DNA from: Nemertoderma westbladi
Taxonomy: Eukaryota > Animalia > Xenacoelomorpha
Length of the DNA stretch: 64,000 nucleotides
Assembly: GCA_032718475.1 (NCBI GenBank)
Contig: JAUCBJ010007125.1
Coordinates: 33,016-97,015, forward strand
Direction of reading: 5' to 3'
Shown here: positions 1-64,000 of the stretch, one piece after another
Position numbering within the stretch: position 1 is the first letter of the stretch
How the letters are laid out: every line of letters begins with the position of its first letter
Program-made: the position numbers and the translations under genes
Notes under the pieces: generated by a model
The model's database searches: none
Told to the model about the DNA's origin: nothing
The model's input: only the letters and a program-made list of their open reading frames with translations

Positions 1-93
1 GGAAACTCCGATATAGTTGACTACCTCCGTCATAACAAACAAATATCGAGAACAGATGGTATCGACGCATTGGAAGTACTTGGGTGTACGCAG
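1..93 (+). CDS. fem-1: fem-1 homolog, internal exon A (5' end outside window)
   Basis: Frame 1 reads GNSDIVDYLRHNKQISRTDGIDALEVLGCTQ, matching the FEM1 segment ...NIVDFL...INALELLGATF. It ends at a CAG|GTAGGT donor and joins in phase 0 to VDKK of the next exon. Not in the ORF track. Confidence 0.85.
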
Positions 94-245
94 GTAGGTA
101 ATCTTGGTGGGTGTACGCAGGTAGGTAATCTGGGTGGGTGTACGCAGGTAGGTAATCTGGGTGGGTGTACGGGTACGCAGGTAGTTAATCTGGGTGGGTG
201 TACGCAGGTAGGTAATCTGGGTGGGGTGTACGCAGGTAGGTAATA
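81..245 (+). repeat. 27-bp minisatellite made of the exon A splice-donor junction (6 copies; a 7th at about 3289-3312)
   Basis: Unit TGGGTGTACGCAG|GTAGGTAATCTGGG. GT positions at 94, 121, 148, 181, 208, 236 and 3297. Confidence 0.9.
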
Positions 246-281
246 CGCGATAGGAATACGCGTACGGGTACGGGTACGCAG

Positions 282-3200
282 TAGGGATGCGACAGAGCTA
301 AAATTTCATCCGGAGCCCGGAGGTTCCTCCGGGTTACAATATGAGCTCCGGCCGGAGCCGGAGCTTTGGTGATTGATAATTCCAGTGTATTATTATGGTA
401 GACATAGACAGATATGCGTTCATGAAACAGGGGGGGAGGGGGGATTTGATGCAAATTCTTACTCGGCGAATTAATATCTCGCCTCAATGTCAAATTATCA
501 TTTAAGTCGCATGCTATTCTAATCAAAACAATAATCTCTATTTAACAGGTTACAGTTAGATTTTTGGGAGTAATCAGCAGTTATTTGCGTCGATTTTCAC
601 CTGGAGAACGATGCATTTTGATTGCGTCCAAAGACTCTCCTATCTGGTGTTCATTGGACAAAAATATACTGTAATCAGTGTAATGTTTTAGACTTTCAGT
701 TCACACTCCACTCACTCATCTCCCATTTTTTAATTAGGGAAGAATATTAATTGAATTAACTGAATAATTTCAATGTTTTTGTTCAAACATTTAAATAATT
801 TCACAAGGGGGGTGGGGGTTATCAGAAAACTTAAAAAAACAAGCTGTAAATTACTTAATGTGTTAAACTAGCGTGTCCCTATACTAACTGCAGAGCACGC
901 AGCAAAGACACAAAATAATCAGGAGCGTGTTATTACTAATGTAGGGCTGCTAAATACAAAACCGCTACTCACCGTTGGATGGCGCTAACCTGCCGTCCGC
1001 TAATATATTTTACTAATTTTCTACGGCTCCTGCTAATCGCTTGTTCCTTTCTCTACCGATCGCTCGATAGAGAGCTAACTGTTCGAATATATGAGCCACG
1101 CGGGAATAACCAAAACAATAAACCCGAATCGGCTCCCTAAGCTTACTTAAGACGAGTGTGAGAGGCTTTACACTCAGAGTATATTCTTATGGCCTAATCT
1201 TACTGTAAAAACGCGCTAATAATTACGTCTTTTCTAATCTAATCTAATCGCAAATACTGGGGTTCCCTAACGGAATGTGAGAATATTTAAAATAATCAAA
1301 AAATTCTAGTACAGTGTCTTTTAGGGCTAATACCTGCTGTGGGACTAAACTTGCCTTCGGCTGGCTTTAGGCCAGCAATTTACTAATGCGTGCTGCGTAC
1401 TATATACTGCGATCTAACTTATTGTCCGCTAATTCAAATAACCGCCCAGCGTGAATAGTGTACGGTACTCCAAATTATTACCTTAACTACTCTCCGCTAT
1501 GCTGCGTACAAATTCTTAATTTTACTAATTAATTACAGTCACAAATATGTAACAGCGTACTAATTACTAAGTATTCCAGAATGCGCAATTCTAATTTATT
1601 ACGTAACTGGTTGTACTAGTAACAGTCTAAATACCGTATTATTTTCGACCTAATCAATAATTATTTATAGTAAACTAAGAAATAGAAATCAATCAAAAGG
1701 GGAAAAGAGCACCTACCTAAGCATTCGTGATTTATTAGGCACACTTTAGCAACATACCAATCAGCGTAACAATCTATAGTGCGAACTATTACTAACGTCC
1801 GCAACTCACACTCTACAGTTCGCTACGTAGTTTGCGATGCAATATTTGCAACTCGCAATGTATGCAACTCGCAATGTTTGCAACTCGCAATGTTTGCAAC
1901 TCGCAATGTTTGCAACTCGCAATGTGAAGCGCGAAGGCCTCTCCCGGGTACATCTAGAGCTTCCTAACTAACCCAATTCCTGCCCCCCTAATAATACAAA
2001 AATAGAGACAAAATCTGGATTATCAGCCCCCTAATTACTGTACTAGCGAGATGTCTTCACTCCACACTGCTTACTTTCTAACCGCAACAGTGGCCCCCGC
2101 CAGCGTTGCCTGCTTTTGAATCCTCCGCGCTCCCTTCGTCGCCAAACCCCCCGATGCGCCCGCCGCGCCTACCGGTAACTTAGCTCTCCATCAGAATGAA
2201 TAGCTACCGTAGCGGCGCATGCAAATCACAAACAGTCTGACAGTCTAAGAAAATCCCGTAGGATTATTGCGTCGAAAGGAATCACATAGAACCATTAACT
2301 AAAGGGTAGAAATCATAGTTCCAGTGTAATTAACAGTAATCGTTGGGATTGATTGAGAAACACAAGCAAGAATAATCAAATTAGCGAATCATTGCAAGAA
2401 ACTAATCGAAAAAAGAGCAGAAATTACAAAGAATTACGCACAAAGCACATACTCTAAAATGGATAAGAAGGTGTGGTGTGGGTTATACTGGTACTGTGTA
2501 TACCATACCGGCAAGCCGCCAATTTATAGGTGATTCAAGAGGGATGATGCAATCGCTCTCTCATTGGCTCTCCAATCCAACATCATTATCGATATCAATA
2601 TCACTATCATTAGACCAACCTGGAAACAGTTAGGCCAATAAGGAAGCCGGATCGTGAACCTATTGCTCCTGAAACCCACAAATCGTCACCATATATGGTA
2701 ATTTTGCCGATGCTTAATTTAGCGGTACTAATATTATGATGCACAAAGGTTAATTTAGCGCGATTATAAAGAAAAATAAGACCAATGTATGGCTAGCCCT
2801 GTTGAGGCTAATAACAGCAAGCTTAAATCCAGGGTCCAACAAAACTTGCTACCCTGGAACTATCTACTTATATCCTATTATAAAATTACATAGGTAGGGC
2901 TACATACTATACAAAATGGGTAAAGTCAAATATATGGGCGTTTTATTTTCCTTATCTAAATGTCATCGCGCATTATTATGTCTTATCTAAATAATTATAC
3001 TGCATAACGGCTAATATATTATACTGTACAACTGCTAATATATTATACTGTACAACTGCTAATATATTATACTGTATAATACGGACTAATGTAAGTACAG
3101 CGCCATATACCGTAACATAATGAGTTATTATGTTATTTACTATGATATTTACATTATTCATATATCAGAAAAACTTTCGAATTTCAACAACATAAGCTCC

Positions 3201-3288
3201 GGATTTGCTCCGTGCTAATTTGCGCGGAGCCGGAACCAGAGCCGGAGCCAGAAAATTAGCCCGGAGCCGGAGCTCTGTCGCATCCCTA
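282..3288. mobile_element. Non-autonomous hAT-type DNA transposon with nested cargo
   Basis: Perfect 18-bp TIR TAGGGATGCGACAGAGCT (282-299 / 3271-3288). 8-bp TSD GTACGCAG (274-281, 3289-3296). CCGGAG subterminal repeats. No transposase ORF. Confidence 0.9.
1843..1925 (+). repeat. 16-bp minisatellite TGTTTGCAACTCGCAA, about 5 copies
   Basis: Direct tandem copies visible in the sequence. Confidence 0.85.
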
Positions 3289-3499
3289 GTACGCAGGTAG
3301 GTAATCTGGGTGGGGGGGGGGGGGGGGGGGGGGAGGGGGGGGGATGTACATTTTTTTGCGCTGGTAGTTTAAAAACTGTTGAGTTGCAAGGAATTGTAAT
3401 TATTTTATTTTGCAATTAGCCGAAAAAAAATCTGATATTTATTTCTTGTCTAAAGCGGGTGGGTTATATGAAATCCCTGCCGAGACGTATGGTATACAG

Positions 3500-4130
3500 G
3501 AGCCCTGATTGGATGTTTGCAACCCTGAAACTTTCCCCTGAAAAAGGGGAGAGTCGTCAACTTGGACTAAAAGTCAAAATTCAACTAAAGCCTCTCCCAA
3601 AGAAAGGAGACTTCGGTATACCAACAAACTAGCGTGGGATCAGGTCCCTTGTGGTATCTGAGCTGCCAAAAAAAATACAACAAAATGATTCCAGAATTAG
3701 ACTTCATATATAGAAACTACAGCGTAAGAGCCAAAATTGTTAGAAGTTACGGAGATTGGTTGAAGGAATTAAAGCAAAGAACATTCATGTAGTGAACTTC
3801 AAGAAAGCATTCGTCATAATACATAGGTAAAATGCTGGAAATCCTAAGAGCTTATGGAATACCAGAAGTAATTGTGGCTGGCATTGGATTGTTATATTGT
3901 GACACAGAAGCTCACGGGCACTCTCGCCAGATGGTGAAACGGAGTTTTTCTCAATCCTGGCTGGCGTACTGCAAGGTGACACATTGGTATCGGCATTGCT
4001 ACTCGTAATTATACTGGATTACGCAATGAAGACGGCCACAAATGGAGAAGATCTGGGATACAATAACGCAGAAGTTGCAGATATCCGGCAACTACAGTCA
4101 CAGACACCGACTTTGCGGATGACATCGCCA
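3500..4130 (+). pseudogene. Degenerate non-LTR retrotransposon RT fragment (RTE-like)
   Basis: Broken frames give PLPKKGD...N*RGI, FSILAGVLQGDTL...IILDYAMK and TDTDFADDIA. Confidence 0.75.
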
Positions 4131-4421
4131 GACCCTTTTATTTTGCCCTATGGGCCTATTCTGTAACATTTGTAATCAGGATTTTTATCAACCCTGTTAG
4201 TAATTTACCGGTACAAATAATTCAAACCTGATATTTTAAATTTCGATTCGCCAGACCATTTTAAATATAGCCGCCGGTGGCGTAAAGTCTGGATAATGAA
4301 ATTAAATGAACTCCCTAAGCTATGCCCCATGGTGGCCTGGCCTCTCTTTAAAACTTTCAGTTCTGTCTCTCGTCCAGCTGTGGGTCACTCACTGTTTACC
4401 GTTTCTGTTGCAAACTTGCAG

Positions 4422-4596
4422 GTGGATAAGAAACACGATCTGTTTTCCGCTGTTGAGTATTGGAAGACGGCGATGGAAGAGCGTAGTGAATCGAATGAAC
4501 GACCCGAGTTACCTAAAGTGTTACCCATGGAAACCAAGTCTGCATACAATGGCGTCATGGAGATTACAACTAAAGAACAACTAGAAGAGCTTTTGG
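4422..4596 (+). CDS. fem-1: fem-1 homolog, exon B
   Basis: ttgcag|GTG acceptor. VDKKHDLFSAVEYWKTAMEER...EQLEELLG matches FEM1 VDKKRDL..A..YW..AM. G|gttagt phase-1 donor. Confidence 0.88.
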
Positions 4597-4721
4597 GTTA
4601 GTAAGCGTTGTACCCAGTGATACCTATTTAGACCTGTAACACTAGGACTGTGACGAACTCTTAAAATAATAAAATTTTCTCGATTTGATTATCTCATAAT
4701 ATTATAATTTTTAGTAGATAT

Positions 4722-4975
4722 CGATAAAACAATAAATGGTAATTATACCCATTCTTACTTAAATCCCCGATAAGACAATAAATGGTAATTATACCCATTC
4801 TTACTTAAATCCCCGATAAGACAATAAATGGTAATTATACCCATTCTTACTGAAATCCCCGATAAGACAATAAATGGTAATTATACCCATTCTTACTGAA
4901 ATCCCCGATAAGACAATAAATGGTAATTATAACACATTACTGAAATCCTCGATAAGACAATAAATGGTAATTATA
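4722..4975 (+). repeat. 46-bp satellite, left arm
   Basis: Unit GATAAGACAATAAATGGTAATTATACCCATTCTTACTGAAATCCCC. The same array resumes at 21099. Confidence 0.95.
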
Positions 4976-5765
4976 CACTGAAAAAAGTAACCAGTAGTTT
5001 TTTTTTAAAAACCACTGGTTCGAAAAACTACCACTGGTAGTTTTTGTAACAAATAAACCAACGGTTTTTTGGCTTAACCGGCAGTAGAAATTGAGCAATA
5101 TAACTGGCGGTTTCAACAACATCAAAATACCATGGGTTTTTAATACCGGTGGTTTATTAAACCAACAGTTTGAATTTTAAACAAACTGTCGGTTTTAAAG
5201 TCGCATCCTTCAAAATCAACCATGGGTCAACCAAGCGATTCTCATACACAAAAAGAATGCGGATATTGCGAAACTCGCGGAATACGAAGCCGCACTTATA
5301 GAACGAGATATTCAACTATACGAGGACTGGGAAAGGGATATAGATCAGGAATATGAACCAATACCGGTACCGGAATTAGAAAAGTCATTAATGACACTGG
5401 CGGTGAAACCCCCAAAACCCGAGTTCCCGCCTACCATACAGTCTACGTTATCGGCACAGGCCCCGGTGTTCCATCCCCACTGGTTACACTTAAAAATGAG
5501 GAACCGTATTTCCCATCCAACCCCACAGCAACGAGTGTACCCAAGTACGAGCCTGAAAGGGACTCGGAACGGGATGCCACTCCTCGATCCAACAACCCGT
5601 TTACGTCCACATCACAAAGCCGTAGCCGCGTCATCATTAAAACTCCACCTATCATCGATCCATCGTGTATGGGAGAGAGTGCCGATAATTATAACCCTCC
5701 TATCGGTGGTTTTTTTGAAAACCGGTGGTTTTTTTTTAAACAACCGTCGGTTCGTTTTTTCAGTG
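4976..5765. mobile_element. TA-flanked CACTG...CAGTG non-autonomous DNA element (CMC/EnSpm-like ends) enclosing a BEL gag fragment
   Basis: TA|CACTGAAAAAA at 4976 and TTTTTTCAGTG|TA at 5765. Imperfect extended TIRs with ACCACYGGT subterminal motifs. Confidence 0.7.
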
Positions 5766-5823
5766 TAGTCATTCCGGTTCAGACGACGTTGGTATCATCC
5801 GGGCATTAGAGAACCGACTGGCC

Positions 5824-8800
5824 ATGCCCAAGATGGAGATCCGCACCTTCGAAGGAGATCCCGTCGATTACCTCAGATTCAAGAAACGGTTCTTTGCGCA
5901 GATTGGATCAACGGACATAGCCGAAGCACAGAAACTGGTATATTTATCGCAATACCTGGGTGACAAACCATGCCGAATTATCGCATGCTTTGAAGGAGGA
6001 GCTCATGAAGCATACTATGACGCATGGAAGACTCTAGATAAAAGATACGGAAATATCGGGACTATAATTAATAAAACCCTCGAGAAACTGATCCAGGACG
6101 CGGGATCCCTAGGGGACCCACAGAATATCCAAGATTTCTCGGACTCGATGAAGGATGCCTACTACACTCTGAAACCATTAAATAAGGAGGAACAAGTGAA
6201 CAACATTCTAAACCTCCGACAGATCGCCCGGAAATTCCCCGGATGGCTACAAAGTAAGTGGGCGTATAAATGCGTAGATCTCCGGCGCAGACACCCAGAT
6301 CGAGATCCCAGCTTCCTCGAAATGTCAGCATTCCTGGATGATATCTCTGAAGCCATGAATGACTCGATGTTTTCAAAACAGAGTCTCGCCAAGTTGGACG
6401 GAATAGAGAGCAACTCCAGGAGTAAGATACCCCCGCCGAAACCGAGATTCCGCCCCCCACCGGTGAGTACGATGGCCATTACCATGGCCGAGGATTCCGA
6501 CGACGAAGACTACGAGGAACCGACATCCGCCGAGGAATGGGCGTGTTACCTTGCGAATTGGGCACCCGAGAGGGAAGGCATCACAAACTCCCTCCTCTGT
6601 CTCTTCTGTGGAGAGAAACATAAAGTGGAATTCTGCAGGAAGTTCCAGTTCGCCGAACTCGTCCCACGCTTCGAGGCGATAATGAAACACCGAGGATGCT
6701 TCCGGTGTCTTGGAACGGGTCACTATGTTCGGGATTGCGACCAAAGATCGTGCTGTGCAGTCTGTAACGACCTACGTCATCACACGCTCCTCCACATCCC
6801 CGCAAACTTCGATTTCACTACCCTCCCCTTTCGGATCGAAGCCAAGCGAAGAGGAGAAACGAACCACGTCTTCAAAGGAACCCGGACAACCCAACGGAGA
6901 GAAACCAACCCGTTTAAAATCTCCACCGATACACCACAAGTAACAAATATTTCAGCCACGATTAATCTTATAAATCGCCGCTACATGGTCTTCGCAAAGG
7001 TAATCCCAGTAAGGATTCAAGGAGTCGGCAAATCCCTGACGACGCTCGCGTTCCTTGATAACGGGTCTGACGGAACCATCATCAACCGGGATTTCCTCGA
7101 GCAACTCGGCCTAGAATATGAACCTTGTAAACGGCCCATACAAACCATCACCGATAACAGAGAGGTAGAGTCCGGGGATGTGCAACTCCAGATGGAAGGA
7201 GTAATGAAGGGCTACGAAACGGTTAAGCTAACCATCAAGAACGCCTTGGTACACACAGACCTCCGAGTGCGGTTCCGACAATCAGCCGAGTACGCCCCCC
7301 TCATGCAATTGGACCGAGACGATGTAGATCTGAGGTGTCCGCAGTTGGACGTAAACCGCATCACCCTACTGATCGGACTTGATACACCCTAACTACACAT
7401 CCCCACCGGAGATATCGCCCAATCTATAAAACAGGATGACGGATTTTATGCTGAACGAACAATAATGGGATGGACACTCTGCGGCATTAAGGAAGAAACT
7501 ACTGACACCTATACCTACCTTCCCAAATGTCAGATTAAAGAGAATGCAACCTCCGTGGGTTATTGCTCAGCTACGGACCTTGTCGGGGATTTGTTTCTGG
7601 AGACCGAGAAAACCCAACAAGAGATGATGAAATATTTTAATCTAGAGACCCAGGAGTTCGCTGAAAAGGACGAAAACCCGTCCGAAGAGGATCAATATTG
7701 TATGGACGTTCTCGACCAGGCCACGTTCAAAGACGGACACTGGTGTTCACCTATGCTATGGAAGGACCCAAACAAACCAATGGCAAACAACGCCAGCATG
7801 GCACTTAGGCGACTTAAGGGGATTCTATGCCGGCTGAATGACCAACCCGAGATAAAGGAGAAATATAATACCGTAATCCAAGGATATCTCGACGATGGAT
7901 TAGCAGAGATGGTACCACGGAATGAACTGCAAGGTGATAAAAGAACATATTATCTCCCAACCCACTATGTGGTAGAAGCCCGGAAGGGTGGGAAAATCCG
8001 AGTGGTAAATGATGCCGCCGCTATGTACCAGGGCGAATCCCTAAACAGTCAGCTTTACACGGGACCCAACATATATAGTACACTCATCGGCGTATTGATC
8101 AGGTTCAGGGAAAACCGGGTAGCATTCACCTGCGACATCAAGGCCATGTTTCATCAAGTTCGTACGCTACCAAGAGACTCAGACTGTCTACGTATCCTAT
8201 GGACGGATAAAACACTAACTCAACAGGAGATTAGTCAACTTACGATAAAGGACGTAGACATAATGCGTATGGTCGTCAGGATCTTCGGCGCTAAAGACTC
8301 GCCGGTAGCATGCAGTGACATGCTAAAGAGAACGGCGACTATGTGCAAAAACGAGTTCCCTCCAACTGTCATAGAAACCATCCGACGATGCTTTTACGTG
8401 GACGATGGATGCGCCGGCGCAGATAATGTGGACGACGCATATCAGCTAGCAATGGGGATGGTAGAATGTCTAAAGAAAGGAGGTTTTCCGCTCGTGAAGT
8501 TCAGATCCCACGACAAAACACTTATGGAAAAGTTTCCGGAGGACATCCGACTGGAAAATAACAAAATGTATTCGGAGGATGTGGAACACCGTGTACTCGG
8601 GATTGAATGGGACATAGAATCAGACGAATTCATTTTCAAATATAAACCCCTACCCACCCAAGCCTATGACAAAAAGGGGATGTTTGTCAATAAAAAGCGC
8701 CATCTTCGACCCACTAAATTTCATATGTCCAGTAACCTTGGCCGGAATGAACCTGATTAAGGAAATGTGGATAGAAGGACTGGGATGGGACAAAGAACTC

Positions 8801-11103
8801 CCCCCACACCTCAGCGTCAAATGGAGAAAATGGACGGAGCAGCTCGAACACCTACATCTTATGCGGATACCTCGACCGTTCTTCCTCGATAAACTACCCA
8901 CCGATATCTTCCAGCTCCATACCTTCTCGGATGCTTCGAATACCGGAATTGGCGTAGTCACCTTCTTACGAAGACTCAGCAATGATGGAAACGGCGATAC
9001 GAGCTTCTTATTTTCTAAAGCTAAGACAGTATCCGGGGAATTCGTAGCAACGATTCCAAGACTCGAGCTACAGGCTGCAGTTTGGGCAGTAAGACAGAAT
9101 TGCATGGTCATGCGGAACCTATGAATCCCCATCGAGTCTTAACACTTCTGGGTCGATTCGAGTATAGTTCTCTATTATCTCCACTCTCCATCACGGCGTC
9201 ACACTACGTTTGTTGCGAACCGAGCCACGGAGATTAAACAGTGTACCGGCCGAGAACAGTGGCACCACGTGAACAGGAAGAAAATCCAGTGGACTTATCA
9301 AGCCGAGGCGCCACCCCAAAACAACTCGGTAAAAGCAAACTCTGGCTTACAGGCCCGGAATTCCTACAGCAGCCACAATTAACATGGAGTACCCGATTCG
9401 ACCCCGAACTCAATAGCGGAAAATACTCCGAGGACGATAAAGAGATCTGTAAAGTCCATAGAAGCAACACAGTGGAAATTTATAGTTGTCTGACTGAGCC
9501 TGCAAAGGACTCGGGCAGGCACTATAACGTTGCGACGATCATTCAACCAGCGGCGTCTTTACATCTGTTGATCGAGCGAACCTCATCAATGAGACGGCTC
9601 ATCCACCACATTATAACCCTTCGCAACTTCCTACGGTGGAAAGACAACAAGCCGATAGTTCAACGGAGTATACAAGAACTCATTATCGCAGAGAAGTGTA
9701 TCATTGGATATGTCCAGAGAGAAAGTTTCCCCGATGAGTAGGAGCAACTCAGTGCGGGCAAGACCTTGAAACCGGATAGCCCAGTCTACCAACTGAGACC
9801 AATGATGGGAGAGGACGGACTGATCCGACTGAATACCCAGATGGCAAACGCCCCGGTCGAATATGAGGTTAAATACCCGGCGCTTCTGCCCGGAACTTCG
9901 ACACTAGCCAAGCTATTAATTCAACAATGTCACGAGGAAAACCATCACGCAGGACAAAACTGGATTATAGCTAATATAAGACAAAGATATTGGATCACAC
10001 ACATCCAGCCACTGATCCGGAAAGTGTTGAAACGTTGCTTTACCTGCAGAAGATATCTAGCGCCACCACTCACACAAAAGATGGCCGACTTACCAGCCAC
10101 CCGTCTACAGCCCGATTCCCCACCGTTCTACGTCACCGGAGTGGACTGTTTCAGACCGTTTACGGTCATCGAACGACGATCCAACATCAAATGCTGGGGG
10201 GCCATATTTACGTGCCTTAGGTCTAGGGCAATCTACCTAGACATTGTGGTGAACCTTACGCAACACGCATTCATCAACGCTCTGCGTCGGTTCGTGGCAA
10301 GCAATGGGACATGTCGTCACATGTATTCCGATAACGGCACAAACTTTGTGGGAGGAGAAAGAGAACTTAGAGAGGCGATCGAGGGATGGTTTACCGATAA
10401 CACGGCATCCCAAGTCTGGAAGGAACACCAGATACAGTGGCACTTCCAGACCCCCTTAGCACCCCATACGAGCGGGGTATGGGAGAAACTGATCGACCTA
10501 GTGAAACGATCCATGCGCGTCGCTCTAGGAGACACCCGGGTAACCCATGACACCCTCCGCACAACATTCTGCGAGATCACGGCTACCCTGAACAACCGAC
10601 CCATTGTCCCTATCCGCGACGACCCCACAGACCTGGAGCCCCTTACTCCTAATCACCTACTGGGGAGACCTAAAACTCATGTTCTCCCGGAGACAATGTT
10701 TCCGGATCCCAACGATATTGCGAGACATACAAACTGGAAGAAGGCCCAAGCATTGGCAGCGCACTGGTGGAGAATCTGGGCCCAGGAGTACCTCATAACC
10801 CTCCGGACCAGGAGGAAGTGGAACAACACCTACAGGAATGTCGAAGTTGGCGACATGGTACTAGTAAAAGAAGACCTTAAAGACCGCGTCCACTGGCCTG
10901 TGGCGCGAGTTGTGACAATACATCCGAGTAAAGATGGACTTGCGAGGACTGTGACGATACGAACGGCAAAGGGCCACTACCAACGCCCTATCCAGAGGCT
11001 GTGCCTTCTTGAAGGCAATGACAGTGGTGATTCTACGAGAGGTGATAAGTTCCCTACTAAAGATCCTGCTGCAGACATTGGTGACAATTACAAATGCGTT
11101 TAA
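5824..11103 (+). pseudogene. BEL/Pao gag-pol polyprotein, disrupted by stops (7390, 9122, 9739) and frameshifts (about 8660 and 9240)
   Basis: Gag PKMEIRTFEGDP..Y..F; zinc knuckles CLFCGEKHKVEFC, CFRCLGTGHYVRDC, CAVCNDLRHHTLLH; protease FLDNGS; RT DIKAMFHQV and YVDD; RNase H FSDAS and TIPRLELQAA; integrase HHCC, GVDC, SDNGTNF, GVWE; C-terminal W..EYL. Confidence 0.95.
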
Positions 11104-12339
11104 ACCCTTCTCATCATGTTGACAAACTTTTTTAAACTGTGATTTATCGACAATGAAAATGGACCCCCCTTAAACCAACTGTAACCACGCAATGGTATTT
11201 GTGTTTCCTCGTGTGTTATGTGGAGTCCAGCGTCACCCTGCAGATGTTTCGACTGACGCAGGATCGTTTATGTATTGTTTACCCTGATTTTGGTCATCGG
11301 GACCGACGATATTGGATTATTGGAAATGGAAAAGATTTGAAGTGGAATTCATTGTATTCATCGCAGTATGTTATGTTGTCCGTTGCGTGCGCAGTTCGGG
11401 GCGTAGGCGGTGTAACTAGTCCAGCTGTAGATCCCGGATTGCCGCGCAACACCCCCTCTATCCCGTTATTCTGGTGGGTCCATGGTGCATCCACGTGACT
11501 TCGACGATAGAGGGTTTTATGTTCTCAGTCGCGTTATTCTGGTGGGACCGTTGCGTGGATTTTGGGGCGTAGGCGGTGTAACTAGTCCAGCTGTAGATCC
11601 CAGAATGTTGCGTAACCCCATCCCACATGACTTCGTCGACTGAGCTTTATGTTGCTGGGAGTGTTATTCTGGTGGGTCCCTGGTGCATCCACGTGACTTC
11701 ACTTCCAGCGTCTTCATTGTCCGTTACGTGCGCAGTTTGGGGCGTAGGCGGTGTAACTAGCCCAGCTGTAGATCCCAGATTGCCGCGTAACACCCCTTCC
11801 ACGACAAAGATTTCCCAAAGAAGATGATTGAATGTAGTTGGAAATGATGAAAAGAATCAGACAACTCTACTATAAACCTGAATGATGACGCGTATGATGA
11901 TGAAAATGTAATGATGCGCACCCTGGTGCTGCGCTTATAACAAATGATGATAGCCGGGGGGCTATAACCCCAATGATGATGTGGAAATAAATGAAATGTG
12001 AAATAAATGGTGGAAATAAATGTGTTGAAATATGTTGAAATAAATGAAATGAGATGAAATAATAACGAGAAATGAAAAAAGACAAAAAAAAGGTATAAAA
12101 AAGTCTAAAGAAAAGAATTGGAAAAAAGAAAGGACATAAAAAGTCATAAAAAACTGGTTGGATATTAATGTATAGTTATAGTAACTGTAAATGCTGAATG
12201 TATTAGCAATAAGATGATAGATGCCTATATAGCAATGTTATTTAATAAACTGAACTGAATTATTCTGCAATCACTATAGTTTCAGACTTTCTGGACTTAT
12301 AATTAACTGATCTAATTTGTAACGGATATAATCGTAAAT

Positions 12340-14814
12340 ATGGACCCAAATCACCAAATTATCGGCGAATTACGTAACACGATAGATCTACTGGAATATT
12401 CGCAACCCGGATCCCCTGACTTTGATACAAATTGGAGCACCCTGCTAAATGAGAACGTGCGAGTCGTTAAATTCACCGGGCGAGAGGGACCGGATTCCAA
12501 GAATCTACGAGCCCTCCGGTTAGCCGATGCTAGTACGAGACTGAAAAGAACTCGGAACGCAAAGGCAACCAGAGGGGACGATTCGTCGTTTTGGGAAACG
12601 TTCCAGCAGAGCGTCTACAGATCCCAATGTTTGATCTACGACAACGAGGGAAACGCGACGCCCACCTCGAAAGCAATTACGTTGGCGAGATGTCAAAGTT
12701 TCGTCGACGACAAGAGTACGTACCTCGCCCACTGGGGAAACCTGTTGGAGTGTACGGCGACGCTTCGAGAGGAACGTATATCGACCATCCAAAATCGCGA
12801 CGACTACCAAGAAAAACACGGGGCGAAAGAATACGGTCGATCCTTGGTCGTCGTCCTCGGAACCCTGGACGGTTTGGTATTGGCGTGTCGAATATTTCCG
12901 ACACCCAGACAGGAAGTGCAGGCAGCCGGAGCGATCTGGTTGCTACCTTCGGAAATCCAAAAGATCCTCTTCGACTTCGACGTCATTAAAATCGGGTCGG
13001 ATATAAAGGCGGACGTCCGGAACGACTACGCGAACGCTCCTTCAGGAAGAAACCGACGAGATGACCTCAACGCCCTTAGCCATTGCGTCGACACTCAAAC
13101 GCTACTAGCCTGGTTACGATTCGCCGAGTTCATGCGAGGATTCCAAGAGGTGAGACCGACGAAATCCGGGATCGGCTACCTCGCTGTGCTAAATGGCGGC
13201 ATCAACTTCAAACCCCAGAAATTCCGGGACTATAATAAAATATATGGTGGATACCCGGGATTAGAAATAAAGAGCGAGCGAGAGGGTCGATGGAAGGATG
13301 TTGATCGGAAGTGGACGATACACCAAAGGTGGGAGAATCCCGATTGACGGAACTACGTCTACGTCGTTATGGAGTGCTACACTGTCGCTAAGTTTATCTG
13401 TAAAACTCTCGATAACCTTATTACGGCGGTTCCTCTTTCCTTCGTCGACTACGACTGGAACGAGGTTATAAACCACGTGTTCAAAGCGGTCGAGAACATC
13501 ACACTGGGAGAGACTAAAACGCTCGCTGTTATCGATTCCTGGGACGAGAGCGGACCTTACGACATCCCTACGATTACCGAACTTCTCGGTGCGGAGGAGC
13601 CTCTGATTTCTTCGGAAGGGGAAGAAATATGGCTAAATGAGGGTGTTCTACTCTCCACCCCGAAGCGACAACTCGAGCCGGAGGCCGCTTACTAACCGGC
13701 CGCCAAACGGGTTGCCTCCGCCGAACCAACGACGGAAGCGGGCGTTTCCTCACCACTCGGCTTCGGTAGCCCTGCGAGGGAGTTGGTTACTACCTTCGCG
13801 TTAAACGACTTCGGCGATATGTGCCAAAGGTTATCCCCGTATCCTTTCCCGGGTGGCGAAGACTGGTCGTCGGAGATTCCGAGTACCAGCAATCAACAGA
13901 CCCGCTCTGCGATATTGGTCGAGAAGGGCCTCAGCGCTGTGCTGACTCCCGACGATCTCCTCGGAATCCCTCCGTCGAAAACCCCGGCACCTCTTCGCCG
14001 ACCAGCGGTGGCTACTACACCCTCCGTTCCTCAGGATCCTATGCGACTAACCCGTTGGTACGCCGAGCAAACCGAATGGATCCATCGCCAGAAACGGTCG
14101 TCCGAGTTGAGACCGACGGGACACAAAGAAGGTTATCGTAGCGAGGACCTACTACGCAAAAGCCCAGCCTTCCGCAGGCTACCGACCACCGCGAATATTC
14201 AGAAGAGCGACCGACGACTCGAGTATCACGTCGGCGTCCCGATTCCGATATTCCCCGGTCGAGAGATGCAATTGGAGGTGTGCGGTGACTGTGGTTCGGA
14301 GCAGTGCCCACGCGGTAGAAGGAATCGGGTTACCGATTCGTGCCTCCAGCTCCTCGGGATACTCTATTGCCCATACTGCGCGACATCGGGCCACGACGTT
14401 TCCGTCTGCCCGATCCTATATAACCTCTGCACCACGTGCGGTTTCCGTGGACATTCCTCTAGCCCCCGCTGCTATATCAAATGTCCTACCAAAGACGTTA
14501 CCGCTATGGGAAATATGGTCATGTTTGAAACATACGCAAACAGCCACATGAAGACCAAGGTTCGGAGAAACGCTCGGAATATCGCGCAGGAGATGGCGTG
14601 CGGGTACTTCTCCTTCCCGGAACGCCTCCACACGTCGGCCACGCTGCCTTTCCATTACGTGGATTTGTTGCTGAGCGTCGGATTATTCGGCCCATTCGAA
14701 GTCATTAGACGCTTATACTCGTATAAAGAGGAGTTCGGTGACGGAGAGTGGTTCCTCGAGGTTCGCAACTCCGAGTTGGAACGACGAACCGATATGATCC
14801 CTGATCTGATCTGA
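12340..14814 (+). pseudogene. Extra ORF (ORF3) copy 1: DEDDy exonuclease-like plus CCHC; two in-frame stops, C-terminus cut by the duplication junction
   Basis: ORFs at 12340, 13369 and 13783 share one frame. The stops at 13345 (TGA) and 13693 (TAA) are CGA and CAA in copy 2. Confidence 0.75.
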
Positions 14815-14830
14815 TCCCGATGATTTTTAT

Positions 14831-17800
14831 AACTTTGTGGGAGGAGAAAGAGAACTTAGAGAGGCGATCGAGGGATGGTTTACCGATAACACCGCATCCC
14901 AAGTCTGGAAGGAACACCAGATACAGTGGCACTTCCAGACCCCCTTAGCACCCCATACGAGCGGGGTATAGGAGAAACTGATCGACCTAGTGAAACGATC
15001 CATGCGCGTCGCTCTAGGAGACACCCGGGTAACCCATGACACCCTCCGCACAACATTCTGCGAGATCACGGCTACCCTGAACAACCGACCCATTGTCCCT
15101 ATCCGCGACGACCCCACAGACCTGGAGCCCCTTACTCCTAATCACCTACTGGGGAGACCTAAAACTCATGTTCTCCCGGCGACAATGTTTCCGGATCCCA
15201 ACGATATTGCGAGACATACAAACTGGAAGAAGGCCCAAGCATTGGCAGCAGACTGGTGGAGAATCTGGGCCCAGGAGTACCTCATAACCCTCCGGACCAG
15301 GAGGAAGTGGAACAACACCTACAGGAATGTCGAAGTTGGCGACATGGTACTAGTAAAAGAAGACCTTAAAGACCGCGTCCACTGGCCTGTGGCGCGAGTT
15401 GTGACAATACATCCGAGTAAAGACGGACTTGCGAGGACTGTGACGATACGAACGGCAAAGGGCCACTACCAACGCCCTATCCAGAGGCTGTGCCTTCTTG
15501 AAGGCAATGACAGTGGTGATTCTACGAGAGGTGATAAGTTCCCTACTAAAGATCCTGCTGCAGACATTGGTGACAATTACAAATGCGTTTAAACCCTTCT
15601 CATCATGTTGACAAACTCTTTTAAACTGTGATTTATCGACAATGAAAATGGACCCCCCTTAAACCAACTGTAACCACGCAATGGTATTTGTGTTTCCTCG
15701 TGTGTTATGTGGAGTCCAGCGTCACCCTGCAGATGTTTCGACTGACGCAGGATCGTTTATGTATTGTTTACCCTGATTTTGGTCATCGGGACCGACGATA
15801 TTGGATTATTGGAAATGGAAAAGATTTGAAGTGGAATTCATTGTATTCATCGCAGTATGTTATGTTGTCCGTTGCGTGCGCAGTTCGGGGCGTAGGCGGT
15901 GTAACTAGTCCAGCTGTAGATCCCGGATTGCCGCGCAACACCCCCTCTATCCCGTTATTCTGGTGGGTCCATGGTGCATCCACGTGACTTCGACGATAGA
16001 GGGTTTTATGTTCTCAGTCGCGTTATTCTGGTGGGACCGTTGCGTGGATTTTGGGGCGTAGGCGGTGTAACTAGTCCAGCTGTAGATCCCAGAATGTTGC
16101 GTAACCCCATCCCACATGACTTCGTCGACTGAGCTTTATGTTGCTGGGAGTGTTATTCTGGTGGGTCCCTGGTGCATCCACGTGACTTCACTTCCAGCGT
16201 CTTCATTGTCCGTTACGTGCGCAGTTTGGGGCGTAGGCGGTGTAACTAGCCCAGCTGTAGATCCCAGATTGCCGCGTAACACCCCTTCCACGACAAAGAT
16301 TTCCCAAAGAAGATGATTGAATGTAGTTGGAAATGATGAAAAGAATCAGACAACTCTACTATAAACCTGAATGATGACGCGTATGATGATGAAAATGTAA
16401 TGATGCGCACCCTGGTGCTGCGCTTATAACAAATGATGATAGCCGGGGGGCTATAACCCCAATGATGATGTGGAAATAAATGAAATGTGAAATAAATGGT
16501 GGAAATAAATGTGTTGAAATATGTTGAAATAAATGAAATGAGATGAAATAATAACGAGAAATGAAAAAAGACAAAAAAAAAGGTATAAAAAAGTCTAAAG
16601 AAAAGAATTGGAAAAAAGAAAGGACATAAAAAGTCATAAAAAACTGGTTGGATATTAATGTATAGTTATAGTAACTGTAAATGCTGAATGTATTAGCAAT
16701 AAGATGATAGATGCCTATATAGCAATGTTATTTAATAAACTGAACTGAATTATTCTGCAATCACTATAGTTTCAGACTTTCTGGACTTATAATTAACTGA
16801 TCTAATTTGTAACGGATATAATCGTAAATATGGACCCAAATCGCCAAATTATCGGCGAATTACGTAACACGATAGATCTACTGGAATATTCGCAACCCGG
16901 ATCCCCTGACTTTGATACAAATTGGAGCACCCTGCTAAATGAGAACGTGCGAGTCGTTAAATTCACCGGGCGAGAGGGACCGGATTCCAAGAATCTACGA
17001 GCCCTCCGGTTAGCCGATGCTAGTACGAGACTGAAAAGAACTCGGAACGCAAAGGCAACCGGAGGGGACGATTCGTCGTTTTGGGAAACGTTCCAGCAGA
17101 GCGTCTACAGATCCCGATGTTTGATCTACGACAACGAGGGAAACGCGACGCCCACCTCGAAAGCGATTACGTTGGCGAGATGTCAAAGTTTCGTCGACGA
17201 CAAGAGTACGTACCTCGCCCACTGGGGAAACCTGTCGGAGTGTACGGCGACGCTTCGAGAGGAACGTATATCGACCATCCAAAATCGCGACGACTACCAA
17301 GAAAAACACGGGGCGAAAGAATACGGTCGATCCTTGGTCGTCGTCCTCGGAACCCTGGACGGTTTGGTATTGGTGTGTCGAATATTTCCGACACCCAGAC
17401 AGGAAGTGCAGGCAGCCGGAGCGATCTGGTTGCTACCTCCGGAAATCCAAAAGATCCTCTTCGACTTCGACGTCATTAAAATCGGGTCGGATATAAAGGC
17501 GGACGTCCGGAACGACTACGCGAACGCTCCTTCAGGAAGAAACCGACAAGACGACCTCAACGCCCTTAGCCATTGCATCGACACTCAAACGCTACTAGCC
17601 TGGTTACGATTCGCCGAGTTCATGCGAGGATTCCAAGAGGTGAGACCGACGAAATCCGGGATCGGCTACCTCGCTGTGCTAAACGGTAGCATCAACTTCA
17701 AACCCCAGAAATTCCGGGACTATAATAAAATATATGGTGGATACCCGGGATTAGAAATAAAGAGCGAGCGAGAGGGTCGATGGAAGGACGTTGATCGGAA

Positions 17801-19290
17801 GTGGACGATACACCAAAGGTGGGAGAATCCCGATCGACGGAACTACGTCTACGTTGTTATGGAGTGCTACACTGTCGCTAAGTTTATCTGTAAAACTCTC
17901 GATAACCTTATTACGGCGGTTCCTCTTTCCTTCGTCGACTACGACTGGAACGAGGTTATAAACCATGCGTTCAAAGCGGTTGAGAACATCACACCGGGAG
18001 AGACTAAAACGCTCGCTGTTATCGATTCCTGGGACGAGAGCGGACCTTACGACATCCCTACGATTACCGAACTTCTCGGTGCGGAGGAGCCTCTGATTTC
18101 TTCGGAAGGGGAAGAAATATGGCTAAATGAGGGTGTTCTACTCTCCACCCCGAAGCGATAACTCGAGCCGGAGGCCGCTTACCAACCGGCCACCAAACGG
18201 GTTGCCTCCGCCGAACCAACTACGGAAGCGGGCGTTTCCTCACCACTCGGCTTCGGTAGCCCTGCGAGGGAGTTGGTTACTACCTTCGCATTAAACGACT
18301 TCGGCGATACGTGCCAAAGGTTATCCCCGTATCCTTTCCCGGGTGGCGAAGACTGGTCGTCGGAGATTCCGAGTACCAGCAATCAACGGACCCGCTCTGC
18401 GATATTGGTCGAGAAGGGCCTCAGCGCTGCGCCGACTCCCGACGATCTCCTCGGAATCCCTCTGTCGAAAACCCCGGCACCTCTTCGCCGACCAGCGGTG
18501 GCTACTACACCCTCCGTTCCTCAGGATCCTATGCGACTAACCCGTTGGTACGCCGAGCAAACCGAATGGATCCACCGCCAGAAACGGTCGTCCGAGTTGA
18601 GACCGACGGGACACAAAGAAGGTTATCGTAGCGAGGACCTACTACGCAAAAGCCCAGCCTTCCGCGGGCTACCAACCACCACGAATATTCAGAAGAGCGA
18701 CCGACGACTCGAGTATCAAGTCGGCGTCCCGATTCCGATATTCCCCGGTCGAGAGATGCAATTGGAGGTGTGCGGTGACTGTGGTTCGGAGCAGTGCCCA
18801 CGCGGTAGAAGGAATCGGGTTACCGATTCGTGCCTCCAGCTCCTCGGGATACTCTATTGCCCATACTGCGCGACATCGGGCCGCGACGTTTCCGTCTGCC
18901 CGATCCTATATAACCTCTGCACCACGTGCGGTTTCCGTGGATATTCCTCTAGCCCCCGCTGCTATATCAAATGTCCTACCAAAGACGTTACCGCTATGGG
19001 AAATATGGTCATGTTTGAAACATACGCAAACAGCCACATAAAGACCAAGGTTCGGAGAAACGCTCGGAATATCGCGCAGGAGATGGCGTGCGGGTACTTC
19101 TCCTTCCCGGAACGCCTCCACACGTCGGCCACGCTGCCTTTCCATTACGTGGATTTGTTGCTGAGCGCCGGATTATTCGGCCCATTCGAAGTCATTAGAC
19201 GCTTATACTCGTATAAAGAGGAGTTCGGTGACGGAGAGTGGTTCCTCGAGGCTCGCAACTCCGAGTTGGAACGACGAACCGATATGATCC
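14831..19290 (+). repeat. Tandem duplicate of 10342-14801 (integrase 3' half, spacer and ORF3); period 4489-4490 bp
   Basis: Near-identical ORFs offset by 4489/4490 (11103 vs 15592; 12340 vs 16830), differing by scattered transitions. Confidence 0.97.
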
Positions 19291-19430
19291 CGATGCCATC
19301 GAAAGGAAGAGCCGCCAGGAGACAAGCCAAAGCGTTGCTCACGATGGATGTTGACGCTCCTCTACCAGCTATAGCGATCGACGAGAGCCGACGGGCGAAG
19401 AGGCGAAAGGCGTATCAGAGAAAGAAATAG
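16830..19430 (+). pseudogene. Extra ORF (ORF3) copy 2, full length (866 codons, one premature stop): WRN/EXD-like DEDDy 3'-5' exonuclease plus CCHC zinc knuckles
   Basis: Single frame from 16830 to 19430, with TAA at 18159 (CAA in copy 1). ExoI-like LIYDNEG, ExoII-like LP.EIQKIL.D.DVIKIGSDIKAD, IDTQ, SGIGYLA and ExoIII-like W....RRNYVYVVME. CX2CX4HX4C knuckles (His intact in copy 1). Basic C-terminal tail. Confidence 0.72.
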
Positions 19431-19604
19431 TGGATCGGGATATTCCAGGAACATTTATCGAACATTTATTTTTATACATATATATATAAACTCTAGGCCA
19501 AATTAATTAAAACTATGCAATATTAAATTTGGGTTTTTTATATTGGGAATGACCTACGCAAACTCAATCTACCGACAGACTTCACTAAGGTCATTGGGGG
19601 GGAC

Positions 19605-21098
19605 TGTTCGCGGTATTTCAACTTTCCATAACGCGAGTTGAATATTTTTTGTATTGATTTAAAATGATTATTCCGATATTACTACTGGATGCGGGACCAT
19701 GGGTTTTGGGCACATTCTATAAACTGGGGGCGATTTATGGGCGAACTTTGGGGCGACTTACAGGGTACGGGACTAATTTCATGTTCATAAGGGCCAGGGG
19801 GGATGGAAAATTCAAGCAGTATTCAGGTTAGCCTGATTACTATTAGGCCCTGGCCAACTTCCTGCTGCCTGTAGAGGTGGATTTGGTAACGCGCCAGGCC
19901 TAAAGGACAAGGACTGCCCTTAGCGGTCCCTGGCCAACAGCAGTTATTACGAGCCTGAAAAGGACATCGGAACGCCAGCTGCTTGTGTCAGGGACTTGCG
20001 ACGGGAAACGACACGACAGACCCCTAGCCAAGCCGTACTGGTTCTCAATGATCGTTCCCTTCGGGGTTCGTGATGGGTGGGACGGACACGCAAAAGGGTC
20101 TACCGACTAACAGAGGAAGGGTTTGACGAGGACTGCCCTTAGCGGTCTCTGGTCAACAGCAGTTATTACGAGCCTGAAAAGGACATCGGAACGCCGGCTG
20201 CTTGTACCAGGGATTTGCGACGGGAACCGACGACAGACCCCTTAGCCAAGCCGTACTGGTTCTCGATGCTCGTTCCCTTCGGGGTTCGTGAGGGGTGGGA
20301 CGGACACGCGACGGGGTCGAAAGACAAAGGACTGGACTCTACTGGCCTACCGACTGTTCGGAGCAGTTTCTCGGCTGCCGAAGCGACTACGAGCCTGAAA
20401 GGGACTCGGAAAGCCTAGGTGGTTGGGTTTCTGCGATGAACCGACGGACCCCTAGCCAAGCCATACTGGTTCTCGATGATCGTTCCCTTCGGGGTTCGTG
20501 AGGGGTGGGACGGACACGCGAACGGGTCCACCAACACGACAGACTCCTAGCCAAGCCGTACTGGTTCTCGATGACCGATCCCTTCGGGGTTCGAGAGGGG
20601 TGGTACGGATACGCGACAGAGTCTACCGACTGGACCGACCCTTAGCCAAGCCGTGCTGGTTCTCGATGATCGATCCCTTCGGGGTTCGGGAGGGGTGGAA
20701 CGGACAAGCGACAGTGTCGACCGACACCGACACTACAGCATCAAGACTAGGACCGAGGGAAAATCTGGGGAACATTAGTTAGGCTAAAATCTGAGCGAAC
20801 AGTGGGTAATTAAATAATATACTGTAGGGATTTATATTGTCGTGTATAATTATTGTGAATATTTGGTGTATATTGATTTGGGGAAGCCCAAAATTATTCT
20901 CAATCAGGGTTCAGTGAGATTAACTACATTAAAGAATATATCCAACCAATGCAGCTTTTTCTCAACCGCAATCCTGCATCTAAGAAATTCCTCCTTCTCC
21001 ACAATCAATATCCGGTGACTGGCCGGGACTCCATGGTCTGTAAAGCCCCGCCTCCAGCATCGGCGTTTTTCCCCCCTGGTGTCGGGATAACGGCAACA
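19605..21098 (+). repeat. 3' LTR of the BEL element (about 1.49 kb) with internal repeats
   Basis: Preceded by the PPT GGGGGGGAC. Starts TGTT, ends AACA. TATAAA near 19718. The satellite resumes immediately after. Confidence 0.85.
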
Positions 21099-22205
21099 CC
21101 GATAAGACAATAAATGGTAATTATACCCATTCTTACTAAAATCCCCGATAAGACAATAAATGGTAATTATAACACATTACTGAAATCCCCGATAAGACAA
21201 TAAATGGTAATTATACCCATTCTTACTGAAATTCCCGATAAGACAATAAATGGTAATTATACCCATTCTTACTGAAACCCCGAGAAGACAATAAATGGTA
21301 ATTATACCCATTCTTACTGAAATCCCCGAGAAGACAATAAATGGTAATTATACCCATTCTTACTGAAATCCCCGATAAGACAATAAATGGTAATTATACC
21401 CATTACTGAAATCCCCGAGAAGACAATAAATGGTAATTATACCCATTCTTACTGAAATCCCCGAGAAGACAATAAATGGTAATTATACCCATTACTGAAA
21501 TCCCCGAGAAGACAATAAATGGTAATTATACCCATTCTTACTGAAATCCCCGATAAGACAATAAATGGTAATTATACCCATTCTTACTGAAATCCCCGAG
21601 AAGACAATAAATGGTAATTATACCCATTCTTACTGAAATCCCCGAGAAGACAATAAATGGTAATTATACCCATTCTTACTGAAATCCCCGAGAAGACAAT
21701 AAATGGTAATTATACCCATTCTTACTGAAATCCCCGATAAGACAATAAATGGTAATTATACCCATTACTGAAATCCCCGAGAACACAATAAATAATAATT
21801 AATTCTTACTGAAATCCCCGAGAAGACAATAAATGGTAATTATACCCATTCTTACTGAAATCCCCGAGAAGACAATAAATGGTAATTATACCCATTCTTA
21901 CTGAAATCCCCGAGAAGACAATAAATGGTAATTATACCCATTCTTACTGAAATCCCCGAGAAGACAATAAATAGTAATTATATCCATTACTGAAATCCCC
22001 GATAAGACAATAAATGGTAATTATACCCATTCTTACTGAAATCCCCGATAAGACAATAAATGGTAATTATAACACATTACTGAAATCCCCGATAAGACAA
22101 TAAATGGTAATTATGCCCATTACTGAAATCCCCAAGAAGACAATAAATGGTAATTATACCCATTCTTACTGAAATCCCCGATAAGACAATAAATGGTAAT
22201 TATAC
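21099..22205 (+). repeat. 46-bp satellite, right arm (about 24 units, some 43-bp variants)
   Basis: Same unit as 4722-4975. Confidence 0.95.
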
Positions 22206-22399
22206 CGCTACCACACTCACGTCTGCACCCAGGATCCCGCAAACACCAATAGTCAATACAGGTGGAAAATCTAGAAACAGCTGAACTAGGTGTAGTGTGT
22301 TTGGTGAGTAATACCACCCCGACACTACATTAATATTATTACTATTAATAATTAATTAATATATTAAATAGGTATTATTATTATTATTATTATTTTATT

Positions 22400-23763
22400 A
22401 CAGCTATTGAGGGACACTGGGTGCATACGTGAGTGTGGTAGCACAGCTATTGAGGGGCACTGGGTACGGACGTGAGTTTGGTAGCACAGCTATTGAGGGG
22501 CACTGTGTGCATACGTGAGTATAGAAGCACAGCTGTTGAGGGACACTGGGTGCATACGTGAGTTTGGTAGCACAGCTATTGAGGGGCACTGGGTACATAC
22601 GTGAGTTTGGTAGCACAGCTATTGAGGGGCACTGTGTGCATACGTGAGTATAGAAGCACAGCTGTTGAGGGACACTGGTTGCATACGTGAGTTTGGTAGC
22701 ACAGCTATTGAGGGACACTGGGTACATACGTGAGTTTGGTAGCACAACTATTGATGGACACTGGGTGCATACGTGAGTATGGAAGCACAGCTGTTGAGGG
22801 ACACTGGGTGCGGACGTGAGTTTGGAAGCACATCTGTTGAGGGACACTGGTTGCATAAGTGAGTGTGGTAGCACAGCTATTGAGGGACACTGGGTGCAGA
22901 CGTGAGTTTGGTAGCACAGCTATTGAGGGACACTGGGCGCATACGTGAGTTTGGTAGCACAGCTATTGAGGGACACTGGGTGCATACGTGAGTTTGGTAG
23001 CACAACTATTGTGAGACACTGGGTGCATACGTGAGTATGGAAGCACAGCTGTTGAGGGACACTGGGTGCGGACGTCAGTTTGGAAGCACAGCTGTTGAGG
23101 GACACTGGGTGCATAAGTGAGTGTGGTAGCACAGCTATTGAGGGACACTGGGTGCAGACGTGAGTGTGGTAGCACAGCTATTGAGGGACACTGGGTGCAG
23201 ACGTGAGTGTGGTAGCACAGCTATTGAGGGACACTGGGTGCATATGTGTGGTAGCACAGCTATTGAGGGACACTGGGTGCATATGTGTGGTAGCACAGCT
23301 ATTGAGGGACACTGGGTGCATATGTGTGGTAGCACAGCTATTGAGGGACACTGGGTGCAGACGTGAGTGTGGTAGCACAGCTATTGAGGGACACTGGGTG
23401 CATACGTGAGTGTGGTAGCTATTGAGGGACACTGGATGCATACGTGAGTGTGGTAGCACAGCTATTGAGGGGCACTGGGTACATACGTGAGTTTGGTAGC
23501 ACAGCTATTGAGGGGCACTGGGTGCATACGTGAGTATAGAAGCACAGCTGTTGAGGGACACTGGGTGCATACGTGAGTTTGGTAACACAGCTATTGAGGG
23601 ACACTGGGTGCATACGTGAGTTTGGTAGCACAACTATTGAGGGACACTGGGTGCATACGTGAGTATGGAAGCACAGCTGTTGAGGGACACTGGGTGCATA
23701 CGTGAGTATGGAAGCACAGCTGTTGAGGGACACTGGGTGCATAAGTGAGTAATGGTAGCACAG
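22400..23763 (+). repeat. 43-bp satellite (about 32 units)
   Basis: Unit ACAGCTATTGAGGGACACTGGGTGCATACGTGAGTGTGGTAGC. An inverted partial copy lies at 22207-22232. Confidence 0.95.
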
Positions 23764-23831
23764 TGATCCCGAAGGTAGCACCCCCGATCCCATTTTAACA
23801 CCAACTATTGAATCTATTTGCTCTTTCACAG

Positions 23832-23998
23832 GCGACCCCGATGAGATCCGAATGCAGTCGTTGTTGATACGCGAACGTATACTGGGTGCCAAACACCCAG
23901 ACACGTCATATTATATAAGGTACCGTGGTGCGGTCTACGCGGACTCGGGTGACTTCCCTCGCTGTATAACACTATGGAGATACGCACTCGATCTGCAG
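23832..23998 (+). CDS. fem-1: fem-1 homolog, exon C
   Basis: ttcacag|GC acceptor. DPDEIRMQSLLIRERILGAKHPDTSYYIRYRGAVYADSGDFPRCITLWRYALDLQ is the highly conserved FEM1 block. CAG|gtaggt donor. Phases fit both neighbouring exons. Confidence 0.95.
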
Positions 23999-26900
23999 GT
24001 AGGTTGTTATAATCTCCGACGACCAAAATTTAATATAATATTTTTTACTTTGAAACTTTATTTCACTTGCATTCAATTTGCGCCACTCTGCAAATTCTAA
24101 AGGTTTTTAATCTTAGTGTATATATGAAACTTTGAGATATGAATAAATACCATAAATCATAAATATATGAATACTGAACACGTAGTTATTAACCGGTACC
24201 TAAAAATACACTGGGTCGAAATTCAAAATGGCGTGCCAGTGCATATTCGGATTTAGCCATCACCTATACATACAGTAAGTACATTTTGAAGTAAAAATTA
24301 AGATATTTAAAAGTGTTCCAAAATGCACCGTACTTCCAAAAATTGCTCAGATTTCAACGATCCTCCCACGTTGTGTTGTTTTTAGATTTACATAAGAACC
24401 GCATATCAGACTAAAGGAGTAAGTTAAAATGTATTTCTTGTTGGGTTTATGTGATTTTTGTTTGTTTGGTTATAATTCTGATAAACCCCAACTATACGAC
24501 ATTATGATTTCTCCGGTGACTGGGCACATAAGTTAATTTATAAAATGTGTTTCAGTTGCCTATGGTTGACTTGGATTTTGGAATTAAGACTTAATGTGCT
24601 CTGGTTACTCGGAGAAACCTAGTTCTGAAATATTGATTCTGAATTAGATCACCCAACCACTAAATTCTCATTAAAACTACCACGTACACCTAACCATAAA
24701 GTGGTAAAAAAACATAAGAAATTCCACATTCACGTTCAAAATTTATTAGTTTAGAGCGAGAGCCTTCGGGTTGGTTTCTGACATTTAGTTCTAGTTAAAA
24801 TTTATTTATTTATTTTATTATTTATTTATTTGATTCATTCTTGTAACTTGGGAGGAGAACCTAATTGCCATAACTGGGCCTCTCTCGTGCAATCTTCCAT
24901 CTATAATCATTAAAATACAAACTTTGTAGAAGAGCGCATTCTTTGGCTTATTATTCAACTTGTGTGCGTTACAATCAATTTAGTTTGACAATATCAAAAT
25001 ACAAACAATTATTGCAAAATCTTAAAAAAGTTCCTGTGTCTTCAAAAGGTTGACAAATTGAAGAATTTTCAATAAAACTTGCGGAATGTTAAATAAAAGT
25101 TGAGGAATCCAGTCAATACGATAAACTGTTTAACCTTTACAGCGACGACCAATGATATACTCAATACGATAAACTGTTTAACCTTTACAGCGACGACCAA
25201 TGATCTACTCAATACGATAAACTGTTTAACCTTTACAGCGACGACCAATGATTTACTCAATACGATAAACTGTTTAACCTTTACAGCGACGACCAATGAT
25301 CCACTCAATACGATAAACTGTTTAACCTTTACAGCGACGACCAATGATCTACTCAATACGATAAACTGTTTACTTTTACAACGACGACCAATGATCTACT
25401 CAATACGATAAACTGTTTACTTTTACAGCGACGACCAATGATCTACTCAATACGATAAACTGTTTACTTTTACAGCGACGACCAATGATCCACTCAATAC
25501 GATAAACTGTTTACTTTTACAGCGACGACCAATGATCCACTCAATACGATAAACTGTTTACTTTTACAGCGACGACCAATGATCTACTCAATACGATAAA
25601 CTGTTTACTTTTACAGCGACGACCAATGATCCACTCAATACGATAAACTGTTTACTTTTACAGCGACGACCAATGATCCACTCAATACGATAAACTGTTT
25701 AACCTTTACATCGCACAACCAATGATCTACTCAATACGATAAACTGTTTACTTTTACAGCGACGACCTATGATCTACTCAATACGATAAACTGTTTACTT
25801 TTACAGCGACGACCAATGATCCACTCAATACGATAAACTGTTTAACTTTTACAGCGACGACCAATGATCCACTCAATATGATAAACTGTTTAACCTTTAC
25901 ATCGCACGACCAATGATCCACTCAATACGATAAACTGTTTACTTTTACAGCGACGACCAATGATCTACTCAATACGATAAACTGTTTACTTTTACAGCGA
26001 CGACCAATGATCCACTCAATATGATAAACTGTTTAACCTTTACATCGCACAACCAATGATCCACTCAATACGATAAACTGTTTACTTTTACGCCGACGAC
26101 CAATGATCCACTCAATACGATAAACTGTTTACTTTTACAGCGACGACCAATGATCCACTCAATATGATAAACTGTTTAACCTTTACATCGCACGACCAAT
26201 GATCCACTCAATACGATAAACTGTTTACTTTTACAGCGACGACCAATGATCCACTCAATACGATAAACTGTTTACTTTTACAGCGACGACCAATGATCTA
26301 CTCAATACGATAAACTGTTTACTTTTACAGCGACGACCAATGATCTACTCAATATGATAAACTGTTTAACCTTTACATCGCACAACCAATGATCCACTCA
26401 ATACGATAAACTGTTTACTTTTACAGCGACGACCAATGATCTACTCAATACGATAAACTGTTTACTTTTACACCGACGACCAATGATCCACTCAATACGA
26501 TAAACTGTTTACTTTTACAGCGACGACCAATGATCTACTCAATACGATAAACTGTTTACTTTTACAGCGACGACCAATGATCCACTCAATACGATAAACT
26601 GTTTACTTTTACACCGACGACCAATGATCCACTCAATACGATAAACTGTTTACTTTTACAGCGACGACCAATGATCTACTCAATACGATAAACTGTTTAC
26701 TTTTACAGCGACGACCAATGATCCACTCAATACGATAAACTGTTTACTTTTCCCCCGACGACCAATGATCTACTCAATACGATAAACTGTTTACTTTTAC
26801 ACCGACGACCAATGATCCACTCAATATGATAAACTGTTTAACCTTTACATCGCACAACCAATGATCCACTCAATACGATAAACTGTTTACTTTTACAGCG

Positions 26901-29887
26901 ACGACCAATGATCTACTCAATACGATAAACTGTTTACTTTTACAGCGACGACCAATGATCTACTCAATACGATAAACTGTTTACTTTTACAGCGACGACC
27001 AATGATCCACTCAATACGATAAACTGTTTACTCTCACAGCGACGACCTATGATCTACTCAATACGATAAACTGTTTACTTTTACAGCGGACGACCAATGA
27101 TCTACTCAATACGATAAACTGTTTAACCTTTACATCGCACAACCAATGATCCACTCAATACGATAAACTGTTTACTTTTACAGCGACGACCAATGATCCA
27201 CTCAATACGATAAACTGTTTAACCTTTACATCGCACAACCAATGATCCACTCAATACGATAAACTGTTTACTTTTACAGCGACGACCAATGATCCACTCA
27301 ATACGATAAACTGTTTACTTTTACAGCGACGACCAATTATCCACTCAATATGATAAACTGTTTAACCTTTACATCGCACGACCAATGATCCACTCAATAC
27401 GATAAACTGTTTACTTTTACAGCGACGACCAATGATCCACTCAATACGATAAACTGTTTACTTTTACAGCGACGACCAATGATCCACTCAATATGATAAA
27501 CTGTTTAACCTTTACATCGCACGACCAATGATCCACTCAATACGATAAACTGTTTACTTTTACAGCGACGACCAATGATCCACTCAATACGATAAACTGT
27601 TTACTTTTACAGCGACGACCAATGATCCACTCAATACGATAAACTGTTTACTTTTACAGCGACGACCAATGATCCACTTAATATGATAAACTGTTTAACC
27701 TTTACATCGCACGACCAATGATCCACTCAATACGATAAACTGTTTACTTTTACAGCGGACGACCAATGATCCACTCAATACGATAAACTGTTTACTTTCA
27801 CAGCGACGACCTATGATCTACTCAATACGATAAACTGTTTACTTTTACAGCGACGACCAATCATCCACTCAATATGATAAACTGTTTAACCTTTACATCG
27901 CACGACCAATGATCCACTCAATACGATAAACTGTTTACTTTTACAGCGACGACCAATGATCCACTCAATACGATAAACTGTTTACTTTTACAGCGACGAC
28001 CAATGATCCACTCAATATGATAAACTGTTTAACCTTTACATCGCACGACCAATGATCCACTCAATACGATAAACTGTTTACTTTTACAGCGACGACCAAT
28101 GATCCACTCAATACGATAAACTGTTTACTTTTACAGCGACGACCAATGATCCACTCAATACGATAAACTGTTTACTTTTACAGCGACGACCAATGATCTA
28201 CTCAATACGATAAACTGTTTACTTTTACAGCGACGACCAATGATCCACTCAATACGATAAACTGTTTACTTTCACAGCGACGACCTATGATCTACTCAAT
28301 GCGATAAACTGTTTACTTTTACAGCGACGACCAATGATCTACTCAATACGATAAACTGTTTACTTTTACAGCGACGACCAATTATCCACTCAATATGATA
28401 AACTGTTTAACCTTTACATCGCACGACCAATGATCCACTCAATACGATAAACTGTTTACTTTTACAGCGACGACCAATGATCCACTCAATACGATAAACT
28501 GTTTACTTTTACAGCGACGACCAATTATCCACTCAATACGATAAACTGTTTAACCTTTACATCGCACAACCAATGATCCACTCAATACGATAAACTGTTT
28601 ACTTTTACAGCGACGACCAATTATCCACTCAATACGATAAACTATTTAACCTTTACATCGCACGACCAATGATCCACTCAATACGATAAACTGCTTAACC
28701 TTTACATCGCACGACCAATGATTCACTCAATACGATAAACTGTTTACTTTTACAGCGACGACCAATGATCCACTCAATACGATAAACTGTTTACTTTCAC
28801 AGCGACGACCTATGATCTACTCAATACGATAAACTGTTTACTTTTACAGCGACGACCAATGATACACTCAATACGATAAACTGTTTACTTTTACAGCGAC
28901 GACCAATTATCCACTCAATACGATAAACTGTTTAACCTTTACATCGCACAACCAATGATCCACTCAATACGATAAACTGTTTACTTTTACAGCGACGACC
29001 AATGATCCACTCAATACGATAAACTGTTTACTTTTACAGCGACGACCAATTATCCACTCAATACGATAAACTGTTTAACCTTTACATCGCACAACCAATG
29101 ATCCACTCAATACGATAAACTGTTTACTTTTACAGCGACGACCAATTATCCACTCAATACGATAAACTGTTTAACCTTTACATCGCACGACCAATGATCC
29201 ACTCAATACGATAAACTGCTTAACCTTTACATCGCACGACCAATGATCCACTCAATACGATAAACTGTTTACTTTTACAGCGACGACCAATGATCTACTC
29301 AATACGATAAACTGTTTAACCTTTACATCGCACGACCAATGATCCACTCAATACTATAAACTGTTTACTTTTACAGCGGCGACCAATGATCCGCTCAATG
29401 CGATAAACTGTTTACTTTTACAGCGACGACCAATTATCTACTCAATACGACAAACTGTTTACTTTTACTGCAACGACCAATGATCCACTCAATACGATAA
29501 ACTGTTTACTTTTACAGCGACGACCAATGATCTACTCAATACGATAAACTGTTTAACCTTTACATCGCACAACCAATGATCCACTCAATACGATAAACTG
29601 TTTACTTTTACAGCGACGACCAATGATCCACTCAATACGATAAACTGTTTACTTTTACAGCGACGACCAATGATCCACTCAATACGATAAACTGTTTACT
29701 TTTACAGCGACGACCAATGATCCACTCAATACGATAAACTGTTTACTTTCACAGCGACGACCAATGATCCACTCAATACGATAAACTGTTTACTTTTACA
29801 GCGACGACCAATGATCTACTCAATACGATAAACTGTTTACTTTCACAGCGACGACCTATGATCTACTCAATACGATAAACTGTTTAA

Positions 29888-32800
29888 TAGGGTGTGTCAA
29901 AAAAAAAAATTTTGGATTTTGACTGTGCATACCCTCTGGATTTGTGCATTTGGGTGAAAAAACGACACAGACAAAATTTTTCATCATTTGGCTCAGGTTA
30001 AGCCATCCCCCAAGGCGCTTGAAATTGTCAATGTTAATCGAATGGTATATTTTTGAATGAAAAAGGCCATCTGTCGGTTAGGACACTTCCAGTCATCATA
30101 TGAAGTCCATTTTGGTCTCATTTGAACCACAATCTGACAATAGCCGATTTAGTGGGGGTAGATGTGATTGTCTAAGTCTTAGTACCAATATTTTGGAAAC
30201 CTCACAGCTTAAATTTCAATATTACCAATAAGGGACTCATCAAAGGATACAACATTATCAATTTTGACTGTTGTCTTCATTGTGACTATAGTGACATGGT
30301 TCATAATGACAATAGAAACCATCGCGAAACAATCGCTTTCTTCTCTGATACTTCCACCAAAGGAGAGAAAAGTGCCATCCCAACAAGGTCTTCACTTAAG
30401 TACCACAGCTGCCCTTTCAGTTTTTTCAAAGCTATACTGGCAACTTCTTTATCTACAACGTGGTACCTTTCAAGTTTCTTGAGTAGCAGTAAGTCATTAA
30501 TGGGAGCATTGCAGCTATCTGGGGCTAAATTCCAAGGTACAATATAAATTGTTGCTATAAATAGTACAATACGTTTCAATGAATTCAATTCGTGGTGGCT
30601 CAAATCAAACTGATCTCGAAAAAGCAAAATCTTCAGACAGTATATCCCCTTAGCCATCCACCAGGAATGGCTGTATGCTCCAGGAGTCGAAAATTTAGCT
30701 TTAGCAGCAGGACAGCCCAGACTGAGAAGTACTAAATTAATAAACTCACTATAGTCCTGTCTTGGGGCAGTTTTTCTGGCTAGTATATCAGTTAGTGCTT
30801 TACATGTGCTCTCTCTATTATTAGCCAGCCACGATTCTTCCTCACTGGATAAGACAAACTGGCCAGTTGTTTTGTCAAGTGACAAGTAACTCTCTTGGTT
30901 TATATAGGGCCACTGCTCCTTGAAACGACGGAAGAGTGGTATTTCTGGACCACATGTTGGGAAATATTTATCGAACACAGCTGACGATACAACCTCCAAA
31001 ATGTGATGTCGGCAAGCTAAGAACAAAAGTCTCTTATCAAAAGCTTTTTGTATTACAGTTATAGCACCAACATTAACTCCAGTATTAGAAGCTGTGGTAT
31101 CAAAACAAAGGCCAGCCAACCAGTCAGAAACACCTTCCCACTCATTAATAAATTTAACAACAGCATTCCCCATAATTGTACCAGTTCCAGCTGGCAAACG
31201 GGGTATGCCAAGCAGTTTTTCTATATTTTCTCCCGAAATAACTACTGGCATATGATCATTATTGTCCTGAGCAACTTCAGATGGTATAATTTTACTGTCA
31301 AAATGTGCGATTACAGGTGTATTTAGGCCTAATAGAAATTTTTCTTTAATTTCTCGACCAGTAGATTCCCGGACTGTTTTCCGAGCTCGGGCTATTGAAG
31401 AAGCCGATAAAGTAATCGATGTCACATCTACTCCTGCAGCTGTGAGAGCTGGAGTAACAACAAACATCGCCTCTCGAGGTGATGTTGCTGTTCTTTCCAT
31501 ACTGGCAACAAATTTAGGGTCTTTTATAACAGCAGTTTTATCACTAGTAGTGTAAGTACCGGTACTATTACTTGCAATTAAATCGCTGTCTGGTTCAAGT
31601 TGATGTTTGTGATATTTACTGGGTATAAATTCACCATCATCTCCAGATGCCTCACTATTTTCGGATTCACTCAATGTAAGAACGAGACTTTGGGAATCTT
31701 TCAGAATTTCAGCTTGCTCTTTGCGTTTCTCCATACTTAGTTTCCGCTTCAAGATCCTATTTTTCTTCTCATTGTAAATCTTGTCTTCACCTGACATTAT
31801 CATCAGTCTCTCTGTCCTCTGGTCCTGAAGGAATGTCCAGTCCTCCTTAATTTTTATTTTTTCCAGTGATTTGGCGTGGGCAATATCAAATAGTTTTGAC
31901 ATCCTCAATGAAAAGTTTTTCTCTTTAGCGATTTGAGTTTTGTCTGAGGTCCGAGATTTATGTTTTCCAACTGCTGAATATTCATCATGAAGTGCTTTTA
32001 GTTTAGCTACAGCGTTTGGCTTTTGTGTTGTTGGCACATTTGCCTTATTATATAACAGAATCACTTCATTTATTGTATTAGAGTATCCCACAGGTTTAGT
32101 CAGTTTGTTTACTCGAAGATCATAAAATAGTCGATGAAGGACTTGTCCTATAGTAGGAAGCTGCCTAGGGCTTTCTTCAGACAGAGAAACAGTAGGCTGA
32201 CCAATGAGCCATATTGCAGTAGATGAACGAGTTTTGTGCAATTCTGTGGTAATAGTTGCCATGTTTGTTAATATATAATTTGATACAATATAGGTAGGCC
32301 TACTGTAGGCATAGGGGTATGCCTACTGTACAGTACTATACTGTAGGTACTGCAGAGTAGGTAGGTTAGATAAATAATATGCTGTGGTACCTGTCAACCT
32401 GAAGCTTAACTGATAGGCCTAAATTGCAGTGTACTATAACATACACCAGTTGCAATATGATTTGATGCAATATAGGTACTGTAGGAGTAGTGGTATATGC
32501 CTACTGTACAGTGCTATACTGTAGGTACTGCTGTACTGCAGAGTAGGTAGGTTAGATAAAAAATATGATGTACCTGTCAGCCTGTAGCTTAACTGATAGG
32601 CCTAAATTGCAGTGTACTATAACATACACCGGTACAACAGACATTGTGGCACCGTTGTGACAACAAAGTCACAACGGCAACACAGTCACTGTATCTAGCT
32701 AATATATTTTGAAATTACCAATTAACTAAAAATGGACGATTCAATGAAGAAGACCTTAATGTCAATTTTGACTCTTCTTTCCATAATACAAAGTCAATTT

Positions 32801-33086
32801 TGGTCTCATTCAAACCGCAATGGCCGATTTAGTGGGGGTAGATGTGGTTAACAAAGTCTTACAACCATTTTTACCAATTCACCAAGTCTTTTTAAGTCTA
32901 CAAGTGTTCAGCGGTTCGCGGTAAAAATTGCAAATCGAAAATGCCTTTGGGGGGTGGTTCAACGTCAAAATTTTAGTATGGTATAATGATAAAATATTGT
33001 TATTTTTGCATTTGACACAAAATGGGAGGGTATGCCAAAACAAATTCCAACATTTTTTTTTCCTCTATGGAAAGTGACACACTCTA
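29888..33086 (-). mobile_element. hAT-superfamily (hATm-like) DNA transposon, 3199 bp
   Basis: TIR TAGGGTGTGTCA / TGACACACTCTA. 8-bp TSD CTGTTTAA (29880-29887, 33087-33094). Transposase ORF inside. Confidence 0.92.
30301..32262 (-). CDS. hATm-like transposase, 653 aa, probably C-terminally truncated
   Basis: Motifs IAHFDSKI, CFDTTASNTG, LACRHHILE, RQDY.E and LWYLSEDL. The ORF ends before the expected final catalytic Glu block. Confidence 0.82.
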   Translation of the reverse strand: MATITTELHKTRSSTAIWLIGQPTVSLSEESPRQLPTIGQVLHRLFYDLRVNKLTKPVGYSNTINEVILLYNKANVPTTQKPNAVAKLKALHDEYSAVGKHKSRTSDKTQIAKEKNFSLRMSKLFDIAHAKSLEKIKIKEDWTFLQDQRTERLMIMSGEDKIYNEKKNRILKRKLSMEKRKEQAEILKDSQSLVLTLSESENSEASGDDGEFIPSKYHKHQLEPDSDLIASNSTGTYTTSDKTAVIKDPKFVASMERTATSPREAMFVVTPALTAAGVDVTSITLSASSIARARKTVRESTGREIKEKFLLGLNTPVIAHFDSKIIPSEVAQDNNDHMPVVISGENIEKLLGIPRLPAGTGTIMGNAVVKFINEWEGVSDWLAGLCFDTTASNTGVNVGAITVIQKAFDKRLLFLACRHHILEVVSSAVFDKYFPTCGPEIPLFRRFKEQWPYINQESYLSLDKTTGQFVLSSEEESWLANNRESTCKALTDILARKTAPRQDYSEFINLVLLSLGCPAAKAKFSTPGAYSHSWWMAKGIYCLKILLFRDQFDLSHHELNSLKRIVLFIATIYIVPWNLAPDSCNAPINDLLLLKKLERYHVVDKEVASIALKKLKGQLWYLSEDLVGMALFSPLVEVSEKKAIVSRWFLLSL

Positions 33087-35724
33087 CTGTTTAACCTTTA
33101 CAGCGACGACCAATGATCTACTCAATACGATAAACTGTTTAACCTTTACATCGCACAACCAATGATCCACTCAATACGATAAACTGTTTACTTTTACAGC
33201 GACGACCAATGATCCACTCAATACGATAAACTGTTTACTTTTACAGCGACGACCAATGATCCACTCAATATGATAAACTGTTTAACCTTTACATCGCACG
33301 ACCAATGATCCACTCAATACGATAAACTGTTTACTTTTACAGCGACGACCAATGATTCACTCAATACGATAAACTGTTTACTTTTACAGCGACGACCAAT
33401 AATCTACTCAATACGATAAATTGTTTACTTTTACAGCGACGACCAATGATCCACTCAATATGATAAACTGTTTAACCTTTACAGCGACGACCAATGATCC
33501 ACTCAATACGATAAACTGTTTAACCTTTACAGCGACGACCAATGATCTACTCAATACGATAAACTGTTTACTTTTACAGCGACGACCAATGATCCACTCA
33601 ATACGATAAACTGTTTACTTTTACAGCGACGACCAATGATCTACTCAATACGATAAACTGTTTACTTTTACAGCGACGACCAATGATCCACTCAATACGA
33701 TAAACTGTTTACTTTCACAGCGACGACCTATGATCTACTCAATACGATAAACTGTTTAACCTTTACAGCGACGACCAATGATCTACTCAATACGATAAAC
33801 TGTTTAACCTTTACATCGCACAACCAATGATCCACTCAATACGATAAACTGTTTACTTTTACAGCGACGACCAATGATCCACTCAATACGATAAACTGTT
33901 TACTTTTACAGCGGACGACCAATGATCTACTTAATACGATAAACTGTTTAACCTTTACATCGCACAACCAATGATCCACTCAATACGATAAACTGTTTAC
34001 TTTTACAGCGACGACCAATGATCCACTCAATATGATAAACTGTTTAACCTTTACATCGCACGACCAATGATCCACTCAATACGATAAACTGTTTACTTTT
34101 ACAGCGACGACCAATGATCCACTCAATACGATAAACTGTTTACTTTTACAGCGACGACCAATGATCCACTCAATATGATAAACTGTTTAACCTTTACATC
34201 GCACGACCAATGATCCACTCAATACGATAAACTGTTTACTTTTACAGCGGACGACCAATGATCCACTCAATACGATAAACTGTTTACTTTCACAGCGACG
34301 ACCTATGATCTACTCAATACGATAAACTGTTTACTTTTACAGCGACGACCAATGATCCACTCAATATGATAAACTGTTTAACCTTTACATCGCACGACCA
34401 ATGATCCACTCAATACGATAAACTGTTTACTTTTACAGCGACGACCAATGATCCACTCAATACGATAAACTGTTTACTTTTACAGCGACGACCAATGATC
34501 CACTCAATATGATAAACTGTTTAACCTTTACATCGCACGACCAATGATCCACTCAATACGATAAACTGTTTACTTTTACAGCGACGACCAATGATCCACT
34601 CAATACGATAAACTGTTTACTTTTACAGCGACGACCAATGATCTACTCAATACGATAAACTGTTTACTTTTACAGCGACGACCAATGATCTACTCAATAC
34701 GATAAACTGTTTACTTTTACAGCGACGACCAATGATCCACTCAATACGATAAACTGTTTACTTTCACAGCGACGACCTATGATCTACTCAATACGATAAA
34801 CTGTTTACTTTTACAGCGGACGACCAATGATCTACTCAATACGATAAACTGTTTAACCTTTACATCGCACAACCAATGATCCACTCAATACGATAAACTG
34901 TTTACTTTTACAGCGACGACCAATGATCCACTCAATACGATAAACTGTTTACTTTTACAGCGACGACCAATTATCCACTCAATACGATAAACTGTTTAAC
35001 CTTTACATCGCACAACCAATGATCCACTCAATACGATAAACTGTTTACTTTTACAGCGACGACCAATTATCCACTCAATACGATAAACTGTTTAACCTTT
35101 ACATCGCACGACCAATGATCCACTCAATACGATAAACTGCTTAACCTTTACATCGCACGACCAATGATCCACTCAATACGATAAACTGTTTACTTTTACA
35201 GCGACGACCAATGATCTACTCAATACGATAAACTGTTTAACCTTTACATCGCACGATCAATGATCCACTCAATACTATAAACTGTTTACTTATACAGCGG
35301 CGACCAATGATCCGCTCAATGCGATAAACTGTTTACTTTTACAGCGACGACCAATTATCTACTCAATACGACGAACTGTTTACTTTTACTGCAACGACCA
35401 ATGATCCACTCAATACGATAAACTGTTTACTTTTACAGCGACGACCAATTTTCTACTCAATACGACAAACTGTTTACTTTTACTGCAACGACCCATGATC
35501 CACTCAATACGATAAACTGTTTACTTTTACAGCGGACGACCAATGATCCACTCAATACGATAAACTGTTTACTTTTACAGCGAACGACCAATGATCCACT
35601 CAATACGATAAACGGTTTACATTTACAGCGGACGACCAATGATCCACTCAATACGATAAACTGTTTACTTTTACAGCGAACGACCAATGATCCACTCAAT
35701 ACGATAAACGGTTTACATTTACAG

Positions 35725-35952
35725 CGGACGTCCAATGGTCTACTCAATGCAATGACTCAATCCTCTTTCCTCTCGTTCGCCGAGCTGTTCTCCTTTATGG
35801 TTAAGGAACTCCCACCCGAACGTCTGTCCAGCTTCCTCATCTACAACGATATCATCTACGTGTTCGGTATCTGTGTCAGCGAGATCGTTAGCGGGATGCG
35901 TTCTCTACTGGGGTTGAAGTACAACTCTGAGCCCGAGTCAGAGTTCTCTCGG
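35725..35952 (+). CDS. fem-1: fem-1 homolog, exon D
   Basis: tttacag|CGG acceptor (last satellite unit) gives RTSNGLLNA-MTQSSFLSFAELFSFM. This has the same 9-residue spacing between LDxQ and MT.SS.LSFAELF as FEM1. CGG|gtatga donor. Confidence 0.88.
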
Positions 35953-36226
35953 GTATGAAGGATGCTCATATTTTACTCTATTTAATACAATCGGGGATTA
36001 TTTAATAATTATTATTACTGAGGTTAACCAAATTATTTATAAATTTATCTGGGGTTCAGTTGTTTTTTATGAGTCCTTGCTGTAATCAAATCTAGAGATT
36101 CAAATTGTTAAAATTGTACCATTTTATCAGTTTAGAACAAATTCCGCAATGTCCCAGATTTAGTGTCATTATTTAGTAGTTTGTTTCCCAGATACGATTA
36201 TCTTATATTATTTCTTATATTTTTAG

Positions 36227-36865
36227 TTGGAGAAATCTCTTGGACAAGGTTTGAAGATAATGCTTCACCTACTCTGTCTGTTGACTGGGGTTGAGAACCC
36301 AGGCCCACCATACAACTGCGAGATAACCTTCAAACAACTCCTCTATAAACTCATCCGTCTCAAACCGACCACTGCAAACACAGCGCCGCTACTCCATCTA
36401 GCGGTGAACACTAACACCACCAATGTAGGCAAGTACCCAGTCTGCACCTTCCCGTGTGACAAGGTTGCGAGTTTACTTATCGAGTGCGGCGCCTCCGTGG
36501 AAGAGGTCGATCAGCTGGGTAACACGGCGCTGCACGTGGCTGCCGGCACGGCCTCTCCCGCCAACGAGCGGTGCTTCCGACTGCTGCTGAGGCACGGCGC
36601 CCATATCGATAGGATCAACCGGTACGAAGAGACGCCGATGTATACGTTGAGACAAGCCGCCAAGTATACTCGAAAGTGGACTCCGGAGTTCAACGTCGAG
36701 ATGAACCGACTCGCTTTCGGTTCCACGTCCCTTAAATGTCTGTCGGCGCGGGCCGTTCCGATGTCCGCGCTCGCCTATTTGGAACTCATTCCCAAGGATT
36801 TACACGAGTTTATTTGTTGGCATCGCAAGGTAGATAAAAAAAAGTACGAGGTTTTTTCGACCTAA
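36227..36865 (+). CDS. fem-1: fem-1 homolog, terminal exon (C-terminal ankyrin repeats and VHL-box-like motif)
   Basis: ttttag|TTG acceptor. Motifs PLLHLAV...VGKYPVCTFP, GNTALHVAA, LLLRHGAHID and SLKCLSARAV...IPKDLHEFI. TAA stop, with AATAAA about 10 nt downstream. Confidence 0.93.
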   Translation: MEKSLGQGLKIMLHLLCLLTGVENPGPPYNCEITFKQLLYKLIRLKPTTANTAPLLHLAVNTNTTNVGKYPVCTFPCDKVASLLIECGASVEEVDQLGNTALHVAAGTASPANERCFRLLLRHGAHIDRINRYEETPMYTLRQAAKYTRKWTPEFNVEMNRLAFGSTSLKCLSARAVPMSALAYLELIPKDLHEFICWHRKVDKKKYEVFST

Positions 36866-38461
36866 AGTTTCTGAAATAAATTTCACAATATTAACTGAAT
36901 CAATTTTTAATTAACTAACAACTCTACTCGGAATCTGATTATTATTATAGTTATTTTATTATTATTATTATTAATATTATTATTATTATTATTAGCACAA
37001 ATGTCGTAAATTTTTTAACATGTAGGTCGTAGGATGTTGAATTCGTTTTGCTATTTCCAATTTCTCCAAATCTCTTTAGAATTACCATCGTCGGTTTAGA
37101 TATAAATGTAGTTTATCATTGGATACGTCGTAAAGGTGTACGATAATCTACGGGAATAACTTAGTGGAAAGTTACATTTATAATTAACATCGAATCAATG
37201 ATTTCAGTTTTAAAACGTTCATAAATAAATTTGATTCAATTGATTGTCTCTTTCCTAGTTAATTTTCAATTAACCCCAATATAATTGTAATTATGTAATA
37301 TTATAATTTAATTGAATTATATATAATAATAATAATTTATCAGCCCTAAAAGTACAAAATGACGTAGCCTGGAGGCAGAGAGTATTCAAATGGAAAACGT
37401 AGAGCAAATTATTATTATTATTATTATTTATGCATGATGATATGCATTTGTAATGACTCCCCAACTCAGGTCTGGTTTCCGTAAAAATCTAATCAATAAT
37501 GTAAAATGATAGATTGCACTGATCTGCCTATTTGCAACGTTTTCCATGCAACAAAATCATGGAATGGTCTAAGTTAATAATTCCTTTTTTTTATAGTTTT
37601 ATAATGTTTAAATTTTTCGATGACACCTCCACAAAATTCAATGGAACCCAAAAGAAAATTGAAAATATTTACTAATTATCCAAAATGTATTCTTTCTTCT
37701 TTCTCTCCCTAAAACGAACTTTAGGTTGTAAACAAATAAAAGTGGCATTGTCTAACCGCAGCGGTTTAAGTCGATATTATTTAATGGGGGTTGTTTCATT
37801 CGAGAACGCGAAAAATGCGCTTCTGGTAAATATATTATACTTATGTACAAAGTATATCACTTTATATTATACAGAATTAGCAAATGTAACACTTGGACTA
37901 AAAAAGGGTAAATTTGTTTTCAAGGACTTGGTATATTCTTCATCAAAATATACTGACTACTTTTAAACTGTATTAATTAGATGCAGAATTTATACAGTTT
38001 TCAGATAGGCTATTAACCGTTACGACATCTTCATTATTAGTTGCGAGATAGAGTCCAAACCAACTCCAATTTATGCTGTGGAGATCGCAAAAACCACGTA
38101 TCTTTTAATTTAAAACTGCTGTGAAAACTTTCGAAATATAAGCAGGTATACAAATTTGGTACCAAAATACGCACTGAAAAAATTGGCTTTAAGAATATAT
38201 AGTTTGTCAAGGTGACAGATACTAAAAGAAGCAAAATTGTGGCCCAAAGTCGAACATAGACAGACATTGCCACTTTTTTGTGTTTTTGACTTTAGTTCAC
38301 GGTTTATCTCTTTAAATGTGATAATCTTAATTAACGTCAAGTTTTTTAAACATAAACAGAGTGTTATTTTCACCTTTTTATATTTTGAGCACCCAAAGTT
38401 GAACAAACGTTCATATATTAATTGGTAAAGGAATTAATTATCTGTCCTTAATAATATAGAA

Positions 38462-40064
38462 TAAATGGTTATGCCCACATACAGTACTGTAAGTTAAATG
38501 GTTATGCCCACTTACAGTACTGTAAGTTAAATGGTTATGCCCACATACAGTACTGTAAGTTAAATGGTTATGCCCACATACAGTACTGTAAGTTAAATGG
38601 TTATGCCCACATACAGTACTGTAAGTTAAATGGTTATGCCCACATACAGTACTGTAAGTTAAATGGTTATGCCCACATACAGTACTGTAAGTTAAATGGT
38701 TATGCCCACATACAGTACTGTAAGTTAAATGGTTATGCCCACATACAGTACTGTAAGTTAAATGGTTATGCCCACATACAGTACTGTAAGTTAAATGGTT
38801 ATGCCCACATACAGTACTGTAAGTTAAATGGTTATGCCCACATACAGTACTGTAAGTTAAATGGTTATGCCCACATACAGTACTGTAAGTTAAATGGTTA
38901 TGCCCACATACAGTACTGTAAGTTAAATGGTTATGCCCACATACAGTACTGTAAGTTAAATGGTTATGCCCACATACAGTACTGTAAGTTAAATGGTTAT
39001 GCCCACATACAGTACTGTAAGTTAAATGGTTATGCCCACATACAGTACTGTAAGTTAAATGGTTATGCCCACATACAGTACTGTAAGTTAAATGGTTATG
39101 CCCACATACAGTACTGTAAGTTAAATGGTTATGCCCACATACAGTACTGTAAGTTAAATGGTTATGAACACATACAGTACTGTAAGTTAAATGGTTATGC
39201 CCACATACAGTACTGTAAGTTAAATGGTTATGCCCACATACAGTACTGTAAGTTAAATGGTTATGCCCACATACAGTACTGTAAGTTAAATGGTTATGCC
39301 CACATACAGTACTGTAAGTTAAATGGTTATGCCCACATACAGTACTGTAAGTTAAATGGTTATGCCCACATACAGTACTGTAAGTTAAATGGTTATGCCC
39401 ACTTACAGTACTGTAAGTTAAATGGTTATGCCCACATACAGTACTGTAAGTTAAATGGTTATGCCCACATACAGTACTGTAAGTTAAATGGTTATGCCCA
39501 CTTACAGTACTGTAAGTTAAATGGTTATGCCCACATACAGTACTGTAAGTTAAATGGTTATGCCCACATACAGTACTGTAAGTTAAATGGTTATGCCCAC
39601 ATACAGTACTGTAAGTTAAATGGTTATGCCCACTTACAGTACTGTAAGTTAAATGGTTATGCCCACATACAGTACTGTAAGTTAAATGGTTATGCCCACA
39701 TACAGTACTGTAAGTTAAATGGTTATGCCCACATACAGTACTGTAAGTTAAATGGTTATGCCCACATACAGTACTGTAAGTTAAATGGTTATGCCCACAT
39801 ACAGTACTGTAAGTTAAATGAATAAATGGTTATGTCCACATACAGTACTGTAAGTTAAATGAATAAATGGTTATGTCCACATACAGTACTGTAAGTTAAA
39901 TGAATAAATGGTTATGCCCACATACAGTACTGTATGTTAAATGAATAAATGGTTATGTCCACATACAGTACTGTAAGTTAAATGAATAAATGGTTATGCC
40001 CACATACAGTACTGTAAGTTAAATGAATAAATGGTTATGCCCACATACAGTACTGTAAGTTAAA
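38462..40064. repeat. 33-bp satellite (40-bp variants at the 3' end), highly homogeneous
   Basis: Unit AAATGGTTATGCCCACATACAGTACTGTAAGTT, containing the palindrome TACAGTACTGTA. Confidence 0.97.
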
Positions 40065-40083
40065 TATTTACAATAAATTATAT

Positions 40084-41983
40084 CGCCCCTTAAGAATTAA
40101 AAGGCCTCATCTGCATTTTGGCAATTTTACAGGAGAGACAAAAAACTGATTAAAAACAATGAAACTTATGATGAAATGGATTTGTTGGTGCAAAATAAGT
40201 TTATTTTACACCACGCACACAACTGGCTACAACATATTCAATTTTGGAGTACACAAAAATACCTGTGTTAGATAAGGCTTTCTGATCCCGAGATTTTTCA
40301 AGCTTGATGTAGATAGGGCCTTTTGACTGCTAATTTATAGTCAACGTGCTATAGTGTTAGGCTGTTCGTGCGGCAATTAACTGCCATTGTATTAGCCAAG
40401 GAGTCAGGGCTATCAGATTTACGATGCATGATAACAATTTACTTATGGCACTGCAAGGAAACTAATAAATTCATTTCCATAATTCTTAATATATACTTAG
40501 TTTAAGGAAACTATTGGAGTAACTACACGCACATCACTTGTACTATTTGATGATGGAGATTTTGCATTACACCAATTACGCAACTGCTTCTCTCCTAGAC
40601 CGAGTGTTCCTAAAAACTGCCTCTTACATACACGAACCCTTTCGCCTTGTTCAGACAATGGTAGATAAAATATCCAGAAATTATTCCGTTTCATCTTGGC
40701 ACCCTGTATCACCAGTGATGGATTCAGGGTAATTATTATAGATCCACCCCCACCCCACTTCAAGATTCCAAAACCTAAAATACAAACGAAGTGGGGCGGG
40801 GGTTATGAACTATCAAACTCCTGAATCCATCACTAACCTCAACAGACTCTGTTGTCCGTCGGGTTACATCTTTTCGTTCGACTAATGTACCAACAAATGT
40901 CTGTTTTTCACTCCAAGTGGGCATTTTCCAGAACTGATTAAAAATAGCCTGCCTTTGTTCTTCCATCAATAACCTACAACGTACAGTTTTATTGTCACCG
41001 TCCTTGCATTGACATGCTTCTTTGAGATTTCTCGCGGGCTTCAAAACCTGTTGATTTTGTGTAGCTGAATGATAGGCAAGTCCAACAACTCGCCGCCGTT
41101 TATTTTTATTTCGCTTCCAAAGCTTTGGCTGCGCTTTACCTCTCTTCATGCGCTTGCGTTTTTCCGCTTGTGTATTTTTAGAAGATGAAGCGGAATGGAT
41201 TTCATTATCCGCACTACAGCTAGGCTTCTCCGATTTCTCTTCGTCATCATCACTACTACTATTACTTGTCATCACCCATTCCGAGTCACTATTATTGTCA
41301 TCTGTAGTACTTGTATCGCTATCACTTATACTCCATTCGATATTATCGGCCACTTTTGTACAGTCAATAGTGTCAACTGTACCAAAACCGCCGAATTCGA
41401 CAACAAATCCTTTGAACGGTGCTCCTACTCCCAATGAATTGTTTTCAGTGATGATAGCCGGTTGCGGCTGTACCATATTATTTTCCGGTACCGGTGGGAC
41501 TGCCAATTCTGGTAGCGCCACGTTTTGTACGGTACTGTTTATTTCCTCTAATCTTAATAGTTCGCTTAGTACATCATAGTCAATGGTTGACATTTTCAAA
41601 GGTCTAGGCGGATCAGAATAACAAATTAAATTCTGAATCCGGCATACGCCTACACACATACAATAATTTATGTCAACATGCTGACAGTTACACGTTTTGA
41701 GCAGAACTGTACATACAACTCTACACTAAACAGACAGCCGACAGCCGTACTGTATAAGTTCTAATATACAAAATTTGTAGATGAGGCTTTTTTGCTCTTT
41801 GAATTGAAAAAAATTAGCCAATCATGTTTTAAGGCCCAAATTGTACACGCTATAACTCTGGATCGGATTGGCCAGAAGCTTTAAGGTTTATACAGAAGAT
41901 GCGCCTGACACAGTAGAATCCCTTTAGCAAATAAAATTTTTTTTCGAAATTTGTAGATGAGGCCTTTTAATTCTTAAGGGGCG
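40084..41983 (-). mobile_element. Sola1-like DNA transposon, internal-deletion derivative
   Basis: 32-bp TIR CGCCCCTTAAGAATTAAAAGGCCTCATCTRCA, flanked by ATAT on both sides (AWWT-type 4-bp TSD). Confidence 0.75.
40497..41596 (-). pseudogene. N-terminal part of a Sola1-like transposase with a predicted 134-bp intron (40704-40837)
   Basis: WKRNKNKRRR..G.AY, CQC...C..L.EEQRQAIF..FW and RVCKRQFLGTLGL. GAG|gttagt...atacag|GGT joins the two ORFs in frame. No catalytic core follows. Confidence 0.65.
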
Positions 41984-43164
41984 ATATATTATATTTCGAT
42001 GTGTTATGTAATTTTCTAAAATACGTTTGGGGCGAGCCACGAAGTATGTCAAGTATACAGTTTAGTAAGGCCTTAATCGGCACAGTCCGTCTGTCTGGCT
42101 CAGTTTTGGAACGTTGGCATCTCAGCAACAGGAAGCACTGTGTTTTAGATAAAAAGTTATGTAAATTACAGATAATTTCGATAATTTCACTCATATCGTA
42201 AATCAGTTTTAGAACTACCTAACTGATGGGTTAGGCCATCTATAATTGTATGATGACGTCACTAAACTCCGTGTGCGATGTGCGAAGGTCTCACTCCGTA
42301 TACCTTATACTATTAGCCACACTTGTTCATTAAACGGACAAATTAATTATTGATTACTTTACATATAATTTTCACTTTGGTTAGAAGTTATTTCACTTTT
42401 ATAAATTTTTTAGTGTTTATACAATTCGCTTTTTCGGACTACGTAATATAGAAACACATTGATGCCAACGTGCCAATAAGGTTATTTGCTGTAGATTTGT
42501 TTGAAACCTCCTTAAATTCGAATGATAAAAACTTCGTAATTAAATAGGGTTAACCATAACCCTAAGACTCTCTGTCGCCTTATCTAATAAATTTGTGGAA
42601 ATTTGTACAAAGATTATATTATCCATAATCCAAACCTAATATAATTTTTACGTTATTTTACATTACAAATTATTTACAAAATCGTACGTACTGGACAAAT
42701 ACACATTTTGTTGAAATAAATACTGACGGTGCTTAATTTGTTATATTATTTACTGTTTTTTGTGCTAAAGTATTTAGTATGACATTCTAGTTAATGAATT
42801 GGCAATGCTATGTTTTTTTTTGTTTACTATCATTATTAATTCGCTTTACATTGTTTATAGCCACAAGTTGTTTAGTAATAAACCAGCGGAGAATCCGAAG
42901 TTGAATAAATTATTAATTTTGCACTTTATTTTAGTTCTTACCCCCATTACCAACTCGGTTATTTAATTTTATTCATCTTGATTAAGTATTATTCGTGTGC
43001 CGACGCAATTAGATATGTTTTTAAATGATATATGTCAAAGATATGTAATGGACAGAGTTGGTATATATTTTTGATAGAGCTACCCATGCCTTTGTCTGAC
43101 CAACAAACCCTAACCAAAAAAACAAACGAACAATCAAACAAAACAAGCAAACCTATTAGAGGTT

Positions 43165-46100
43165 ATATGTGCTGTGGGTTGTAGGTGCTGTGGAGAGTAT
43201 GTGTGCTGTGGGTTGTAGGTGCTGTGGAGAGTATGTGTGCTATGGGTTGTAGGTGCTGTGGAGAGTATATGTGCTGTGGGTTGTAGGTGCTGTGGAGAGT
43301 ATGTGTGCTGTGGGTTGTAGGTGCTGCGGAGAGTATGTGTGATATGGGTTGTAGGTGCTGTGGAGAGTATGTGTGCTATGGGTTGTAGGTGCTGTGGAGA
43401 GTATGTGTGCTGTGGGTTGTAGGTGCTGTGGAGAGTATGTGTGCTATGGGTTGTAGGTGCTGTGGAGAGTATGTGTGCTATGGGTTGTAGGTGCTGTGGA
43501 GAGTATGTGTGCTATGGGTTGTAGGTGCTGTGGAGAGTATGTGTGCTATGGGTTGTAGGTGCTGTGGAGAGTATGTGTGCTATGGGTTGTAGGTGCTGTG
43601 GAGAGTATGTGTGCTATGGGTTGTAGGTGCTGTGGAGAGTATGTGTGATATGGGTTGTAGGTGCTGTGGAGAGTATGTGTGCTATGGGTTATAGGTGCTG
43701 TGGAGAGTATGTGTGCTATGGGTTGTAGGTGCTGTGGAGAGTATGTGTGATATGGGTTGTAGGTGCTGTGGAGAGTATGTGTGCTATGGGTTGTAGGTGC
43801 TGTGGAGAGTATGTGTGCTATGGGTTGTAGGTGCTGTGGAGAGTATGTGTGCTATGGGTTGTAGGTGCTGTGGAGAGTATGTGTGCTATGGGTTGTAGGT
43901 GCTGTGGAGAGTATATGACATATGTGCTGTGGGTTGTAGGTGCTGTGGAGAGTATATGACATATGTGCTGTGGGTTGTAGGTGCTGTGGAGAGTATGTGT
44001 GCTGTGGGTTGTAGGTGCTGTGGAGAGTATATGACATATGTGCTGTGGGTTGTAGGTGCTGTGGAGAGTATATGACATATGTGCTGTGGGTTGTAGGTGC
44101 TGTGGAGAGTATGTATGCTATGGGTTGTAGGTGCTGTAGAGAGTATATGACATATGTGCTGTGGGTTGTAGGTGCTGTGGAGAGTATGTGTGCTGTGGGT
44201 TGTAGGTGCTGTGGAGAGTATGTGTGCTATGTGTTGTAGGTGCTGTGGGGAGTATGTGTGCTATGGGTTGTAGGTGCTGTGGAGAGTATGTGTGCTATGG
44301 GTTGTAGGTGCTGTGGAGAGTATATGTGCTATGGGTTGTAGGTGCTGTGGAGAGTATGTGTGCTATGGGTTGTAGGTGCTGTGGAGAGTATGTGTGCTAT
44401 GGGTTGTAGGTGCTGTGGAGAGTATGTGTGCTATGGGTTGTAGGTGCTGTGGAGAGTATATGACATATGTGCTATGGGTTGTAGGTGCTGTGGAGAGTAT
44501 GTGTGCTATGGGTTGTAGGTGCTGTGGAGAGTATGTGTGCTATGGGTTGTAGGTGCTGTGGAGAGTATATGTGCTATGGGTTGTAGGTGCTGTGGAGAGT
44601 ATGTGTGCTATGGGTTGTAGGTGCTGTGGAGAGTATATGTGCTGTGGAGAGTATGTGTGCTGTGGGTTGTAGGTGCTGTGGAGAGTATGTGTGATATGGG
44701 TTGTAGGTGCTGTGGAGAGTATGTGTGCTATGGGTTGTAGGTGCTGTGGAGAGTATATGTGCTATGGGTTGTAGGTGCTGTGGAGAGTATATGTGCTATG
44801 GGTTGTAGGTGCTGTGGAGAGTATGTGTGCTATGGGTTGTAGGTGCTGTGGAGAGTATATGTGCTGTGGGTTGTAGGTGCTGTGGAGAGTATGTGTGCTA
44901 TGGGTTGTAGGTGCTGTGGAGAGTATGTGTGCTATGGGTTGTAGGTGCTGTGGAGAGTATGTGTGCTATGGGTTGTAGGTGCTGTGGAGAGTATATGTGC
45001 TATGGGTTGTAGGTGCTGTGGAGAGTATGTGTGCTATGGGTTGTAGGTGCTGTGGAGAGTATATGTGCTGTGGAGAGTATGTGTGCTGTGGGTTGTAGGT
45101 GCTGTGGAGAGTATGTGTGATATGGGTTGTAGGTGCTGTGGAGAGTATGTGTGCTATGGGTTGTAGGTGCTGTGGAGAGTATATGTGCTATGGGTTGTAG
45201 GTGCTGTGGAGAGTATGTGTGCTATGGGTTGTAGGTGCTGTGGAGAGTATGTGTGCTATGGGTTGTATGTGCTGTGGAGAGTATGTGTGCTATGGGTTGT
45301 AGGTGCTGTGGAGAGTATGTGTGCTATGGGTTGTAGGTGCTGTGGAGAGTATATGTGCTATGGGTTGTAGGTGCTGTGGAGAGTATATGTGCTGTGGGTT
45401 GTAGGTGCTGTGGAGAGTATGTGTGCTATGGGTTGTAGGTGCTGTGGAGAGTATGTGTGCTATGGGTTGTAGGTGCTGTGGAGAGTATATGTGCTGTGGG
45501 TTGTAGGTGCTGTGGAGAGTATGTGTGCTATGGGTTGTAGGTGCTGTGGAGAGTATGTGTGCTATGGGTTGTAGGTGCTGTGGAGAGTATATGTGCTATG
45601 GGTTGTAGGTGCTGTGGAGAGTATATGACATATGTGCTGTGGGTTGTAGGTGCTGTGGAGAGTATGTGTGCTATGGGTTGTAGGTGCTGTGGAGAGTATA
45701 TGACATGTGCTATGGGTTGTAGGTGCTGTGGGGAGTATGTGTGCTATGGGTTGTAGGTGCTGTGGAGAGTATGTGTGCTATGGGTTGTAGGTGCTGTGGA
45801 GAGTATATGTGCTATGGGTTGTAGGTGCTGTGGAGAGTATGTGTGCTATGGGTTGTAGGTGCTGTGGAGAGTATGTGTGCTGTGGGTTGTAGGTGCTGTG
45901 GAGAGTATGTGTGCTATGGGTTGTAGGTGCTGTGGAGAGTATGTGTGCTATGGGTTGTAGGTGCTGTGGAGAGTATGTGTGATATGGGTTGTAGGTGCTG
46001 TGGAGAGTATGTGTGCTATGGGTTGTAGGTGCTGTGGAGAGTATGTGTGCTATGGGTTGTAGGTGCTGTGGAGAGTATGTGTGCTATGGGTTGTAGGTGC

Positions 46101-49100
46101 TGTGGAGAGTATGTGTGCTATGGGTTGTAGGTGCTGTGGAGAGTATATGACATATGTGCTGTGGGTTGTAGGTGCTGTGGAGAGTATATGACATATGTGC
46201 TGTGGGTTGTAGGTGCTGTGGAGAGTATGTGTGCTGTGGGTTGTAGGTGCTGTGGAGAGTATATGACATATGTGCTGTGGGTTGTAGGTGCTGTGGAGAG
46301 TATATGACATATGTGCTGTGGGTTGTAGGTGCTGTGGAGAGTATGTATGCTATGGGTTGTAGGTGCTGTAGAGAGTATATGACATATGTGCTGTGGGTTG
46401 TAGGTGCTGTGGAGAGTATGTGTGCTGTGGGTTGTAGGTGCTGTGGAGAGTATGTGTGCTATGTGTTGTAGGTGCTGTGGGGAGTATGTGTGCTATGGGT
46501 TGTAGGTGCTGTGGAGAGTATGTGTGCTATGGGTTGTAGGTGCTGTGGAGAGTATATGTGCTATGGGTTGTAGGTGCTGTGGAGAGTATGTGTGCTATGG
46601 GTTGTAGGTGCTGTGGAGAGTATGTGTGCTATGGGTTGTAGGTGCTGTGGAGAGTATATGACATATGTGCTATGGGTTGTAGGTGCTGTGGAGAGTATGT
46701 GTGCTATGGGTTGTAGGTGCTGTGGAGAGTATGTGTGCTATGGGTTGTAGGTGCTGTGGAGAGTATGTGTGCTATGGGTTGTAGGTGCTGTGGAGAGTAT
46801 GTGTGCTATGGGTTGTAGGTGCTGTGGAGAGTATGTGTGCTATGGGTTGTAGGTGCTGTGGAGTGTATGTGTGCTATGGGTTGTAGGTGCTGTGGAGAGT
46901 ATATGACATATGTGCTGTGGGTTGTAGGTGCTGTGGAGAGTATGTGTGCTATGGGTTGTAGGTGCTGTGGAGAGTATATGACATATGTGCTATGGGTTGT
47001 AGGTGCTGTGGAGAGTATGTGTGCTATGTGTTGTAGGTGCTTTGGAGAGTATGTGTGCTATGGGTTGTAGGTGTTGTGGAGAGTATGTGTGCTATGGGTT
47101 GTAGGTGCTGTGGAGAGTATGTGTGCTATGGGTTGTAGGTGCTGTGGAGAGTATGTGTGCTATGGGTTGTAGGTGCTGTGGAGAGTATATGTGCTGTGGG
47201 TTGTAGGTGCTGTGGAGAGTATGTGTGCTGTGGGTTGTAGGTGCTGTGGAGAGTATGTGTGCTGTGGGTTGTAGGTGCTGTGGAGAGTATGTGTGATATG
47301 GGTTGTAGGTGCTTTGGAGAGTATGTGTGCTATGGGTTGTAGGTCCTGTGGAGAGTATATGTGCTGTGGGTTGTAGGTGCTGTGGAGAGTATGTGTGCTG
47401 TGGGTTGTAGGTGCTGTGGAGAGTATGTGTGCTATGGGTTGTAGGTGCTGTGGAGAGTATGTGTGCTATGGGTTGTAGGTGCTGTGGAGAGTATGTGTGC
47501 TATGGGTTGTAGGTGCTGTGGAGAGTATATGACATATGTGCTATGGGTTGTAGGTGCTGTGGAGAGTATGTGTGCTGTGGGTTGTAGGTGCTGTGGAGAG
47601 TATGTGTGCTATGGGTTGTAGGTGCTGTGGAGAGTATATGACATATGTGCTATGGGTTGTAGGTGCTGTGGAGATTATGTGTGCTATGGGTTGTAGGTGC
47701 TGTGGAGAGTATGTGTGATATGGGTTGTAGGTGCTGTGGAGAGTATGTGTGCTATGGGTTGTAGGTGCTGTGGAGAGTATATGTGCTGTGGGTTGTAGGT
47801 GCTGTGGAGAGTATGTGTGCTGTGGGTTGTAGGTGCTGTGGAGAGTATGTGTGCTATGGGTTGTAGGTGCTGTGGAGAGTATGTGTGCTATGGGTTGTAG
47901 GTGCTGTGGAGAGTATGTGTGCTATGGGTTGTAGGTGCTGTGGAGAGTATATGTGCTATGGGTTGTAGGTGCTGTGGAGAGTATGTGTGCTATGGGTTGT
48001 AGGTGCTGTGGAGAGTATATGTGCTGTGGAGAGTATGTGTGCTGTGGGTTGTAGGTGCTGTGGAGAGTATGTGTGATATGGGTTGTAGGTGCTGTGGAGA
48101 GTATGTGTGCTATGGGTTGTAGGTGCTGTGGAGAGTATATGTGCTATGGGTTGTAGGTGCTGTGGAGAGTATGTGTGCTATGGGTTGTAGGTGCTGTGGA
48201 GAGTATGTGTGCTATGGGTTGTAGGTGCTGTGGAGAGTATGTGTGCTATGGGTTGTAGGTGCTGTGGAGAGTATGTGTGCTATGGGTTGTAGGTGCTGTG
48301 GAGAGTATATGTGCTATGGGTTGTAGGTGCTGTGGAGAGTATATGTGCTGTGGGTTGTAGGTGCTGTGGAGAGTATGTGTGCTATGGGTTGTAGGTGCTG
48401 TGGAGAGTATGTGTGCTATGGGTTGTAGGTGCTGTGGAGAGTATATGTGCTGTGGGTTGTAGGTGCTGTGGAGAGTATGTGTGCTATGGGTTGTAGGTGC
48501 TGTGGAGAGTATGTGTGCTATGGGTTGTAGGTGCTGTGGAGAGTATATGTGCTATGGGTTGTAGGTGCTGTGGAGAGTATATGACATATGTGCTGTGGGT
48601 TGTAGGTGCTGTGGAGAGTATGTGTGCTATGGGTTGTAGGTGCTGTGGAGAGTATGATGTGCTATGGGTTGTAGGTGCTGTGGAGAGTATGTGTGCTATG
48701 GGTTGTAGGTGCTGTGGAGAGTATGTGTGCTATGGGTTGTAGGTGCTGTGGAGAGTATGATGTGCTATGGGTTGTAGGTGCTGTGGAGAGTATGTGTGCT
48801 ATGGGTTGTAGGTGCTGTGGAGAGTATGTGTGCTGTGGGTTGTAGGTGCTGTGGAGAGTATGTGTGCTATGGGTTGTAGGTGCTGTGGAGAGTATGTGTG
48901 CTATGGGTTGTAGGTGCTGTGGAGAGTATATGTGCTATGGGTTGTAGGTGCTGTGGAGAGTATGTGTGCTATGGGTTGTAGGTGCTGTGGAGAGTATGTG
49001 TGCTATGGGTTGTAGGTGCTGTGGAGAGTATGTGTGCTATGGGTTGTAGGTGCTGTGGAGAGTATGTGTGCTATGGGTTGTAGGTGCTGTGGAGAGTATG

Positions 49101-52100
49101 TGTGCTATGGGTTGTAGGTGCTGTGGAGAGTATGTGTGCTATGGGTTGTAGGTGCTGTGGAGAGTATGTGTGCTATGGGTTGTAGGTGCTGTGGAGAGTA
49201 TGTGTGCTATGGGTTGTAGGTGCTGTGGAGAGTATGTGTGCTGTGGGTTGTAGGTGCTGTGGAGAGTATGTGTGCTATGGGTTGTAGGTGCTGTGGAGAG
49301 TATGTGTGCTATGGGTTGTAGGTGCTGTGGAGAGTATGTGTGCTGTGGGTTGTAGGTGCTGTGGAGAGTATGTGTGCTGTGGGTTGTAGGTGCTGTGGAG
49401 AGTATGTAGTGCTATGGGTTGTAGGTGCTGTGGAGAGTATGTGTGCTATGGGTTGTAGGTGCTGTGGAGAGTATGTGTGCTATGGGTTGTAGGTGCTGTG
49501 GAGAGTATATGACATATGTGCTGTGGGTTGTAGGTGCTGTGGAGAGTATGTGTGCTATGGGTTGTAGGTGCTGTGGAGAGTATATGACATATGTGCTATG
49601 GGTTGTAGGTGCTGTGGAGATTATGTGTGCTATGGGTTGTAGGTGCTGTGGAGAGTATATGTGCTGTGGGTTGTAGGTGCTGTGGAGAGTATGTGTGCTG
49701 TGGGTTGTAGGTGCTGTGGAGAGTATGTGTGCTATGGGTTGTAGGTGCTGTGGAGAGTATGTGTGCTATGGGTTGTAGGTGCTGTGGAGAGTATGTGTGC
49801 TATGGGTTGTAGGTGTTGTGGAGAGTATGTGTGCTATGGGTTGTAGGTGCTGTGGAGAGTATGTGTGCTATGGGTTGTAGGTGCTGTGCAGAGTATGTGT
49901 GCTATGGGTTGTAGGTGCTGTGGAGAGTATATGATATATGTGCTGTGGGTTGTAGGTGCTGTGGAGAGTATGTGTGCTATGGGTTGTAGGTGCTGTGGAG
50001 AGTATATGACATGTGCTATGGGTTGTAGGTGCTGTGGAGAGTATGTGTGCTATGGGTTGTAGGTGCTGTGGAGAGTATGTGTGCTATGGGTTGTAGGTGC
50101 TGTGGAGAGTATGTGTGCTATGGGTTGTAGGTGCTGTGCAGAGTATGTGTGCTATGGGTTGTAGGTGCTGTGGAGAGTATATGATATATGTGCTGTGGGT
50201 TGTAGGTGCTGTGGAGAGTATGTGTGCTATGGGTTGTAGGTGCTGTGGAGAGTATGTGTGCTATGGGTTGTAGGTGCTGTGGAGAGTATATGACATATGT
50301 GCTATGGGTTGTAGGTGCTGTGGAGAGTATGTGTGCTATGGGTTGTAGGTGCTGTGGAGAGTATGTGTGCTGTGGGTTGTAGGTGCTGTGGAGAGTATGT
50401 GTGCTATGGGTTGTAGGTGCTGTGGAGAGTATGTGTGCTATGGGTTGTAGGTGCTGTGGAGAGGATATGACATATGTGCTATGGGTTGTAGGTGCTGTGG
50501 AGAGTATGTGTGCTATGGGTTGTAGGTGCTGTGGAGAGTATGTGTGCTATGGGTTGTAGGTGCTGTGGAGAGTATATGACATATGTGCTATGGGTTGTAG
50601 GTGCTGTGGAGAGTATGTGTGCTGTGGGTTGTAGGTGCTGTGGAGAGTATGTGTGCTATGGGTTGTAGGTGCTGTGGAGAGTATGTATGCTATGGGTTGT
50701 AGGTGCTGTGGAGAGTATATGTGCTGTGGGTTGTAGGTGCTGTGGAGAGTATGTGTGCTGTGGGTTGTAGGTGCTGTGGAGAGTATGTGTGATATGGGTT
50801 GTAGGTGCTGTGGAGAGTATGTGTGCTATGGGTTGTAGGTGCTGTGGAGAGTATATGTGCTGTGGGTTGTAGGTGCTGTGGAGAGTATGTGTGCTATGGG
50901 TTGTAGGTGCTGTGGAGAGTATATGTGCTGTGGGTTGTAGGTGCTGTGGAGAGTATGTGTGCTGTGGGTTGTAGGTGCTGTGGAGAGTATGTGTGATATG
51001 GGTTGTAGGTGCTTTGGAGAGTATGTGTGCTATGGGTTGTAGGTGCTGTGGAGAGTATATGTGCTGTGGGTTGTAGGTGCTGTGGAGAGTATGTGTGCTG
51101 TGGGTTGTAGGTGCTGTGGAGAGTATGTGTGCTATGGGTTGTAGGTGCTGTGGAGAGTATGTGTGCTATGGGTTGTAGGTGCTGTGGAGAGTATGTATGC
51201 TATGGGTTGTAGGTGCTGTGGAGAGTATATGACATATGTGCTGTGGGTTGTAGGTGCTGTGGAGAGTATGTGTGCTATGGGTTGTAGGTGCTGTGGAGAG
51301 TATATGACATATGTGCTATGGGTTGTAGGTGCTGTGGAGATTATGTGTGCTATGGGTTGTAGGTGCTGTGGAGAGTATATGTGCTGTGGGTTGTACGTGC
51401 TGTGGAGAGTATGTGTGCTGTGGGTTATAGGTGCTGTGGAGAGTATGTGTGCTATGGGTTGTAGGTGCTGTGGAGAGTATGTGTGCTATGGGTTGTAGGT
51501 GCTGTGGAGAGTATGTGTGCTATGGGTTGTAGGTGCTGTGGAGAGTATGTGTGCTATGGGTTGTAGGTGCTGTGGAGAGTATGTGTGCTATGGGTTGTAG
51601 GTGCTGTGGAGAGTATTTGTGCTATGGGTTGTAGGTGCTGTGGAGAGTATATGACATATGTGCTATGGGTTGTAGGTGCTGTGGAGAGTATGTGTGCTGT
51701 GGGTTGTAGGTGCTGTGGAGAGTATGTGTGCTATGGGTTGTAGGTGCTGTGGAGAGTATGTGTGCTATGGGTTGTAGGTGCTGTGGAGAGTATGTGTGCT
51801 ATGGGTTGTAGGTGCTGTGGAGAGTATGTGTGCTATGGGTTGTAGGTGCTGTGGAGAGTATGTGTGCTATGGGTTGTAGGTGCTGTGGAGAGTATATGAC
51901 ATATGTGCTATGGGTTGTAGGTGCTGTGGAGAGTATGTGTGCTATGGGTTGTAGGTGCTGTGGAGAGTATATGTGCTGTGGGTTGTAGGTGCTGTGGAGA
52001 GTATGTGTGCTATGGGTTGTAGGTGCTGTGGAGAGTATATGACATATGTGCTATGGGTTGTAGGTGCTGTGGAGATTATGTGTGCTATGGGTTGTAGGTG

Positions 52101-54590
52101 CTGTGGAGAGTATATGTGCTGTGGGTTGTAGGTGCTGTGGAGAGTATGTGTGCTGTGGGTTGTAGGTGCTGTGGAGAGTATGTGTGCTATGGGTTGTAGG
52201 TGCTGTGGAGAGTATGTGTGCTATGGGTTGTAGGTGCTGTGGAGAGTATGTGTGCTATGGGTTGTAGGTGTTGTGGAGAGTATGTGTGCTATGGGTTGTA
52301 GGTGCTGTGGAGAGTATGTGTGCTATGGGTTGTAGGTGCTGTGCAGAGTATGTGTGCTATGGGTTGTAGGTGCTGTGGAGAGTATATGATATATGTGCTG
52401 TGGGTTGTAGGTGCTGTGGAGAGTATGTGTGCTATGGGTTGTAGGTGCTGTGGAGAGTATATGACATGTGCTATGGGTTGTAGGTGCTGTGGAGAGTATG
52501 TGTGCTATGGGTTGTAGGTGCTGTGGAGAGTATGTGTGCTATGGGTTGTAGGTGCTGTGGAGAGTATGTGTGCTATGGGTTGTAGGTGCTGTGCAGAGTA
52601 TGTGTGCTATGGGTTGTAGGTGCTGTGGAGAGTATATGATATATGTGCTGTGGGTTGTAGGTGCTGTGGAGAGTATGTGTGCTATGGGTTGTAGGTGCTG
52701 TGGAGAGTATGTGTGCTATGGGTTGTAGGTGCTGTGGAGAGTATATGACATATGTGCTATGGGTTGTAGGTGCTGTGGAGAGTATGTGTGCTATGGGTTG
52801 TAGGTGCTGTGGAGAGTATGTGTGCTGTGGGTTGTAGGTGCTGTGGAGAGTATGTGTGCTATGGGTTGTAGGTGCTGTGGAGAGTATGTGTGCTATGGGT
52901 TGTAGGTGCTGTGGAGAGGATATGACATATGTGCTATGGGTTGTAGGTGCTGTGGAGAGTATGTGTGCTATGGGTTGTAGGTGCTGTGGAGAGTATGTGT
53001 GCTATGGGTTGTAGGTGCTGTGGAGAGTATATGACATATGTGCTATGGGTTGTAGGTGCTGTGGAGAGTATGTGTGCTGTGGGTTGTAGGTGCTGTGGAG
53101 AGTATGTGTGCTATGGGTTGTAGGTGCTGTGGAGAGTATGTATGCTATGGGTTGTAGGTGCTGTGGAGAGTATATGTGCTGTGGGTTGTAGGTGCTGTGG
53201 AGAGTATGTGTGCTGTGGGTTGTAGGTGCTGTGGAGAGTATGTGTGATATGGGTTGTAGGTGCTGTGGAGAGTATGTGTGCTATGGGTTGTAGGTGCTGT
53301 GGAGAGTATATGTGCTGTGGGTTGTAGGTGCTGTGGAGAGTATGTGTGCTATGGGTTGTAGGTGCTGTGGAGAGTATATGTGCTGTGGGTTGTAGGTGCT
53401 GTGGAGAGTATGTGTGCTGTGGGTTGTAGGTGCTGTGGAGAGTATGTGTGATATGGGTTGTAGGTGCTTTGGAGAGTATGTGTGCTATGGGTTGTAGGTG
53501 CTGTGGAGAGTATATGTGCTGTGGGTTGTAGGTGCTGTGGAGAGTATGTGTGCTGTGGGTTGTAGGTGCTGTGGAGAGTATGTGTGCTATGGGTTGTAGG
53601 TGCTGTGGAGAGTATGTGTGCTATGGGTTGTAGGTGCTGTGGAGAGTATGTATGCTATGGGTTGTAGGTGCTGTGGAGAGTATATGACATATGTGCTGTG
53701 GGTTGTAGGTGCTGTGGAGAGTATGTGTGCTATGGGTTGTAGGTGCTGTGGAGAGTATATGACATATGTGCTATGGGTTGTAGGTGCTGTGGAGATTATG
53801 TGTGCTATGGGTTGTAGGTGCTGTGGAGAGTATATGTGCTGTGGGTTGTACGTGCTGTGGAGAGTATGTGTGCTGTGGGTTATAGGTGCTGTGGAGAGTA
53901 TGTGTGCTATGGGTTGTAGGTGCTGTGGAGAGTATGTGTGCTATGGGTTGTAGGTGCTGTGGAGAGTATGTGTGCTATGGGTTGTAGGTGCTGTGGAGAG
54001 TATGTGTGCTATGGGTTGTAGGTGCTGTGGAGAGTATGTGTGCTATGGGTTGTAGGTGCTGTGGAGAGTATTTGTGCTATGGGTTGTAGGTGCTGTGGAG
54101 AGTATATGACATATGTGCTATGGGTTGTAGGTGCTGTGGAGAGTATGTGTGCTGTGGGTTGTAGGTGCTGTGGAGAGTATGTGTGCTATGGGTTGTAGGT
54201 GCTGTGGAGAGTATGTGTGCTATGGGTTGTAGGTGCTGTGGAGAGTATGTGTGCTATGGGTTGTAGGTGCTGTGGAGAGTATGTGTGCTATGGGTTGTAG
54301 GTGCTGTGGAGAGTATGTGTGCTATGGGTTGTAGGTGCTGTGGAGAGTATATGACATATGTGCTATGGGTTGTAGGTGCTGTGGAGAGTATGTGTGCTGT
54401 GGGTTGTAGGTGCTGTGGAGAGTATGTGTGCTATGGGTTGTAGGTGCTGTGGAGAGTATATGTGCTATGGGTTGTAGGTGCTGTGGAGAGTATGTGTGCT
54501 ATGGGTTGTAGGTGCTGTGGAGAGTATGTGTGCTATGGGTTGTAGGTGCTGTGGAGAGTATGTGTGCTATGGGTTGTAGGTGCTGTGGGT
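43165..54590. repeat. 34-bp GT-rich satellite, about 11.4 kb, with 40-bp variants and kb-scale higher-order duplications
   Basis: Unit GGGTTGTAGGTGCTGTGGAGAGTATGTGTGCTAT. Identical spurious ORFs recur at offsets of 2232 and 2455 bp. Confidence 0.97.
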
Positions 54591-54901
54591 ATAGATGATG
54601 TGCCTGTGAGTTGTAGGTGGCTATTTGGTTTGTAGGGGGTATTCCATAAGCTCTTATGATTTCAAGCATTTTATTATTTTACCTCTATGGCTCTATGGTT
54701 GGAGTCGAAAGCTTCTGGAAGTCCACAAATATCAGAACCGCAGGAAGTTTCTTTGATTTAATTGCTACAACCAATCTCCGTACATATTCTCACATCGCGT
54801 TTCGCATTTATTCAATTATTCATTAGGTGCAACGTAAACAAACCGAGCTGCAGTGTGTTGTAGGAAGGGCAGAGCAGACCAACAAAACATTTAAGTGGAA
54901 A

Positions 54902-55752
54902 TAGGGTGTCGAACGTTTTGACATGTTTTTTTCCCGGTTCATTTGTGAATTTTCCCGGTTTAGATGACATAATGTAATACATAAAAACATAATACTTTGA
55001 TTTCCACTTGACCTAAATTTCATGTTAACCTTTCCTATCAAATTATATGTTGTCAAAAAATTTTATGTACAAAATATTTTTTTATTGTATTCAATTTAAT
55101 TGCATAATATAATTATATAATAATAATGTGCATTATATTGAATTATAATTTTACCTCTCAAGTTAGTATATTTTATTAAATACTAAACTGAGAGTCGTTT
55201 TTGTTCAGCTATCTCATCGTTTAGCCTGTCTACTGTTTTAGCATAAAGTTTTCACATAAAGTTTTAGGAACAATTTACAACAAGTTTATCAACAATAAAA
55301 ACCATTTTTATCAATAAAGGGCTTGTTTAATCTACGAATACAACCCTTCCCAATACCTTTTATTTGTGAGGTTTATTTTATTGACATGTGTGTTGTGGCC
55401 TATTTAGTGGCTGATTAGTACTTTTTTTAACTGTATTTTATCTTTAGTATTTTTTAACATTACTTTTTTTTAACGATTGCCTTCTTTGATATTACGGGTG
55501 CAATCTTTTAATTTTTAATAAATAAATAAAAAATCGGTAATTATTTTACTAACTTTGAACATGTTGTTCAAAATATAAAAAATTCCAGGGTACATGATAT
55601 TTTTCCTAGGCATTTTCCAGGTTAACTTTGAACATGTTGTTCAAAATATGAAAAATTCCAGGGTACATGATATTTTTCCTAGGCATTTTCCAGGTTTTTC
55701 ACGGTTTAATTTTTTTCCCGGCCTTTTCCCCGTTTTCCCGGTCGCTCGACAC
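54902..55752. mobile_element. Degenerate hAT-like MITE with an internal about 73-bp tandem duplication (about 55550-55695)
   Basis: GGTGTCGAACG / CGCTCGACACC imperfect TIR and TTTTCCCGG subterminal repeats. No clear TSD. Confidence 0.4.
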
Positions 55753-56168
55753 CAATTATTATAACGAGATAGACCTGAACGCTGAATAAAAATAATACCT
55801 GAATTTACTACAGCTTAACCATTCCATTCAAATTTGGAATATTCATACCACTGACAATCCTGCAACAAGGATTACTTAGATTAACCACACTGTCCGCCAT
55901 TCTCTTGATAAAATTTTAGAACACAGGCGACCCACGTGAAACACTACTGTATCTGAACATTGGCCCATAATGCAGCCAAGGGCGTCCAACCGATGACGAT
56001 TTTAGAGTTGTATAGAGATACAGCTCTCCAAGGTCGCTGAGGCCATTAGGAAGACAACTACTCCTCCGCATAATAAGCAAATGGAGCTTAGGAGTCTCAA
56101 CAATAACTCTTGTATCCACGGGTTACCACTGATGTTTATAACGAATGAATTACTAGTTTGGGACATGA

Positions 56169-57673
56169 GGCGCTAGAACATCCTAATTTCATGCAGTCTC
56201 TGATTGGACGGAGACGTTAGAACATCCTAATTTCAAGCAGTCTCTGATTGGACGGAGGCGTTAGAACATCCTAATTTCAAGCAGTCTCTGATTGGACGGA
56301 TGCGTTAGAACATCCTAATTTCAAGCAGTCTCTGATTGGATGGAGGCGTAAGAACATCCTAATTTCAAGCAGTCTCTGATTGGACGGAGACGTTAGAACA
56401 TCCTAATATCAAGCAGTCTCTGATTGGACGGAGGCGTTAGAACATCCTAATTTCAAGCAGTATCTGATTGGACGGTGACGTTAGAACATCCTAATTTCAA
56501 GCAGTCTCTGATTGGACAGAGGCGTTAGAACATCCTAATTTCAAGCACTCTCTGATTGGACGGAGGCGTTAGAACATCCTAATTTCAAGCAGTCGCTGAT
56601 TGGACGGAGGCGTTAGAACATCCTAATTTCAAGCAGTCTCTGATTGGACGGAGACGTTAGAACACATCCTAATTTCATGCAGTCTCTGAGTGGACAGGAG
56701 GCGTTGGAACATCCTAATTTCAAGCAGTCTCTGATTGGACGGAGGCGTTAGAACATCCTAATTTCAAGCAGTCTCTGAGTGGACAGGAGGCGTTTGAACA
56801 TCCTAATTTCAACCAGTCTCTGATTGGACGGAGACGTTAGAACATCCTAATTTAAAGCAGTCTCTGATTGGACGGAGATGTTAGAACATCCTAATTTCAA
56901 GCAGTCTCTGATTGGACGGAGGCGTTAGAACATCCTAATTTCAAGCAGTATCTGATTGGACGGTGCCGTTAGAACATCCTAATTTCAAGCAGTCTCTGAT
57001 TGGACAGAGGCGTTAGAACATCCTAATTTCAAGCATTCTCTGATTGGACGGAGGCGTTAGAACATCCTAATTTCAAGCAGTCTCTGATTGGACGGAGGCG
57101 TTAGAACATCCTAATTTCAAGCAGTCTCTGATTGGACGGAGGCGTTAGAACATCCTAATTTCAAGCAGTCTCTGATTGGACGGAGGCGTTAGAACATCCT
57201 AATTTCAAGCAGTCTCTGATTGGACGGAGGCGTTAGAACATCCTAATTTCAAGCAGTCTCTGATTGGACGGAGGCGTTAGAACATCCTAATTTCAAGCAG
57301 TCTCTGATTGGACGGAGGCGTTAGAACATCCTAATTTCAAGCAGTCTCTGATTGGACGGAGGCGTTAGAACATCCTAATTTCAAGCAGTCTCTGATTGGA
57401 CGGAGGCGTTAGAACATCCTAATTTCAAGCAGTCTCTGATTGGACGGAGGCGTTAGAACATCCTAATTTCAAGCATTCTCTGATTGGACGGAGGCGTTAG
57501 AACATCGTAATTTCAAGGAGTCTCTAATTTGACGGAGGCGTTAGAACATCCTAATTTCAAGCAGTCTCTGATTGGACGGAGGCGTTAGAACATCCTAATT
57601 TTAAGCAGTCTCTGATTGGACGGAGGCGTTAGAACATCCTAATTTCAAGCAGTCTCTGACTCTCTGATTGGAC
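56169..57673. repeat. 44-bp satellite, each unit with a CCAAT-box (CTGATTGG)
   Basis: Unit GGCGTTAGAACATCCTAATTTCAAGCAGTCTCTGATTGGACGGA. An inverted degenerate unit lies at about 57697-57733. Confidence 0.95.
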
Positions 57674-58031
57674 GTTTAAAATATTTGAATATTCAACCAA
57701 TAAGAAAACTCTTGAATTAGGAGGTTCTAATGACAATAATAAAAGACATTAGAGACTAAGAAAGGCATTAGAGACTGCTAATTCCAAGTTTTCTCATTGT
57801 AGATATTTAGCGGGAAATTTAATTCCTGTTAGTGTGTTAGCAGTTGCATTGTTGTAGTACCCAGTAGCAGTGCAGTGACTGCAGGTTAGAAGTTAGACAA
57901 GACTGCAGCTTATAAGTCCTCCAACAGTCCAACTCCAACAACTATAGTCTTTATGATTTTATATCAATATCAGATCAGAAATAAATAGTAATTTATATAA
58001 AACTTATCAGGCTATTAGTGGGCCTACCCAC

Positions 58032-59070
58032 TAGGGTAGGTCAATTTTAACTTTTTTTGGATATCTAGATTTTCTCATTGATAAAAAGTGGCCTTGGGTC
58101 CTAAAACTTTGTAAAAACGCAATTTTAACTCCTAAAAATCATGTTTGACCCCTGCACTGTCGTCCAGTTCCCGCCCTAGCCGCTAGTGAGTCATATTCCC
58201 AATTATTGTGATGATCAACTTCTAGTATTCCTACCGCATTGATATTATGGTCATTAGAACCGCAATGACCGATTTAGTTGGTGTAGACACCTTCAAAACA
58301 AGCATAGAGCGAGTAGTTTTTGAGATATTGCAGAATATGTGAAGTCCGGTACAAGTCAACATTAGCGCCTTGATGCGGTATTGACAAATACACTAAAAAT
58401 TATAATTCTAATTTTCTCAAGGCAACCACAATTCCCACATAACTGCAATGATCAATTTAGGGGATGTTGACACTCTAAAAATATGAATTGAGTGATTAGT
58501 TTTCGAGTTATTGTACAAAATGTCAAGGTTAGGTCCACCAATTAATGACCTTATATTGAGCTGACTCAGTCCAGACGTTTTGTACAATAACTCGAGAACT
58601 AATCACTGAACTCATATTATTAGAGTTTCAACATCCCCTAAATTGATCACTGCAGTTATGTGTAAATTGTGGATGCCTTCAGATAATTAGAAGTATCATT
58701 CTTAGTGTATTTGTCAATACCGCATCAAGGCGCTAATGTTAACTTGTACCGGACTTCACATATTCTGCAATATCTCAAAAACTACTCGATCTATGCTTGT
58801 TTTGAAGGTGTCTACACCAACTAAATCGGTCATTGCGGTTCTAATGACCATAATATCAATGCGGTAGGAATACTAGAAGTTGATCATCACAATAATTGGG
58901 AATATGACTCACTAGCGGCTAGGGCGGGAACTGGACGACGTCCAGTGCAGGGGTCAAACATGATTTTTAGGAGTTAAAATTTCGTTTCTACAAAGTTTTA
59001 GGACCCAAGGCCACTTTTTATCAATGCGAAAATCTAGATATCCAAAAAAATAAAAAATTGACCTACCCTA
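58032..59070. mobile_element. Foldback hAT-type MITE with about 490-bp inverted arms
   Basis: TAGGGTAGGTCAA...TTGACCTACCCTA. 8-bp TSD CTACCCAC (58024-58031, 59071-59078). Arms are near-perfect reverse complements around an about 50-bp spacer. Confidence 0.92.
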
Positions 59071-59269
59071 CTACCCACCCTACACTCTACAGTGTCATTG
59101 TGTAACGATTTTTAGTACGATGTTGAAATCACATTATTAGGAATATGGTATCTGATGTATTTATTATTATATAGGCTATTCGAAGAATTATCACTCCGAG
59201 CGAGATGGCCACCTTTTCTAAACTTTACTACTTTAGACTTACCAAGGTTTATTGGTATCCATTCATCCA

Positions 59270-59600
59270 TTCCGTTGGCGATATACTTGTTTACGTTGGT
59301 ATTACTGTATTTAGGAGACGGGGTGGGGGGGGGGGGGGGGGGGGGGTGCTGGACGAATTGACGAAAATCTCACCTTGGCGAATTAATATCCCGCCTCAAT
59401 GTTAAATTCTCAATTTAGAGAAAGGAGCAGGTTACAGTGGCACGTTATTTTAATCAAAACAATAAACTAAACACAATAGAACAGGTTACAGTTTTATTTT
59501 TGAGAGTAATCCGCCGCTGTTATTTGCATCCAATTTCCCCTGTAGAGGGATGAATATTTATTGCGTCCAGTCCCCCCCCCCCCCCCCCCCCCATCTGGTA
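59270..59600. repeat. Dispersed repeat family, with related copies at about 400-700 (same strand) and about 62400-62520 (inverted)
   Basis: Shared blocks GGCGAATTAATATCYCGCCTCAATGT, AACAGGTTACAGTT, GAGTAATC...GTTATTTGC and ATTGCGTCCA, each next to poly-G/C runs. Confidence 0.7.
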
Positions 59601-60436
59601 TTTAGATATCTACAGCTTAGCTTTTACGAACTGCTGCTGTAGTTATTTATTATTATTATTAAAATGTATTTGTATTGCACTTATTCGCAATGTTCTAAGC
59701 GCCAATAAAAATTTCAAAGTTAACACAAAGCAAAAAAAAAGTTTTAAATGAAATAAATTGTATTGCATATTATAGTGCGGATGCTAGTAGTATAACAACT
59801 GGAGTTAATTTATAATGGTTGTTTATGATGACAGGGGATTCGTTATTCGATACTAAAAAAAATGTGTTTTTAGCCTTTTCTTAAAGACATAAAGTGAGGA
59901 CAGTGCATGGAGCTCCAACGGGAGTGGGTTCCAGACTATACGGCGGACACAGATAAAGTATGTTTACTGTAGGAGTCGAGGTTGAACCTAGGGACACTAA
60001 AGTTGGGAGCCGCTGGATCGATTTAGGCCTTGGGCGGTTTGCAATAGCGGTGCGGCGAGGGTTATTTCCAACACGGCCAACTGGTGTGGGGATTTTTACA
60101 ATTATTACTTTTTCAAACTTATTTTTTATATTTTTATATTACTTTAATAAATATTGGCCTATCGGGGCTCTTATTTTATTTAATTTTTTTAAAACTTATT
60201 ATTGAAAGGGTCATTGAAGGTAGGCTTACCATTGGTATGAGGAATATAAATTTAAATAAACTGGCAGTAGGCCTATATACAGTATTGGCCAACAATATTA
60301 TGGCGTATCAATGCAAATATTCTCCTGGAAAACCTTTTAAAAATAGAAATTCTTAGGGGGATCATATCAGATAGAAACACAAAGCTGATCCTCAAGTTTC
60401 CGTAACATCATTCTCCTCGAATTCCGGTTTCGATAC

Positions 60437-61573
60437 TTGGAGCTATCCATTCACTACGGTAAGACTGAAAGTATTTTGTTTGGTTCCAAAAGAAAGTTAA
60501 AGAAGGTAACTAAGTTTGAAGTCACTAGTAATGGACATAAGATTGAAAATAAAAAGGAAGTTAAATATTTAGGCGCCACATTGGATAACTGCTTATCAGG
60601 AGAAAGCACAGTGAAAAATATTTTCTCGAAAGTTAACAGTAGGTTTAGGTTTCTATACAGAAATAAAAATAGTTTAAACACCGACTCCCGCAAGTTACTT
60701 TGCTCTTCTTTAATACAGTGTCACATGGACTATGCAATGCATAGTTCATGTGCATAGTATGCATGCTCTTCTTGGTATGAAGGCTTAACCAAACAGCTTA
60801 AATGTAAATTACAAGTAGCTCAGAATAAAGTAGTACGACTTATTAAAGACTACAAACCTAGGCACCACCTAACTCCAGATGACTTTTCTAAATCTGGACT
60901 ACTTAACTTAGATAGTAGAGTTAAGCAGCTACGCCTTAACCATGTGCATAAAGTGTATAATTGTAAATGTCCCAATTACCTAAAATAAAAATTCAACAAA
61001 GTACGCGATACACACTCTTACAGTACCAGAGCTAGTGCTTCAAACTTCTACCTCCCGAATTGTAATTCCTTTGAATCTGATACTTTCTTTTTTAACGGTA
61101 TTAAAAATTGGAACGCTCTGCCTAATGAAATTAAAAACCGTTTCAACATTAATAATCAACATTCTTTTAAATCTGCAGTTAAATCTCACCTCCGTGTGCA
61201 ATGCAAAATAGGTACAATAGTCCTACAGTAAGTTATTAGTTTATTAATTATTTACTATTTATACTGTAATTACGTTTTATATTAAATTGTTATGTACATT
61301 ACATCTTTATCGTTGAGTCGGACATTGTCACGCTCTCGGTAAAGTTGTACATGTACATAGTGTAATTACGTTTTATATTGGTTTTAGGTTAGCGTAGTGT
61401 AATATTGTATTTGTAACCAAGTAACATAAAGGACCCCCTTGGAAATAAGCTGCAAAGCTTTAGGGGTAATCCTATATGTTATGTTGGACAATACCTTTAT
61501 ACCGGTACATTGTTTGGTGTATTTGTTATTGTTTTTACATAATGTATAAATAAATCTATATCTATCTATCTAT
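60437..61573 (+). mobile_element. 5'-truncated LINE (CR1/L2/Crack group): RT C-terminus plus 3' UTR
   Basis: LSIHYGKTESILFGS, VKYLGATLD, LIQCHMDYA, KLQVAQNKVVR, CPNYL and HSYSTR. 3' end GGACCCC...GGGGTAATCC stem, AATAAA and (TCTA)n tail. Confidence 0.82.
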
Positions 61574-62164
61574 GTAAAAGTGTATTTGAGGAGACTACTT
61601 CTTCGTCCTTTACGTCGTATAATAAGTGGAAGAGAGAAGATGATTCATAAGATTTATCAGTTTTATAGATGCCATCGGGTTGGGAAGTTTTTATCTAAAG
61701 GGACAGGGAGCCGGAACATAAAACATAAAGGTACCTGCTAGACTTGCCAACATTGCTCTGCTTATAAAGAACGTATTTCACACATGAATGTCAGTCAATT
61801 ATTTTTAAACCTCCCGCCAACATCAACCACTCACAAACTTGAAATTAACAATCTCTAATGGCATACTTATTGCTATTAAAAGCACCTAATTCAAGCGCTA
61901 TGATTGGTAGACCTTTTGGCTGACCACAGGGTAGTAATTTCTTCCAAAAATCCCGGTAACCAAGTATTGTTGTGTGAAAATGTACCACTCCCAACTCAAT
62001 GAACGAAATGTTTCCATTAATTAATGTATATAATACACCTATTTACACCATTATGTCCTGGAATGTAGTGTCATTATTCAGATATACCTACTGTTGTATA
62101 TCCCTTGCCCTTATATTAGAAATGGTGTCTCCGTCGATTTTGCACCCGTTACACCACAGTTGTT

Positions 62165-63870
62165 CTTCCACCTTATAATGATTTTTGTTGGTACTGTGAG
62201 AAATCTGGCCGTGCATTCAAAATATTTCCTTTTAATATCGTAAAATGTCGTAAAATGACTGAGATATGAGCGTTCAAAAGTTGCATGGTTTTTCATCCTG
62301 TGTGAGGGTAATTTGTTCTATTTAATAAATACACCATATTCTGAAACATTTTTTTTATCCCATACGTAGCTGGGCCAGATAGGGGGGGGGGGGGGGGGGG
62401 GAACTGGACGCAATAAAAATTAAATTAATCCCACTCCAGGGGAAATTTGACGTAAATAACAGCTGATTACTCTCAAAATTAAAACTCTAACCTGTTCTAT
62501 TGTGTTTAGTTTATTGTTTTGCCCCCCCCCCCCCCCCCCCCGCCTCAGCTGGGCAACAATGCACTACCTCTTTAATCATAGCTATTCTTACAATGTATGA
62601 ATAGCTACATAATAAAGTAAAGATAATTGTGTCATAAAGAAAATGTTCCAGAATATGGTGTATTTATTAAACGCCACTAATTCAATGCCACCCCAAATTA
62701 GATGATTTCACACCAAAAATATTTTCTTGTAGCACCAATTTACATTCCCCAATTTTGAATATCTCTCTCACCATAAACAATAATTCATCCCCAAAAAACA
62801 ATTATTCAATCTCCCTAAAATAATTACTTGTCAACCAAAAACAATTCGTACAGCACCAAATATTTTATGGAAAATTAACTATACAAAAATATTCATTATT
62901 TATTTTCATAAATCAAACAAAATGTTTAATCATATTATTTTAAATATTATAATTACATCATAATATAATATATATATAATATTATAATTATTCATATTAT
63001 AAATATTTGATTATTTTGGGTGAATAAGTATTTATTTTGGGGGATATGTATTTATTTGGGAAAATATGTATTTATTTTGGGGGATTATGTATTTATTTTG
63101 GGGGATTATGTATTTATTTTGGGGATTATGTATTTATTTTGAGAGAACATTTATTTATTTTGGGCAAATTTGTATTTATTTTGGAAAAATTTGTATTTAT
63201 TTTAGGTGTTTTATCATTTATTTTGGGAAAATTTGTATTTATTTTGGGGGTTTTGTCATTTATTTTGGTGATGAATAATTGTTTTGGTGTTGAACAATTT
63301 ATTTTGGTGCTTGAATAATTTTATTTGGGGGACTTTATTTTATTTGGTGTTGAATAATTTTTTTTGGGGTCACATTATTTAAATTGGTATAATATAATTT
63401 TTTTGGTGAAATTTTCATCGATTTTGGTATGACTTTAATTGGTAGCCTTTATTAAATAGAACAAAATACCCTCACACAGATACTACTACTAGGATCGGCA
63501 TGCTGCATTGCAGCTGCATTTTTAAGAATGCTGTGCCGGCTTATCGACAAAATTGCACCGCCACAACTCCCTATCACATATGACATTTGCTAGGTCATCC
63601 GCATCTTCAAGGCCAGTGTCCTTTAAGATGCGTCTCAAGAAAGTCATGGGCTGTCCACCATGCTTATTCACTCCATGAGGCTGCCAAAGTACAAGATTAT
63701 GCACTGGCTGGTCCTCACGGCGAAAGCAATGTCCTCCTCACACAGATGCAAAACCGTGCAACTTTTAAACGCTCATATCTCAGTTATTTTACGACGAAAT
63801 AAAAGGAAATATTTTGAATCCTTGCTCGGCCAGCTTTCCATCAGTAGAAATAAATCATTATAACATTGAA
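62165..63870. mobile_element. Degenerate foldback DNA element with nested insertions
   Basis: 62215-62330 is the reverse complement of 63448-63481 plus 63736-63820. A nested TIR pair TACACCATATTCTG / CAGAATATGGTGTA lies at about 62330-62661. Confidence 0.6.
63482..63735 (-). mobile_element. Short 5'-truncated RTE-like LINE insertion
   Basis: C-terminal peptide LVLWQPHG...GGQPMTF...LKDTGLE...DRELWR, (TAG)n tail and 12-bp TSD CCTCACACAGAT (63470-63481, 63736-63747). Confidence 0.8.
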
Positions 63871-64000
63871 GAAGATTGTTATAGACTAATAAAGTTACAA
63901 AATCAAAAGCATTGATATTTTGTCTAATCGTATTTCAGTTTATTCTAATAGCAAAGCTCCAGAAATCTTCAATAATAAATTATCCCGGTTTGTAAGGTCT

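Follow-up and report, generated by a model that had tools for sequence, protein, structure and literature searches.

Most retrotransposons of the BEL/Pao superfamily encode gag-pol only (PMC8742986), as the original prediction for this DNA had stated, and whole elements are given as 4.2-10 kb (PMC8742986; PMC3118150). The same prediction named Ty3/gypsy elements of bdelloid rotifers as carriers of captured DEDDy exonuclease ORFs, in agreement with the published literature, where excerpts of PMC5408684 place such ORF3s in the bdelloid elements Juno and Vesta and also in Athena/Terminon elements. The whole words BEL and Pao have 0 occurrences in this rotifer paper. Similarly, the BEL/Pao survey PMC3118150 does not use the word 'exonuclease' anywhere in its main text, nor do PMC8220671 or PMC7998251, and in searches of the openly accessible literature no published case of an exonuclease ORF in a BEL/Pao element, or of a fusion of such an ORF to knuckles, was found.

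The window, that is the whole 64-kb stretch of DNA from Nemertoderma westbladi that was analysed, contains a decayed element that consists of gag-PR-RT-RH-IN (5740-11103) and, downstream of these, ORF3 with its 866 codons, a polypurine tract (PPT) and a likely 3' LTR, all on the forward (+) strand. The gag-protease region (5740..7392), disrupted at its 5' end, encodes DUF1759, three Cys-His knuckles and an aspartyl protease (Pfam matches PF03564, E 7.7e-13, and PF13650, E 3.4e-5). The pol region (7393..11103) is interrupted by stops and frameshifts and comprises a reverse transcriptase (YVDD at 8395), a Pao peptidase A17/RNase H region, an integrase and DUF5641 (PF05380, E 4.1e-35; PF18701, E 7.9e-30; PF17921, E 1.6e-9). 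The polypurine tract (19596..19603) precedes a likely 3' LTR of 1494 bp (19605..21098) with TGTT...AACA ends and internal tandem repeats, across which read depth climbs; this call is based on the ends and on the depth, the partner LTR being absent from the window. No 5' LTR was found in the window and the 5' end of this element copy is missing. From gag to the end of the LTR the element amounts to about 11 kb, duplication excluded, which exceeds the range given above for BEL/Pao elements. Judged from its three-knuckle DUF1759 gag, its PR-RT-RH-IN order with Peptidase_A17 and DUF5641, and a PPT before a TG...CA LTR, the element belongs to BEL/Pao (Belpaoviridae).

A tandem duplication of 4.5 kb (10342-14801 versus 14831-19291, 98.9% identical) has led to two broken copies of ORF3, both separate from pol and not fused to it, which confirms the claim that this ORF is present twice between pol and the PPT/3' LTR. 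Copy 1 (12340..14814) carries stops at codons 336 and 452. The second tandem unit starts with a duplicated 3' part of integrase/DUF5641 (14831..15592) and continues with a second copy of a non-coding spacer (15593..16829) and with ORF3 copy 2 (16830..19430; ATG at 16830, TAG at 19428-19430), which has 866 codons and a single internal stop at codon 444. All three stops (two in copy 1, one in copy 2) are sense codons in the opposite copy, and the 866-aa ancestor can be reconstructed, as the original prediction had stated. The sequence motifs quoted there are present as well, but VDTQ and both His-containing knuckles belong to copy 1 and not to copy 2, to which they had been ascribed; both His ligands of the knuckles are kept in copy 1 and both are lost in copy 2. 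The basic tail described as NLS-like was also found (19290..19427; 14 K/R versus 4 D/E per 46 residues), but only in copy 2, since copy 1 is truncated at the duplication junction near codon 821; it is possible that this tail acts as a nuclear localisation signal. Between the copies there are 12 synonymous, 25 non-synonymous and 3 stop-involving differences, with an omega of 0.7-1.1. The ORF3 locus in the window is decaying neutrally and the copy here is dead.

In contrast, the gene is maintained in the family to which this element belongs. In two sequencing runs, reads covered ORF3 about 1.2-fold as deeply as gag-pol, so that the ORF is present across the BEL family as had been anticipated, and 29 of 40 variant rows were synonymous, corresponding to an omega of about 0.11-0.18, which is not near 1 and likewise in line with expectation. 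These values were obtained from the best 40 of 106 variant rows by support, rows that are not independent events. Variant sites fell on third codon positions in 27 of 39 cases (p 5e-6), and none of the 40 rows touched any of the five predicted catalytic codons. The listed indels total +3 in one contig, and family contigs are about 80-84% identical and colinear with few or no gaps. Because ORF3 depth matches that of gag-pol and the listed variants are mostly synonymous, ORF3 is a family-wide accessory gene under purifying selection and no one-off capture.

Searches of Pfam, NCBIfam, PHROGs and PDB sequences gave no significant match for ORF3 of the window; in particular, there was no Pfam exonuclease match for it and only one of E 0.2 for a relative, P0002. 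When the exonuclease half was used as a phmmer query against 1.84 billion proteins, two matches at E<=0.001 were obtained, P0002 (2.7e-6) and P0003 (7.6e-4). P0002 independently matches the C-terminal half of ORF3, which was not part of the query (BLASTP E 1e-9, 29% over 140 aa), and shares with it a Cys-rich knuckle module and a conserved C-terminal domain (18765..19289); the knuckles of P0002 match nucleocapsid structures with E of about 1e-4. Word-index protein searches revealed no further relatives beyond P0002, locus searches found none in viral contigs, metagenome contigs, prokaryote genomes or phages, and a profile of the three sequences gave just two chance matches in the PDB (E 0.17 and 0.31). 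A recent origin of the ORF3 knuckles from the element's own gag knuckles was considered and rejected (E 0.24).

ORF3, P0002 and P0003 are 25-30% identical and all have acidic residues at ExoI, ExoII and ExoIII. In copy 2, the predicted exonuclease domain comprises residues ~81-370 (17070..17939), with predicted catalytic codons for D101 (17130) and E103 (17136) of ExoI, D225 (17502) of ExoII, and Y341 (17850) and E345 (17862) of ExoIII. D101-x-E103 is the top ungapped match to the DxE context of the relatives, with a score of 47 compared to 11 for the next one, and 0 of 2000 shuffles reach 47; an alternative placement of the relatives' DxE by MAFFT, at residues ~141-145, was rejected as the stretches concerned score -20 or less. 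The stretch from ExoI to the next strand is ~55 residues longer in ORF3 than in P0002 and P0003. D225 aligns with Asp in P0002 and with Glu in P0003. At ExoIII all three proteins have Y-x3-E instead of the canonical Y-x3-D, so that the Glu-for-Asp exchange noted at Y341/E345 in the original prediction extends to both relatives.

An AlphaFold model of the P0002 domain, based on a 4-row alignment, had a mean pLDDT of 56, with mostly 70-88 for residues 11-100 and <50 for residues 124-234, the half that contains ExoIII. With this model Foldseek returned 47 PDB matches at E<=0.001, EXD2 being the first (8.7e-6), and all 43 PDB matches listed are DEDD-fold proteins, among them EXD2, Egalitarian, Exd1 and RNase D. 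Similarly, VIA-align gave EXD2 as the best match (rmsd 3.1 over 98 residues) with a Z of 8.1, which the tool itself rates as middling only; the first 23 of its rows were DnaQ-like. For the domain of the window itself, ESM Atlas features indicated PF01612 with a score of 0.92, 42% of members carrying this family, and the top cluster for P0002 combined PF01612 with zf-CCHC (0.86). The predicted DEDDy/DnaQ-like fold is thus supported, and the ORF3 domain very probably has it; the assignment is transitive, by homology to P0002, because a single-sequence model of the window protein itself reached a pLDDT of 32 only. Together with the ExoI D-x-E and the ExoII D, the RNase H-like DnaQ fold modelled for P0002 would place ORF3 among the DEDDy proteins, and on balance D101, E103, D225 and E345 are expected to form a two-metal site, making ORF3 a predicted active nuclease. 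Env-like traits (signal peptide, membrane anchor, fusion-protein fold) are lacking in ORF3, as had been proposed. Its hydrophobicity peaks at residues 168-186 (2.08 over 19 residues), the only stretch that comes close to the limit for a membrane segment; as these residues correspond in the alignment to core beta-strands in the P0002 model, they were not taken as one.

As best reading, offered tentatively, the third gene of this BEL/Pao family may encode a DEDDy-fold 3'-5' exonuclease with CCHC knuckles that trims or destroys silencing-guide ssRNAs. ORF3 would be expressed from a subgenomic RNA whose start or splice site lies in the 1.2-kb spacer, its basic tail would bring the protein into the nucleus, and its knuckles would grip an RNA strand whose 3' end is degraded by the exonuclease, as in RNase D of Trypanosoma brucei (TbRND); if its targets are small silencing RNAs, or the precursors of these, silencing of the element would be blunted. 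Such a counter-silencing exonuclease agrees with a gene that lies between integrase and PPT, occurs throughout the family, varies mostly at synonymous sites and has a distant relative with both domains, and TbRND, an active DEDD exoribonuclease with RNA-binding CCHC fingers, is a precedent for the architecture (excerpts of PMC7797062). Arguing against it are the Glu in place of Asp at ExoIII, the insertion after ExoI and the non-catalytic nature of several near fold neighbours, since EXD1 is described as inactive (in part of PMC5408684) and Egalitarian was solved as an RNA adaptor. Also, a silencing suppressor acting generally would profit competing elements too, and selection for it would therefore be weakened.

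Two close rivals start from much of the same evidence. The catalytic and knuckle features would also fit an active trimmer that acts in cis inside the particle on the element's replication RNAs (genomic 3' end, tRNA primer, RNase H leftovers); nucleocapsid-like knuckles favour packaging with the element RNA, selection is easy for a cis-acting benefit, and Rodriguez et al. propose processing of element-RNA 3' ends by the rotifer DEDDy ORFs (excerpts of PMC5408684). However, gag-pol alone suffices for replication in most BEL/Pao elements (PMC8742986) and it is not obvious how a separate, basic-tailed ORF product would be packaged; we regard this role as rather doubtful. The exchange at ExoIII and the presence of Egalitarian and Exd1 among the fold neighbours, one Egalitarian structure containing the localisation signal of the I-factor retrotransposon, would instead suit a weak or dead nuclease serving as an RNA adaptor that binds three hairpins in the spacer just ahead of its own gene and exports or localises genomic RNA, and an LTR element with an export protein is known in Cer1 of C. 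elegans (in part of PMC10309623). Spacer copy 1 (11104..12339) contains three related hairpin units of ~85 nt (about 11376-11458, 11548-11630 and 11717-11799) with an identical 20-nt core, which in spacer copy 2 lies at 15889, 16055 and 16230. Compared to shuffles, the first unit folds with a z of -3.0 but the second, with a z of -0.9, no better than these; Rfam gave nothing at gathering level in the spacer and nothing at E<=1 over the whole element, and narrower scans gave snoRNA/miRNA matches at chance level only. A dead enzyme would not usually keep acidic residues at all four positions, and the Tyr of ExoIII as well, between proteins of just 25-30% identity. An adaptor function seems a minority prospect.

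Proofreading or trimming of cDNA for the element's reverse transcriptase appears improbable. WRN and polymerase proofreading domains occur among the fold matches of the P0002 model, and enlargement of nidovirus genomes has been tied to ExoN proofreading (excerpts of PMC7968707), the present element being long for BEL/Pao; but RNases or RNA binders make up most of the top structural matches, CCHC knuckles bind ssRNA as a rule and ORF3 is not part of pol. That ORF3 is passive cargo, a functionless host gene fragment captured a single time, is largely refuted and very improbable. Its CpG observed/expected ratio of 1.37 compared to 0.85-1.07 in gag-pol and the neutral divergence of the copies in the window would be compatible with cargo, but family-wide depth, strong synonymous bias and the colinearity of contigs at 80-84% identity contradict it, and word-index and phmmer protein searches revealed no close host paralogue. 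The counter-silencing reading leads. In its widest form, which we consider rather doubtful, ORF3 would be the first protein to emerge from a widespread but hitherto undescribed retroelement exonuclease-knuckle family, including P0002 and P0003, that suppresses piRNA/siRNA silencing enzymatically. If so, a fold used by the host for trimming small RNAs would have been redirected by a BEL/Pao element against transposon defence, possibly aimed by hairpins in the RNA of the element. Little is known of animal transposons that encode suppressors of small-RNA silencing, and since the present family has a high copy number and a single clear candidate enzyme, enzymatic anti-piRNA action by animal LTR elements becomes testable by a simple assay.

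Among cellular proteins, the EXD2/WRN-exo/Mut-7-Nibbler/EXD1/Egalitarian group (PF01612) contains the nearest structural neighbours of the P0002 model, at ~10-22% identity and with no HMM match at threshold. TbRND (PDB 7c42 and related), which is among the Foldseek matches, resembles ORF3 in that a DEDD exonuclease is followed by CCHC knuckles; however, it is a cellular enzyme that trims guide RNAs in mitochondria, its linker being short and its knuckles four in number (excerpts of PMC7797062), whereas ORF3 combines a linker of ~275 residues with a further C-terminal domain and a basic tail, and the likeness is probably convergent. With env-bearing BEL/Pao elements (Belpaoviridae) the present element shares the gag-pol architecture and the slot of the third gene (PMC8742986; PMC3118150), but this gene encodes a predicted nuclease here and a glycoprotein there. 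BEL/Pao elements have been described with gag, pol and sometimes env; here the env slot holds a gene under selection for a predicted nuclease. Like the rotifer DEDDy ORF3s, this gene follows pol as a third ORF of its own, in env position, for a predicted 3'-5' exonuclease of DEDDy type without a transmembrane segment; unlike them, it is carried by BEL/Pao and not by Ty3/gypsy or Athena elements, and has a final Glu where the rotifer motif is given as DEED. Compared by description only, the rotifer ORF3s come without a C-terminal CCHC-knuckle domain or a length of 866 aa in the corresponding excerpts of PMC5408684; the word-index and phmmer protein searches retrieved none of the rotifer sequences. 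DEDDy capture has thus probably recurred in another LTR superfamily with a different architecture, and such repeated independent capture would suggest a real advantage.

Judged from its domain content, the LTR retrotransposon in the window is a decayed element of BEL/Pao, a group restricted to metazoans (PMC8742986). Pfam searches revealed, within 5740-7392, DUF1759 together with zinc-knuckle and aspartyl-protease domains and, up to position 11103, a weak match to reverse transcriptase (RT), Peptidase_A17 (E 4e-35) and an integrase with DUF5641 (E 8e-30), and the assignment is based on this domain set together with three Cys-His knuckles in Gag and the YVDD of RT. Downstream of pol, a 1.2-kb spacer is followed by a long ORF (ORF3), which is present twice because the block 10342-14801 is repeated in tandem at 14831-19291 with 98.9% identity. 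Copy 2 (16830-19430) comprises 866 codons with a single stop at codon 444, treated as X in the protein sequence, and copy 1 (12340-14814) is interrupted by stops at codon 336 and codon 452 and truncated near codon 821. An 8-purine tract and a 1494-bp segment with TGTT...AACA ends lie 3' of copy 2; no 5' LTR was found within the 64-kb window. The original prediction of BEL/Pao domains, a doubled ORF and a purine tract with an LTR-like segment after it was borne out, except that some of the motifs it listed belong to copy 1; copy 2 lacks both knuckle histidines.

The likely LTR contains nested repeats at 19906-20732 (a duplication of about 219 nt and units of about 95 nt), fewer of which occur in other copies, and a short motif of these repeats is found again upstream of gag at about 5547-5572. 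At 4977-5765, part of the 5' region of gag lies between the terminal inverted repeats of a small DNA-transposon-like element, which end in CACTG and match exactly over 10 bp, and another copy of the retroelement links 5700 straight to 5767. The same 46-bp satellite borders the truncated element on either side (4722-4976 and 21099-22206), and further satellite arrays occupy much of the window. Elsewhere, a tandem-repeat frame on the minus strand (38438-39829) is scored as a series of numerous Kazal domains (E 1.4e-34), and a plus-strand frame (36227-36865) as ankyrin repeats (E 4.6e-12).

Sequence searches with the ORF3 protein against Pfam, NCBIfam, PHROGs and PDB, as well as a word-index protein search, gave no significant match. 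When the N-terminal 443 residues were compared by phmmer with 1.84 billion representatives, two proteins were obtained, P0002 (648 aa; E 2.7e-6) and P0003 (434 aa; E 7.6e-4), both unnamed singletons of ENA origin. The C-terminal half of ORF3, which was outside that query, also matches P0002 (E 1e-9; 29% over 140 aa), and on this sequence evidence ORF3 and P0002 share one layout, in which a long linker joins the N-terminal domain to Cys/His knuckles followed by a conserved C-terminal block. The knuckles of P0002 have matches among nucleocapsid structures (E about 1e-4). By ESM Atlas features, the predicted exonuclease domain of the window protein fell with PF01612 clusters (0.92, with 164 shared features and the family on 42% of members); for P0002 the highest-scoring cluster, PF01612 plus zf-CCHC (0.86), is no more than a lead.

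The MAFFT placement of ExoI was rejected, as about 55 extra residues after ExoI in the window protein cause its misplacement. Scanning without gaps for the DxE context of the relatives singled out D101-N-E103 (score 47, next 11), and none of 2000 shuffled versions of the N-terminal region attained this score. D225 of ExoII stands opposite an Asp of P0002 and a Glu of P0003. At ExoIII, all three proteins have Y-x3-E, so that, from this alignment, the Glu in place of Asp characterizes the family and does not reflect decay. As the acidic residues are kept at 25-30% identity, the ORF3 product is more likely than not an active enzyme.

The predicted model of the window domain alone was unusable (pLDDT 32). 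The P0002 domain model reached a pLDDT of 56, with the N-terminal half mostly at 70-88 and residues 124-234 below 50; its alignment consisted of P0002, P0003 and two window stretches, and the fold result is not circular because known nucleases were absent from it. Foldseek returned 47 PDB matches at E<=0.001, and all 43 of those listed are DEDD-fold proteins, led by EXD2 (8.7e-6) and followed by RICE1, Egalitarian, Exd1, trypanosome RNase D, Rrp6, NrnC, Nibbler and a Pol I. VIA-align against 48,161 chains also ranked EXD2 first (Z 8.1, which is middling; rmsd 3.1; 98 aligned), its top 23 rows being DnaQ-like, and named viral structure matches were nearly all 3'-5' exonucleases or family-A polymerases. 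The anticipated DnaQ-like/DEDD fold is seen in the P0002 model and is extended to the window protein by homology.

The window stretch, or part of it, is present in five of the seven listed sequencing runs, and four of these five share an organism label. For X1 and X3, contig depths add up to more than 10,000 in most bins between gag and the LTR, with left-flank contigs at about 30 or less, and the mean depth ratio of exonuclease region to gag-pol was 1.24 and 1.16 in the two runs, depth not being a copy number. As exonuclease depth about equals gag-pol depth, this shows that ORF3 travels with the retrotransposon family. One contig of run X4 spans the spacer into ORF3 (16435-17530), and another of 1916 nt, with about 80-84% identity, is nearly colinear over the exonuclease and knuckle regions, its hits in two regions having been assigned to one contig by length and depth. 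The codon 452 stop of copy 1 is absent from most of the read-contig depth. Among the best-supported 40 of 106 variant rows at 17070-17900, which are non-independent, 27 of 39 sites were third-position (p 5e-6), 29 of 40 changes were synonymous (omega estimated at about 0.11-0.18, not near 1), and codons 101, 103, 225, 341 and 345 had no variant. The two window copies diverge neutrally (12 synonymous, 25 non-synonymous and 3 stop-involving differences; omega 0.7-1.1), and CpG sites account for 30 of 47 substitutions across the whole duplication. Within the family ORF3 is under selection, and at the window locus it is dead; as an accessory gene it is real and well supported.

The stretch between integrase and ORF3 (11376-11799; 15865-16288) contains three related hairpin units of about 85 nt that share an identical 20-nt core. 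The first folds with z -3.0 and the second with z -0.9, Rfam gave no match to them, and they are a candidate cis-acting RNA signal. CpG sites differing between the tandem copies amounted to 28/258 in ORF3, 0/51 in the spacer and 2/42 in pol; the difference between ORF3 and spacer (Fisher p 0.007, spotted post hoc) may reflect a methylated ORF body with a protected spacer, perhaps an internal promoter, or gene conversion. Several ATGATGA C-box-like words occur at 11840-12000, where weak snoRNA-like Rfam scores far under threshold (E 0.27-7.1) are probably due to chance.

Tentatively, we favour an ORF3 product that trims RNA and blunts small-RNA silencing, given the TbRND-like layout, the kept acidic residues and the nearest animal fold neighbours of the P0002 model, which include small-RNA trimmers and piRNA factors. 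The predicted DEDD exonuclease with its knuckles would trim RNA and thereby weaken small-RNA silencing of the element; here we infer expression route, localization and substrate alike. Ranked behind this silencing-blunting trimmer, processing of the element's own RNA and a non-catalytic adaptor binding the spacer hairpins are each conceivable but doubtful, editing of cDNA is improbable, and passive cargo is very improbable indeed.

In TbRND a DEDD domain is followed by CCHC knuckles, as predicted for ORF3, and these knuckles grip the single-stranded RNA that is trimmed at its 3' end (PMC7797062). The sources give gag, pol and env only as BEL/Pao gene content (PMC8742986; available portion of PMC3118150), and no BEL/Pao element with an exonuclease ORF was found in the literature searched, Repbase and paper supplements being outside its scope. 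Rodriguez et al. (2017; PMC5408684) describe ORF3s of DEDDy type, marked by a DEED motif, in the rotifer elements Juno and Vesta and in Athena elements, and in the available portion of that account their activity is not shown and BEL is absent; two reviews restate these findings (PMC6431247, PMC6338049). In contrast to that DEED motif, the window ORF3 and its relatives have Y-x3-E at ExoIII. What is new with respect to known retroelement DEDDy ORFs is the different LTR superfamily, the knuckle fusion and the Y-x3-E motif.

What the first reader, a model, noticed from the sequence alone, without database searches (positions are those of the whole stretch)
25113..35748. A 7.4-kb satellite is the fem-1 intron/exon D acceptor junction amplified about 150 times, and the exon-proximal copies keep frame
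Seen: each unit is about 24 nt of intron ending TTTTACAG plus the first about 24 nt of exon D. The five AGs nearest the exon (35532, 35580, 35628, 35676, 35724) are exactly 48 bp apart and stop-free, each adding about RTTNDPLNTINCLLLQ. The next copy upstream has AG changed to TG (about 35485). More distal copies are mostly 47 bp (frameshifting) or lack the AG (TTTACATCGC). The array consensus also encodes DPL, like the D/EPL of vertebrate FEM1, while the current exon reads GLL, so the array may preserve an older exon state. Inference: selection keeps usable acceptors in frame, giving a possible ladder of 0-4 16-aa insertions in a ubiquitin-ligase substrate receptor, while distal decoys would feed NMD. 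Alternatively the proximal copies are simply the least diverged array edge.
Basis: partly seen in the sequence, partly recalled or inferred. Interest (0 to 1): 0.8.

Follow-up and report, generated by a model that had tools for sequence, protein, structure and literature searches.

The report
Repeated splice signal in fem-1 gene
In an animal's fem-1 gene, a 47-49-base piece spanning an intron end and the next exon's start is repeated 156 times; this repeat type is known from lancelets as a "mirage", the spare splice signals are likely ignored, and the in-frame spacing of the four spare copies nearest the exon is likely a by-product of recent copying at the array edge.

Summary
There are 156 units (7.4 kb, split by a 3.2-kb hATm-like transposon) made of the fem-1 exon D acceptor plus exon start. 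111 keep AG. Only the five at 35532-35724 read open into exon D; the other 106 hit a stop within 9-26 codons. This is a known kind, the amphioxus "mirage" minisatellite, and the scan found many such arrays before on other DNA of this genome (unchecked notes). Selection for frame is not shown. The far edge also has five consecutive 48-bp units, all leading to a stop. The proximal five are three types (A-B-C-B-C), so they are not independent. An intact out-of-frame AG lies 94 nt upstream, and the TG "barrier" variant recurs 6 kb away. Homologs keep this spacing in 121 of 124 cases, which points to 35724 as the real acceptor. In favour of a frame filter, an unreported 27-bp donor array at exon A of the same gene also stays in frame for four spare copies. 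The DPL relic is likely real. No RNA could be examined, so use of the ladder is untested.

The parts
1..93 (+). fem-1 exon A (3' part; window begins inside it); donor after 93, phase 0
   Evidence: Translation; aligns by eye with homologs at the ELLG motif; spacing to exon B matches 71 of 72 scored homologs
81..244 (+). 27-bp donor-spanning array (second mirage): spare donors after 120, 147, 180, 207 (+27, +54, +87, +114; in frame, stop-free), 235 (+142, out of frame); one more copy after 3296
282..3288 (.). hAT-type insertion inside the donor array; terminal inverted repeat, 8-bp target duplication 274-281 / 3289-3296
4422..4599 (+). fem-1 exon B (ends phase 1)
   Evidence: open frame with AG/GT borders; alignment by eye to homologs
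23832..23999 (+). fem-1 exon C (ends phase 0, TPR-like)
   Evidence: 78-85% identical to the 120 listed hits, mostly named FEM1A/C; weak TPR hits below cut-off
25107..29887 (+). acceptor-junction array, distal part (about 101 units); first five units are 48-bp edge variants (long intron half, short exon half) that lead to a stop at codon 10
29888..33086 (-). hATm-like DNA transposon inserted in the array; 8-bp target duplication 29880-29887 / 33087-33094; 653-aa ORF 32262-30304
   Evidence: termini compared with PMC6004678; no Pfam hit
33087..35504 (+). acceptor-junction array, proximal out-of-frame part; 34837-35457 is duplicated at 28916-29536 (616 of 621 columns identical), including an AG-to-TG copy
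35505..35724 (+). five 48-bp exon-proximal units (A-B-C-B-C) with AGs at 35532, 35580, 35628, 35676, 35724; the four spare ones would add 16-64 aa in frame
35725..35952 (+). fem-1 exon D (228 nt from the terminal acceptor), phase 0 at both ends
   Evidence: FEM1C hit E=0.0013; restores the homolog spacing
36227..36865 (+). fem-1 exon E (last coding exon, ankyrin repeats, stop)
   Evidence: FEM1C best hit E=1.5e-29; Ank_2

Best explanation
The array is a large 'mirage' minisatellite made of the fem-1 exon D acceptor and exon start, likely born by slippage between short matching words on either side of the junction, and splicing is predicted to use the last acceptor (35724) and pass over the other 110. 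Shown: anatomy, frames, block duplications, edge-specific variants. Inferred: origin at the TCAAT-containing microhomology; growth by multi-unit duplication; choice of the acceptor closest to the exon D donor (exon definition); the four spare in-frame copies are recent local duplicates of the terminal unit, which must keep the exon's full first codon and happens to be 48 bp, so the in-frame run is one roughly 1-in-3 event copied four times. The bulk of the array likely keeps the older D-P-L state while the exon drifted to G-L-L.
For: Both edges carry a run of five 48-bp units of their own type; the distal run leads to a stop, so edge runs arise where frame cannot matter. Under independent shuffling the proximal run has P=5.4e-6 and the distal run about 4e-7 (hand arithmetic counts), so that null fails at both ends. 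The proximal five are A-B-C-B-C. Intact out-of-frame AGs remain at 35438 and 35344, and the TG variant is also present 6 kb away. Q-to-MT spacing is 9 in 121 of 124 homologs, and only 35724 gives it; the site is a 5-residue turn between helices in a model of Owenia fem-1. PMC3087553 (passages) describes the same repeat type, normal splicing and exclusion of cluster boundaries from homogenisation. PMC9225289 (abstract, section 9 and passages) reports that in human genes long flanking introns favour sites closest across the exon; here the introns are 11.7 kb and 274 nt.
Against: No RNA was examined. The exon A donor array of the same gene is also 3n and stop-free for four spare copies, including a 6-nt insertion: roughly 1 in 9 for two 3n units, 1 in 27 with the indel. 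The terminal acceptor has fewer pyrimidines (9 of 17) than three of the four spare ones (11 of 17). The in-frame zone ends at an exon length of 420 nt and the first frame-breaking AG gives 514 nt, as a size-limited filter would predict. In PMC9225289 section 9 the upstream preference among 3' sites is described as significantly reduced, not abolished, for exons between two long introns. The homolog set is mostly vertebrate (best 120 of 872 hits, plus 4). The chance of such an edge run under neutral turnover was not quantified.
Confidence: 0.62

Rival explanations
1. Purifying frame filter: acceptors within a few hundred bases of the exon D donor are used at low level, so out-of-frame copies there are removed while in-frame ones are tolerated. 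The ladder exists as minor, non-adaptive isoforms.
For: Both junction arrays in this gene are in frame next to the exon and break frame further out; 2 of the 3 units just upstream of the in-frame zone have lost AG; spare acceptors have equal or richer pyrimidine tracts; frame-disrupting tandem sites are suppressed by NMD in human data (PMC8055015 passages).
Against: Proximal copies are not independent; the distal edge shows the same run length without a frame benefit; AG 35438 persists; six other arrays of this genome with a stated unit length are all non-3n (29, 41, 44, 47, 52, 76-77 bp; unchecked notes; proximal lengths not given).
Confidence: 0.22
2. Functional ladder or shifted acceptor: an upstream copy (e.g. 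35676) is a major acceptor, putting D-P-L back right after the exon C helix and adding 16 or more residues; the terminal copy drifted to G-L-L and lost pyrimidines because it became internal.
For: D/E-P is nearly invariant in homologs yet present only in the repeat copies; the terminal AG has the weaker tract (9 vs 11 of 17); an unchecked note reports splicing from an internal variant copy in another array of this genome (e1-10614089).
Against: No homolog among 124 shows an insertion here; the site is a tight turn with pLDDT 91-95 in the homolog model; the gene is diverged throughout (exon E 38-39% identical to its best fem-1 hits), so G-L-L needs no special cause; unchecked notes on TFG, Nup210, aconitase, beta-catenin and HBS1L report use of the genuine site.
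Confidence: 0.1
3. No constraint at all: this fem-1 copy is silent or decaying, or the array edge is an assembly product, so frame is irrelevant.
For: High divergence from homologs; loss of the conserved D/E-P.
Against: All five exons seen are open with canonical AG/GT borders and matching phases; exon C is 78-85% identical to the listed hits; 46 distinct unit sequences and a transposon with target duplication inside the array argue for real DNA.
Confidence: 0.06

Closest known systems
Amphioxus 'mirage' minisatellites (globins BflGb6/BflGb9, Adh3, troponin C, PGBD5). PMC3087553: 6 passages and reference list seen; PMC3902484: 1 passage seen; the original Adh paper (PMC117041) is not held and was not seen
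   Same: Tandem repeats spanning an intron-exon boundary (BflGb6: intron 3' end plus exon 5' part); many but not all copies keep AG; concerted evolution with boundaries excluded; both 5' and 3' borders can be hit.
   Different: 156 copies here against 3-6 for BflGb6; split by a transposon; four spare acceptors in frame; normal splicing was shown in amphioxus and is untested here.
Human F7 IVS7 37-bp VNTR (PMC1557585: abstract and Discussion seen)
   Same: First monomer holds the real junction; identical pseudo-sites are functional but silent; the Discussion says stop-free pseudo-sites 5 and 6 are not used either (their unpublished data).
   Different: A donor array of 5-9 copies; closest to the exon A donor array here, not to the acceptor array.
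Tandem alternative splice sites (TASS; PMC8055015: 11 passages seen)
   Same: Competing nearby sites; frame-preserving shifts dominate expression and frame-disrupting ones are removed by NMD.
   Different: TASS are defined by observed use and mostly short shifts; here sites are 48 nt apart, each with its own tract, and use is unobserved.
FEM1A/FEM1C (CG6966-like) substrate receptors (ubiquitin-ligase role recalled, not tested)
   Same: Ankyrin-TPR-ankyrin layout; best solved-structure hit FEM1C.
   Different: Strongly diverged outside exon C; G-L-L in place of D/E-P-L.

Membership tests
mirage minisatellite | Tandem repeat whose unit spans an exon-intron boundary of the host gene | tested here: met
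   intron end plus first 19-20 nt of exon D
mirage minisatellite | Many but not all units keep the splice signal | tested here: met
   111 of 156 keep AG
mirage minisatellite | Concerted evolution with cluster boundaries excluded | tested here: met
   43 of 156 units share one sequence; each edge has its own run of five 48-bp units; block duplication 616 of 621 identical
mirage minisatellite | Regular splicing is not disturbed | not testable with these tools
   no RNA holder listed
mirage minisatellite | Copy-number instability between haplotypes or cells | not testable with these tools
   one haplotype only; no genome held, no runs listed
tandem alternative splice sites (functional ladder) | Alternative sites are used in transcripts | not testable with these tools
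   no RNA; no protein of this species spanning exons C-D turned up (weak evidence)
tandem alternative splice sites (functional ladder) | Shifts preserve frame and are stop-free | tested here: met
   4 spare AGs open
FEM1A/C | Sequence similarity across TPR and C-terminal ankyrin regions with FEM1C above FEM1B | tested here: met
   (106 vs 81 bits)
hATm transposon (insert) | TAGGGTG...CACCCTA termini and 8-9-bp target duplication | tested here: met
   left end exact, right end one mismatch, 8-bp duplication
hATm transposon (insert) | Intact transposase with C-terminal PF05699 domain | tested here: not met
   no Pfam hit in the 653-aa ORF at E<=0.1; Atlas look-alikes are unnamed eukaryotic proteins of 617-734 aa; filed only as hATm-like

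The most novel reading that the evidence does not exclude
Junction-spanning satellites in this genome are frame-filtered next to the exon: the spare fem-1 acceptors are used, giving a ladder of 0-4 16-residue inserts in a helix-turn-helix of FEM-1 that puts back the ancestral D-P-L lost from the exon, so that a satellite acts as both a fossil record and a reservoir of coding sequence, with a matching 9-residue ladder at the exon A donor.
Probability: 0.13. Interest if true: 0.7.

Novelty: new member of a known kind. Interest (0 to 1): 0.3.

Why it matters
As it stands it is one more large mirage, in a genome where the scan has already noted many. Its value is as a test case: 110 decoy acceptors with near-identical sequence at graded distances, four in frame and 106 not, would let one measure how position alone sets 3' splice-site choice and whether NMD-exposed decoys are purged. 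The array also likely records an older state of the exon (D-P-L, with D-L-L as a possible intermediate), which could date coding changes without an outgroup. If the ladder were used, it would show a satellite generating protein isoforms.

Tried and rejected
No whole genome is held, so no genome-wide 3n test. Sequencing-run search for 35725-37250, kind RNA: no RNA holder listed; this is no evidence either way, and no reads were laid. Protein searches for a transcript-derived product of this species or a close relative: exon E (17 hits, fem-1 hits at 38-39%), exon C (best 85%), exon D (2 hits), and the representative library (swamped by ankyrin repeats) found none. The earlier-findings look-ups by sequence and by nearby place were empty. 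RNA structure masking of spare acceptors: rejected, 35458-35780 folds no better than shuffles (z=+1.63). TG copy as a selected barrier: weakened, the variant occurs 3 times, once 6 kb upstream, and AG 35438 lies between two of them. Independent-unit shuffle as a test of selection: rejected, it is equally violated at the distal edge. Whether the ancestral unit was 48 or 49 bp cannot be polarised: all four combinations of long/short intron half and long/short exon half exist. The 43-bp and 46-bp arrays in intron B do not overlap fem-1 junctions. Literature searches for an in-frame isoform ladder from a junction-spanning acceptor array listed nothing relevant; the library lacks most subscription journals, the original mirage paper is not held, and no supplements were read (those of PMC3087553 hold the mirage alignments and could show proximal unit lengths).
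Full report
Gene. The window holds the 3' part of an animal fem-1 gene of the A/C type on the + strand: exon A (to 93), B (4422-4599), C (23832-23999), D (35725-35952) and E (36227-36865), all open, with AG/GT borders and matching phases.

Observation. TRF finds 47-bp-period arrays at 25107-29886 and 33086-35748. Parsed by unit there are 156 copies and 46 distinct sequences. Each is 28-29 nt of intron end plus 19-20 nt of exon start. Two one-base length variants, one in each half, give four classes: 100 units of 47 bp (91 with AG), 36 of 49 bp (all AG to AT), 10 of 48 bp with long intron half and short exon half, and 10 of 48 bp with short intron half and full exon half. 111 units keep AG. Read in phase 0 from exon C, five (35532, 35580, 35628, 35676, 35724) are open to the exon D donor. 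The other 106 stop within 9-26 codons, 98 of them at codon 9 or 10. The gap in the array is a 3.2-kb hATm-like element with an 8-bp target duplication (no Pfam hit).

Origin (inferred). The unique intron at the 5' edge and the unique exon at the 3' edge share a TCAAT-containing word in the repeat register, which suggests slippage across the junction. Growth involved multi-unit blocks: 34837-35457 recurs at 28916-29536 with 616 of 621 columns identical.

Which acceptor is real. Among 124 homologs (P0001, P0002, the 120 listed and the two; mostly vertebrate), 121 have nine residues between the Q that ends exon C and the MT motif. Three did not match the pattern: two look truncated or mis-joined, and Helobdella has LT with the same spacing by eye. 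Only 35724 gives nine. In an AlphaFold2 model of Owenia fem-1 (20-sequence alignment, mean pLDDT 89) this is helix 354-371, a five-residue turn, then helix 377-394, with block pLDDT 91-95. A 16-64 residue insert would enlarge that turn and has no precedent in this set.

Is the proximal 48-bp run selected? It is far from an independent shuffle of units (P=5.4e-6), but so is the distal edge, where five consecutive 48-bp units of the other class (about 4e-7, hand arithmetic counts) all lead to a stop. Edges therefore carry their own runs, as PMC3087553 reports for amphioxus. The proximal five are A-B-C-B-C, so the last four are one dimer duplication. A copy made from the terminal unit inherits the exon's full first codon and the terminal intron length, so the run reduces to one event of about 1 in 3. 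The TG copy is no clean barrier: the variant occurs three times, once 6 kb upstream, and intact out-of-frame AGs remain at 35438 and 35344. Six other arrays of this genome whose notes state a unit length are all non-3n (29, 41, 44, 47, 52, 76-77 bp), and several notes report RNA using the genuine site, including an in-frame donor ladder in HBS1L (unchecked AI notes, proximal lengths not given; one note, GALNS, reports use of an internal copy). The neutral frequency of such an edge run was not simulated.

What favours a frame filter. Two 3n arrays out of two is about 1 in 9, or 1 in 27 with the indel. The spare acceptors would make exons of 276-420 nt and the first frame-breaking one 514 nt. 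Three of the four spare acceptors have more pyrimidines (11 of 17) than the terminal one (9 of 17). This is suggestive, not sufficient.

The DPL relic. Homologs have D or E (121 of 121) then P (119 of 121) at these positions; the exon has G-L and the array consensus D-P. If the array had drifted from the present exon by three random changes, both would restore the conserved residues with probability 0.002-0.006 (post hoc simulation). The array holds 105 copies of the P form and 42 of the exon's L form, and none of the exon's G or S codons. The likeliest reading is that the exon changed after the array arose, with D-L-L as a possible intermediate. An outgroup is needed to confirm this.

Mechanism (inferred). 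With flanking introns of 11.7 kb and 274 nt, exon D would be found by exon definition, which in human genes favours sites closest across the exon and smaller exons (PMC9225289; abstract, section 9 and passages; for 3' sites between two long introns the text says the upstream preference is reduced). In human F7 IVS7 identical pseudo-donors are functional but silent, including stop-free ones (PMC1557585; abstract and Discussion). RNA folding offers no masking. I put 0.62 on terminal-site use with a neutral edge run, 0.22 on a purifying filter acting on leaky use, 0.10 on a real ladder or shifted acceptor, and 0.06 on a dead copy or artefact.

Limits. No genome, no RNA holder listed, and no protein of this species in four searches, so the use of any acceptor is unobserved. 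The name 'mirage' came from earlier scan notes and was checked in PMC3087553 and PMC3902484. Searches for a published in-frame ladder from such an array listed nothing relevant in a library that lacks most subscription journals; no supplements were read.

Verdict. A real, large member of a known repeat class, found many times before in this genome. The in-frame ladder is possible in sequence but unproven and more simply explained by the array edge. Interest 0.3.

Noticed in passing
window 81-244 and 3289-3310: Second junction-spanning array in the same gene: 27-bp unit with the exon A donor; four spare donors in frame, the fifth out of frame; exon and intron flanks share a TGGGTG word.
   Followed up: yes
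window 282-3288 and 29888-33086: Both splice-junction arrays of this gene are interrupted by a hAT-type element with TAGGG-starting termini and an 8-bp target duplication taken from the repeat.
   Followed up: partly
window about 4980-21100: BEL/Pao-like LTR retrotransposon (DUF1759, protease, RT, integrase, DUF5641; family name from recall of these domains) lying between two parts of a 46-bp array (4722-4976, 21099-22206), with an internal duplication at 4.49-kb spacing.
   Followed up: partly
window 12340-13344 (second copy about 4.49 kb downstream): Extra ORF after the integrase with no Pfam hit; Atlas look-alikes are WRN-like 3'-5' exonucleases (score 0.92, PF01612 on 38% of members, recognition below threshold), no PDB hit. 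A lead only.
   Followed up: partly
window 22400-23763: 43-bp array in intron B that starts right after a T-rich ACAG and contains GTGAGT in most units, resembling a repeated 25-nt pseudo-exon; homologs need no extra exon here.
   Followed up: no
window 38462-40065, 43164-54588, 56167-57659: Further large arrays downstream of fem-1 (33/41 bp, 34 bp x 328, 44 bp); some units contain splice-like words, but no host exon was identified.
   Followed up: no
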